From Curvularia clavata (Eukaryota), in contig CP089277.1 in assembly GCA_023920165.1 (NCBI GenBank), positions 3,534,001 to 3,598,000 of the forward strand: a stretch of 64,000 nucleotides of DNA. The letters are read 5' to 3'. Both the position numbers and the translations under genes were made by a program. The notes under the pieces are model-generated. The model searched no databases. It saw nothing but the letters and a program-made list of their open reading frames with translations, and was not told where the DNA came from. Below are positions 1 to 64,000 of this stretch, piece by piece (the first letter of the stretch is position 1; every line of letters begins with the position of its first letter).

Positions 1-341
1 TTCGCTTAACTAAAAGTTACAGATTTTATGCCGAAGCAGGTTTTGTGGCAAAGCGCCATGTAGAGAAACGTAAACAAGAATATGGATATCAATGCGTTCG
101 TAAATCGTAACGACAGTGAGTAATGATTCTCTCAGCACAGAGAGTAAATAGAAATTATATAATGATACCGTGATTCTACTCTACCTGCAAAAACAAGCAG
201 TAGCAGGCACTTTCGGATCAAGCTTTTACAGTAAAGTGATTTGGGTATTGAAATACGGCCGTGTCATGGACGAGACAAAAGAATCGAAGATGGGTACGCA
301 ACATCATGACCAAGCCTCAAAGCCACACAAATGTAGGCGCT

Positions 342-2293
342 TTAGTTGAAACCGCCTGGGATGCTCTTGATGGGGGAGTCTGGAGGCGAATGGAAAGCCT
401 CGTCTTTCTTTTCGTTTTCTGGCGATGGCTCATGCGAGTACTTTGGCTTGAGTCTGTTGCCAATCTGTTCGAGCCTGCTGTCTTCTACCGAAGACAGGGA
501 CGAAGTTGAATCCCCACGCATGAGCGAAGGGGTCGAGTCTGGGCTATGCTTCGGGACAGTCGGAGAGGGCACAGCTGATGTGTCTTGAGTTGTGCTTAGC
601 GATGCATCCGAGTTGATAGAGATCCTGTTGCGGAATGGGTTCCTGGCAGGAAGGGCTGGCGCAACGGGCTTAGCCACCTGAACGACGCGTGCGCGAATTG
701 CCTGCGGGGCTGCAGCCTGGTGAATCTCGTGAACAATCGGCTCCTCTTCCTCGTCATCCTCGTCGTCCTCTTCCTCATCGTCGTCCTCATTGTCGTCATC
801 GTCCTTGTGATGGTCAAGGCCCTCTTGCTTACGTGGTGCCGCGTTCCGGGGCGAGCCGCTCGATTTGTCATCCATAGCTACGTCAGATTTCACTTCAGTG
901 GCTGTAGGAGTAGCCTCATCGGTCTGCTTTTCAGGGCTCTTTGATGATGGTGGGGTGGCGTGCTCGACTTTTGTCTCAGGTATCTCTGTCATGGGAGGAG
1001 TAGGCGCCCGTGCAACGCTTGTTCTTGGTGGAAGCGCCGGGGCTGGCTTCTTGACCGTCGGAGGAGGTGGAGGCAGATCATCTGTCTGCGTGCTCATATC
1101 AGCAGTTGGTGCTCGGGACTCAAACACGCTGCTTATAGTGCTCATTCGCCAGCTTGACCGCCGGCTTCCAGCAAAACTCGATCGATCTGTGCTCTTGCGA
1201 TATGTAGAGTTTCTGAAGGTGTTGTAAATGGGGCTCGTTGGGCTGGGCCTGAATTCAAACTGTTCGCTGGATGGTCGGCTATTTGTCCCTGCCTCCCTGA
1301 TTTCCAGACCGGCCTCTTGCAATGCAAGTACACCAAATGGATCGGGGTCAACAGCATCTGGGATACCAAAGGTTTTGTCCTCAGGGGCGGTAACCTCAAA
1401 GTCACCAGGCGGGGCTTCGTCTGGGATCAGGGACTCGTCTACATCCGTATCACCTTGGGCGGCTTTGAGTGTTTCCATGAGTCTACGTGTCTCGTAGGGT
1501 GGGTGCCGCACTTTTCCAGCCAATATGTCCTTGACCCCTATGCGTTCGCCGTAAAAGCGCTCGTTCTCGTCTGTGCGTTCGATAATGATAGTTCCGTCTA
1601 GTTGAAGGCCAGCGTAGAAGCCTCGTGACTTGATGTAGGTAAACAGAGGCGCCTGGCGCTTGTGGATCTCCGTGTCCAGCATGCCTCCAACGCCAGCTGG
1701 ACCAGCTACTGCGCTAATTTCTCCACCTAGGGTGCACCTAATTGACTGGAAAGCCTCGAGTGCCTTTTCCGAATTGATGACAATAACACAATCGTAGATG
1801 TCCACGCCAACCAGGAAACCTACACCGACTGTGTGCATCATGATGCCAGAGGGCGGTGACCATGTGCCGTCCTCTTTGCGTGCGACTAGTATACCGGCGC
1901 CGCCGGACCCGGAGACCCAAAGGCCTGTCCGCATGGTTGTGAATATGCAAAGGCCCTTTGCATTTTGTATGACTTTGGAGGGTATCTTCTTGAGCACCTT
2001 TTGTTTTCCTTGGGGTACGTTTGCGGTGGCTGGGCGGTCTTCTTCCTCATAAAAACCATCCTCTGCAGCGGGGTCAGTGGCTGTGGGTGCCTATATAGTG
2101 GTGACTTACTGCAGAAACTCTTGAGGATTCGGGCGGCCTTGTCTGACTCGATGTCTAGGGTCGTAGGCCAGAAAGCCTCGGAGCCGACTCTGTTGGACAG
2201 ACGGTTCACGGGCGCACCGAGTTTGTCGACCCAGTTGTAGACCTTGTCGAAGCCGGCCTTGGACTGGGTTTTCGTCTTTGACCAGAGCGCCAT
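342..2293 (-). CDS. Ysc84/Lsb3/Lsb4-like SYLF (DUF500) actin/lipid-binding domain protein with long Pro/acidic low-complexity tail
   Basis: ATG 2293; one intron 2063-2109 (GTAAG..CTGAC..CAG) joins EAFWPTTLDIESDKAARILKSFC to KDGFYEE..IPSKVIQNAKGLCIFTTMRTGLWVSGSGGAGILVAR..WSPPSG..YIKSRGFYAGLQLDGT, a typical SYLF signature. Stop at 342. Confidence 0.9.
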
Positions 2294-3307
2294 GTTGGCG
2301 GGCTGACTACGTCACAGGCTGGCCAAGTGTTAGGAGTGGGTTCGAGTACGAGTGCACATTGGGCATGCAGAGGATAAAAGCACGGCGGGCTTGCTTGAGA
2401 AAAGGCAAAGAGTAGAGAGGCCCGGGGTCGGAAGTGTCGGGAATGGATGGTACACCAGCGGGCGACGACCGTTTTTCAGTCCCGCGGTACGTCAGCTGTA
2501 AGCTAGAGGTGGGCGGGCGGTGGCCGATGCAGGTGGCGGCGCCCTGTGCATGTGTGTAGTATTGGTACATGTTAATCATGGCCTAAGCACTCGCAGGCGA
2601 CCAACCCCTGCGCATCACGACTCGGGCGAACTCTTGGTTGCAGTCATGAGATATTGATTGACCTGATGCGGCGGCGGGTAGGGGAGGGGATCCAAGATGG
2701 GTGGCAGCACACCATTAGGACGAAACACGCATGCCGGCTGATTCGTTGAGGATGCCTCGTATTGGCTACCACAGCCACGCCAGGAACAAGCAGAAAAAAC
2801 ACGAAGAGACGGACCAAAGGCAGGCAATGTGTGCGGGCGGCGCTTGGGACGCGTGCCGTGAATCAGTTGCACGTGGCCGTCCCATGTCCAGGCCGAGTGA
2901 AGTCGGTGGTGCGACCAGGCTGATCCCCGCCGTCCCGGTGAACAAGCTCAGCGCTCCCTCAGCCATGGCAGCCCCAATGCATCCCTTGCGGAAAAACACT
3001 TTCGCCGTTCGCCGGCCCAGCCAACGCGCCAAGCATCTGCCGCATCAAGCGCGTCGCTCCGAGCTCACCAAAGTTTACGCTTTGCGACCGCGCCCAAAGG
3101 CTGCACAAACAACAAAGAATATACACACACAAATCAACTCCGCTCCTCTCGGCCGCTGGTGCGCACATGCTGAGGATCGTGTGGCCATCAAATTAGTGTG
3201 CCCGATTTAGTATCAGGCCCATTGTTGTTGCAGGTTGGCCTGGTCCACCCTTCTAGCCTGTCCGCTACTACCTGGGCCCGCAAACCATCACCAGAGCAGC
3301 AACTGCA

Positions 3308-6300
3308 ATGTTTCGTGTCCCATCGCCCACACCACCCTCGACCCCCGGACGCGACTACTACCCTGAGCACCCTCCCTCGACAACTCCAGCTGGACCTCCG
3401 CCAGGCATGAGCAACGGCCTGTTTGGCTCGTCGCGGCCATCCTTCGACCCCAACCGCTACGATTTCGGCGCCACTTCTTTGTTTGGCAGCTCACCGCCCA
3501 AGCATGACCTGCTCGAAGGCGTCGGCTCAGGGTCAATAGGTACTTCAACTTTTGGCCGACCCCATGTCCAGCGAGGACGTCCCACCTCAGGCCAGTTTCG
3601 TCCATCCAATCGCGCCCCAGACAGAGGTGCCGAGGGCGAAACCGACGAAGAAGACTACACCGATGAGGACGAACACGACGAAGATGACGAAGACATGGAC
3701 GAAGACGAGGAATCCGAAGACGAAGAAGAGCAATTTTCTGCCCAGCGGCGCAACAAGGCGCAGAACAGGTTCTCTCAATCGATAGCGTCAAGGGCAAGCG
3801 CAAACGACGTGGAGCCAGGTCCCGTCTTGGTACGGTCAGGCGCAAAGCAGACACAATTCGACCTTCTGGCGCTTGCCAAGGGTCTCACATCGGGCGCCGG
3901 TCGATTGAACCTTCGCGAACCCGACCATGTCATCCTCGACACGGAGCGGCTGGTGAAGAAGGTGCACGATTCTCTACAGTCAGACTCGCCGGAGAAGAGA
4001 GCCGAGCTGATTGGCTCAGTCGCCCACGATTTGATAGCAACATGGCGCGCTGCATCCAAGTCGAATCCTCGAGCCAGCATATCTTCGAACCGGTCCGAAA
4101 CTGCATTGGAGCTATCGCAGGCCACCCAACTGGCAGCTCTTTTGCTTGCGCTACATCATCCTCCTCAGATTGGCCTGAACCAGCGAACTTCTGCCCTCTC
4201 CTTGGTACCAGCGCGATCCGAATCGAAACAATACACACCAGTCCCAAAAGTCTTGCTTGACTGGCTGAATAGTACGTTTGATGGAGGCTCCGAGGTGGCA
4301 GAGGTATTGAAGCAAACCGGCGGATACTCCAGGCATCCGTCGTTTTGGGAAGTTGTGCACGTCACCATCGCGCGGGGGAAATTCACGCAAACGTTGCAGT
4401 TGCTACAGGGTGCTCAGCTTGAAAATGCTGAAACAGCTGAACATGACGGGTTGGGGCATGGCGGATATACTGGCACACATCTCCATTACGCCAACCAGGC
4501 CCTCCGTCAAGCACTTGATCTTTTGCGCGAGTGCCCTGCTATCGCATCAGAAGATTGGGACATCAAGGGACACGATTGGACTATCTTCCGCCAGCGTGTC
4601 CAGCAAGCCTCCGTTAGCTTGGAAGATTTCGCAGAAGGCGAAAGTGTGAGTCGCCAGTCTGTATCGCAACCTTTCCAGGCGTCACACTTTGGAATTTCCC
4701 AGACTCAGGCAAGCTTTCAACTTAGCGTAGCCAGCCGCAAAGCCGAAAGCAAGGTACCCTGGTCTGTTTACGAGAACCTAGAAAGAATGTATCAACTTCT
4801 ACTAGGCAACGAAGAAGAGATTCTCACTTTGTCGGCGGACTGGATCGAGGCGACTGTAGGTCTAACGGTCTGGTGGAACGGAGAAGAGGAGGACCTTGCA
4901 CAAGGTAGTCTCGCGGCCAGCCGTCGGTCCATGATGCGGTCGCAACGAGTTCGCCCCGTCGACGTGACACCAACCAAAGCGTATGCCCAACGCTTGTCTG
5001 CTGCGCTTGCGGCAGTAATACAAAACAGCGACGAGGATTTCGGTATCAATTCTGTAGATCGCTTCGAGGTGGGACTAGCCTGTGTACTGGACGACAATGC
5101 AGAGGGTGCACTTGAGATTCTCCATGGTTGGTCGCTCACCATAGCCTCCGCAGTTGCTGAGATTGCCAGCGCAGGGGAATGGTTCAAGGGCGCCAAGGGG
5201 TTGTTAGATCAGTTCGATCAAGATGACTTGATGGTTCTGAGCTACACCGAACAACAACAGCCAAAGGGTGTGACAAAGGACGATTTGCTCGTTTCCTATT
5301 CCGAGCTGTTGGCATCCAAGGGGCAGATCACAGGCAAGGAAGACCAAGAGTCTAAAGAAGGATGGGAGTTGGCTGTGCAAGTCCTAGGAAGGCTCGATGA
5401 CACCATAGCGGCAAACGAGCGTATCGAGCAGATACTTAATGACCTGCCTCTCGAGTCGTCAGCTCGCGTCGACAAGATCACTCAGCTCTGTCATAATCTG
5501 GGTCTCTCACAACATGCGGTCACCATTGCTCAGGTATATTATGTCCTTCACATCAGTAACATTGATTCTAACCATTACAGAAATACGCCGACCACCTCCG
5601 CACAAACACCGAGAGCTATGGTGATACTCTCCTCTACTATGCTCGCGCGCACGACGCACCAAGAATCCAAGAAGTGCTCCGCGTATTGGTCGCCCACTGC
5701 CTTGTCAAATCCATGGCATATCCTCCCTTGGACGAACTCGACGAATCTCTCAACTCACTCATCTCTTCACCTAAGCAGGCTCTGACAAAGCTCGCTAACA
5801 CAGACTCTGAGGCCGCCTCGCTGCTCTCGAACCATCTTAGCGGTTACGCAACAATACGCAAGTACTATGACCTCCGCGATGAAGAGGTACTCTTGAAGAG
5901 TGGAGAGAAGCCTTCGCACCGACCCATGGCACGGAAACGGGCTGCTGCCAACGCCCTCATGGTCATTATCGCAAGCGCAGCGTCCAGCATCCACGGAGGC
6001 CTGTACGACCCTGAAGTAGAAACCGTGGTCCCCGTCGATGTGTTGCTCCCGCTCCTCGGTGAAGCCCTCGTTTTCGTCAACCAACCAAAGCGCACCCTTA
6101 CTCTCCGCCATCTCTACGATTTACTCGCCGCCGTCGAGGACCTAGACACCGCCCCCAGCATGATCCGAGCGCAGTGCGAGGAGGTCCTCAACACCACTTT
6201 GCTCTCAGCCCACGACCCCAATTCCTCCCACCAAATACCCAACCCACACGGCTTCCTCACAAAGTCGACGTCGAACCTGACGACAGCTTCTAGTCAGTAC

Positions 6301-6522
6301 TCGATCATTGGCTCCACAGACTTTGGCTCGGCAGATGGCCAAAGCGCAGACGGCTCGACTGTCTTGGTTAAAGGCGGTCATGTGGACGATAGCAAGCGTG
6401 GCTGGGATTGGCGTAAGGGTTTTCCCAAGGGCGCAAAGAGCGAGGACATCATTGCCGTGTTGAGAGTCGGTGTTGCACGTGAGATTGCGAGAGCGTTTGC
6501 TGAGGGCGAGGTCGCTGCGTAA
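3308..6522 (+). CDS. NUP85: Nucleoporin Nup85-like (Nup84/Y-complex)
   Basis: Long ORF 3308-5533, intron 5534-5580 (GTATAT..CTAAC..CAG), continuing KYADHLRTNTESYGDTLLYYARAH to stop 6522. Helical-solenoid character with HPSFWEVV..RGKF and WELAVQVLGRLDD segments resembles fungal Nup85 (recognised from memory). Confidence 0.75.
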
Positions 6523-6847
6523 ACGAAACATTACTCTTGTGAGAAAACAATCAGGAAAAAGTGATCTTGGTTAGGAGGGAGAGAGCCGGGGATTTGATAC
6601 CACATCACACTGTACGAGTAGTGTACTTGCACGTCGAAACAACGAACAAAGGGCAATCTTTTTGGTTTGGATATAGGAGCAAGCGCATGTTCATTGGTTC
6701 TGAGGATGGGGGGATTTTAGGAAGAAAAATTAATGAAATCAGCGCTCGAGCATGGTGCAGAGTCTGATCTACCTCCTCTGCTGTAGATGTCTGATCTATC
6801 AATACTCCACTGAAGCATGTGAAGACTGCATGCCACTCATCATGTCT

Positions 6848-8243
6848 CTATGCATAGACATAGCAAAGCGGTCCACCTGTCGTAGAAAACAAGTCCCTGC
6901 TCGCAAGATGATTCATACTTTCCGGCGCCGCAACACCCATCTCCTGCTTATCGTCTGGCGAACCGCGAGGACTATCTGGCAACATCCAATTTGTGCCACC
7001 TAAACTGACGTATTAGTAGTTATCCCACGACTGGACAGACAAACAAGGCAAATGCGAAAAAAAAAAAGACGTACCTTCATACATGCTCGTCCTCGTCTTC
7101 AACTGGCTCTCGATATACATAGTCCACATCCACCAGTGGCGATCCAGCTGCGTATGATGCAGCCAGAAAAAAGGCTCACCGGGACTAACATACACGTCGC
7201 CGCCAGGGTCGCCCCAGACACTGTAGTGGCCAGCTGAGTGCAGAGCAGCGAGGGGATTCGACATATTCATCTGCAACGTATCCTGGAATGTGGCAATATC
7301 ATTACTACTCTCGATATGGCGCAGTAGATCATCTGGTCTGAGATACCGCTCTGGCAAGAAATTACTGACATCGCGACGGAGACAGCGGGGATTATCGCCA
7401 TAGCCATCGGCACGCGGATTGGATGGGATCTTCAGTGCAGGATCCATGGTAGGCATGACGGGACCGAGGTGAATGGTGAGGTTGGCAAAGGGGCCACTGG
7501 TCACGCAGCCGCCTCCTGGGCCGCCAGGGAGACTGGGGCTACCGGGACCCATGTTCATGCCTCCATGGGGACCGATTGCGTCGCCGTTACTACCCATGCT
7601 CCATTCGTCGCCGTTGAAGATGGGGCTGTGGACTAGGTCGCTGTATTTGGACCAGTCCCAATAGGGCTGGTACCCCGCGTATTGGCATTCGTTGCGGAGA
7701 GCGGTTTCATAGGCCCAGACGTAGTAGCGGTGCCAGTGTAGGAAGTTTGCGGTGGAGTGGATGGAGGGCGTCATGTTCTGCAGTGGAAGGCTATCGTTAG
7801 CGTGTTGACATGTGCGGAGTGTGGGAGTAGCTTGCCATGTGAACGACTACAAAGTCATCGTAGCGGGACTTTGCGCCAGGGTACTGGCCCGTCGGAAGCT
7901 TGGAGGGTGATTCAAGAAGGCATTTCACGGCATTGGTGTAGGCTTTTCGTTCTGCTTTAGTGAGGTCGCCACTTTTGTGTGTTAGTGTGTACAATTGATT
8001 GTTGACAGATGATATTCACAATTCTTTTCGTACGGCGACTGTGTCTCTGTTACAGGTGGAAACTCGGCTCATGCTATCGCTCAGGCTGTTGTCAAGCACT
8101 TTGTAGGCGTTTTCGAGAGCTTGATGTTGGATATTAGCGAGCTTGGTCGCGGCATCTTGTATCTTGTCGAACGGCGATGCAAAAGCGCCTAAGGTAAGAC
8201 ACAATGCTGCCACAAGGGCTTTGGGGATAAAGGGGCCGGCCAT
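6848..8243 (-). CDS. Secreted tyrosinase-like di-copper centre protein
   Basis: Signal-peptide-like start MAGPFIPKALVAALCLTLGAFA; RKEFGDLTKAERKAYTNAVKCL; CuA H(MNMTPSI)H..FLHWHRYY; PYWDW; CuB LHSAGH..PFFWLHHTQLDR; ends GGPLCYVYA*. Four exons; intron 2 (7778-7835) is GC-AG. Confidence 0.88.
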
Positions 8244-8292
8244 TGAATGGTGATCAAAGAGTGATGAAGTACATGGTGAAAAGTTTGCAAGT

Positions 8293-8294
<2 letters not shown>

Positions 8295-8324
<30 letters not shown>
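8295..8324. repeat. (TA)15 microsatellite ~50 bp upstream of the tyrosinase start codon
   Basis: Perfect TA run read directly. Confidence 0.95.
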
Positions 8325-8328
<4 letters not shown>

Positions 8329-10960
8329 TGGAGGGTTGCTTCCTCTTCTCCCCATGCGGGCATTAAACGGTTGTGCCATACTATCGCTTCTGCCATCTCA
8401 CTTGCCAACATGATTGAGACATGCGGGGCGGCTTTTGAGGCAATATGGTACAATAACACTGGGTATGGTGATGGATGTATACATTGATTGCTGCTGTGTA
8501 TACTGCGCTTACTAGTGCATGCCGAAAGCGGTAGTATATATCTGATGGGATTGGCATTGTATAACTCAAGAGTGTGTCTTATGGATGTCGTTCATGCTGA
8601 AAACATTCAGAACAAGCATTTCCCTGACTGCGCTCTTCGGTGGCAATCAGAAGAGAACTACTCACATCACTGCGAGCTCATTTAGGACAATCTTCGCCTA
8701 GAGACTTAATACTGTGACCCAGAGGCGTGTTGGATATAAGGCGTCAGAAGCGAATATGGCAGACATTGTCTTGCGGTTCTAAGTGACACTGCCGAGCTAC
8801 CAATATAAGGCATTCAATACCGGCAATTGCACCCCTGACAGTCGGGCACGTTGTGCCGGGCACCTGTGGAATTGGCCAAGGCTATAACACTCTAAAATTT
8901 TAGAACATCAAATTTGATCGCGGTCAGTTTGTTCAGAACAGCCAAGCATGGAAATTGTGCTGCTACGCCGTGCCGAGACTATCGCGGCGAAAATCTCCGA
9001 TAGTTCGACTAGTGGGAAAGGATGAGGTGTTCTACATCCTTGCGCATGACGTGCAAATTACATTTGTCAGAAGTGCGCTTCGCGAGAAGGATCGGTAAGA
9101 CGCGCATTCGGTGGAAAGGTAAGCCAAAGGGAATGCCAAAAAAAAGGGGATAGAGGGTTGTGGCCAATTGTTCGCTAGTCATGCCGTTCAGAGTGAGTAT
9201 CATGTCGCCGTGTAAGTAATTCCATGCATGTCAAGAAACCAACAGTCTTCACTCGGTCGAAGGTAGTTTATGGCGATGGGAGCTAGATAATGGAGCTTGT
9301 ATAGTCCGCTTCATGGCGAGAGACTCTGCCTTTCAAAGTAGGAACACCTCTAGTAGATCGGGGGGTTCAAAAGAGCTCTATGTGTATCACGTAATCTAGA
9401 TCTCAAATCCAGCGTACCACCTTTTAGATCCTTCGTACATTAGCAACAGAGACTCTTGGCACGATGCTGATAAACCGGCTTCTCAGCCAGAGCGCCACCA
9501 ATATCAAAGAGGGTAGGTAGCATCGAGCAGTGCGTGCTGCAGGACGAGTGCATGTGTTAGCCAATGGGAAGCACGAAGTGCCCAAGCAGGCACCATAGCC
9601 AGAAGACCAGGATACGTGGGAAAAGGAACCATGGGTCGCAAAGATAGTGCGGCTGCAACGAGGTGCTCGGTGAAATCCGCGGTACATAAGTAAGTTTGCG
9701 GGGGTTTTAGTCAAGTAGTTATGTAGATTTATGGGAGGCGTGGAGTGGTTCCGTGTGCCTAGGATGCATGTGTCGGCTGTGGGCAAGATTGTTGAATGCA
9801 GCCATGGTATTATCCAGCGTGCCAGGGCTGATTCGGAAAGGCTGCTGGGCATGAGGATGAGGACGAGCGCTGTGAGAGGGGCGAAACGGTTGGGTTGCAG
9901 GTGGTTGCAGGCGGGCGTCCGGAGCCAAGCCGGAAATGGAGTTAAAGTGGTAACGTGATTTTTGGCGCGACCGTGTCGAGGGGCGATCGTCGCGTCAAAG
10001 CCAGGGCGCGTTGCCCTCCAACTTCCCCCTCGTTTCCGAGGCTGAATGATGAGCGACACATGTTGCCGCAGGATTAGGCACCATTTGATGCCCAGCAGCC
10101 CGGCTCTGCCTGCTCGCGAATTGCATTGTTGCGCGGAATCGGCTCGGTGCCTTGTATCATGCTGCTGCATCAGACGGCTCGCTGGACGCGACTTTGCCCC
10201 TCAGGGGAAGACAAGCCGCCGCATGTGGATTGGGCTTAAGAGGAGCGATGAGCCGTCGCTGGCTACTGCGCGGCGTCGGCTGGGTTTGCTTTTCGCAAAG
10301 TTTCCTGGGTAGCATGGCCAAAGCTTCGGATATGATATTCCATATTCCATCGAAAGGGCGATGGATGCCTTGGACAAGGGACGTAGCCAATCGTAGCCCA
10401 GGCTTATCTCCCTGTGCGTATGCCTATGGACGATGTGACAAGAAAAAGCACAAGTCGAGGCGTCGCAAGGACGAAGGCTCAGCTCCTAGCGAGCCGGCTG
10501 TGAGAATTGGAGACGCATGGTATGCTGGTCTAGCGCAACCAGCTCTTTGTCCCGCCCTTGTTTCACAACCTTGCACAAGTGTTACCTGGCCTGGTCCGGG
10601 GCTTAGTCCTGTGCACCACTGACTCCTCACCACCCGCCAAAATGGGTTAGCCAAACATGTGATATCGCGTTTACGCGTTAGACTGATTCACGCGTCCAAT
10701 CGCGTCGTAATTCACCTCCTCCCCGACAGCGGGCCAGATAGCGGCCTCCCGGGAGGAGTCAGGTATATATACACAACTGCAGTCGCTTGCTACTTTGCCT
10801 GCCATCGCCTATCTCGTCCTGCTGTAAGCTCGACTGCCCAAGGGCCTGCTTCATTGGCTTGTGTGTTGAGATTTCAACAACAACTATTCACACACGGTAC
10901 CTCCAAGTATCCAAGACATCTACCTAATCGTAGCCCGGTCTTGTGTAACTCCAGTCAGCC

Positions 10961-11834
10961 ATGTTCTCGTCATCCAGCCGCACCCGATACCAGGAAGGTA
11001 GCTTCTCGAAACATCGAGCAAGCAAGTCCAAATCGTCCAAGAAGAACCCTTCGTTCAAGGACTCACCGAGGAGAGTAGAGAAACTAGCACAGCAGGCGCA
11101 GGCGTCGGCAGCAAACTCCAATCCTGCATCTCCATCTCTAGGCAGGTGGGTTCCAACCTGTGATTCCCCTCTCAAATAGTCTTACTGATGACTTCTATAG
11201 TGCAATCGTTACCATATCTGTTGGGCGTGAGCAGCGACTCTTTGCAGCGCATGAAGATGTCTTGTCGCATTCGCCCTGGTTCCAGTCTCTCTGCAACGGT
11301 CAGTTCTTCCAAACCACCACCAACAAGCGCATCGATCTGCCCGACGAAGAACCCGAGGTCTTTTCATCCATCCTCGAGTACCTCTACAAAGGTGACTACT
11401 ACCCACGCATGGAGTACGACAAGAAGCGCAACAGCTGGAGTCTCGAAGACGGTGGTGCCAACCCCAACAACACGCACGAAGCCGTCATCCAGTCTTCAGC
11501 TGGACCGATTCTCAAAGACACCATCATCTACTGCCAAGCAGACAAGTACGGACTGCAGGAGCTGAAGAAGCTTGCTCTTAAGAAGCAAGGCCTTCAGTCT
11601 GGCATCCAATGCTCTACCATCCTCACGTCTGCTCGATACGCCTACGCAAACACTCCCGATAACGACTCTAAGTTGCGCGCTCACTACCTTGCCCTCATCA
11701 TTCGCGCGCGACACACCTTTAAGCGCAGCGGAACGATGCAGAACGAGATGGAGCATGGTGGAAAGCTCTTTTTCGATCTCTTCGTCGCCATGGTCAATCA
11801 CATGGACGACCTGTCCGCTAAATCGCCTTATTAG
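10961..11834 (+). CDS. BTB/POZ domain protein
   Basis: ATG 10961, intron ~11146-11200, then IVTISVGREQRLFAAHEDVLSHSPWF..IDLPDEEPEVFSSILEYLYKGDY..IYCQADKYGLQELKKLA (fungal BTB signature). Confidence 0.88.
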
Positions 11835-13450
11835 GCTATCCTAATCCTCTTTCAACTGCTTTGGCCAGTTGATCTTTTCCTTTTGTTATCACAACTCTTC
11901 TATGATTTTATTGCCACCTAGAATCCTGCGGTAATGTTGCCATCTCTTTACGCCAGCCTTCTTGTATATATATTCCCCCCGATCAGCCTCACCGCTACGT
12001 CTCCTCAGCATCGGATTATCTTGATGTTTTCTTTACTTGCTTCTGAACTTACGCAAGGCGTTCCTGGAATGGTGCTTTCTCTTTCTCTTACCAAATTAGC
12101 TGTCACTGTTGTACTACTACTATCTTCTTTTCCTTTGCTTCACTCAAGGTTTCTTTCATGTGTGTTTCAAGAATGCCGCCGTGCGAGAACACATGCGTGC
12201 TTGATGTCATTTAGATTGCAACAGAACACAAACAAACCAAATTGCGTCATGGATGCCTCTGCAATCACTGCGTTTGCTCGCCCCATGTGATCTCATTCTC
12301 ACCTCTCTATCACCCTCAATCACCCTTTACCACCTAGCATATTGGCTTCAAGTATATGAACCACAAAAGTATCTATCCTTCCATCAAGCAGTCATTGACT
12401 CGCCTGTCCCTTCTTGGGTGGGCTCCCTAGCACAGGTTCCATAGCGATTTAGCGCTATGACCATATCTGGGCTGCTCGCTAGGGGGGCGTTTGTCGGCCG
12501 TAGAACCTGAGTTCGATTCTAACAAGAACCAGTGTTCGATCCGGAAGACAGACGTCGGGCAGCGAAGGCGACTAGTGAGTCGACGGCTTGATAAAAAGAT
12601 CCAGCAGCTTTGATTACTCATTAATCAATCGCTTGATTTTTATTTTTATTTTTTGCTCCCAGGGAAAGCCGTAGAGGTAGTCTAATGCACAGCAGTAGCA
12701 TGTGTTAGGTGTCCTGAGTTCGCTTTTTCATCTACATTCAGGTAATATCTTTTTATCAGCTTCCTTTTTACCTATCTGAAAGTTTTGCGGCAGAATGACA
12801 ATACCTGAATGTAACAATACGGAAGCTGAACTGTCAGATATTTTTACTTTTCGCGACATACAACAATAATTGTGGTGATATGACCATATGGAACTCCTTG
12901 ACTTGAAAAGTGACAACTGTCTTGTTTTTCGCCCAAGGCTCTAGCCCACTCTCTTCTCCTCGTCTTTTAAGCACATGCGCCTACACTTCCCTAAGCACCT
13001 AGCTCACTCGAACACATCCACCCTGTGACTCAAAGATATTATGTTACACTACAGGACAGAATAGACTAGAGTGAAATAGAAGGTAGCATAAACTAGAACA
13101 CCGAAAGTTGCGTAGGCGAAAAAAGGTGCCCAAATAAGAAACAAAAAGCAGAAGGCCATAGCGAAGGGGGATGGAAGGAGGAGAACGCACGGTGTCAGAT
13201 GACAGCGCGAATAGAAGTGTGCGTCACGTATTGAGTGAAATGTGCACGGGGTATAATATTTGATTGTTTCCATAATCCGTCGTCGTCTTGCATGCACTAC
13301 TTCTGCAAAGCAGTTTCAATGTACACAACTATGCCCTTGCACGTCGCTATTCATACACTACCATATACCTGCACACCTGAACCAAGTGATGGGGTATGAC
13401 TGTTTTTTTTGCCAAGGAGCCATCCAGGCCAGTGTCTAGGCAGCAAGCCA

Positions 13451-15137
13451 TCAGACCCCTGTACCGGGAAAAGCACCCTTCTTGTTCAATACCACGAGGC
13501 CGTGGTCGCGCGCAATATATCCTTTCATGTACCCCTAGTAGTCAAAACGTCAGTCCCCGTCCTAGTTCGGCGTATCACAGTATGGGTTTCTATAAGGCAC
13601 GTACCTTGTAGATTTGGTTGGCCAGTAAGCACTCAACCTCGTCGTCCTCGACGATTTGGCCACTGCCTTCGCCTGCAGTTCCCATTCTGAGCGCGGCGGC
13701 AAAATGTGCTATCGGAATGCGCGACTTGCGTATCCTGTCCTTCTCGGTTTGTCCTTCCTTGAGCTCGTCGTAGCCGGCGGCGAGATAGACTTTTCTGAGG
13801 AGATTACGCAGAGCGATGTCGCGGCTTCGTTCGAGAGTAAGGAAAATGCGCCGCTTGACAAATTCGGGCTCGCCCTGCGCAAGAGCCTGGTCAAAGCCGG
13901 TGAGATCTCCTCGTTTTATGCATGCTACGAGTGGTCCAAATGTGCCTTCGAGGTGTGGCGCCTGTGCAAGAAGGCTGGGTGTTGGGAGTTTATGCTGCGT
14001 GATGAGTCGGCAGGGGATGAGGTAGGTGAGGATTAGGCTACAGCAGTCAGCATTGGGTATGCGCTTTTCTTTCCTAATCCAATATTTTTATCCGTCATTG
14101 TCACACTTACGATTTGTTCCGCTGTGCTTGTGGATAGCACATCTCCCATGCTTCCTGCAAGTTGCTCTCTGCCTAGTTATTGTCAGAAGGCGTACCTCTC
14201 CCCCATTCTGTGGGCATACCTTGGCATAGTCCTCCTGCAGGAATGACAACACTCCAACATAGTACTTGTATGTCACCTTATGTGCTTCTGGAAATAGCTC
14301 GAACGCGGGTAGGTCGGACTGTGCTTGGATCGATCGCACTACGTTCTTGGATAGGCTGACGGCTTTCAGCTACCGAATTGTTTATTAGCAGTTACTAGGG
14401 ATCAGCGGTCAGCCAATCTCACCTTGAAGTACGTCTTGAACAGGACATTGGCTATGCAGTAGACACCCCATTTGCGGGACTCGGCCAAGTTTGGATTTCT
14501 AGAACACTGTAAGGCAATTCCTCAAATACAACAATGGAAGAGTAGCAAACCTGTCACCAAGGCACAGAGAGAAGATCCTGTTGAAGACGCGTGCGGCCTC
14601 TTCAAGCTTCGGGTTCTGCGAAGCAGTGCTCACGATATCGTCTGAATACCCTTGGCTGGGAGTTGCTGGTTTCGATTTGGCCAGTTGCTCGTCTGCCCTG
14701 ATGGCTATCTTTCTGAGGTTGTTCGCAGTGAAATATAGTACATAGATGGCCCACGGTGGAAGTAGCCCAGTGTCAATGTGTTTGACAAAGCTACTGGTTA
14801 AGTCTTTCCAGGCGTCATATACTGCCACGTAATGCTGCTCATTGGCCCTGCCCTGGTTTGCAGCCTCTTCTGCCTTGATAATCTCCTTTACGGCGCGCCA
14901 ATAGCAAGCAAGAATATCCACCCAAGCACCGCTCTCCTTGTTGGTCATGCGCGCGTTCTCGTTGTACTTGAGCGCATACCGGATATCGGCCTCAACCTTG
15001 GCGTCGGAAGATGCGCGATAGAAGTCATACAGCCGCCCTGGATCGTGTGCAGGCGCAACTGGACTGATAAAGTCTGCGACGGGCTGCGACAATCCCGCAG
15101 CATACGCCTCAAAGAACGGGAGCAGTGCGGTTTGCAT
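13451..15137 (-). CDS. CSN12: PCI-domain protein CSN12 / PCID2-like
   Basis: Multi-exon. [61 protein letters not shown]-terminal [14 protein letters not shown] segment ending AFPGTGV* at 13451. Confidence 0.85.
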
Positions 15138-15546
15138 AATGGCGGTGGGGATTGGAGAGGGGCTACCTTTGCGACTGCTGCTACCAATATGGCTTGGTAG
15201 AAAATCTCAGCAGGATCGGAGGCCTCAGGTGAGAGATTCAACCATTGGACATGTCGTGTTACTGTGCTTGTGCTGGACGCTGTGCTGGTGACGTTTTCGC
15301 GATCGCGACTGTTTGGTAGCGTCGGTGTTTGGGTGACGGGTTCGCCGATGGGCACCTTGCGCCTGCCGCCAAGTCGTGGTGGCTGCTCTTCTCGGCTAGC
15401 GCCCACAAGCGACCTCGAATTCGACAGGCCGGCCACAATTCGCGATAGACGACCTGAACTTCTCAACCCAAGGTACTAACCACAGCACAATTACGGTCAG
15501 TTCATATTGCCTTCTTATACACTGCCTGCTTGCTAACACTTCACAG

Positions 15547-16555
15547 ATGGGTAAGCAGTTTCTTTCTTTCTCGCCCGCGTCACCGTCTCGCACCAGCAAT
15601 TGCAGCCGATGAAGTTTTGCACGAGTCCGCGCACACAATCCCACAAACCCATGACGGCACGCCCAAGATGTCGGATTACTGGAGGAGATAGTAAGAGGAA
15701 TGCAGGGGACATCTTCGCGTCCACTCGCCGAGTTGGGGACATCAAGCAGTGGTGATGATCGTGATGGAAGAAAATTGAGCCCCAGCATGCGCCTACCTGG
15801 ACCTCCCCGACCGCACCCCAATCGCCTCAGCACGACCGATTCGCACTGTGTATATCTGCTGCAATTGCTGGATGAGAACTATCGAACGTTTTTTTGGAGC
15901 AGTACTGACGATGTAATCAGCTCGCTTCCAGGAATACCAGATCATCGGGCGCCATCTGCCTACCGAGGCCAACCCTGCGCCAAAGATCTACCGTATGCGC
16001 ATTTTTGCGCCCAACGAGGTCGTCGCCAAGTCACGGTTCTGGTACTTCCTTGGCAAGCTCCGCAAGATCAAGAAGGCCAACGGTGAGATCGTCTCCGTCA
16101 ACCAGGTACGCCGCAGCCATGAGTAAACACATTGCATGGCGCGCTGAGGCTGACCCCCGTCTAGATCCACGAGAAGAGGCCCCAGAAGGTCAAGAACTTT
16201 GGCATCTGGCTCAAGTACGACTCGCGCTCCGGCACTCACAACATGTACAAGGAGTACCGTGAGATGTCCCGTGTCGCCGCCGTCGAGGCTCTCTACCAGG
16301 ACATGGCTGCCCGTCACCGAACGCGCTTCAGGTCCGTTCAGGTATGATTGTCCTTTTTTTCCGCAATCCATAACGGTCTGCTAACAACATGTTTAGATCC
16401 TGAAGGTCGTTGAGATCGCCAAGACCGACGACATCCGCCGACCATACATCAAGCAGCTCCTCACCAAGAAGCTCAAGTTCCCGCTGCCCCACCGCATCAA
16501 CAAGAAGGCGGGCAAGAAGGTCTTCTCTGCTACCCGCCCATCCACTTTCTTCTAA
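15547..16555 (+). CDS. RPL20: 60S ribosomal protein eL20 (L20/L18a)
   Basis: ATG-G at 15547, 370-nt intron 15551-15920, then [81 protein letters not shown] 5' UTR intron (~15473-15546) is also likely. Confidence 0.97.
15593..15871 (+). other. Long-range inverted repeat closing most of RPL20 intron 15551-15920
   Basis: CCAGCAATTGCAGC (15593-15606) is the exact reverse complement of GCTGCAATTGCTGG (15858-15871); an inner pair AAGATGTC (15665-15672)/GACATCTT (15708-15715) is also present. Confidence 0.8.
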
Positions 16556-16846
16556 GCGTGTTTCTCATTACGGAGTGCGGTCTGGATGGGAAGGATTGTT
16601 ATGGGTTTCCCTCGGTTATGCATGCTTCACGAAAAGAAGTACACTAGGAACGAATGAAAATCCCTGATACCTCCGTTCGAGTCGTCGAGACGTGTGATGC
16701 TGCACAGGGTACTTGGCCAGGGTTCCACAAACGGGGGGAAAAAGTCTAGACTACCAAACCAGGGTATGGTATTAAGGTGGACGATAGACAATGAACTCAT
16801 GAAATCGCGAGTCGACATGTGTCTTGCATTGTGCTCTAACATGTGA

Positions 16847-18019
16847 CTAGATCTTTGACCCTCCTGTAGGTGCTACCTTGGGCCTGCCCGATGTGTCCAC
16901 GGGTACCCACCACGGATATCCCGTCAACTTGATGTTATCCATTGTCCCCTTGAAGTTTGCCGGTCGCTTCTCCATGAAAGAATCGACGCCTTCCTTGTTG
17001 TCTCTGTACACGTTGATTATTAGCATACTGACGCCCTAGCTCGGTCACGTGTGTATCAACTTACGGCGATCCAAACAGTTGAAACAGAATCCTACTATCC
17101 AACAGATGCTGAGCCTCTGGGCTCCCACGATCGCGAAACATCAACTCTTTCATCAAATACGTACTTACACTACTCGTATTCGCGGCCACTTCCTCGGCCA
17201 CTTCGAGCGCCCTTGGCAGCACCTGATCGGGTCTCTCGCATACGTCCGCAAAAAGGCCGTCCCAGACCTTATGCGTAGCTGGGTACGTGCTCCCCGTAGT
17301 AACAGCCTGCATGGCACGCGAATGTCCAATCAACCTAGGTAAGTAGAAAGACGAAACAGCCTCCATGACGAGGCCGCGACGGGCAAATACGAAGCCTATT
17401 TTCGCGGTTGACGACACAATGCGAATGTTCATGGGCAGCGTCATGGTGATGCCGACGCCGACAGCGGAACCTTGGATCGCGGCTATGCTGGGCTTGCGGC
17501 AGTGATGTATGGCGAGGGCTACACGGCCGCCTCTATATATCGGTGTTGTTAGTTGGGTACATGGAAAATACTGTGGCTTTGGTAATGAACACGGATTGCA
17601 TATTTCTTCTTTCCGACTCAATCCCTTTCCAATCCCAACCCCAGGTGTCCAAAAAAAAACAAATAAATCATCACAAAGAAAAAAAATGCAATAAGAAAGA
17701 GACAACAGACTCACCCATCCCTATGATCCTCGACGGTTTCTCCCTCCTCCTTGTTAAACCCATGCTCTAAATCCGCACCCGCACAGAAAATCTTGCCCTC
17801 GCCGCCCGTCATAACAATGCATCTTACGCGGTCGTCCCGGTCAAAAAGCTCGTATGCGGTTTCGAGCTCAGACTGCATGGTGGGTGTGAAAGCATTGTGC
17901 TGTTTCGGACGGTGCAAGGTCAAGATGATGATGGAGGGGTCGCGCGTGTGGTGCGTGGTGCGAATTTGGGTAAAGGGGAGGGAGTTGTAAGAGTCGGGTA
18001 GGGGGAGTGGTGGTGGCAT
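16847..18019 (-). CDS. Enoyl-CoA hydratase/isomerase (crotonase superfamily), probably peroxisomal
   Basis: LTLHRPKQHNAFT..FCAGADL..GGRVALAIHHCRKPSIAAIQGSAVGVGITMTLPMNIR..IGFVFARRGLVMEA; last exon DNKEGVDSFMEKRPANF..GGSKI* (PTS1-like tripeptide). Confidence 0.9.
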
Positions 18020-18581
18020 GGTGTAGGTAGATGTATGGATGGAGGTGATGAGATAGACAGTAATTGAGATTTATGATGTGAAGGCGACAGAGGGTGGGGC
18101 TCGATGGCGTAGATGGTTTTTTTGTCTATGTTAATAGTATTTTTATTTATTTTGAGATTTTTTTTAAAGATTTAAGTATAGTGTTTGCGGGGTTGGAGAA
18201 GGTGGTGAGGATGCGTGCGGGGAAAGGGACCGAGGTACGGCGGATATGTTGAGTAAATGTCGCTACATATGCGGTGGGCTTCTACCTGGCTTGGCCAGGT
18301 AGGCTAAATAAAAAGGTTAATCATTGCCTGACAGATTCGAGAAGTAATATTACCGCAAGATTTCGATGCACAGCACTTGGTGGAAAGGACAAAGAAGTTC
18401 GGTTAGGTATTTGTGTACTTCGTGTGGTACATTTTAAGTCCTGAACAGCATCTTATTACATAGCCGGATGCTGAGATTAATCGCAGTACAAACAACACCT
18501 TGCGCAATAATCACCTAGATATCATTACCCATATCTCTCTCTGTTATTTTCGTAGACCAGTGGTGAGATGTCACATATCCA

Positions 18582-19950
18582 TCAGACCTTCTCCGGGTCG
18601 TTGATTCCACCATTGGTAATGATGTAGGTAGCTTCTTTCTCGGGCATGTCTAACGACGCATGTCAATGATAAAATTCAAAACATGCGAAATTGACTTACC
18701 AGGAGAGTCCTGGATCTTCGCGACACGCTCCTCGCCCCTTCCCTTGCGAAGCAAAATCCTCGTAGCAGAAGCGTGGGCGAGGATATGGCCTCCAACCGGC
18801 TTACGTCCATCAGCACTAGCAAACAAAGCACTCGCTCCAGGGTCGCTTTGAACTTGGTTGGTCATTAGCACAGCAACATTGAACTCTGCATGTTGTCAGT
18901 TAAATTGTTAACGGTAAAATCATTGTGAACAACCCTCAGCAACATGAGTAAGCTTCGAGAGAAACTGATTGAGTTTCTGTTGCCGCTCATTCAGCTCACC
19001 CCGTCCAGTATAGTCGACACGGAAGAGCGCCATGATGCTGTCGATGACTAAGAGGCGGTACTCGTTGCTGACGAAGAACTCTGCGACTTTGTTCAAGAGC
19101 TCCATCTGGTGCTCGGAATTGACAGCGCGAGCGTACGTGATGTTGTCTTGTGCTACGATATGTCAATACGAAACTCACGAAGGGGATAGAGAGGCGCACC
19201 AGTTTCGGGATCGACGCCAAACCTCTCTGCGATTTGAGCTATCCTCTCCGGTCGAAAGGTACCTTCGGTGTCTATATGGTCAGACGCGGTCGTCGTTGCA
19301 GGAGGACGGCATACCGATATATGCCACCTTGCCCTCAGCACCGCCCATGTCCTTTGGTAGTTGTGCGATAACAGACATGGTATGCGACAGTTGCGTCTTT
19401 CCACAGCGAAACTCGCCAAACACCTCGCTGATGCTCATGGTCTGGAATCCACTGCAGAACATCAGTATGCACATGTAAATGCTGAGTCCATCATATCCTT
19501 ACCCTCCGAGAATTGCATCAAGCGATTTGCTGCCAGTCGAAATCTTGATGACTCGCTTTCGCTGTTGCCCAAGCTCATGAGCAGTCTGGAAGCCACCACC
19601 TGCAGGCTGTATATGATCTCAGTGAGCATGCCTAACAACTGTTGTAGTGCTCCAGCGTACCTGGCATTTTGCAATAGCGTCTTTTACCTTGTCGACCTTA
19701 ATCTCACTGAAGCCCTTGATCTTGAGCAGATTGCGACGAGTGGCAGAGTGGACTGAAGCAATCGTGTAGTAGCCATTGGCTTTCAACTTGGAAATGTCGA
19801 CGGCGCCGATGCCGTGAGCCTGGATCGCATCGATGTCGACGATAAAACCATCCTGAGTATCGAAAATGAGAGACTTGATCTGGTATTGGAAGTATGTAAG
19901 TCACTTACATCGTTGGCAGAATCGTCACTTGCTACGGATGACGGCGCCAT
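18582..19950 (-). CDS. DMC1: Meiosis-specific recombinase Dmc1
   Basis: Spliced frame intact: [53 protein letters not shown] (Walker A); [79 protein letters not shown]. These residues are Dmc1-type rather than Rad51-type. Confidence 0.93.
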
Positions 19951-21006
19951 GACGCCGATGGATGCGGACTGATGTAATATTAGGGAAAGTATGTGAGTCT
20001 AAGAAACTGGTTTAATTCGAGCGAAAGAAGTGATGAGACGACTGGAGCGATGATTGTGAAGACAATCTACGAGAGTGAGGCAGAAGAAGGCAGGATGGGA
20101 AGGTGCGCTGGACATGGTGTCCTGTGCGTATGTGCTCGAGAGGAAGGTGCTACTCGGCCGACTATGGTGCTGCTTATCACCACAATATCACTGATGGCCG
20201 ATACAAAAGAAAGAGGCATTCCAGCTCATACATCCATCCGCAAATGATGTCCAATCAAATACCGTGGGGCAATATTGGCAGAGCAACATCTAACAAAAGC
20301 CGGCACTACTACAATTAGTATGATAGTACATCGCAACCATGCATTCATTGATTGAATGCCTATTCTTCGAAACTAAGAACATTATTTTTCGAACAAAGAT
20401 CACGACTGCTCTACTTCACTGTACACAACACTATACGTGCTCGATAGACCATAGGAATACAGCTACCGAAGAATATCGAAATAGATACAAGACGGAACCA
20501 CGGGCACATGCTAACCCAGCCCCCGACAAACACACAGTCTCCTTCACTCTTCCTCCTCCATACCACCTCGATCCCTGCCGTCAAAAACTTCTACACCCAA
20601 ACCACTACAGCCGCCTTCAAGCTCCATAGGAAGCCCTACCAAAAAACTATCCAAGCACATATGCACGAGCCACCTCTACCGAAGAGGCAGCTGGTACGAG
20701 CACATCCATAGAGGTAGAGCAACCATCCAAATCGCCAAGCCGTCGTCTGTTCGAAACCATGGTAGAATGGTTGAAGTAAGGGATAACGTTTGTGGGTATC
20801 AGCGTAAGAATTGTGAAGAACTTTTTTTAATCCGTTGATGACTCGTGAATGCGTGACATTTGCCGAAAAGATGCTGAGATAGGCTAGAAAACGATTGTGA
20901 TGAGACGTTGACTTGAACGAAAGACATGACCATGCATGCCATATGTCAATGTTCCGCTACGATGTCACTCGTAGCGAAACTTGAGCCCGGGGAGCTCGTG
21001 AGTCGC

Positions 21007-22048
21007 CTAAGCGGCAACAGTAGAGGGAGCAACTGTCGCAGGGACGGGAGCAGCGGCGGGAGCAGCATTGGCGGTGGAGTCACCGTTGACTTCGGCCTGG
21101 GTGCAGTCACGAGAGATGTGGCCGGTTTCGCCGCAGCGGTAGCAGGTCTTGCCGGCAGTGTTGAGTGGGCCCCCGTTAGGTGCAGTGCAGTCACGGGAGA
21201 TGTGTCCTATACAAGGTCAACATGGTTACCGCAGGTTCAGACTGCCATACTTACCCAGCTTGCCGCAGGCGTAGCACTTCATAGCCTGAGCCTGGCAATC
21301 GCGGGCGAAGTGGTTAGGACCACCACACTTGTAGCAAGTAGCAGGGCGAGCGCCGCCAGCGAAGCCGCCCCTGAAGCCTCCGTATCCGCCACGAGGAGCA
21401 CCAGCGCCACGACCCATTCCAGGGTTGGGGCAGTTGCGGGCAAGGTGACCAGCAATACCGCAGCTGTAGCAGCGTCCGCTGGTACCAGCTCCGCTCAGGC
21501 GCAGAGTCGGGCAGTCAGCCTGGACATGTCCAAGGCCCTGGCAGTGGTAGCACTGCTTGGCTGTTACTTCGTCAGCGTTCTGGTTCGTTGATAGCCTCAG
21601 CGTTACTGGGCCTTCGCGAGTGCCGTGAGGACAACAGCAATGGTAACGTATGGAATGGATAGCGGAGGTGGATTCGAGATGACATACTCTCGGTGGTGCG
21701 GGGATGCGGGCATCCATTGGACTCGTGTCCCGGCTGCTTGCCTGTAGGGTGCATTAGTGTTTGGTTGGGTATGTGGGCCTGGTGTAAGACATACAGTTGT
21801 AGCAGAGCCTCTCAGACGAAGAGCACACCTCTGCACATTTGTCAGTCGCATTGCTACATGCACATATAGCCACACTCGTCATAGCCTCGCGACACCAACG
21901 CCGCCATTGAAGGTATCGGCTCGCTGCATATACCTCGCAATAGCGTCACTGCGACGAGAGCCACAAGTCAGTGCCTCTAATGTAGCTTACCGGCGTAGTG
22001 GCCGACGTTTCCGCACTTGAAGCACGCACGACGAGACAGAGACGACAT
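21007..22048 (-). CDS. GIS2: CNBP/Gis2/Byr3-like multi zinc-knuckle (CCHC) nucleic-acid-binding protein with RGG box
   Basis: MSSLSRRACFKCGNVGHYAEVC, LCYNCKQPGHESNGC, QCYHCQGLGHVQADC, RCYSCGIAGHLARNC, RGG region, TCYKCGGPNHFARDC, KCYACGKLGHISRDC; stop at 21007. Confidence 0.92.
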
Positions 22049-23120
22049 GTTTACTTGTTCCTCTTTATATCTGTACCGAATTGTAAGCAACTGGCGGGGT
22101 GGTTGTGCGAGTCGTCAGAAAGGACTTGGGACGGATGGAGGACGTGGGGCGGATTCTCGCAGTACGTTTGCCTATATGCCGTCTGATCCGTCTGTCTGGG
22201 TGGGGGATGATGCACAGGCGGCGACGAGTGGTGTGAAGGGGGCGCCAGTACCTGCTTCGTTTGCTTCTTCAAATTCCGTTCCCTGGGTTTGCGGTCAGTC
22301 GCAGAATTTTCGAGGGGCAGCCGTCGAGGGGTAAAGCAGGACGGAGTCGCATGCGCCGAGGGGAAACCAGGCGCGCCGCAGTGGGCAGACGACACGAAGG
22401 CGGGGCGCAACGTACTTTCTACTTTCTACTTTCAACTGGCGACTTTCCAAACCTTCCCTCAGCAACGCTTCTGCAACCTTCCTCCGATTGTGTATGGGCG
22501 GGTGTGGTGTGAGAGACTGCGGATCGAGGCATGCGCGAGCGGCGGGCAAAATGGACTACTCATGGCTGTGGTCCCCTGCTTCGGCTGCGCGCTAGCGACA
22601 TGCGCAATTTGGCGCTTCCCGAGGTCGAAACTGGGCGCAACACTGCCCGAAGCCGTTCATGCGCCGTCCGATAGGTGCGCATCCATGCTGCTCGAAGCCC
22701 TAGACGTGTTTCGTCCGTCATGTCCGCCTGCTCTCTGTCACGGGGGCCGTCTCCTTACCTTTTGCCCTCCCCCGCCGCTGCCGCCCGTTCCAAAGACTAC
22801 TGCCGCCTATCCAATCCAGTCCCATACTCCGAGCCGTTATAGCGGACTTGGTCAAGGTCCGTGAAGCAGGATTGGGCCTTGCCTGTATGTAATCACCGTG
22901 TAAGGCAGAGCCTAGTCAGGTCCCCACAGATATCCTTACCATGGGCCTACACGTGCACACTTTGAACATGCATCATGTTGGTCGTAATATTCATATACAT
23001 TCGTCGCTGTCTCTATCTATGCTATCAGTTTTCTGGGGCAGCGGGAACTACATCTCCGCTGCTGTGAGCAGTGCAAAAATATTTGCACTACAAAATGTTT
23101 TGTTGAGTTTGGTGTGCCCT

Positions 23121-24871
23121 CTAGTCTTCCGACTCGATGACCGCAGGGGCCTTGATCGTCCTCGTCTTGAGAAAGTCGAGCCCTTCGCCGCCCTGGAGTA
23201 TAGTTAGTATCGAACACGTGATGTATAATAAAGGCAATGGGTGTGGCTTACATAGGAGATCAATGGCGAGACCTCGATGCCGTCCTTGGGATCCTCGCTG
23301 ACGACAGTGGCGCCGGCAGCCTGCACCCACTTCTTACCCTGCGCCATAATGTCCTGCTTGCTCGTGTCGGGGTCATCCTCTCCGGTTCCACGGGCGTTCT
23401 TCAAGGGCGAGAACTCGTCCTCACGCTTGACCTCCATGCAAGCAAACTTGTCCAGGGTCAGGAATGGGAAGCAGTCAAAGACAAACTGTTCCAGCTTGAT
23501 GCCATTGGGCTTCTCTGGCTTGATCGTCTCGCCGGTCTCTGTGTTGACATAGGGAATCTTCTTGCGGGCAACGTGGTGAGGCAGCTTCTTAGCCCACGCA
23601 GGAATGCTCTCGAGGAACTTGTATGAGTAGTAGTGGTTGACAATGTTGGCAGCACGGAACTTGAGCAGCTCAGAGTCCTTGGGATCTTTGGCCTCTGCAT
23701 CCTCAGCCGAAATCTCAGAGTATTCGACAACGTCGGGCTTGCCGTTCTTCTGCAGGATAAGACCAACAGACTCCTTGGCGTTGCGCTTGCGGACGACCTT
23801 GGTGGCAATATCGACGTTCTTGGACGCAGAGAATCCAATGAAAGCAGGGTCGGCAACCTTGACAAGGCAGTTGTCGACGCAGTATGCGTGGATGTGCTGG
23901 ATGCCACGTTTGCCCATGTCGGCTACAACGCCAGACTGGATGAGGGCTTGGTAGAGACCACCATTACCATCGGGTGCGACAGCAACCTTTGACTTGCTCT
24001 CCAAGAGGATCTTGCCCTCGTTGGAGATGCATGGCAGAACACCCTGCTCGAAGATGACGACATTCTCCTTCTTCAGGCCAAAGTAGTTGTGCTTCTCGAA
24101 GAACTCGGCGGTAGGTCCACGGGTAGGTCCGCTAGTCATAACGTACCATGGGATGGTAACGTTTTCCTTGTTGTGCTTCTTGGCAGCCAGCATCTCTGCC
24201 TTCCTGATGCGCTCACCCTGGAGCTGGAACAAGCTCTTCTGGCTTGGGAGGCCGATATCAAAGCATCCCTTAGGAGCCGAGCTGCCCAGACGGGTGCCCT
24301 GACCACCAGCCATCAGCACAACTGCGACTTGGTTCTGAGCGATATACTCAAGACCACTGTTGTACCACTGGTCGAGATTCTCCTGCGACGAGTCGAGGAC
24401 GGAAGATGTGGCATTCTCAGGAAGGGGCTCAAGCTTGTTCTCGGTCGCTTCGCTCTGTACAGGGTGGAGAGCGCGTTCGGTGATCTCGTTGATGTAGTCG
24501 GGGTTGAAGTTGCTCAGCTGCTCGTAGAGAGCAGCCTTTTCCGCGGTGGAAAGCTTATCATAGAAGGCCTGTATGCCCCAGGTCAGCGGTTACACAAAGA
24601 GAAGAACATCGAACAGTATGCTTTGGAAGTGTCGGGAGCGATTTGCAGGGCTTGGTAACGACCAAATCCATTGAGGTGCTCCAAGTCGTCAACAGGCCTG
24701 CGGGGCTGTTGTACATACAAAAACTTGCTCCTGACCAGCCTTCTCGTACTTGGCCTTGAGCTCGTTGAACTCAGCCTCTGATGGCTCTTTGGGGGGAGTG
24801 CCCTGAGGAGCTCCGCCTCCGATGTGAAGCTTCTCGAGCGCGCTGTTGACGGTGCCTTTGATGGCTTCCAT
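23121..24871 (-). CDS. UAP1: UDP-N-acetylglucosamine pyrophosphorylase
   Basis: [63 protein letters not shown] motifs; introns 24569-24718 and near 23200-23250. Confidence 0.96.
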
Positions 24872-25373
24872 GATGAAGTGGGGGTATGGCGTGGTAACTT
24901 TTGATGAAATCGACAATTGCAGAGTTTTGGGGAGTGGAAGGTTTTCAATTGCACAAAGAGTGGTAGAAAAAGAGACAGAGCTGCAGGCTCCTCACCGCGT
25001 GTCCCAGACGACTCGACTACAGCGCAGCTCTGACGCTCGTGTTGCCCCACTCAGGCGGCGGGCGTCCCTGCCGCACCAGGGCAAGATCGAGGCTTGCGAG
25101 ATCGTCAGCACCCACAAGTCACTACTAATTATAGATTTGTCATGTTTGTAAAGTATTATTTCTTCATGAGCCATGCTTATTGTCGTCAGTGCAGTATTGG
25201 ATGCCGCCGAAGGCGTGGGCACAGCCACAGCCAGCGACCGCCACATGTTGCCCAACAAGGAACAGAAATAAGCAAAACACTGGCTGCTACGGCGCAATGC
25301 ATGAGGCCAAGAGAATTTCGCAAAAACGAAATCTGGACACAACTCCTTGAACGCCACTATGCTATGCAACAAA

Positions 25374-26754
25374 CTAAGCATGTCCATTGACCTCTACCGG
25401 CTTCTCTTGTTCGGCAGGCTTCAGGGCCTTTTGTGGCGCAGGGTTCAGGATACGGGTGGCATCGATCAACCCGGCGTGGGGGTTCAGCTCAAGCCCAAAG
25501 CCGGGTCGGTCGAGGTCTTTGACATCTAGATAGCCCTTGGTGGGAATGGGCTCGTTGGTAAAGCTGCGGCTGATTAGCAGGCACATCGACAAACATGATC
25601 ATCAATACTCACAGGTTGCCGAATACGGGCAAAACGGACTTGCCGTCGGGCGAGTTGGCGAGGTACTCCTGGAAAGGCGAGTTTGCCTGGGATACGACAA
25701 AGTGGTACGAGTACGGTCCGCTCGCGTGGGGCACAACAGGAATGTCGTACGCAGCCGCCATGGCTGAGATCTTGATGAGCTCAGTCATTCCGCCAACCCA
25801 CATGACGTCAGGTTGAAGTATATCTAGATTGCGGCCCTCAATGAGCTTCCGGAAGCCATAGCGTGAGTACTCGTGTTCGCCGGTTGTGAACTTCATCCGG
25901 GGGTGAGCACGCTTGATTTGCTCAAAACCATCCGAATCGTCTGGCGACAAGCACTCCTCCCACCAGTTGAGGTTGAGGTGCTCGGTTGCTTTGACCACCT
26001 CGATTGTATATGGCACGTTCAGACTCATATAGCAGTCGACCATAAGTGGAAAGTCGGGGCCGACGCTCTCACGGTGCTTGGTGAGGAACTCTACATTCTT
26101 CTTCAGGCCTTCGACACCCTCACCCGGACCATACGGCAGCGGCACCTTTGCACCAAAGAAGCCCATTGCTTTTGCTGCTGCAGGTTCGGGACCCGTACAG
26201 TAAAAGTTGAGCCTCTCACGGGTGGCACCTCCCAGCATCTTGTACACGGGCTCATTGCGAATGTGGCCAAGCAGATCCCAGATGGCGAGGTCAATCACGG
26301 AGATGACGGCAACGGGAAGGCCTTTGCGGCCGTAGAACATGGAGGCGCGGTACATTTGCTCAAACATGTGGTTGGTGTCTCTCGGATCTACCCCTGGTTA
26401 ATACCACTCACGCTGGACTCGGTCGAATGGCTTACCTTGGCCGATCAGGAAACGCTCAAAATGCTCCGCAACGAGCCAGCATGCTGGGGGGCCTCCAAAG
26501 CCGGTAGCAAAGCCCTTGGTGCCATCGCTGGCCTCGATCTCAACGCAAAAGGAACCGAGTACGTTGATTCCCCAGCTCGTCCTCGACTTCCGGTATTCCT
26601 CATACTGGCTCATTGGCGTGGATATCTTGCTGTCGATGAGCCAATGCCCCCCGGCTACATTGTGGTAGTCTCCGCCGCTTCCAGGGCCTTGTGTTACAAA
26701 AGTCCGCACATGCTTGATTGTGGGAAACGAACGCGATGCTGTTGCAGAGGCCAT
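25374..26754 (-). CDS. lraC: L-rhamnonate dehydratase (enolase superfamily, RhmD/LRA3/lraC type)
   Basis: GGDYHNVAGGHWLIDSKISTPMSQYEEYRKSRTSWGINVLG N-terminus matches the RhmD family; MVDCYMSL, WWEECL, TGEHE, LQPDV catalytic/metal motifs. Confidence 0.9.
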
Positions 26755-27195
26755 CGTGAAATTGGCAAGGGAGAGAAGATACAGAGACTGGAAACAGATT
26801 GCACGAGCAGAAGAGGGGCAGATATGGTGCCGGCTGGACGGCGGATATTTCAATGGCGCCTGATCATGTGCAGGGCCACGGTCAATATGATGCAGACGGC
26901 GAGGACCCCTCGGTCCATCTCGCTGCGACGTGAGACGAGCGCGAGCGAGGGCAAGGCACAAGGCTGCATGGTTGGCAGAGGCTGGACAGGGCAGACGGGT
27001 GGTGGTTCACATCGGCATTGCACCGAACGCGCCCACCCGAGCAGACGACGCAGCCAATCACCGTCGGCAGCCCGACGCTGTACCGAGCCGGCCAACATCT
27101 GGGGAAGGGTCTGAGCGCATGGGCGGGGCTGACTTCGGTGCTCGCTCTGCCGAACTTTCGCGCACAGCTGCACGTCGACAGTCGCTTCATCCGCC

Positions 27196-29813
27196 ATGGA
27201 CGTCAATGCATCTCAGCAGCAGACTGCAAGCCCAAACGGCACCGCGAAGCTCTCGAACCATTCCCCCGAGCAGGCCCACGACTGGAGTGGCGACGACCGC
27301 TCCAGCGACGACGACCGCGCCGGCCAGAGCAGCGCGTCCAACAAGCGCAAACGGCCGCTCTCGGTGAGCTGCGAGACATGCAGTAAGTTGCGCGCCGCCA
27401 TCTTCCAAGTCGCCATCTGATGTCTTGTAGAGCAGCGCAAGGTCAAGTGCGATAGAGCGTCGCCAGCATGCTCCTGGTGCCTGAAGAACCACTCACCATG
27501 CGTGAGGATGCCCGTCCCCTGCGTCTTCACTGCATACTCAACTATGCATAGGTATATCTCCCGCGCAAGAAGCCAGGCCTCCGTGCTGGTTACGGGCGCG
27601 AACTTGAGGCACGACTGGGTAAGCTGCACTCTCTCCTAGCTCCGTCGCAAAGCAGCCGGCGTGTCCATATGGGCTACCTCCTGTTCATCCCTAGCTAACC
27701 ACCACATCCGGCAGATAAACTCGAGGCCCTCCTTGCGCAGCAGCAGTCGCAAATCAACCACCTCTCCAGTAATCAGGTCGCCACATCCGGCCCTTCGCCC
27801 CAGCAGGTGACCGCCTTTCGAAGCCCGCCCGTTGTCCAGACCCCCCATATACCACGCCCCGAGACGGCTCTCTTCATCCAGAAGCCCACATTCCCCTCGC
27901 AGAATGCAATTCACGCGCCGTACAGTAATGGCGTCACAGACAACCGCCCTCCGTCTTCTTCGGTCACAGCCCACAGCTATGCCCCTGAAGACATGACTAG
28001 CATTGGCGGCAGTCTCTCACGAGACCCCTACACACCGTACAGCGAACAGTTTCAGTCTACCATGGCACGGAACTTGGGTCAGACCGATGCAGACTTCCCT
28101 CCGTACGACCTGCTTTACGGGCTTGTGGACCTCTTCTTCAAACACATCAACACTTGGTGTCCGATTCTCCACCGCCAAAGCACCTTGAACTCGCTTTTTG
28201 GGGATACAACCCTCGAGGAAGCCGATCGCATCATTCTTCACTCGGTCGTCGCAACTACTGTCAAGTTCTCCACAGACCAGCGCCTCACACCCGAGAAGCG
28301 TGCCCGGTACCATAAGAACTCCAAGGATAAGGTCCTGCTCTACGGCATAGAAAACAGCTCGGTCAAGTCGCTGCAGGCCCTTGTCATCCTTGCACTCGAC
28401 GTCGTTGGCTGCTCCAACGGTCCGCCGGGATGGAATTTGCTTGCGCTTATAACTCGGTCCGTTGTCCAACTAGGCTTGTCGGTTGAAAGTTACTCACCGA
28501 GCGTCGCTCCTCAAATTGCCTCTATATACACCTTACGCGCCATGACACTGCCCGAGCCAAAGGATTGGATAGAAGAAGAGAGCCGGCGTAGACTCTTTTG
28601 GATGATCTATGTTCTCGATCGGTATGCAACTGTCGCAACCGCATTCGAATTTGCTCTAGACGACAAGGAGATCGATCGCCGGCTGCCGTGTCGAGACGAT
28701 TTGTATGCGCGCAATGTGCCCGTGGAGACGAGATGGTTCCACACTCCGACACGATCAGACTACAGTATGAATAGGCCTGAGAATTTGGGCTCTTTCTCGT
28801 ACTTGATCGAGATTCTGGGAATTCTCACAAGGATACACAAGTTCTTGAAGAAACCAGTAGACATTACGTCTTTGTCGGACGTGGAGTCGTGGCAGAGTGA
28901 ATACCGAGAGCTTGACAATGCTATCGAGCAGTGGAAATATAATCTTCCGCAAGAATATGGCAACTCGGCCAGACTGTTTGCAAAACCAGGGATGGGACAA
29001 ACCCTGGATCCTGGCTTGATAATGCTCCACGCAGCTTTTCATTTGTGAGTCTCACTTTAACGCTTGATCAGTGAATATGCTAACCGGCGCAGTACCGTCA
29101 TCCGCTTGCATTCATCCGCGGCGTATCCCACACACAGATCACCTATATTCACACCCTCCTTCAGCGCCAGTCAAAGGTGTCTTAGCGCCGTTGAAAACAT
29201 TACAGCTCTCTGCGCCACCGTACGCGACAATGCGCTGCTTAGCAAACTTGGTCCTCCCTTTGCATTCTCGCTCTGGGTTGCTGCCCGGGTTCTCCTCGTC
29301 CACGGATCTACCATTGATCACCGTGTCGATCAATCCATTAACATCCTCGTGAGCGCCCTTCGGGACATGGGCCAGTACTGGGAGGTCGGAACACGTTACG
29401 CAAACTTGCTGTCGCGTGTTCTATCAGAGTATCAAGAAAGCCAGCAAGCCCCGACTGGTGCCAATGGTGAACGTGTAACACCCTCTACTGTGAAGATCCT
29501 GGCAGACATGCGACGTTGTGCGTTCGACTTGGACTTTCTCATATCGCGACAGCCCAGGCTCTCTACTAACCAGAGCACAAAAATGCCATCCGTTACTCCG
29601 GCTCGCACTCCCGCACCAAACGAACTCGAGTACCTGGACGTATTTGATTTCTTTAACATGCCCAGACTCCCGGTTTCAATGGACGGAGTCATGAATTACC
29701 CTGCACCCGATGGCAACATGCAAATGCCGGACGGTACCTTTGGCAACGAGTCTAATATTACTAACTACATGGTTGATGCTAGCTCTGACTGGTTTATGAA
29801 GCAGACGGCGTAA
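27196..29813 (+). CDS. rhaR: Zn(II)2Cys6 transcription factor with fungal TF middle-homology domain, probable L-rhamnose regulator
   Basis: Spliced zinc cluster SCETCKQRKVKCDRASPACSWCLKNHSPC; LFFKHINTWCPILH; EEESRRRLFWMIYVLDR. It is divergently adjacent to L-rhamnonate dehydratase, as rhaR and lraC are in Aspergillus; the symbol rests on this synteny. Confidence 0.8.
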
Positions 29814-30503
29814 TGACTATTCAAAATGGATTCCTGGTGCATGTGCTTGTAACATACGGGTTAAGATGTAAATACGTAGTTTCCGGTCTTTTGACTTTGT
29901 TCTGTGTACGAGGCCAAACGAGATTCACTGAAAAAACCTTTTTTATGACTCTTCTAAAAAAAAAGAGTGTAATCAATGCTTGTTCAATTTCATACTTTGC
30001 TGTGAAGTACATGCGACGTCGGCGTAGATGTATGCCGGAATCGGAACGGCAATTCCGAACCTGTCTTTCCTGCTCATGCCATCAAGAAAAAAGGCCGAAG
30101 TATCTCGCTTGAGCGCCGTCTGCATAAGTTCATGAAGGTTCTACAGGCTCGATTAAGTAGCTGAACGGATTTTGGTGGGTAAACCATGCTCCTCCAACGT
30201 ATAGGGATTGTTGCTCATCTCTGAATGATATAGGAAGGGCCGTTTACCGTCGGAATAGACCCTTCGGCGTCGGGATAACGTTCTTAGGACCATTCCGATT
30301 GGCTTCGATCACAAGAAGGCTGAAGATGTAGATACTGAGTTCAGTTAGTTCATTGCCGGATAACTAGCTCTTCTTATTGGCCTTAGGCGCATTCGAGTAT
30401 TGTTATAAATACCCACTTACACCCAAGTACCACAGCTTCATTCTTCCATCATAAGATACCTCTATTCTTGACACAGCCCCATTGTTTCCGGGTTCAATTA
30501 TTC

Positions 30504-32054
30504 ATGATGGCAAAATCTCCAGAGAACCAACACATTCTCATCCTTGGCGCGGGTGTCATTGGCTTGACATCCGCCCTTGTCCTGGCGCATTCGTATCCCA
30601 GTGCCAAGATCACGGTCGTAGCAAAGCACTTGCCAGGCGACAGATCCATTGAGTACACTTCGCCATGGGCGGGAGCAAACTGGTCATCCATGGCCAACGA
30701 TAATGGGCTTTTGGAAAAATACGACGAGATTACTTTCCGTCGTTTCGGCGAGCTGATCGACGGAAAAAGCGTCTTCGGATGCAAGGCATCAAAGGCCGGC
30801 GAGACTAAGAACCAAGAAGGCGGTAATGCTGGCAACGAGATTGGCCTAGGAAGAATGGGCATGTGGGGTGTTTTCGACACATCGATTGAAGAGGCGGGTA
30901 TTCTGACCAAGGAAACGGGAAAGATATGGTATGATGAGCTTGTCGGGGGAATAAGAAAACTGGACGAGAAGAAATTACCAGCAGACGCGGTGTTTGGAAT
31001 AGAAGTTCCACAGACGTTCAGAATCAACACGCAGGTTTATCTGCAATGGTACGTCGTCCATCATCACAACCAACTGGTGGAAGAGTCAACAAAAGTCAAA
31101 GTATACTAAGCAAACTGCTCATTTCCTAGGCTCCAGCAACAAGCCCTATCCAAAGGCATCAACTTCGTCCGCCGGCAATATCCATCCCTGTCCTCTCTTC
31201 TGCACGATAACCCCTCAGCCACCCTCCTCATCAACTGCACTGGCATCGGTTCTCTGAACCTCTCCGACATCCGCGACACAAATCTGTACCCGAGTCGCGG
31301 CCAAACGCTGCTCGTTGCCGAGCCCCAGAAGCCCATTGAGAGAATGTACGAATTTGAACGTGTCAAGTATGAACATCTTGAATCGGTTTCTTTTTCCCTT
31401 CCTTCTACTCTTTCTTTTATAATAATACCGGGTTTCTTTGTTTCTTTCCTCTTCGTCCTATTTTCTAATAATAACATGCTACTGCGTATACACATGCTAA
31501 CGAATCACTCTCTCTCTTAAACAGGTACTTCCGGTCTCCACACCGCATCGACTCAACAGTATCTTACGTCTTTCCGCGTCCGCTAGGCGGCGGTGTAGTT
31601 CTTGGCGGAAGCCGCCAAGACAACGATTGGAGCCCTGAATGGGATGAAGCGCTGGGTCAGGATATCATCAAAAAGTGCTGCAAGCTGTGTCCGGAATTGG
31701 GAAAGCCCGAGGACCTGCAGGTTATTGCTAGGAATGTGGGGTTGAGACGTGAGTTTTCCTCTTCTCAAATTTTTCTTGTTGATTGAGATGTGCTTTGCTG
31801 ACTTGAGTTGTGTTTTTCCAAATACAGCGTCGAGGAAAGGCGGGGTTAGAATCGAGACAGAGACTGGGAAATGGAAGGTTCCTGTTGTGCATTGCTATGG
31901 GCATTCTGGAGCGGGATATCAGTCGTCTTGGTAAGTCTTTTCTTTCGTCAGCCCTCGCATATGCATAGCATCACTAACTTGTGAATTCAGGGGAACGGCC
32001 GAGCGCGTTCTGGAGCTTGCACAAAAGGCGCTCTCACCTAGTTCGAAGCTGTAA
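30504..32054 (+). CDS. D-amino-acid oxidase family FAD-dependent oxidoreductase, peroxisomal
   Basis: ILILGAGVIGLTSA (FAD), YTSPWAGANW, INCTGIG, PSRGQT, YVFPRP..LGG, NVGLRP..GGVRIE, VVHCYGHSGAGYQSSWGTA; C-terminus SSKL* (PTS1). Confidence 0.9.
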
Positions 32055-32123
32055 GTTTTTAAGTAGAATTCTAGTTATTTATAACCTCTTGAATCCGACT
32101 TAAAGTACCGTAACGGAATTTAA

Positions 32124-33019
32124 TCACATAGTCTCCTCTTTCCTGCCTTCATTCCGACTATTCCACTCCCGATCAAACACCTGCAAGCTTCTCTGTGCAG
32201 TCGGTACCACGTCTAGCGCCTTGATACTCACTCTATCCTTCTGCGTAAGCATAAATGCTGCAGCATCCGCTACATCTGGAGCGACCAGCGGTTCGAAGCC
32301 TGCCATGAATTCATTATAGCTCTTCTTCTCATACCCGACTCTATAGTAATTTCTTACGTTAGCTCACCTTTCCGACACCAGACTAGATACAAGGAAAAAA
32401 CTCAAACTCACCTCAACTGATGGAATTCCGTCGCCACGACCCCCGGTCTCAGCGCTAGCACCTTGATATCCGTCCCCACCAGCTCCGTCCTCAGCACATT
32501 CGTAAAAGCCTCCTGACACGCCTTGCTCGCATGGTACACAGCTTCACCAGGAAACGGCGGGACCTCGAGACCCGTCGTGCTTGTTACATTGAGAATCGTC
32601 CCCCTTTTTCGCTCCTTCATCTTTCCCTCGTTGAGAACTGCGTACGTAGCGAACATGTACCCGTTGATATTCGTATTTGTCATGGTGATGATATCCTGAA
32701 TTTTGAGATCTGGAAAGGTAGAAGGGGCGCCGATAGCGAGACCAGCATTGTTGACTAGAATGTCGATGTGGGAGATCTGCTTTGTGATGTTCGCGACTGC
32801 TGTGCTGAGAGCGGCGTGGTCTTGGATGTCGACGGGGATGGTGAAGACAGTGAGGCCGGGATGGGTTTCTTGGAGTGAGGTGGAGAGTGCAGTTAGTTTG
32901 TCGGCGGAGCGGGAGAGCAGGATGAGGCTTGCAGATTCTTGGGCTAGACGGCGGGCGATGGCTTCACCTATGCCCATTGAGGCGCCGGTGATGAGGACGG
33001 TTTGGCCTTTGAGAGACAT
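32124..33019 (-). CDS. Short-chain dehydrogenase/reductase, YdfG/YMR226C-like 3-hydroxy-acid dehydrogenase
   Basis: VLITGASMGIG, DILVNNAGL, YHASK catalytic motif, LRPGVVATEFH; one intron ~32343-32411. Confidence 0.85.
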
Positions 33020-33202
33020 AGTGTGTACGGAGAGGGGGTGTGAGGACGGGTATGCGGGATGGGATGCTGTCAATGGGAAAAGAAATCATGTGCGCTCCAA
33101 GGGGGATGCTCGATTTCGAGATATGTTTGCACGTATGCTTACAAATGCTACGAGCGGGACTATACACTAGAAATGACGTCATTACGCCTGAATGGGTATC
33201 TA

Positions 33203-34560
33203 CAGTACTAGCTCAAAAGTCTGTTCCCCTGAGCACGGGCCTACCCCACCATCCCAATTCCCATAGAGTAGTCTCTTCTTTAACACCAAACAACTCCATC
33301 CAAATAAGATCTTTTTACACTGAGATTTCGCGTAATCAAATACCAGGTAGTAAATTATTAGAAGCGCAACGCATATATATCTTAGCACAAGCGGAGGCTG
33401 GATACAGAATGATAGAAATTGCGGCGCGTCTGAGCTGCTCGCGACGCGCAGTATCCAACGTTATCCACTAATAGAAAACTAAAGGCACCTACACAAAGCG
33501 CGATCGGATAGGCCGCCCACCTAAATTAACTAGTAGAGATTATTGTTAGCTACTTTAAGTCGTTAAACGAAATCCTAGAATTGAATATAGCGCTCTATAT
33601 CGCGAGGCTAATTTATAAGATAGTAATACTAGCCGCTCTACTATCTCTCGAGCTACAATTCAATAAGTACTTACTTAAATAGATTACCATAAGTTCAGAG
33701 CAAAGCGTAGACCATTTATTACTAAAATTGCAGCTAAAAAACGTCTACTTTTTGCGCAGCGTTGGCGTAATTTTACGTAAAATAGGCAGACTATTTTAAA
33801 GTTTTCAGACGAGTGTAGTATCGCCCGCGGATCTAGCTATAACGCTACTTAGGTATGGCGATTACTAAAATAAAAATAGTCTTATAAGATAATAGAAGCT
33901 GTCTCTACTAGCTAGCAACCCGCTCGTATGGTGTGGGCTGCAATTTGGATAGATTCTAATAGTGTTGTAGGCCGTAGCCTTCTAGTAATTATAAAACGAG
34001 ACTTATCACAGCGTCGAGCTAGATATACGGCATGGAGCTACTTAAAAGCACTTAAAGAAAGGCTACTACTAAACTATAGAGCTAGCGAGCTATTTATATA
34101 GGATAACGCGCGTATCTACACTACTCGAATCTTGTAATAGTGGTTAAGAATTCATAGGATAGAAACGATCGACTGACCACCATATTCTCTAGATCTTAAC
34201 CCTATCGAGCACCTCTAGTAGGTACTTAAAAAGAAACTTCATAAGCTTTATCCTGAGTTTAACTATACAAATAATATAAATATTAAGTAGGAGCAGTTTG
34301 AAAATGGGTTGCGCGAGGCGTAGTTAGCCATACCTAATTCTTTAATTACAAAGCTAATTTTAAGTATGCCGCGCCGCCTCGCCGCTATCCATAAAGTAAA
34401 AGAATACTAAATAAAATACTAAAATCTTTAGCTACAGTTTAGTTATTTCAAAATTATTTTTAGACTTAGTTTGGTGGAGTTACACAGCGTTGAAATTGTA
34501 GGAAAAAAGTGGTGATAGTGGCCCGAGCGCTTAGCGGCACAGACTTTTGGAGTGTGACTG
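33203..34560 (+). mobile_element. Tc1/mariner (impala-like, DD34E) DNA transposon, full length (~1.36 kb), inactivated by RIP
   Basis: TA at both flanks (33201-2, 34561-2). Imperfect TIRs: left CAGTACTAGCTCAAAAGTCTGTTCCCCTGAGCAC, right (reverse complement) CAGTCACACTCCAAAAGTCTGTGCCGCTAAGCGC. Transposase remnants include an HTH region, GRPPKL, FSDECSI, MVWAAI and DNARI-(34 aa D to E)-*PPYSLDLNPIEHL*, with many TAA/TAG stops. Confidence 0.93.
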
Positions 34561-34815
34561 TATATCGAACTGACCGTCGTTGTGGTAGACATAATCGCGA
34601 ATGAGATACGAAGTTAAACAATCAACTGGTAGGGTCAGTTCCCATGCCCAAAGTGAAGAGGTTGGGTATCGATTTACTTTTGACAACACCATCATAGCAT
34701 TGTCTAACCATCGGACATGCTGACATTAGGACCTGGGCTGAGGCACCCTCTATTGAAAATCTAGTGTAGCTGTGGAGGTGGCCGCGAGTGCTTGTAACTC
34801 CTGAGCGTAATACTT

Positions 34816-35706
34816 TCAACCTTCCCACCTCTGTGCCTCCTTGTTGTAGCCTATCAGCTGGAGGTCAATGTTGAGCGTCTTGAGCATCATATCCATAGTA
34901 AACGACTAGCGTCAGTTAGCGGACTGTTCAATGCTGCTGATTGTGATTATGTCGCTCACGTCATTCGTGCTCTTGAATGTCTCTTTCTCCTCTTCTAACC
35001 CCTCATTTTCCCCGTCCAGCTCAGCATACTGGTCGTAGGCATCCTCCGAGACCTCTCCATTTTCCTTAGCCTCCTGGAATCTTTCGCGCTCAGCTTCAAT
35101 CTCCTCTCGGTCCCATCTCATCTGCCGTTGCTTAGCCTCTTTTTCGCGTTCCTGCCAAGCGCCTACCCCGCCCAACCTGTTGACCCGGTCCCTAGTGACG
35201 CCAAAAAGCTCTTCGGCTGCTGCACGACTTGCCGTGCGCCATTTATCTATCAATGCGACAAGGTCATCGTCCTTTGTAGACGTAGCGAGTGTTTGTGCCT
35301 GTGTGAGCATCTGTATTTCATTGCGCAGCTGCATTATCTCGCATGCGACCGAGGGTTTGGAAAATTTGTTTCTGGATCCTAGTCGCAAAGGTGTGGAGGG
35401 CTTTGAAAGCGATATGGGGGGTTTCGATACCTTTGATGTCGAAGATCCTGGCGTTGATGTGACTGTTGCAGAGCACGTGGAAATGGTTGGCTGCCCCCCA
35501 TTGCTAACGGATGCAGTTGATTTAGCTGGAATGGTGGTCGGTTCTAATGTTTCCTTGGTGGGTACAAGTATTTCAGGCGGGTCTGAAGATGGCGGATCGT
35601 CGCCGATGCTAGGCTTCAATGGTGTGCGAAAAGGAGACTTGAATGGTTTATGGAGCGTTTTGGCAGCTTCGTTTAACCGGCGGCGTTTCGATTGCGGGTC
35701 CGACAT
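34816..35706 (-). CDS. SFR1: Sfr1/Mei5 (Swi5-Sfr1 / Sae3-Mei5 recombinase mediator subunit)
   Basis: SKRRRL..LHKPFKSPFRTP; coiled coil; LVALIDKWRTASRAAAEELF..RVNRLGG; last exon SFTMDMMLKTLNIDLQLIGY..W. These match the Mei5/Sfr1 family as I recall it. Confidence 0.82.
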
Positions 35707-36383
35707 CTTCGCAATTGAATAACCATTTGTATTGCCAATGGTGTTCGCTGCCGCAACATGAGTATTAGTGGAGTAGAGCGATGTCATCAATCGATTGTCG
35801 TGTCGCATTTCTTGGCAGACGCGCTTTCGCGCTGTCACGTGGGATGCACAAAAACAGAAAATATAAGATGGATGAGAAGATGGTTGTTTGCGTATATCTT
35901 GAAGGAGCGAAGTCGGACTTTCATTACAAAAAAAAACCCCCCAAGAGCTGAGACGTCCATTGAGCCTACCACAAGGGTGTTGACCAGATTCAAACCTGAA
36001 ATAACGACACTAATATTTGTACTCACTATACTCATCGGGGTCTATAACTTGCGCAAGCTAGATTATTATTGAACAATATGCGAAGATAGACTGTGGTGAT
36101 ACAATTCTTGATCTAAGGAGCAAGTATTTGGTTTAGTGATAAACTAGCACGAATGGGTAGAGATGAAAGAAGAATATATCAGAAAGTATGGTTGCACTAA
36201 GCCTTTTTTGGTAGAATCGTGTTAAAAACTTGGATTTTGGTTCTGGAAAATGGTCTCAAAATAGCTCAGAAGGATGATACAACTCTCACTCGGTTCGAAA
36301 CAATAGGCAATGAATCAGGAATGACCAGAAAAGTACAGTGTATCGAGGCAAAAAAGTGCATCGCCCCATAGTTAAAGACACTC

Positions 36384-36860
36384 CTAATCTCGGGCAGGGT
36401 CATATGGTAGCCTTCGTGGTGATTCGCTGGCAGTAAGCATTGTGTTGGCGGCAGCATCCGGTATACTGCCCCGTACACGCGAGGGCTTGTTCTTGTCTAA
36501 AACGATGTCAGTCGCTAATAGACAAGGTGCGAGTACATCCCTACTATCTTCAATTCCGAGATTAGTAAGAGCGCGATTCATGCGCCAACGGAATTCGGAG
36601 TCAGTAACATCACTGTATCCTTGCTCACCCAGACGCTCGTTCGTTTGTTGGAGGCAAACATCCATCATCGCATCGTTTACTTAGCTTATATACGCAATAT
36701 CGTCTCTCCACAACCTCTTCGCTATATCAGATGTGATTTTCTTCTCATCGTCAGGCCTTTTCAATAGATCAAGAATGCATACATGAACTTACAAGGTACA
36801 CATCCCATCCTGTTGGTGTAAGCCCTGTACTTTCACGCACTTCTCTGGCAGAAGCATCAT
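36384..36860 (-). pseudogene. Possible decayed hypothetical-protein gene
   Basis: Protein-like frame (..KRLWRDDIAYIS*VNDAMMDVCLQQTNERL..EFRWRMNRAL..) with an in-frame TAA at 36681-36683 and an implausibly short 36-nt GTAAGT..AAG intron; no family recognised. Confidence 0.3.
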
Positions 36861-37475
36861 ATGATATCGGAACTCGTTTCATTGGGTCGATTGGTGTGCG
36901 CGTTGATGTCGTTGAGACCCCGCATAGTTGCGCCCCTAGATTGAGCCAGAGTCACTTGCATGTTAACCGAGCCACGGCATATGAACTTTACTAAACGCAG
37001 TATCCGCTTAGCCCCAAATATGTCTCGGCCTAGAATAACTCAACATCACGAGTAGTTTCGTGTATGATAGTACCTCGCACCAATACCAAATAACAGGCAT
37101 GTCTGGATAGTAACGCACATTGCACTGTCCTACACCAACGAACCCTATGACGGCACCTCGGTATTCGCGTGCCAAGGACTCAAATGGGGCTTCATTTACA
37201 TAGCAAACAACTAGTTCGTCTCAAGATATGTTTCCATCTCTTCTAGGAACAATACTCTTAGTAAAACGATCTAGCTACTTTACAAGCTCAGCGCAACGCA
37301 GGGCATGAATACTATGCGTGGTTTCTTATAATTTCAAGCTTTAGGTATCAATTGACTGAGATGTTGATGGGAGTAAGAGTAAGTCCGACGTAAGTCTCTT
37401 CTAATAAGCGTATATTGAATAACTTGAGTCAACCGAAGATCTAATGCAATGGCTGCTGAGTGTCTTCTTCGTGTT

Positions 37476-39226
37476 TCACGCCTTGTCTCCAGCAACTATT
37501 TCGAACCCGTGTAGCACTTCTATGTTGGCACGACATTTTGTCTCATAATGTTTGATGCCGGCAACGTAGGCTATGATCTCCTTCTTTTTGCCTGGAACGT
37601 CAGCACCATTCCACCAGCTGTCGGTATAAGGGAATAGAGTCCCTTCAACTAGTGCGTTCAGATGCGTCCTCCATTCAATCTCAGCGTCTCTTGTTGCCTC
37701 GATCGATTTGGCACCAGCTTGTTCTACCTTTGTGATGATATCCATAACCAGTTCCACTTGAGTCTCAATGATGGGAATGGCATTTGTGAATGGAGTTGGA
37801 GCTTGGGGAGAGTATGGAATAAACATATTGGGGAACCCTGAAACAGTGATACCCATGTACGTTTTTATTCCATCGGCCCAGACATCCTTCAGATCGACTC
37901 CATCCTTACTCTTAACTCCGACACGAGTGATGGAACCTGTAATTGAATCGAAACCCGTCGCTAATACCACGGCGTCAAGCTCGTATTCAGTCCCATCAGA
38001 CATGACTACGCCCTTCTTCGTGAAAGATTGCAAAGGCGACTTGCTGAGATCGTGAATGTGCACGTTGCTTTGATTGAGAACGTCGTAATAATCCTGTTCA
38101 AGGGCCATTCTTTTGGTGAGGAAATAGTATGGCTTTTGCTCTGGTGCCATGATTGCGAATTTTGCAGGATCCGTCAGGCGTGGTGCGACCTTGTTTCTCC
38201 AGTATTGATACGTAGCTTCATTTGCCTCTTTGCTACGAAAGAGGTCTTTGTAGGCCAGCATTCCATAAGAAAAACCACCTTGGTCCCACGTATAGGACCA
38301 GTGACGTTCTCTTTCCTTAGGGGATACATCATTCAGAGATTTATCATTGGCTGTGACCGGAAAGCCGGCATGTGACTCTCGGGCGGCTTTTAGCAGGACG
38401 GGATAAAAACGCTTCATTACGTGCTGCTCTTGTACACTCAAAGGGCGTTGACCCAAGGCGCAGCAGTAACTTGGGCGGCGCACGAAGACCGTGAGTTCCT
38501 CTGCGATCTTGCCGAGCGACTCTGTGAGTTGTACTCCAGTTGATCCTGCGCCAATCACTCCAATCTTCTTACCCTTGGCGCTAAAATCTTCACGCCATGC
38601 GGTTGAATGGAAAACCTCGCCCTGATACTCGTTTAGACCTGGAAATTCGGGAACATTGGCCCGGTGGAGTAGACCTGCACCCAGAATCAAGTACCTTGCA
38701 GATGCAATATGGCCTTGTTGAGTTTTGACGTTCCAACGATTTTTGGATTGGTCCCAGCAAGCGTCATTGACTCGAGCATTGAAATAAGTATCTCGTCTCA
38801 AGTCGAGTACCTTATCGACATGAGCAATATACTTTCGTAGCTCTTCGTGTCCTGGAAAGCGCTCCGAGAATGTCCAATCCCGATATACTTCGGGTATATT
38901 GAGTTGATAGAAGGGCACCTCGCTGTCTACACGAGCGCCAGGATATCTTCGGTATTGTTAGTTTTGTCTAAACTTATCCTAGAGGGAAAAGACTCATACC
39001 TATGAAAATTCCATACTCCTCCAAAATCACTGCTTGCTTCCATACATTTCACGGTTAATCCTGCCTTTCTGAGGCGATGGATAGCCGTGATACCCGAAAA
39101 GCCCGCTCCAACAACCAGAGCGTCGACTTCAATGGAAGGAGTGTGCCCGTTGGGTTGGCCAGAGTCATGCGCTCCTTTCCCAAGCACATCTCCTTTAGTT
39201 ACTGGAATAGTTTCGTGTGCAGCCAT
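37476..39226 (-). CDS. Type I Baeyer-Villiger monooxygenase (FAD/NADPH, cyclopentanone/cyclohexanone monooxygenase-like)
   Basis: VVGAGFSG; GGVWNFHRYPGARVD (BVMO fingerprint, across intron ~38948-38999); YQGEVFHSTAW (FxGxxxHxxxW); IGAGSTG; TKR with catalytic Arg; LATGFD; SWWNGA. Confidence 0.93.
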
Positions 39227-40733
39227 GTTGTAAAGAGACGGCTCAGGTGAAGCAAAGGTATCTTGGTGGGAGCGAACTATACAAAAATGAATCTCTGGCA
39301 CCTCATTTGGGCTGGTTGCAGTCGTCCGATGATCGGTCCATGCTTGGAAATTTTCTTTTGGCAAGAAAGAATTTGCATTCGACTTCTGCAGGATCACCGT
39401 CTGCGTAACATGCATAGAACGCATAACTCGTAGTGAGCTCACATACCAGACGGAATTTCCAAGGATGCAAATCGTATTCTAACTTTTTTAGGTCGTAGGC
39501 GCTTTTCTATCATTGGCTATAATCGATGTTGATGTACTTCGACAAGAATCCATTTCGATCGTTACTGCTCAGCCATTGACAGCACAGTATGAAGTTTTGA
39601 TGGTTACGTGTAGTGATACAGTGTCGTCATTAGTCACACCCGATTTGGCTTGTTGCATTGAGTTAACCGACTTGGCATTGCACGTCTGACAAATCTGTAG
39701 GATAATGGATCCTGATAAATGCCAGACTATAGACGGATGACATGCATGTTTCGAAGTCGGTCGCCTCTTCTTTTCACTTGAATGGGTTGGATATGCGGGT
39801 GGCTCTCCTATCGTATGCTTGTCCATCATCAGGCCCTCAATCCTTATCGACTACTTGCTGACAGGAATTCGAGCACAGGCCCTCGTTGAATGAAACATCC
39901 AGCTCGTCAATGATGGTCCGTGTTCACGATCACCAAAATCGGCTTACCCAACTCACATCTTGACCGTTGAACGAAAGATGCTGCATACTACACACGACGA
40001 CGTAGGATCCCTCTAATGTCTCAAAGGCGAAGTTTGACCAATGACTTTGCGCATTATCGTCGCACAGGTCAGCGCTGCAGGCCAACCACAAACACGGCGT
40101 TGCAGATCCACAACAGGGTCTGGATCGGGCCGAGGGAACTGCTGGAGCATAGATCCAGTTCTCTTTCAAGTTGCATTTGATGAACAGTGGCTATATTACC
40201 AGAAACCGTTATGCATTCGAAGAACACCTATCACAAAGAGTTGCAATACTAGGAGAGAATCCTCTCGATGCATCTACACTCTACCCATGACTTTTGCGAT
40301 CCAAAACGGAATATCAGTTGACCGCCGAGGAACGAACGATAAGGATACAGTGCGCCCAAATCCCAAGAAAGTCTCCCACATGGAAATCGTATGGCGTCAA
40401 GCTTGCAGGAACAGCTGAAGAATGAGGTGCTTAGCGCTGACGCTGCCTAGGACGCCTATTATACCATTGTGAAAGGAGGCAATGGTGGTTTATGTGGAGA
40501 CTTGCTCGGGAACTTACAATGTGTTGACACCCGGACTTGTCAATCATTGTAGCCAATAGCAAAGATTATACTTCCCTAAGTGAAACCATTTTATGAGATC
40601 CACACCCACAGAACCAGTGACCCACTTACAATTTTACCTTATGCCATGTTAGGAAACCGTTCCTCCAGGCTACGAAATTCGAATTGGATGTTATATAGAG
40701 AGCTACGGACTTGCTCGTGGCTTCGGAACGATC

Positions 40734-43700
40734 ATGAACGATACAGAGAAAGAATCAGAAATGTCAGGCAAAGAATTCAAGTCAGAGCCCATTGCCATTG
40801 TGGGCGTCGGTTGTCGCTTCTCGGGCTCGGCGACTAACCCAGAGGCCCTTTGGGATATGCTCAGTAAGGGTAACACTGGATGGACCAAAACCGCAAGTCA
40901 TCGCTTCAACCTGAATGCCTTTTGGCATCCAAATGGTGACAACAAAGGCACAGTAGGTCGTACCAACAACAGCGAAATCCATGGCCTTCGACATCTGACT
41001 TGTTTCTAGTTCAACGCGAAAGGCTTCCACCTCCTTAAACAAGACCCAGCCTTGTTTGACAACGACTTCTTCGGCATTGGCGGCCTCGAAGCTAAGGCTA
41101 TGGACCCTCAGCAACGCATCCTGCTCGAAGTTGCCTACGAAGCATTCGAGAATGCAGGATTATCTATGGAAGAGCTAAGGGGTTCACAAACAGGCGTTTG
41201 GTGTTCAGTTTCGAACGCCGATTACGAGTCGATTCTGGCTCGAGATCCTGATATCTCTCCCGGGTAAATTCATCTGAAGATTATTTCTGGATCATGTAGC
41301 TGACGGAAATAAAAAGTTACCGAATGACTGGAACTGGTAATGCAATTGTTTCGAATCGCATTTCGTACCTATTTGATCTTCGGGGTCCCAGCATGACCAT
41401 TGACACATTTTGTTCCAGTACTCTGGTTGGGCTCGATGCAGCTGTCAAATCGATCCGAGCAGGCGTAGTCAAGCAAGCCTTCGTTGGTGGATCCAACCTA
41501 TGTTTGGATCCTGAGAGAACTGGAGTTCTTTCCTCTATGTCGTAAGTCTTGAACATGTATTTCTATCATTTACTTTGGCTCACCTGTCTCAAATAGATTC
41601 ACATCGCCAGACGGCCGCTGTTATGCCTTCGATCCACGCGCTAGCGGATACGGTCGAGGAGAGGGTGTAGCGGCCGTCATTCTGAAACCACTCAGTGCCG
41701 CCTTGGCTGACGGCGATTCTATCAGAGCCGTGATACGAGGCACAGGTGTAAGCTCAGATGGTAAAACCAACGGTATTACATTGCCATCAGACTGGGGCCA
41801 GAAGCAAGCTTTGGAAATGGCCTACAAGGATGCAGGCCTCCGTCCACAAGACACGTATTTTGTGGAGGCACACGGTACGTATTAACAGCCAAAGTAGTTG
41901 CTGAAGACAACTCTGATTGTATCTGTCTAGGCACGGGAACAAAAGCGGGTGATCGAACAGAAGCTACTGTATGGATGGATACCTTTCTGCGCGGCCGATC
42001 GAAAGACCTGCCATTGGTTGTCGGTTCCGTGAAGGCAAATGTCGGTCATACTGAACCTACGGCTGGTCTTGCGGGACTTTTGAAGGCCGTTTTAGTTCTC
42101 GAACAGGGTGTTATTCCAGCCACACCCACACACAAGTCTCTCAGCCCAGATGTCGCCGCTGTACTTGGGGATTCTTTTGTCCAGGTAGGTTACGCCCTTG
42201 AGTCAACTTGTTGCTGATTAATGTCTTACTTTGACAAACATAGATTCCTACAAAAAAAACACCTTGGCCCAAGGGCATACTCAGAAGAATCTCGGTCAAT
42301 ACGACTGGATATGGTGGCACCGATGCCCATGTCGTTGTCGATCACCCAGAGGAGGTTGTACCGTCCCTGCAAAACGGCTCATCTCCTGCTGCTGTTACCA
42401 TAGGTCCCAAGCTTTTCACCATCTCTCACCGTCGTGCAGACGCACTGAAAGAGACAGCAAATGCATTGCGCCGGTCCTTGGCCCAGAAGTGGGCTCGCAA
42501 CAGCGAGACACTCCTGTCTGATTTGGCATTCACACTGTCCCGTCGATCTCACTGGGATTACCGAATGTATTTCTCCGCTTCGACACAGACAGAGCTCCTT
42601 GAGAACCTTGATCAGATTGCCAAAGGTGTTAATCGCCTGGAAACTGCAGGCCCACAGCCCGCTTTGTGTTTTGCATTCACTGGTGTGTTGTCGTCTCCCA
42701 GGACAGTTGCTTATATTTACTTACATTGAATTTAGGTCAAGGTGCCCAATGGCCGAAGATGGGACTGGATTTGATGCCACATTATCCAATCTTTGCAGAG
42801 TCGATGCGAAGATCGGAGGCAGAGTTCCTGCGCTTGGGCGCGACATGGCGCTTGCTTGAGGAGCTGGAAAAGCCAAAAGACGAAACATCTATCAACCAGG
42901 CCTGGCTTTCTCAGCCATGCTGTACAGCTGTTCAGGTCGCTTTGCTGGACCTCCTCAGTTCCTGGGGAATAGAGCCACAAGTTGTTTGCGGTCACTCAAG
43001 TGGTGAAATTGCCGCTGCATATGCTGCGGGAGTCCTAACTGCCGGCGAAGCCTTGCAGGTTGCCTATTTCCGTGGCTTTCATGTTGAAGCTCTTAGAAAA
43101 TCGAGGCCAGATCTGAAGGGGGCTATGCTGGCAGTCGGTGTCTCAGCTGAAGATGCGCTTACATATATCGAACCAGAAGACAAGGTTACTGTGGCATGCT
43201 ACAACAGCCCACAGAGTGCTACTCTGTCGGGTGATGTGGATGATATCGTTCGTGTCAAAGCCAGGCTTGATGAAAAAGGTATTTTCGCTCGCAAATTGGA
43301 GGTTGACGTTGCATATCACTCTGCTCATATGAAACACGCCGAGGCTAGTTACCACGCAGCAATGGATAACCTGAGCCCGAAACGCTGCAAACACGGCGTA
43401 CGACTGTACTCATCTGTGACGGAGGAGCTTTTGGACGGCATCGAGATGGGCGCATTGTACTGGACACAAAACCTCATATCATCTGTGCGCTTTTCTCAGG
43501 CTCTTGGTAAGATAATTACAGAAAGAGCTACTTGGTTGAGCCCTGGTCATTCTGGAAAGATTATGGTTATCGAAGTCGGACCTCATGCTGCTCTGAAGGG
43601 TCCGATTACGCAGATCATCAAGGCTGCTGGCGCGCCGGGCCCTTTAATCTACCAGAATGCGCTGAAAAGGGGCGAGGAAGGCTCGAAATCGGTACTGCAA

Positions 43701-46700
43701 CTCGCCGGGCAGCTATTTCAGCGGGGTGGTGTGATCAACTTCCGAGCAATCAATGAGCCAGCTTCAGACCATCCTAAGCCCAAGCTACTTGTTTCGCTGC
43801 CGAACTATCTGTGGCATCACGAAAGAGCTCATTGGGCGGAATCCCGGCGGAGTGCCGCGTATAGGTTCCGAGCATTCCCTAAGCACGATATTTTGGGAGC
43901 GCCAACCATGGACAGCATCCACGACGAGCCCACTTGGAGAGTGTATCTCCGCAGCTCAGCCATTCCCTGGGTCAAGGGACACGTCATCCAGGATCAGGTC
44001 GTCTACCCGGGAGCTGCATACGTTTCTATGATTGTCGAGGCCTTGAAAGAACGTCACATGATCCAGAAACGTCGATGGAAAGGTCTTACACTTCATTTCC
44101 GTGACGTTCAGTTCACTCGAGTGCTGATCGTTCCGGATACGGAAAATGGGATCGAGACTATCACATCATTAAGGCCCATGTCTCCGTCTACTCGGGAATC
44201 CTCTGCAACTTGGTTTGAGTTCCGCGTGTTTACGCTAGCAGCAGATGGGGAGTCGTCTACCGATCATTGCCGTGGTATGGTCTCTATTAGCTCAACACCG
44301 GTTGCAAACGTGCTTCCAGAAACCACCCCTCCACATGACCTCACAAGATTCTCGTCCGAGGCCCTCTATCGGGAGCTGCACTCTCTTGGGGCTAAATACA
44401 CTGGACAAGTGGCGCAATTGAACGAGATACGAGGAGGACATGGATTTGCTAGATGCGACTTTGCAATCCCGAATACCAGCGCCGACATGCCTGGAGGTAT
44501 TGAGCAGCCATGTCTGGTTCACCCCTTGACCCTTGAGGCAGCTTTCCAATCACCATTCGCGGCATTGAAACTAGGCGACAGATTAAAGACAATTTATCTC
44601 CTCGAGGGCATAGAAGAGCTCTACATCTCCACCGATATTCCCTCTCAACCGGATACTGCGTTGAGGGCCGAGACTCATGTGGAAAATTTTGGCATCTTGA
44701 AGGCTCGAGCCGGAGTGACAATCACGGACCCCACCCAGCCTTCCCAGTCAGTTTACATCAGAGCCAATGGCGTACGTTATGCTGGACTCGAGCAGCAAGA
44801 GAAAACCCCTGAAGGAGTGGATGAAGAACAAGTTTGCCATTGGATTGACTGGGTTCTTGACCCCCTACATTCTACTCCTCAAGCCCTAGCCCAGTGGATT
44901 CGTCAAACAGCCACCACAGTTGATCCAATTATGGCTAAGAATGAGTCGATTGTTGAAAGGTACATTCAGGCTGCTGTCAAGCATTTGCAAATGACATGCC
45001 CAGAACCAAACACCAGGAGTAATACCTTTTATGATCATGCGGCGCAATTGAGCAAATACCTAGAGCTAGTTGCAGTACTTGAAAACAGTACAGATCTTCA
45101 GGAAGACTTATTGGCCGCAGGACCGCTGGGCGGGACAATGCTAGACTTATTCACTCAGGTCGTCAAAGGCGCAGACACTGGGCTACGATCGCGAGCTAGA
45201 GGAAGCCTGATGAAGAGCATTTCCCGCGGGAATGTCGCATTTCAGCGTTCCATTCATCACATCGGTTCATATCTCAGGACCTTGCGGCTAAAAAGACCGA
45301 GTCTTCGGATATTGACCATTGGCCCCGACTATGAAGGGTTGAAATCCATCGTCGATAATTTGATGATATCTTCCAATTTCGCAAACGGCCTGAAAGATGA
45401 AGACTGGAGCTGCACCTATGCTGTTACTATGCCAACTGGCGGGACACCCAGTTCCGAGCGTGACGAGTCGTCATCGGAATCTTCAGAATCGTCACAATAC
45501 GTGAAGTTGGATATTATGGATTCATATGCATCCCCCAATCTTCAACCAGGAACATTTGATGTGCTGCTTATCCCTTCCTTCTTGAGCCATTCGATTCCGG
45601 ACCTGACAAGTGCCCTACCGCGTCTCAAATCTCTGTTGAAAGATCAAGGGGCCATGGTTTTTGTGGAGGTTACCGAGCCAACCACCAAATGGGAATTGAT
45701 CTCAACCAGCCTCTCCAACGAGAATCCCGCACTTGCCAACGCCAAATTTATGAAAGCTGCCCAGTGGGAAGAGCTGTTGATTGACAGTGGTTTCACTGAT
45801 CTTTCTGAAATACGGGATCTTGAGACGGCTGAACATGAAACAAGTATTTTCATTGCTCGAGCGCTACCCTCCAACTCCATAACGAGCAACGCCATCACTG
45901 TTCTTCTCCCATCAGAGGAACTTGATGAATTAGCTCTCAACATTGTCTCCCGACTTCGATCTCAAGCCAAGGGCGTCTCAATCACAGCGGCTTCACTCGA
46001 AAGCGCTGTAGTGAGCGATGGCACCTTTATCATCTTGCTGGAAGCATTCAAGCCATTCTTGGAGCACATAACACCGAGGTCATGGGAACTACTGCGAGAT
46101 CTCATGACCAGGGCGAGCCGCGTGCTATGGGTCACAAACAAGGGGGTTTTGGATAGTTCAAATCCTGCCATGAGTTTATCTCATGGTTTCACTCGGAGTC
46201 TAAGGATTGAGTTTCCCAACTTACAACTTATTACGCTAGACATTGATGTCGACTCCAAATCGCCAGCGCAGAATGCCGATAGCATCCACAAACTCTATAC
46301 TGCACTTCTCGAAGGCAACGTACCAGTCCCCAAACGGTCCGAATGGGAGTGGGAATTTGCTGAACGAGACGGCGCTGTTTTTGTGCAGCGTGCTTTCCCT
46401 CATGCTACTGGAACCGAATTTATTGAGAACTCTACATCGTCCTACCACCCGAGATTGGAGAAATGGGGTGCAGATTCTCGGGCTCTTGGTTTGAGGATCC
46501 GCACAGCGGGCATGCTCAGTACTCTGCATTGGGTCGATAGGGCCGAACACAGCAAAGCTGTGGACAACAACCAGGTTCGAGTCAAGATGCAGATCTTCGC
46601 TACCAGCCCCCTCGATATAAACACCATCAACGGCGAGTCGAATGGAGAACCCAATCTCCTCACTCAAGGAGTCGGTGTAGTCGTTGAGAAGGGTTCGAAA

Positions 46701-48685
46701 GCGACAGATTTCTCAATCGGCGACGTTGTGTTTGCCTACGAACCAAATGGACTAGCACTCTACAGCAACATTGGCATTGACAAAGCCGTTAAGGTTCCCC
46801 AGGGAGTGGTTATTGAGCAAGCTGTCACTGTACCTCTGTCATATGGAATCGGGTTTTTCTGCCTTAAAAACCTAGCTGGTATGCAACCCGGCGAGTCAGT
46901 CCTGATTCACGGGGCGGCAAATCATGTCGGGGAAGCAGCGATCACCCTATCGAGACATTTGGGAGCCAGGAATATCTTCCTCAGTGCAAGCACGCAAGAT
47001 GAGCGTGAATTGCTTCAGCAGCGGTGGAATATTCCAGCAGTCAACATTTTCTCCGTGGAGGATCTGGAGGGCGCACCAGAAATGCTCACTAAGATTAACG
47101 GCGGTAGTGTTGACGTTGTCATTAACTGTGTTCCTGGTCAAGCAACAGACGGGATCTTCTCCATCGTCGCACCTTTTGGCCATCTGATCGATGTCAGCAA
47201 CCAGGATCCGCGCCGCACTGGAAGGCTGCAAAGCAAGAACCATGCTTCTTACACAAACTTCAACATGGCAATTTTGGCAATGGCTAAACCTGCATTGGTC
47301 AAAGAAGTATTCAAGACGGTGCTCAACCTGGTCAACTCGTCCAAAGTCCAGATATTGGAGCCTCTCCCTGTAGCCCCGCTCACGAAAGCCCAGGAAGTCT
47401 TCCAAGCTTTGTTATCCGGCTCGCAGCAGAAGAGGCTTTTGAAGGTTGAGCCAGGCATGTGGCTTATGACCCAGCCCACCCGACCTGCGCAAGCTACGCT
47501 TAAACAAGATGCGTCATACTTTGTGGTTGGTGGTACAGGCGGTCTTGGTAGGGTTATCATCCGCTACTTGACTAAGTTGGGAGCCAAGCGCATCATCACA
47601 CTTTCGCCGTCTGGAAACGACAAACCAGAAGCCAAGGAGCTTGCCGAAGAGCTCCAACAGCAAGGAGTAGAGCTTGTCAATGTTAAGGGAACAGCTAGTG
47701 ATCTAGAGAAACTCAAGAAAATCGCTCGAGAATCTGGCTCACGACCCGTGCGTGGAGTAATCCATGCAGGTACCGTCTTTGAGGTAAGTTTCAAGCCGTT
47801 GTTCGCCTTCCAAGGATCAGGTTACTAACAAATGTGCAGGATGGCCCCTTCGAAGCGACGACCCACGAGCAGTGGACTCACGGAATCGAAGCCAAGGTAG
47901 CTGGAACAGTCAGTATCCACGCGGTCTTTGGCACGACAGTTGATTTCTTCACGATGCTCAGCAGTGTTGTTGGTGTCCAGGGGACATACGCACAGAACGC
48001 CTACAACACGGGAAATGCTTTCCAAGATGCATTTGCACGAGCCTGCGCTGCTAAAGGACTACCTGCTCGTTCGCTTGATCTCAGCATGGTGGCCGATGAA
48101 GGTAGAGGAGCATCGGCGGAATCGACAGAGTTTTTGCGCCGTCATGGTTTGCGCCAAGTCGACATTGATACTGTCACCACGGCTATCAGCTTCTCTATCT
48201 GCCATCCAGTTGCCGCTAGTCCTGCTGAAGGACAGATTCTCGTCGGTTTCCGACAAGAATATCCCGATTCAGGCTCGAAGATTGCCGCCTTACAGCGTCC
48301 TGATGCACGTTTCTCCCACATCTGGTTCAAGCCTGTCACAAATCAAGCCGCAGCTGTCAAGGAAGGAGAGTTTGACGTTCAGTCCGCACTCAAAGAAGCT
48401 ACAACTGCTGAGGCCGCCATACAGGCGACTTTTACATCACTGAAAGGAGTAGTGTCGCAATTGTTGGATGTGGAGGAGTCAACAGTTTTGCCAGAACGAA
48501 GTTTCATTAGTTACGGCTTGGATTCTCTTACAGCTATGGAGCTGAGAAAGCACGTAAACTCTGTCTTGGTAAGTTCAGTACAGATGTTAGAGATTATGAA
48601 CCCCATGCCACTTTTGCAGTTCGCTGAGTTGGCTGCAAGCCGATCTGCGCTTGTTGGTGAGGGTCTTTTTGGGAAGAAAGAATAG
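40734..48685 (+). CDS. Highly reducing iterative type I polyketide synthase, KS-AT-DH-(MT0)-(ER0)-KR-ACP
   Basis: Frame is intact across 7 GT-AG introns. [111 protein letters not shown]. No release domain. Confidence 0.96.
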
Positions 48686-49099
48686 ATTGTATTAGGGGCT
48701 GCTCTGCTAGGTTTTAGTTTAGAACCTTCCTAGTTTAAAATGAGTACAGTGCTTGTGTCATTGAGAATATCTTGACGTCTTAATAATTTTGTGAAGTTCT
48801 GCCACGAACTTGGAAATCTCACCATGTTTGTGCCTTCCTTTCACCACCTACATCAACCCTTGCCGTGTCCATCCTCTCCTTCTTTCAATGATTTCAACCG
48901 CAAGGAATCGCCGTATCCCATGTAAGCTCTGGTAAGCGGGAATTTGCTGTCAGCCGTCAGATCGGCCTTCCTTAGCCGTCTCAACGAATCCTTCGGTGTC
49001 AGCTTTCAAAAAGCATATATACCGCATTCCCTCTGTTTTTCTTCATTTATTCTCCTTCAATCTCATTACATTCAGTTCCCGGTCACGATTGTATCCATC

Positions 49100-50512
49100 A
49101 TGAGCACTACGAAGACGTTGGTTCGCCCCACTGACCCATCATTGGGAGACCCCGATGATTTGTCTCCTCTCGACCAGTACATGATTCGGATCATCATTCC
49201 AATCATGTGTGCGTTCAAAGTCGAGCGAGACGACCTTCGCCCGACCATTGTGAAAAATTTGAAGGCCGGATTGGCACGCACTATCAACGAAATGCCTTTC
49301 ATCGCGTCAGTAATAGTCGCCGACGACGAAGAGCGTGGGACATATAAGTTACACTTTGATGAGGAAGAAGCGGGCGTCTGGTTTCACGAGCGTGAATGCC
49401 TCGATTATTCTTTCGAAGAAATGGAGAAGAAGAGATTCTCTTTCTCCTGCTTTCCTGTCACCACCTTCGTTCCAGAACCAAGAGGACACTCTGAGAAGTG
49501 CCCAGTTGTCACAGTTCAGGCTGTTTTTATCAGGGGTGGAGTTGTCATTACGTATAACGGACATCACGGGATCATGGATGCTCAGTCTTTGGGCACCTTT
49601 GCCTCCGTTTGGTCTCGCAACGTCCAGGCTGTATCCGAAGGCTATACGATACCTCTAAGCGAACAATACAAAGCCGAAGACCTTGACCGCACCATGTTCG
49701 ACACTGCCTATAGCCCGCGTCCATTGGCAGATTTCCACACTTACAGGCCTGGCAAAGAAACCAAACTCACCGCGGAACGCAATGAGATTATACGTCTCAG
49801 CTCGGCTGGAGACCATTTGAAACTGCATGAGATCGTACCGATCTCGCATTGGTTCATGACGCAGGAGCAGGTCGACGTCTTGAACCAGAGTGTTCGAGAT
49901 GCATTCCCTAACGAGCCGGGCGTGACTGAAGCTGCCCTGTTCAGCGCCCTGATCTGGAAATCTATCGCCCAAGCTCGCAGTCTCGCTGAAAGTGGCATTG
50001 AGGAGTGTGCACTCTTCACCTCGACAAATGTCCGCAGGATGGTAGACCCCCAGCTCGATCTAATGTACCCAGGCAATGCCATTGCCTTAGCCCGAGCTGA
50101 TGCGACCACCGAAGAACTTTACGATAAGGATGAGCTGAGGGCACTTTACAAGCTTGCAAGAAAGACATCGGACTCTATCGACGAGTGGACCGCGGACGAA
50201 CTCTACGATCTCATGGGGGTAGTACAGGAAGCCGACGACGTGGTCAACCTGATGCTACCTGATCTCGACCACAGTTTCTACATCAGCCAACCTGCTCGAT
50301 TCGGTAACCTTTTGGGCAAGTCTCAGTGGGGAAGTGAGTTGGGTGCCATCAAAGCGTTTCGATTTGCATTCCCACCGCCGGTGAATGGATTTGCGTGCCC
50401 ATTACCGGCTTTAGGTGGTGGCATGGATTTGATGATTTGGATCAATGAGGAGGTACAGGCAAAGCTGAAGACGTTGGAATCTTGGACAAAGTGGGTGACG
50501 CCTGTTGTTTAG
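49100..50512 (+). CDS. Tri101/BAHD-type (transferase family) O-acyltransferase
   Basis: Intronless. LSPLDQYM N-terminal motif, PVVTVQAVFIRGG, catalytic HHGIMD (HxxxD), NVRR..YPGNA, and WGSELG as a fungal variant of DFGWG. Confidence 0.88.
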   Translation: MSTTKTLVRPTDPSLGDPDDLSPLDQYMIRIIIPIMCAFKVERDDLRPTIVKNLKAGLARTINEMPFIASVIVADDEERGTYKLHFDEEEAGVWFHERECLDYSFEEMEKKRFSFSCFPVTTFVPEPRGHSEKCPVVTVQAVFIRGGVVITYNGHHGIMDAQSLGTFASVWSRNVQAVSEGYTIPLSEQYKAEDLDRTMFDTAYSPRPLADFHTYRPGKETKLTAERNEIIRLSSAGDHLKLHEIVPISHWFMTQEQVDVLNQSVRDAFPNEPGVTEAALFSALIWKSIAQARSLAESGIEECALFTSTNVRRMVDPQLDLMYPGNAIALARADATTEELYDKDELRALYKLARKTSDSIDEWTADELYDLMGVVQEADDVVNLMLPDLDHSFYISQPARFGNLLGKSQWGSELGAIKAFRFAFPPPVNGFACPLPALGGGMDLMIWINEEVQAKLKTLESWTKWVTPVV

Positions 50513-51071
50513 AGATCACCATACACGTATGGTACTCCATACCATGGTTCTCAGCTCGAACGTATGGGTGTTGATCTATACGCGACTTACGCCCTATTCA
50601 AAAAACTAAACCTGTTCTCCACGTTTCCATGTCCCGTTTTTCCTCGTTCTTTTAAGATCTTGTCTTATGCATGTCAGCTTACTTTAGTACAATTTAGGTA
50701 ATTCTGTCACACTTTTCCCGGCCCAATGACCATCGTGGCCCACCCCGGCTGGATATGCCGCGTTGGTGGCGTAGCTAGCGGCGTGCAAGATTCGGCTGGC
50801 AGCGCAAGCATGCGAGGTAAGGTCCTGAGAGGCGAAATTAGGTGACTTGCATCAGTCTTGATGACGTTTTTTCTTGGCCGGATAATGCATCAAGCCCATG
50901 CTGGTTCTTCATCTGCAGCCCGCAGCCTAGGTAAATCCCGGCGCTAAGCCAAGATCCCCGGAGCTAAGGGTCAATCGAGCAGGGTCCACGTGTGTCAACG
51001 CTTAAAAGTATATCGAATGACACTCTGCTGGTAGTAGTAGCTTGCGCCCTCGCAGTTCATATCACAAGATC

Positions 51072-53471
51072 ATGGCAGAGCTTGACGATCAAACCGAGTC
51101 GCTGGTACAACAGCTCTACGACGCGTGGAGTACACATGCAGACCCAACGTCTTACCTCCACCTTCGCGACCAACTCTTAAGCCGACGTGAGCGAGTTGAC
51201 ACATGCATAGCGACCTTGAAGACTGTCATTACGATTGCGTGCCCCCAGATCAATGAGACGGAACGCTACTTCGATCCAAAATGGGAAGAGTTGTTCGCCC
51301 TGGCGGAGTCCATTGAATCGAGCGCTGAGCAAGAGGACGGTAACGCCGGAAAAAGAAAACGCTCATACAATGAAGTTCACCGTTTACGGAATCTGGCCAT
51401 AGTCTCGGCGCTATGGTCACCTAGCGTGGTCCGTCACTATGGGTGGAACACTGCTGCCCAAGGATGTCTGCGGCTCTTAAAGACATGCGCTTTACGATTC
51501 CCGGACTTCGGCAAGCAATTTTGCCCCTACATCAACCGCGTTCTCCTTGACAGGCATTGCGAGGCTATTACATCTGGTCATTTAAAGACGCTCAACGAAG
51601 CCCCGCTCCAATGCTACAGGGACTTGAACATCGTGATTGGAAGTAACGTCATCCCCGACCTGGAAACAGAGGAGTTGTGGGTAACTAGCGCCAATGGAGC
51701 GGTGCCTGTTGATTCAAATGGTCGTCTTCTTAAAGACGTGAGGCCATATCATTTCCAGCAATACCTCTTGCGTCGCGACCGCTACGGCATGCTCGTCGCT
51801 AGGGGTGAGTGCCAAGATCCTCCGATGATCACCAATCAGCAGTCCAACTTCTCACTCGCCCCTACGACGTTTGAAGAGTTCCTCGCACAGGAAGATGGTT
51901 TCCTTGCCACCGTCCCCGGATCAACGATCTCATCGGTCAACATGTTCACACCACCAGGGATGGATTCGTTTCTGGATGCCCTTACGTTTAATTACCAGCC
52001 CGAACCTCTATCCTATGGTTTAAATGATGCTTCAACCATGACCTTCCCTAGCGATCATGCTGTTGATCTGGCATTGACTCCGAATGATACACCCGCCTCA
52101 GACAATACCTCTAGCTCTGACGTCGCTGAGCTCTATCATGCAGAGAGTAATCAAACTTCTGGCATGAGCAGTGGGACTAGTACTAAAAGCAGAAAGAGGT
52201 CACAGGGAGACGATGCTGCCAGCCTCTCTAGAAACATGAAAGCGGTGCGGCTTCCAGCTAGTCCTGCAAACTCACGTGCCCTAGTTGGTGCACCCGCCAG
52301 CCCATCGAAGGGGAAGTCGACAATGGAGGATGAGTTACGCGATAAATACAACAAGATGTTGTCCAAATATATACAACGACTCAGTGCAGAAGCTATGTCA
52401 GGTCACCATGAGCGACGAGTGCGGGCACAGTGGCTCGCCTCTGACACCAAATGGGCTAGAATTTGGCAACTTTCTGGATCCAAGGGACTACTACCCGGTA
52501 CTGCTCCTTCCAAAGCCGATTGTGATGTTTTGTATTGTTCTGCAGATGACATGCTCGAAGCAGCACGATCAGGCGAAGTTTTTCAGAAGCCTGTGGTCAT
52601 CAAGGAATCGTTCTCTGATGCGGATATGCACAACTACGAACGCTTCTTGTCGCTGCTCGAGGATGCTTCGAGTTCTGACGAACAGGTGGAAGTTCGATGC
52701 CTTGACGTAAAACACTCAATGCATGAAAGCCTTGGGAAATTCACAGCCTACCTCCGCTCGCACCGCGAACTTTTGGATGGACTATGGATGTCGACTGCTC
52801 GCAGTGTCGCCAAATGTCATCGCCCGCTCTTTACCATGTTAAACCGGTTTCGGCTTTTGGAGAGTCTATCTGAAGGTCTTAACAACCATTCCTCGAATTC
52901 GGCGCCCTCGCCGTTGCTGAAGGCTATGTCTGTCAGCTTCAACACTATCTCTTTTCCTGGTGCCTTCTCCGGTGCAAGTCTCAGTACGCCAGCAGGGAGC
53001 TGGCAACGTAACCTGTCTGGTGTGAAGCTCTGGGTATTTGTGCCGGAGGCTGAAGTGCCTCTAGATGAGCTTACTAGCTTAACTAATGAAGAGAATGTCT
53101 GGCTACCGCGAGGGAAACAGCGCCTGGTTGTTTTAGAAGAAAATGATGTCCTGTTCGTTCCTCCTGGGCTTCAACTCGTGCAGGCTTGGCATACGCCGAC
53201 AATTTGCTTGACTGAGCAAGCGATGCTGTGGGATGATCTCAGTATCTTACCGATCGTGGAAAGCATACATTGGTGTCGCAAGAAACAAGTCATGCAAGAT
53301 GATCGTGTTGCACAACAGCTTTTTCGCATAATAAACAGCCTTGACTGCCTGCTCAGGGAGCAGCCTGATCGATTCAGGGGTAATATGGGTCGGGACGAAT
53401 TCATAGGTCGTTTTCGTGAAGCTAGCCAGTCATTACTTGCTTCCTGTTCAAATTTGGGTAGAAAACAATAG
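51072..53471 (+). CDS. ~800 aa protein of unknown function with a C-terminal JmjC/cupin-like domain lacking iron ligands; probably nuclear
   Basis: Intronless ORF. KPVVIKE, WQRNLSGVKLWVFVP and VVLEENDVLFVPPG..VQAWHTP follow the JmjC scaffold. Basic NLS-like GKRKRS and KSRKRS; acidic/Ser-rich central region. Confidence 0.65.
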   Translation: MAELDDQTESLVQQLYDAWSTHADPTSYLHLRDQLLSRRERVDTCIATLKTVITIACPQINETERYFDPKWEELFALAESIESSAEQEDGNAGKRKRSYNEVHRLRNLAIVSALWSPSVVRHYGWNTAAQGCLRLLKTCALRFPDFGKQFCPYINRVLLDRHCEAITSGHLKTLNEAPLQCYRDLNIVIGSNVIPDLETEELWVTSANGAVPVDSNGRLLKDVRPYHFQQYLLRRDRYGMLVARGECQDPPMITNQQSNFSLAPTTFEEFLAQEDGFLATVPGSTISSVNMFTPPGMDSFLDALTFNYQPEPLSYGLNDASTMTFPSDHAVDLALTPNDTPASDNTSSSDVAELYHAESNQTSGMSSGTSTKSRKRSQGDDAASLSRNMKAVRLPASPANSRALVGAPASPSKGKSTMEDELRDKYNKMLSKYIQRLSAEAMSGHHERRVRAQWLASDTKWARIWQLSGSKGLLPGTAPSKADCDVLYCSADDMLEAARSGEVFQKPVVIKESFSDADMHNYERFLSLLEDASSSDEQVEVRCLDVKHSMHESLGKFTAYLRSHRELLDGLWMSTARSVAKCHRPLFTMLNRFRLLESLSEGLNNHSSNSAPSPLLKAMSVSFNTISFPGAFSGASLSTPAGSWQRNLSGVKLWVFVPEAEVPLDELTSLTNEENVWLPRGKQRLVVLEENDVLFVPPGLQLVQAWHTPTICLTEQAMLWDDLSILPIVESIHWCRKKQVMQDDRVAQQLFRIINSLDCLLREQPDRFRGNMGRDEFIGRFREASQSLLASCSNLGRKQ

Positions 53472-54353
53472 AAGGCCTTTGAGGCGGTCATAGACATGTT
53501 CAAGGTACATAGATAGCTCAGGAGATGGTGGGAAATAGGCAGCATACGAGATTTCTTGCTTACAATAGGCCTCATAGAGATCTCTCTGGTTTATGTACTG
53601 CCAGAATATAAATTTTCTTCCAAACCGTGCCACAAGGTTGCAGTGTTACACTACATGGTGTATGTATGTGCTGGCCTCTCACCCGAAATCAACCTCAACA
53701 CCGAGCAGCCCCCTTGACAAGGAATCGAAATTTGGCCTCGTACCGCATGTTTTCTGCAGCATAGGCCATGGTCACCACCTCGGTTGTTTTCGATGTTGCT
53801 TGTTTGGCCGTTTGGTTGACAAATCAACTTGCCCTCTGCTGGCCTTAGCGAGACGCTTCTTACATCCTTTAGTACACCGCATATTAGCGTGGGGAAGTGA
53901 TCTGCTTGCTGATAGACTAGGGTCATACATACTCTGACCTCGAGGCTGCGGGCCGATGACGCCTCTCATCTTGTCGAGCGTCAACGGGTACACCCGGTCT
54001 GACGTGAGCAGAACCTTCACAAGCCACACATTATCGTCACGTCTTTTGTCCACTGAGTATTGTATGCAATCAGTTGCATATCTACGAGACCAACAATGCT
54101 AATTAGATGGTATGTATTATCAGTCACGGTGCCTTAGTCTTGCCAACACAGACCAGTCCAATCTCCACTCATCAAACCCCTGTGCAATCTGGTGGCGTTG
54201 GATATTAGCCAGCCATCCCTATTTGCTTGAGAATGTTGTTTGTTCCTGGTAAATGTCAGCATTGTTTGTCAGTGAATTGAAGCCAAGCCGTTTTTCAATG
54301 AGATCATGTAGAACAGCACTCGTCTGGGAAGAACGTGCGCAGCGCGGTGTTAA

Positions 54354-54370
54354 TGCTAACCCCGTTAGCA
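54354..54370. promoter_or_regulatory. Perfect palindrome TGCTAAC-ccc-GTTAGCA ~210 bp upstream of the MFS gene; candidate TF site
   Basis: Inverted repeat read directly; the half-site GCTRAS recurs upstream of the other cluster genes. Function is inferred. Confidence 0.4.
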
Positions 54371-54577
54371 CACTGTTCGGGCTAAGGTGCTCTCCGAGCG
54401 GAGACTTTCGACTGAATGCGTGAGATAGACCTCAGTCGAGACTAAACTACATGAGGTTAGCGTCTCTTTACTTCTTGTCTATTATTTACTCTACACCTTC
54501 CCACCTCTTTCCATCCTGCTGCCAACTGCTTTTTCACTCATTCCTTACGATATTGTCCTGTCGTTGTCACCGAAAAC

Positions 54578-56275
54578 ATGTCCAAGTTCATCCGCGACAC
54601 GAGTTTCGCACAACTCGTCCGCGTGATTACACAGAAGCGAGTTCTGCAATACCCAGAAGAGCAACCCGACTTCCAGCTGCCAGAATCATACGTTAAAGTC
54701 CTCGAAGCAGCTGAGCTACGCTCAAAGGACGGGTCTTTGTCTGCCAGCTCGCAAAATGGCAACGAAAACGTTGCAATTTCCGACTCTGCCCTACCAGATG
54801 AAGAGGCTCCTGCGCAACCCAACGAAAAAGCAGAGAATGAAAATCCATTCGAGCCCAGATTGTTAGATGATGGCACCATAATTGTCAATTGGTACAGCTC
54901 TGATGATCCGGCAAACCCACAAAATTGGACGACTACCCAGAAATTGCTGCCAACGGTGGTTGTGAACCTCTACACTTTTGCTGTCTACCTTGGCTCCTCA
55001 ATCTTCACTGGAAGCTACCTCGACGTGATGAGCAAGTTCAATATTTCTCAGCAAGTCGTTTCTCTCAGTCTCTCGATGTATGTTCTGGCTTACGGTGTGG
55101 GTCCTCTGCTCTGGTCACCTCTGTCTGAAATTGCGTCTCTTGGTCGAGGCCCGCTGTACATCGTTACCTTTGCGATATTCGTCATTCTTCTCGTTCCCAC
55201 AGCGCTGGTCGACAACGTTCCTGGGTTAATTGTCCTCCGATTTCTCATTGGATTCTTTGGAAGCCCTTGTCTCGCTACTGGTCCAGCGACTTTGGGTGAT
55301 ATGTTTGCCTTCGATAAGCTTCCATACGCATTAGCAACTTGGGCTCTCGTCGCCACCAGCGGTCCCTGCGTTGGTCCTTTGCTTTCTGGATACAGTGTGC
55401 CAGCTACGAATTGGCGATGGTCTACTTGGGAGTTACTTTGGCTGAGTGGTCCACTCTTCATAGCCTTCTTTTTCCTCGTTCCCGAAACATCATCTTCTAA
55501 TATCCTACTTCGACGCGCTCAGCGATTGCGTGCTCACACAGGCAATACCTGCTTCAAGAGCCAGGGCGAAATTGATCAGCACAAGCTCCACCCTCGAGAG
55601 GTTGTCGCTGAAGCTCTTTGGCGTCCAATACAAACTATGATCCTCGATCCCTCTATTGGATTCACAGCACTTTACGTTGCTTTGATTTATGGGATCTACT
55701 ACTCATTCTTCGAGTGTTTCCCTCTCGTCTATGGACAGGGATATGGATTTTCACTTGGAGCACAGGGTCTCATCTATCTCGCCATCTTCGTTGGAATCAG
55801 TGCCGGTCTAGGAATGTACCTGACCTGGATTCGCATCACCTGGGAGCCCGCCGTACGTGCTGGAAACATCGGAGCCCCGGAACGTCGCCTCATCCCTGGG
55901 CTCTTCGCATCATTCATGCTTCCTATAGGACTCTTTCTCTTTGCATGGACAGCAACTCCTGACATTCACTACATCGTTCCCACCATCGGAATCGCGATCT
56001 TGAGTGGCGGCATCTTCTTAATTATGCAGTCTATCTTTCTATACCTTCCTCTCAGTTATCCGAAGTACGCGGCATCTGTATTCGCTGGAAATACCGTTGC
56101 TCGATCAGTACTTGCTGCCGCCATCGTCCATGCTTCTCAACCCCTATATCACAATCTCGGGGTAGACAGAGGCGTCACACTGCTAGGAGGATTGACAGTT
56201 GGTTGCATCGCTGGTATCTTCGCCCTTTACTATTACGGTCCTGCATTGCGGGCAAGATCCAAGTTTGCTCCTTGA
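54578..56275 (+). CDS. MFS multidrug exporter, DHA1 family (Flr1/Caf5-like)
   Basis: VNWYSSDDPANPQNW, YGVGPLLWSPLSE..GR, LRFLIGFFGSP, PET motif, PERRL; about 12 hydrophobic segments. Confidence 0.94.
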   Translation: MSKFIRDTSFAQLVRVITQKRVLQYPEEQPDFQLPESYVKVLEAAELRSKDGSLSASSQNGNENVAISDSALPDEEAPAQPNEKAENENPFEPRLLDDGTIIVNWYSSDDPANPQNWTTTQKLLPTVVVNLYTFAVYLGSSIFTGSYLDVMSKFNISQQVVSLSLSMYVLAYGVGPLLWSPLSEIASLGRGPLYIVTFAIFVILLVPTALVDNVPGLIVLRFLIGFFGSPCLATGPATLGDMFAFDKLPYALATWALVATSGPCVGPLLSGYSVPATNWRWSTWELLWLSGPLFIAFFFLVPETSSSNILLRRAQRLRAHTGNTCFKSQGEIDQHKLHPREVVAEALWRPIQTMILDPSIGFTALYVALIYGIYYSFFECFPLVYGQGYGFSLGAQGLIYLAIFVGISAGLGMYLTWIRITWEPAVRAGNIGAPERRLIPGLFASFMLPIGLFLFAWTATPDIHYIVPTIGIAILSGGIFLIMQSIFLYLPLSYPKYAASVFAGNTVARSVLAAAIVHASQPLYHNLGVDRGVTLLGGLTVGCIAGIFALYYYGPALRARSKFAP

Positions 56276-59200
56276 ACAACACCAGATCATCACTCAATCA
56301 CTAAGCCAGGGCAGTCTACGTCATAGTTTGACTGGCTTCTTGTATCAAGGGATCTTCACTCGTTCGGTAACGAGCCATTGATTCAATCTCCGCTTACTCG
56401 TTTGCTGGACGCAAAGGACGTAGAAAAGAAGTTTAGATAGAAGTTATAATTCAAAGTGAAAATCTATTTGATTTGACTCTTTACATCGAGCGAGCCAATG
56501 AAGAGTTCATGTGCATATGTATTCCCGCAGGGTCAACGACACATTACATTGACTCTCGAGGTCATTTCAATGCACAGTGAATGTAAAGTCACGTGAATCG
56601 GTCTGGTGCGAGAATCAATGAATACCAAGATGTTGGAAACCTTGTTGCTTAGTTAGCGTAAGGTCACATGATGAACATGAGACTCCTGTGTCGATGGGGA
56701 TCAATGCGTCCCCCCTTCGATCCAAGAACAGAGAATTTACTATGAATAGTAAGCGGGCATCAGGTATCGGGCCATAGTCAGCAAGCATAGCACAGCAGAA
56801 GCGACCCCCTCGTTGGCGCTGCTTGCGGGGCGGGCCTCAGTATTACTTTATGCTTTTCTAACCAGCGCACGGGCCCTCGTCGACAAACTGAAGTCTTTCT
56901 ACGATGGTGGCTCGTGCACGAATACGGCGGGCGATTATATCATGGAATAATCCAAAACCACAACTTGAGGGTTAATTTTCCACGAACACACGCTGTACAT
57001 CAACAGTAGGGAGATCGATCGGAAGTAAACATCTCGTTTTGAAAGAACATATCCTATGAATTTTGATTTGCGACGAGTGGTGGAGAGATACAGACCACTT
57101 GATAAGCGGCTTCAATAACCCTTTCATCACTCGGGAATACTAGTCTCACTGCAATCGATTGAAGGTGTATCGCTAAATTTTCAACAAGATTCTCCGGAGA
57201 TAAAAAGCTGGAGGGTCCAATGGGCTTGGTAGCTTAATGTAATAGTGTGTAGAGGTCTGTCGGAGTTAGGTATAGAAGGAAGAAAGGAGATCTGAGGGAT
57301 GGGCCAAAGAGGCAACTTGCGTGAGTGAATGCTGGCGATTCAAAATTTTCCGTAGGACGCCTGGATGTTAGAAGTATTTAGCAGGTTTGATGGACGATAT
57401 GCATAAATCGATACGGGAAATCGAGTGTAGATGATCTCAATGACCTGTGAATGGATCACACTTGGGAATCGCGAATTTTGTATTTTGAGATTATCCGACC
57501 GGACCGTTGCGTGTTAGTACACTCTTATAAATATCACACGAGTTAATCGAAGGGCAGGAGTGAGCATGGACTGTCAGCCCCGAAGTGTCCTGATTGTAGG
57601 ATACCCGAGGTGTGAGAAGGCATCTCACTCTTTGTGTTGAACGCTCGCATCGACATCGTGCGCTGTATATATTCCAATGGCATTGTTTTCTTTTTCCTTG
57701 ATAACCGCACGGATACATCAAGTAGATTGATCAAAATTATACCGATGAGAAATGACGTGAAGACCTGTGAGTCAGTCTGCCAGGATCTTCGCAATCCTAG
57801 TACGCCACATCATGTCGCAAGAGAAGATCACAGCCCTTTCGTTGGTCAGGTTTCAAGAAATCATTTTATCCATGTTGGACCCAGTGCAGGCGACTTTGAG
57901 TTGTGAATTTATGCCAGATCGCGTCTTCGGTTACAACTTCACTGAGGGCTGCACCAGCAACCTTTTTGTGGGAGGGTGAGAACTGGCCAAAAGAAAGCGA
58001 ACAATGAATCAAAAAGGGTGATTCTGCGGCATTGAAGCTTATTGACGACGTTAATGGGGGGAGAAGAGTGGTGCTAGTTGTAGATAAGGCAATTGATCTC
58101 AAGTGGCAACCAATGCATCACTTTCTGCCGAGACAGGGTTTCCATGCTGATTAACTGTGGCATAAACATGGAGCAAGACCTGGGGATTATTAAGAGGGTA
58201 TCTCACCTAACCAAGAACCTTCAATCGCCAGCCAATCCCGAAGATCTGACATTGCGACCACTATCACACTTACTAAGCGGGACCGAAGCCTTAGCTTCTT
58301 GCTCGTCAATTAGGTAGTGTAAACAATTTTAAAGATACAATTCGTTGGTTCCTTCTCATCAGAGCGCTATCCCTACGTCTAGAATTGAAAAGGGGAAATG
58401 GTAAATTAGAGGCAGGAAGCCTGATTGAAGTAAGGAACAAACAGGCATGTGGTTGTAGCAGGCGTCAATTCTTGGATTATGGGCCGCTTTTAAGAGCAGG
58501 TTTTAGACAGTACTTTCCTAGACGGATTTATAAGATCTTTGAACTCGAACATCCGGCACAATTCGATATTGTTCGGTAATTGCAGTTCCTTCTCTTGTTC
58601 AAAGGATCCGAACCTATCGCCTCGACCCGTTACAAATAAAGAAACGCGGTCTCGATGGGATTCGTCTTCCTTTGAGTTTCAATAGATAGCACCAGCTAAA
58701 TGCTCTTCAGTATTCTAGACAGCTTTAAACAAGTCGTACATGATAGGTGGAATGTATTAACCCTGTGTTTTAGATATCCGTTGCACATAACAATAGCAGC
58801 GATGCCTTATTTACGATTGGCTAACTGTTCCATGGTGAGCATTGCGTTTCCTAGATTTGTCAGGAACTCCTTCCACGGCGTGCCTTTCCGCTCCGAAACT
58901 GATTCGGTCCTAGCAGCCTTCATAGCTGCTGTTATTGTTGAGATGCAACGCCCCAAGGCTTGTGTCTTCTATTGCGTTTTGAGGTTGTGGGGCCGCTGAT
59001 GAGCGCACAGCCTCGCGGCTGACGTCCCGGTCCGGCCCCACTATCCAGCCGTCCACCCGAACACTAGAATATTACTTTGACAATTTGAGGCTGTGAAACC
59101 TCGTAGAATAGCTGTTATCGTGGCACTTTGTGGTGTTTAAATCTATTAAAACCGATCGTACAGAGCTATAGAAATTGGAACGAAGTTTCTGTTGTGTAGC

Positions 59201-62200
59201 TGTGTCGTGATTGAACAGTAGGTGCGCCTGCAATAGCAAACTTAGGCTGTCCGACACCTAAAGGCTTCGCGACAGGTATTTTCTTAGAGCATGTTCTCAG
59301 AGGTCCTGGAGCCATGGCTCTTGTTTTTTTAAACGTTTCGATATCTTCTCGGAGTCGCTTTGTAGTCCTGTAAGAAACTACCCTGAAGACCTGCTCTGCC
59401 GTCTTCTTACTGTTTTCTTCTCTCTCCGCTGTCTTACTGCAGGTCTTGTCAAATTCTAGAATTCCTTAGTCTGAGCCTCTCTCAGCATCAGCTCTTCACA
59501 TTGCGTGGGCCTTTTCTAAAACTCTGGATGTCATATCTACTTCGATTTGAGCTTTTAAAGCTATTACCATCCGCCGTACTTCTGCACGATACTCTAGGAT
59601 GCCAAACGTTAATCCATTATTTAGACTATGAGGGATTTTAACATGAAGAATACACTTACACATTTTAGCGTGTATCTACCTTACTACGAAAACTCAAAGT
59701 TTGAGGGATAGCCAAGCCCTTAACAGCTACGAACAGCTACCTACCTCTTTCGCCCCCTGAAGAAACCGGGATACAACTCTGCCTTAGCACCTCTCACTAC
59801 CTTACACCGAACAAATCAGCTTCTCCTATTCATGAATTTGAAGACTTGTTTCTCTCCAAAGATACTGGAATATTACCCTGCCATTTAGTTAAAAAAAATG
59901 GTCAAACCAAGAAACGCTGACAGGCTATAGCGCGTGAAATGAGCAGGGAGGATACTGCTCTGACCCTGAGTATGGCTCCAAAATGAGTCACTGATAAAAA
60001 GGAAAGTTTCCTTATTAGTGAAAATATCAAAATCCTGTTTGCGCTCGGAGAGACCGAAATGTTGTATCCAACTAGATGGCGATGATAAGATATACAACTG
60101 ATAGTTTCCACGATTGGTATCTGCTATCGAGGTTTTTCGTGTCGAACTGGAGCTGACTCATAGATAAGTGCAGCATCGAACTAGAATGCATCAGCACATA
60201 TTCTATAAAGGGTTAGGCTTCGTTCTACAGATTGGGTAAGCCGAAGCTTCAATTGTTTCTGGGATTTCGGGGGTATTGCATCTGCATATCACACCACTTT
60301 CACCAGTACTTCCCATAATTACGAATAATGGAGCTCATATGTGCAGGGCCTGCATTGCCCCGTTCAAGATTGCCGTTAGAGTATGTCACACCATAATCTC
60401 GTATAGTGCATCACCAATACCACCTTTGCTTTCGTATTATACGCCGTGCGATCCGTGTTGTCTCACAAATCCTTTCGCTTTTGCGCCCTACAGTTGACCC
60501 ACGTGGGCCAAAGGGCGTTTTGCCACGGGCGCTTTGTGCATGATCCGAAAGCTTGTCTTCAGTGCCAGTATATTGCGCCCATCCCCGGTCTAGTTGCTGC
60601 CGCCCCTTGTATTCTATACTGATAGTGCATAATCACGGACAGGGATCGTTAACTAGGAAATTGGTGTTTTCCTAAGACGTACCTGGCAAGCATTTCGTAA
60701 ATTTCAAACGTCTTTGACGGACGTGTGTACACCATAGCGAATGTAACTAAATTCATTGATCGAGTATTTTCATAGCTATTACTGTCTGCTACTTTTAGGT
60801 ATATTAATGCCAATGCTTATCTTGGTAGTTTGAATCCAATATTTTCATTACAGTGTTATTCAATAACAAGCTACAATTCTCACGAGAATGCGTACTTTAT
60901 ATGGCATGATTTATATCTAAGTAGTTGTGAAGCCTTAGACTTTGTCTAACTTTTCATTAGCTAGCGGAAGGGTAGATGGTACGCCGAGACCAATAAGTGA
61001 ATAGTCTGGAGCTACAATAATCCTTAAGCAATACAAAAATCTTTGGCTCCTTACAGTTTCCTGGAAAGGTATATCCCATAACAGTAGCTGATATAGAACG
61101 ATACTAAACCTTCTTTTTTTTTTCTCTTCTTCTCAAAATAAGAGATCTCTATCGGCTGAGGTCGAGCTTTAAGTGAAATCAGGCTTTTTGACTAAGTTCG
61201 CGAAGTCGTGACTTCAGAATCTTTATTGCAGCCTTGAAGAATTAATTTCGTGACAGATTTTTGTCCAAAATCAAACTTCCCTGATGCCTGCAAATATCGC
61301 GATAGTTTCCATAAATATTTCTTTAGGACTCGTGCAGAAGTTGATGCTGCCGTAGCTTGCTGGTCAGCTAGCACTGTTATTCAATGAGGCCTTCATGTTG
61401 TTATCTCAATGCGGTTGTTCGAGAATACTATTCCAAAGTACTCTGTTGGCTTCAAGTGGAATCTAACAAAGTCGCCATATGGTGGCTTATTTAGTATGCG
61501 GGCGTTGTGAAGACGTTGCACAATTGGAAAATCTTCAAAGGGATGTATTGGAACTGAGACACCCCTTTTCCGCATCAGATAATTCTGTTCTTTAATCATC
61601 GATATGCTTTAGCCTTGCCCATGGACCAACGATTGGCTGTTAACCTTCGTGATACCGGAGATTTAGGACGAGAGTACAACGATAATTCATTGTGGTGGAT
61701 TGAATGAACTCTCTCCTTAGAGATGGGGTTATGGTTTCTGTTAGGTGATAAGCTAACAGCAAGATACTGGGAATGCCGCTCCACTTATATTCACTCTCCC
61801 TAGCATGAGCTCAATGGAAGCAATATTCATCAATTTCATCTCCAATAATACTTATCTACTCTCTCTCCAGTGTGCTTTTGAATTTACAACTTGTAAGGAT
61901 GTGATGTTCAGAAACCGAGCTATTTCTTAGCAATGCTAGCATAGAATAAACTTATGTAAGATACACTCCTTCATCTACAATTGCGAACAGGATAAACAGC
62001 AAAAATCAAAAGATATTCACGAAGAAAATTTCAATTTAAGCTACCGACATTGTTCTCTGGATACACAAATGACTGTGCTTCTTTACAGTAGAAATGAGAT
62101 AATTTTCTACTACCTTCTCAAGGTATTAGACCTTTGTTGCTACGTAGAAGTTCTTCATTTTTATATTTCTATGCCACCGATTTGAAATCACTCCCGTATT

Positions 62201-64000
62201 TAATTACCTCAGAGAGCCATAAGCACAACACGGTATGTTAGCTGAATACATGCGAACTGATGTGAACATCAGCATTCACATACGTATGCAAAGCGTATAA
62301 TGTTCTTAGCGACACGGTATAGGACCGTGGCGTGTAGCTAAACCAGCATCTAACATATTTGTATTAATTATCAGATTTTTCCTACTTTTTCCTAGTGATA
62401 TGCTTTCTGTTGTATTGCTAAAGCGATAACATACAGATTTAAAAAATTGTGCCTAGATATCAACTTTCTCAAGGTACCCAGTCATGGCCTCAACTATCAA
62501 TCAAAGCAAGAACTGTGTTCAGCACAAACACAGTCCTTGTCTGAGTTTGGCGTTCGTTTGTTCGTTTGCAATCGATTGTCAAATTTCACTAGCCAGATGT
62601 TCAGCATTACCTCAGCTTTTTCCTATCGTCGTCTGAGCTTAGTATTCTATTGAAATAACGTATCAATCGAGGGAATCAAAGCAGTTTTGATATTCTAATT
62701 TGTGAAAAGAGATGATATCTGCTCCAATTGGAAAGTAGGAGCAGACAAACCAACAAGGCTTTTATTTGAGATATAATCTTGACTTGGGCACTAGTAACAT
62801 GATACAATAGCTCTAATCAAATAGAGAATATCTGGAAAAGCAATGCTGCAAAAGTGATGACGAGAGAGAGCGTGTGTGTAAATGCTCAATCTAGATGAAC
62901 AGCGAGAACAAAATTTCGATCAAGATTGATCAAGTAACAGAAGCCTAATGGCACTGTAGTGGTTGCAACCAAGGAAGTCCCGAATAATCATCGTTCTATT
63001 GATCCTGTATCCAGTAAGTTATATCTAGGTAGTCCATCAGGCCTAACCCTAGGTTAGTGCAGCGTGCCTTTCTGCTCCAGCCTACGAAGCATACCAGTAC
63101 ATACCCGTATTTAACACCACGCGCCTTTTGACCACACAAGTCTCCATGTGCCCATCTCGCAACAGCCTCACACTCCACCTCAGAAGTCAATCAGTATTAC
63201 AAACACCCAAATTGCTGTCCCAAACCTAAGAACCAGCCTCTCCGCTCCAAAACGTAATCATGGCTGCAAACATACCACCAATAGACTGGTATCCACCCGT
63301 ATGGAATGCCTCCGCCATTCCTCCTCACCTGCTCATGCCAGGACCACCTCTGGAAGCGCCCCAACCATCTGGTGCGGAGCCGCATGACGTCTTCAACTGG
63401 CTTAAATGATCTATCCTCGATCAAACATCGGAATGCGGGTCTTTGAACTACACAGTGACGGCGAATCGCAATGGCGCTTAGTTTACGACGGGCCCAGCCA
63501 GTCCGTACTAGATAGCGCAGCAATGCAGCCTCCATAGTCGAGCTTGCGGGTATGATCGAGCCGCTGAGCAGTTGATGGCGTTGGCATGACTCGGAGACGG
63601 AGCATCTTCGGCCAGCGGAGTTGGCAATTGAGAATGAGGTGGACGGTCAATTTCTGTGAGGCAATACATTGAGGCAGTTCATGAGTATGCGCTTCCTCTG
63701 CGACGGCTTTTGCTAAGGTGTATGGGCGTACGGGATCCAATGGGTCAGGTTCGCGCACGGTTCTTCTTCCACGGGATTTCGGCAGGGTCGGGGGAGAGGT
63801 ATAAGGGCAACTGGGATCGGCGGTCAATGTTGTGGAGGATCCGACAGGTAATGAGGAGGAATTTGCGTGGATCTGGGAAGGAATGGAGAGTAGAATGAGG
63901 AATCGATCAATTTCGCAGTGAACACATATCAGAAATAAGAGTGTAATTCTACCTGGAAGGTCTGGAAAAGTACGTTGAGAGGACGACGCTTAATCTACTC

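What the first reader, a model, noticed from the sequence alone, without database searches (positions are those of the whole stretch)
37476..56275. Orphan five-gene polyketide cluster: BVMO / HR-PKS / BAHD acyltransferase / pseudo-JmjC protein / DHA1 exporter
Seen: five intact genes bounded by a housekeeping block on the left and a gene desert on the right, with the BVMO and PKS divergent from a shared 1.5 kb region. There is no trans-ER, hydrolase, P450, second backbone enzyme or Zn2Cys6 regulator in the window. Established: HR-PKSs without a release domain can be off-loaded by a partner acyltransferase (CazF/CazE, AzaB/AzaD, LovF/LovD), normally onto a core made by a second synthase. Inference: here the acceptor is made elsewhere, is a primary metabolite, or derives from BVMO oxygen insertion. 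The likely product is an exported unsaturated polyketide ester or lactone from a gene combination I do not recognise.
Basis: partly seen in the sequence, partly recalled or inferred. Interest (0 to 1): 0.85.

Follow-up and report, generated by a model that had tools for sequence, protein, structure and literature searches.

The report
Fungal polyketide cluster with dead demethylase
This is a real, transcribed fungal gene cluster of unknown product whose polyketide synthase and acyltransferase are of a familiar kind; its one unusual feature is a histone-demethylase-like protein that has lost its iron-binding residues, stays linked to the two enzymes in distantly related fungi, and may be the cluster's own regulator.

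Summary
All five genes are intact. All 8 predicted introns are spliced out in 3 of 4 laid runs. A tool names the PKS as a Curvularia clavata protein. The PKS keeps KS, AT, KR and ACP, probably DH, and has degenerate MT and ER, so it should make an unmethylated unsaturated acyl chain for the adjacent BAHD acyltransferase, as Tri17/Tri18 do. The unit shown to be conserved is three genes, not five: PKS, acyltransferase and pseudo-JmjC are consecutive in Corynespora and near-consecutive in Rhizodiscina and Zasmidium (three orders). Co-occurrence of BVMO and MFS could not be tested. The JmjC protein has a KDM2/KDM7 fold (Z 21), but 0 of 40 aligned homologues keep the iron triad; its N-terminal domain is as conserved or more so and has no clear fold match. 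A TGTCAGC motif lies in all four intergenic regions (weak support). No characterised match was found, but MIBiG could not be searched. Verdict: an orphan cluster of a known kind with an unusual candidate regulator. Interest 0.45.

The parts
37476..39226 (-). Type I Baeyer-Villiger monooxygenase-like flavoprotein, 565 aa, intron 38947-38999
   Evidence: Pfam FMO-like; best solved relatives 5j7x E 2e-128, 6y48 and 6jdk, the last two named Baeyer-Villiger monooxygenase; intron spliced in 3 runs. Cluster membership inferred only.
39227..40733 (.). Divergent BVMO/PKS region, 1,507 bp; RNA contigs leave only about 39547-39885 uncovered in run X14
   Evidence: TGTCAGC site at 39857-39863 (-)
40734..48685 (+). 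HR-PKS, KS-AT-DH-(MT0)-(ER0)-KR-ACP, 2520 aa, 8 exons, no release domain
   Evidence: equals database protein P0058 except for 17 residues that the database model omits
48686..49099 (.). PKS-acyltransferase spacer with two TGTCAGC sites (48948, 48997); about 70% identical to the same region of L001 and L002
49100..50512 (+). BAHD/TRI101-like acyltransferase, 470 aa, HxxxD (H156, D160) invariant in 13 of 13 rows
51072..53471 (+). Pseudo-JmjC protein, 799 aa: conserved helical N-terminal domain (1-245), disordered Ser/Pro/Thr-rich acidic linker, KDM2/KDM7-type JmjC fold (about 440-799) without the Fe triad (S636, S638, Q704)
   Evidence: TGTCAGC site upstream at 50672
54578..56275 (+). MFS multidrug-efflux-type (DHA1-like) transporter, 565 aa
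   Evidence: Pfam MFS_1 E 5e-33; TIGR00880 E 1e-34, below its curated cut-off; TGTCAGC site upstream at 54254. Cluster membership inferred only.

Best explanation
An expressed, uncharacterised acyl-donor cluster. The PKS builds a short-to-medium unmethylated, unsaturated acyl chain: KS, AT, KR and ACP intact (shown from motifs), DH probably active with Glu for the usual Asp (inferred), MT and ER structural only (motifs and selection pattern shown; inactivity inferred). With no release domain, the adjacent BAHD acyltransferase takes the chain and esterifies it to an alcohol (inferred from family chemistry and strict linkage). I think the acceptor is most likely made outside this three-gene core, with the BVMO as a local oxygen-inserting step and the MFS as exporter (inferred; neither is shown to belong). 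The pseudo-JmjC protein is not an oxygenase (triad loss shown) and most likely acts as the cluster's own chromatin-level regulator in place of a Zn2Cys6 factor (inferred).
For: Intact, spliced genes. Motifs. dN/dS against L001: ER 0.27, MT 0.20, pseudo-KR 0.25 versus KR 0.06-0.11, ACP 0.05, acyltransferase 0.09. Accessions: Corynespora PSN68745/46/47 = PKS, acyltransferase, JmjC in the window's order; Rhizodiscina KAF2098258 JmjC, 260 PKS, 261 acyltransferase; Zasmidium KAK4503140 JmjC, 143 PKS, 144 acyltransferase; Dendryphion KAH7110810/11 and Nothophoma KAL1607597/98 PKS plus acyltransferase; Alternaria rosae KAH6853067/68 JmjC fragment plus acyltransferase. Shared contig lengths link acyltransferase to PKS 22 times, to JmjC 13 times and all three 6 times, among 53, 46 and 62 listed lengths. 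JmjC fold Z 21.4, rmsd 3.8, 304 aligned to PHF2; 0 of 40 rows keep H-x-D/E...H. Precedents: Tri17 ER 'almost certainly nonfunctional' and TRI18 always at or near TRI17 (PMC5897003, passages); demethylase-independent activation of clusters by KdmB/FgKdm5 (PMC6700381, abstract); Epe1 as a JHDM1 homologue that modulates heterochromatin (PMC2442719, passage).
Against: BVMO and MFS were not found in any of 5 fetched loci, which are short; the MFS is alone in its 90% cluster; the best BVMO representatives are 51-53% identical and unplaced. JmjC linkage is not universal: in L002 the acyltransferase is followed by a TIM-barrel gene and a GST, L001 shows no JmjC start in 1,072 bp downstream, and Alternaria alternata-group JmjC proteins (60-64%) have no listed PKS or acyltransferase partner. 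Contig data cannot show co-regulation; run X14 has no MFS cover and little acyltransferase cover. ER domains are also less conserved than AT or KR in outgroup comparisons, and the dN/dS figures rest on one pair. Accession adjacency and contig-length matches are indirect. No product or regulatory role was measured.
Confidence: 0.5

Rival explanations
1. Self-contained five-gene pathway: the acyltransferase releases the chain by intramolecular lactonisation or onto a small primary metabolite, and the BVMO inserts oxygen next to a ketone of that same chain to give the exported ester or lactone.
For: BVMO shares a divergent region with the PKS; all five genes are covered in run X6; TGTCAGC lies in all four intergenic regions; one unidentified gene sits between JmjC and PKS in Rhizodiscina (KAF2098259) and two numbers in Zasmidium, where a BVMO could lie.
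Against: Those intervening genes could not be identified; the motif is not significant after correcting for 8,161 seven-mers; no BVMO orthologue could be placed.
Confidence: 0.22
2. EasB/EasC-type pair: the acyltransferase hands the chain to a peptide synthetase encoded elsewhere, giving a lipopeptide or depsipeptide.
For: Automatic labels call two orthologues 'emericellamide synthase' and two neighbours in the tree cm3B and easB; EasB/EasC/EasD/EasA work this way (PMC3901194, passages).
Against: No NRPS or acyl-CoA ligase among the frames scanned in the window or next to the pair in L001-L005; the labelled neighbours are 34-35% identical over the query; labels are not tests.
Confidence: 0.12
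3. Only PKS plus acyltransferase form a functional unit; the pseudo-JmjC, BVMO and MFS genes are neighbours that travel with a mobile block and have no role in it.
For: JmjC absent downstream in L001 and L002; JmjC homologues without listed partners in A. alternata; BVMO and MFS families are common in fungi (1,041 representatives at E up to 1e-30).
Against: JmjC stays within four genes of the pair through a change of gene order in three orders; A. alternata copies nest inside the linked clade on a longer branch and some are in pieces, as expected after loss of the cluster.
Confidence: 0.11
4. The cluster is already characterised under another name.
For: MIBiG and most subscription journals could not be searched; only 8,000 candidates were scored per protein search.
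Against: Among the best 120 PKS hits the only row I recognised as a characterised enzyme is the squalestatin tetraketide synthase at 28%; none of the listed relatives at 47% or more carries a pathway gene name (two have an automatic 'emericellamide synthase' label); five accession numbers gave no paper.
Confidence: 0.05

Closest known systems
[quoted passage not shown]
   Same: HR-PKS with a non-functional ER making an unmethylated polyenoyl chain; acyltransferase gene always beside it; ester formed on a core made by another pathway.
   Different: Orthology not shown: no Stachybotrys, Myrothecium or Trichothecium name appears among the best 120 PKS hits; no terpene genes in the window; BVMO and pseudo-JmjC are extra.
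Emericellamide EasB/EasC (PMC3901194, passages); beauveriolide Cm3B/Cm3C (recalled)
   Same: HR-PKS without release domain plus acyltransferase; automatic labels on tree neighbours.
   Different: No NRPS, no CoA ligase; MT degenerate here.
CazF/CazE, AzaB/AzaD, LovF/LovD
   Same: Off-loading of an HR-PKS by a trans-acting acyltransferase.
   Different: Those clusters encode the second synthase that makes the acceptor; LovD is another fold (recalled).
KDM2/KDM7 JmjC proteins (PHF2, PHF8, KDM2A); S. pombe Epe1
   Same: JmjC barrel plus C-terminal helical bundle, Z about 21. Epe1 modulates heterochromatin (PMC2442719); its weak or absent catalysis is recalled.
   Different: All three iron ligands lost; no PHD, CXXC or F-box found; a fungal-specific N-terminal domain; the gene sits inside a metabolite cluster; 10-13% identity.
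Depudecin cluster and Dep6
   Same: Small cluster of PKS, flavin monooxygenase, MFS and regulator in Pleosporales (recalled). I recall a JmjC-like annotation on Dep6, which 2 searches did not confirm.
   Different: Dep6 is listed as Zn2-C6 (PMC9934661, table row); none of 40 homologues here has that motif; the depudecin cluster has no BAHD acyltransferase (recalled).

Membership tests
Fungal highly reducing PKS | KS-AT-DH-(MT)-ER-KR-ACP order with KS Cys/His/His, AT Ser, KR triad, ACP Ser | tested here: met
Fungal highly reducing PKS | Functional ER (glycine-rich NADPH motif) | tested here: not met
   Glycines replaced in the 11 closest rows, retained in P0069; dN/dS 0.27. Activity not assayed.
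Fungal highly reducing PKS | DH His/Asp dyad | tested here: inconclusive
   His kept; Glu for Asp in 13 of 13 closest rows; DH as conserved as AT and KR among close orthologues
Type I BVMO | Two Rossmann GxGxxG motifs and the GGxWxxxxYPG fingerprint (definitions recalled) | tested here: met
   5j7x, 6y48, 6jdk at E below 1e-122
Type I BVMO | FxGxxxHxxxW(P/D) fingerprint; Baeyer-Villiger activity | tested here: inconclusive
   Variant with Tyr first and Arg last; activity not testable
BAHD / TRI101-like acyltransferase | Pfam Transferase match and HxxxD motif | tested here: met
BAHD / TRI101-like acyltransferase | DFGWG motif | tested here: inconclusive
   Only the WG is kept, invariant in 13 rows
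KDM2/KDM7 JmjC demethylase | JmjC fold with C-terminal helical bundle | tested here: met
   Foldseek E 5e-11; Z 21.4, rmsd 3.8, 304 aligned
KDM2/KDM7 JmjC demethylase | Fe(II) triad H-x-D/E...H | tested here: not met
   0 of 40 rows, positions set by the weak PHF8 alignment (E 0.6)
DHA1 MFS exporter | MFS_1 and multidrug-efflux profile; 12 membrane helices | tested here: inconclusive
   Profiles hit; helices not counted; no DHA1-specific test
Tri17/Tri18 system | Orthology to Tri17 and Tri18 | tested here: inconclusive
   No reference sequence available; producers absent from listed PKS hits; a Trichoderma cornu-damae acyltransferase of unknown identity is 43% identical
Tri17/Tri18 system | Trichothecene core genes in the genome | not testable with these tools
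   No whole genome held
Emericellamide/beauveriolide-type cluster | NRPS and acyl-CoA ligase in the cluster | tested here: not met
   None among 44 frames
Zn2Cys6 pathway-specific regulator | Six-cysteine motif in the in-cluster candidate regulator | tested here: not met
   0 of 40 rows; no Pfam family on P0001
Any MIBiG cluster | High-identity syntenic match | not testable with these tools
   No MIBiG access

The most novel reading that the evidence does not exclude
The pseudo-JmjC protein is a cluster-dedicated, Epe1-like anti-silencing activator: a dead KDM2/7-type histone-binding domain joined to an N-terminal domain with no clear fold match that recognises the TGTCAGC element found in all four intergenic regions. 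It would define a class of pathway-specific regulators that works through chromatin, replaces Zn2Cys6 factors and moves with the cluster between fungal orders and classes.
Probability: 0.2. Interest if true: 0.75.

Novelty: new variant of a known kind. Interest (0 to 1): 0.45.

Why it matters
Orphan HR-PKS clusters are common, and this one's enzymes follow a known design; its product would be one more polyketide ester from plant-associated fungi. The point of wider interest is regulation. Many clusters lack a recognisable transcription factor and are thought to be controlled through chromatin. A dead demethylase encoded inside a small cluster that is already expressed makes it directly testable whether a cluster can carry its own anti-silencing factor. 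The family has no Pfam match, so cluster-annotation tools pass over it.

Tried and rejected
No whole genome is held, so acceptor pathways elsewhere could not be sought. BVMO search of 50% representatives: best hits 51-53%, none placeable. MFS cluster look-up: single member. Scan of bacterial and archaeal genomes with the acyltransferase alignment: 0 of 29 candidate stretches confirmed. Viral scan with the JmjC alignment: 4 loci with 29-residue matches at E 5e-4 to 1e-3, taken as chance and not used. N-terminal JmjC domain: no usable Atlas hit, no Foldseek match at E up to 0.001, best Z 6.3 to generic three-helix bundles over residues 6-93; this does not show a new fold. Shared-word test on the four intergenic regions was not significant (2 seven-mers; 16 of 100 shuffles reached 2); the second word, AAGAAAA, failed in related loci. 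The two L003 motif copies lie in one short direct repeat and L004 is identical there, so they count once; L005 has none in 1,315 bp. Low or missing cover of MFS and acyltransferase in X14 and X19 contigs proves nothing. The Dep6-JmjC recollection was not confirmed. The lpg cluster (PMC13213483, passages) has a different gene set. PMC8403587, PMC12278603 (with its one supplement held as text), 10.1101/2020.01.31.928846 (supplements closed, may list this family) and PMC10989895: passages searched, this cluster not found. Both trees are quick searches with SH-aLRT only. One flank gene was dropped from the GC3 table because it was read in the wrong frame. No complex prediction was run. Four look-ups of earlier findings gave nothing that bears on this.
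Full report
Observation. The window is fungal DNA. The PKS matches database protein P0058, named Curvularia clavata polyketide synthase, at 100%. Frames and Pfam scans give five genes between 37476 and 56275. Gene models close without stops: BVMO 565 aa with one intron, PKS 2520 aa with seven, and three single-exon genes. Contigs of three runs from three studies skip all 8 introns exactly, and the DNA run laid beside them skips none (4 of 24 listed runs laid). The three runs are RNA only by guess on record, but the spliced joints indicate RNA. Run X6 covers all five genes. Contigs cannot rank genes or show co-regulation.

The PKS. KS Cys/His/His, AT Ser, KR nucleotide motif and Lys/Ser/Tyr, and ACP Ser are intact. 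The MT SAM motif is lost. The ER glycine-rich motif is lost in the 11 closest rows and kept in P0069. Against L001, dN/dS is 0.27 for ER, 0.20 for MT and 0.25 for the structural pseudo-KR, versus 0.05-0.11 for KR, ACP and the acyltransferase (one pair only). DH keeps His and has Glu for Asp in 13 of 13 close rows. The residue before the KS cysteine is Phe in 6 full-length orthologues and in L003 and L004; among the 120 listed hits 72 have Ala, 11 Gly, 3 Phe and 34 no match. That this position gates substrate shape is recalled from bacterial work, not tested. The inferred product is an unmethylated, unsaturated acyl chain. In a quick tree of the AT-DH region (45 rows) the PKS lies in a 12-row clade with support 100, within a wider group holding Trichoderma, Beauveria, Cladobotryum and Metarhizium enzymes. 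The only listed hit I recognised as characterised is squalestatin tetraketide synthase at 28%.

What is conserved. The acyltransferase has only 12 related clusters among 8,000 candidates scored and keeps HxxxD in 13 of 13 rows. Accession numbers place PKS, acyltransferase and JmjC consecutively in Corynespora, and as JmjC, gap, PKS, acyltransferase in Rhizodiscina and Zasmidium. PKS and acyltransferase are adjacent in Dendryphion and Nothophoma; a JmjC fragment and the acyltransferase are adjacent in Alternaria rosae. These taxa span Pleosporales, Aulographales and Mycosphaerellales. Shared contig lengths among listed cluster members give 22 acyltransferase-PKS, 13 acyltransferase-JmjC and 6 three-way links (at most 15 members a cluster were listed). 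In fetched loci the PKS is next to the acyltransferase in 4 of 5, tandem in L001 and head-to-head in L003-L005; the fifth begins 229 bp upstream. Against a fixed block: L002 has a TIM-barrel gene and a GST after the acyltransferase, L001 has no JmjC start in 1,072 bp, and none of the 5 short loci shows JmjC, BVMO or MFS. BVMO and MFS orthologues could not be placed. So three genes are shown to travel together; five are not.

The pseudo-JmjC protein. It has 45 homologues among 8,000 candidates; those with a species name are all ascomycetes. It has no Pfam match. The model's C-terminal half matches KDM2A at Foldseek E 5e-11 and PHF2 at Z 21.4, rmsd 3.8 over 304 residues. The iron ligands, placed by a weak alignment to PHF8, are S636, S638 and Q704; 0 of 40 aligned homologues (40 of the 45) keep the triad, while the 2-oxoglutarate Lys is kept in 29 of 40. 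Residues 1-245 are as conserved as the JmjC domain or more (82% versus 77% in the 21 closest rows, 47% versus 36% in the 11 farthest), fold with mean pLDDT 77 when modelled alone, and have no clear structural match. A disordered acidic Ser/Pro/Thr linker and two basic patches fit a nuclear regulator (inference). A. alternata copies nest in the linked clade on a longer branch, with no listed partner genes and some split forms, which fits decay after cluster loss but does not prove it.

A candidate element. TGTCAGC occurs 10 times in the window, 5 of them in the four intergenic regions (5.6% of the length; nominal p 1.1e-4, top of 8,161 words, not significant after correction). It is kept in the aligned acyltransferase promoters of L001 and L002 and occurs in the unalignable divergent promoter of L003 (chance of at least one 0.03), but not in L005. 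This is weak support for co-regulation of all five genes.

Mechanism. Most likely the PKS makes a polyenoyl chain and the acyltransferase esterifies it to an alcohol, as Tri17 and Tri18 do (PMC5897003 and PMC7354583, passages). I place the acceptor outside the three-gene core, with BVMO tailoring and MFS export as unproven additions, and the pseudo-JmjC as the local regulator (0.5). Rivals: a self-contained BVMO-dependent ester or lactone (0.22), hand-over to a distant NRPS as with EasC (0.12), passenger genes (0.11), an already characterised cluster (0.05).

Novelty. Ten literature searches and passages of the papers named found no description of this cluster or of a JmjC-only in-cluster regulator; the library lacks most subscription journals and MIBiG. 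Demethylase-independent activation of clusters by global JmjC proteins is known (PMC6700381, abstract), and I recall, unconfirmed, a JmjC-like annotation on Dep6. The enzymes are of a known kind; the candidate regulator makes it a variant. Interest 0.45; the regulator reading has probability about 0.2 and would merit 0.75.

Noticed in passing
window 39886-40733: RNA contigs of X6 and X14 (two studies) run from 39886 into PKS exon 1. This 848-nt stretch holds 20 upstream ATGs: a very long leader under translational control, or an overlapping non-coding transcript.
   Followed up: partly
P0205 (Hyaloscypha bicolor, Leotiomycetes): A partial acyltransferase is 93% identical to the Corynespora one over 258 aa; Rhizodiscina and Zasmidium copies, from different subclasses, are 89% identical. 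A hint of horizontal transfer, with no housekeeping control.
   Followed up: partly
window 37476-56275: GC3 of cluster genes is 0.48-0.57 against 0.55-0.70 in 9 flanking genes.
   Followed up: partly
window 25609-29813: L-rhamnonate dehydratase divergent from a Zn2Cys6/Fungal_trans factor, probably an RhaR-like pair.
   Followed up: partly
window 33000-35000: AT-rich stretch with a RIP-like dinucleotide pattern (TpA/ApT about 1.3) and a helix-turn-helix relic at 33022-33468, probably a decayed transposon.
   Followed up: partly
window 34912-36009 (-): Frame with no Pfam or NCBIfam match; resembles an Sfr1/Mei5-type repair protein by recall only.
   Followed up: no
window 47840-48685: The public model P0058 omits 17 residues of the last exon relative to the model built here.
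   Followed up: yes
L003 9565-9678: A direct repeat of about 47 bp, 66 bp apart, in the divergent PKS/acyltransferase promoter; each copy holds TGTCAGC next to CGG triplets, as Zn2Cys6 sites often have.
   Followed up: no
P0459, P0460: Acyltransferases of Trichoderma ceciliae and T. cornu-damae are 42-43% identical to the window's; whether they are Tri18-like is unknown.
   Followed up: no
window 7013-8591 (-): Tyrosinase-domain gene among housekeeping genes.
   Followed up: no
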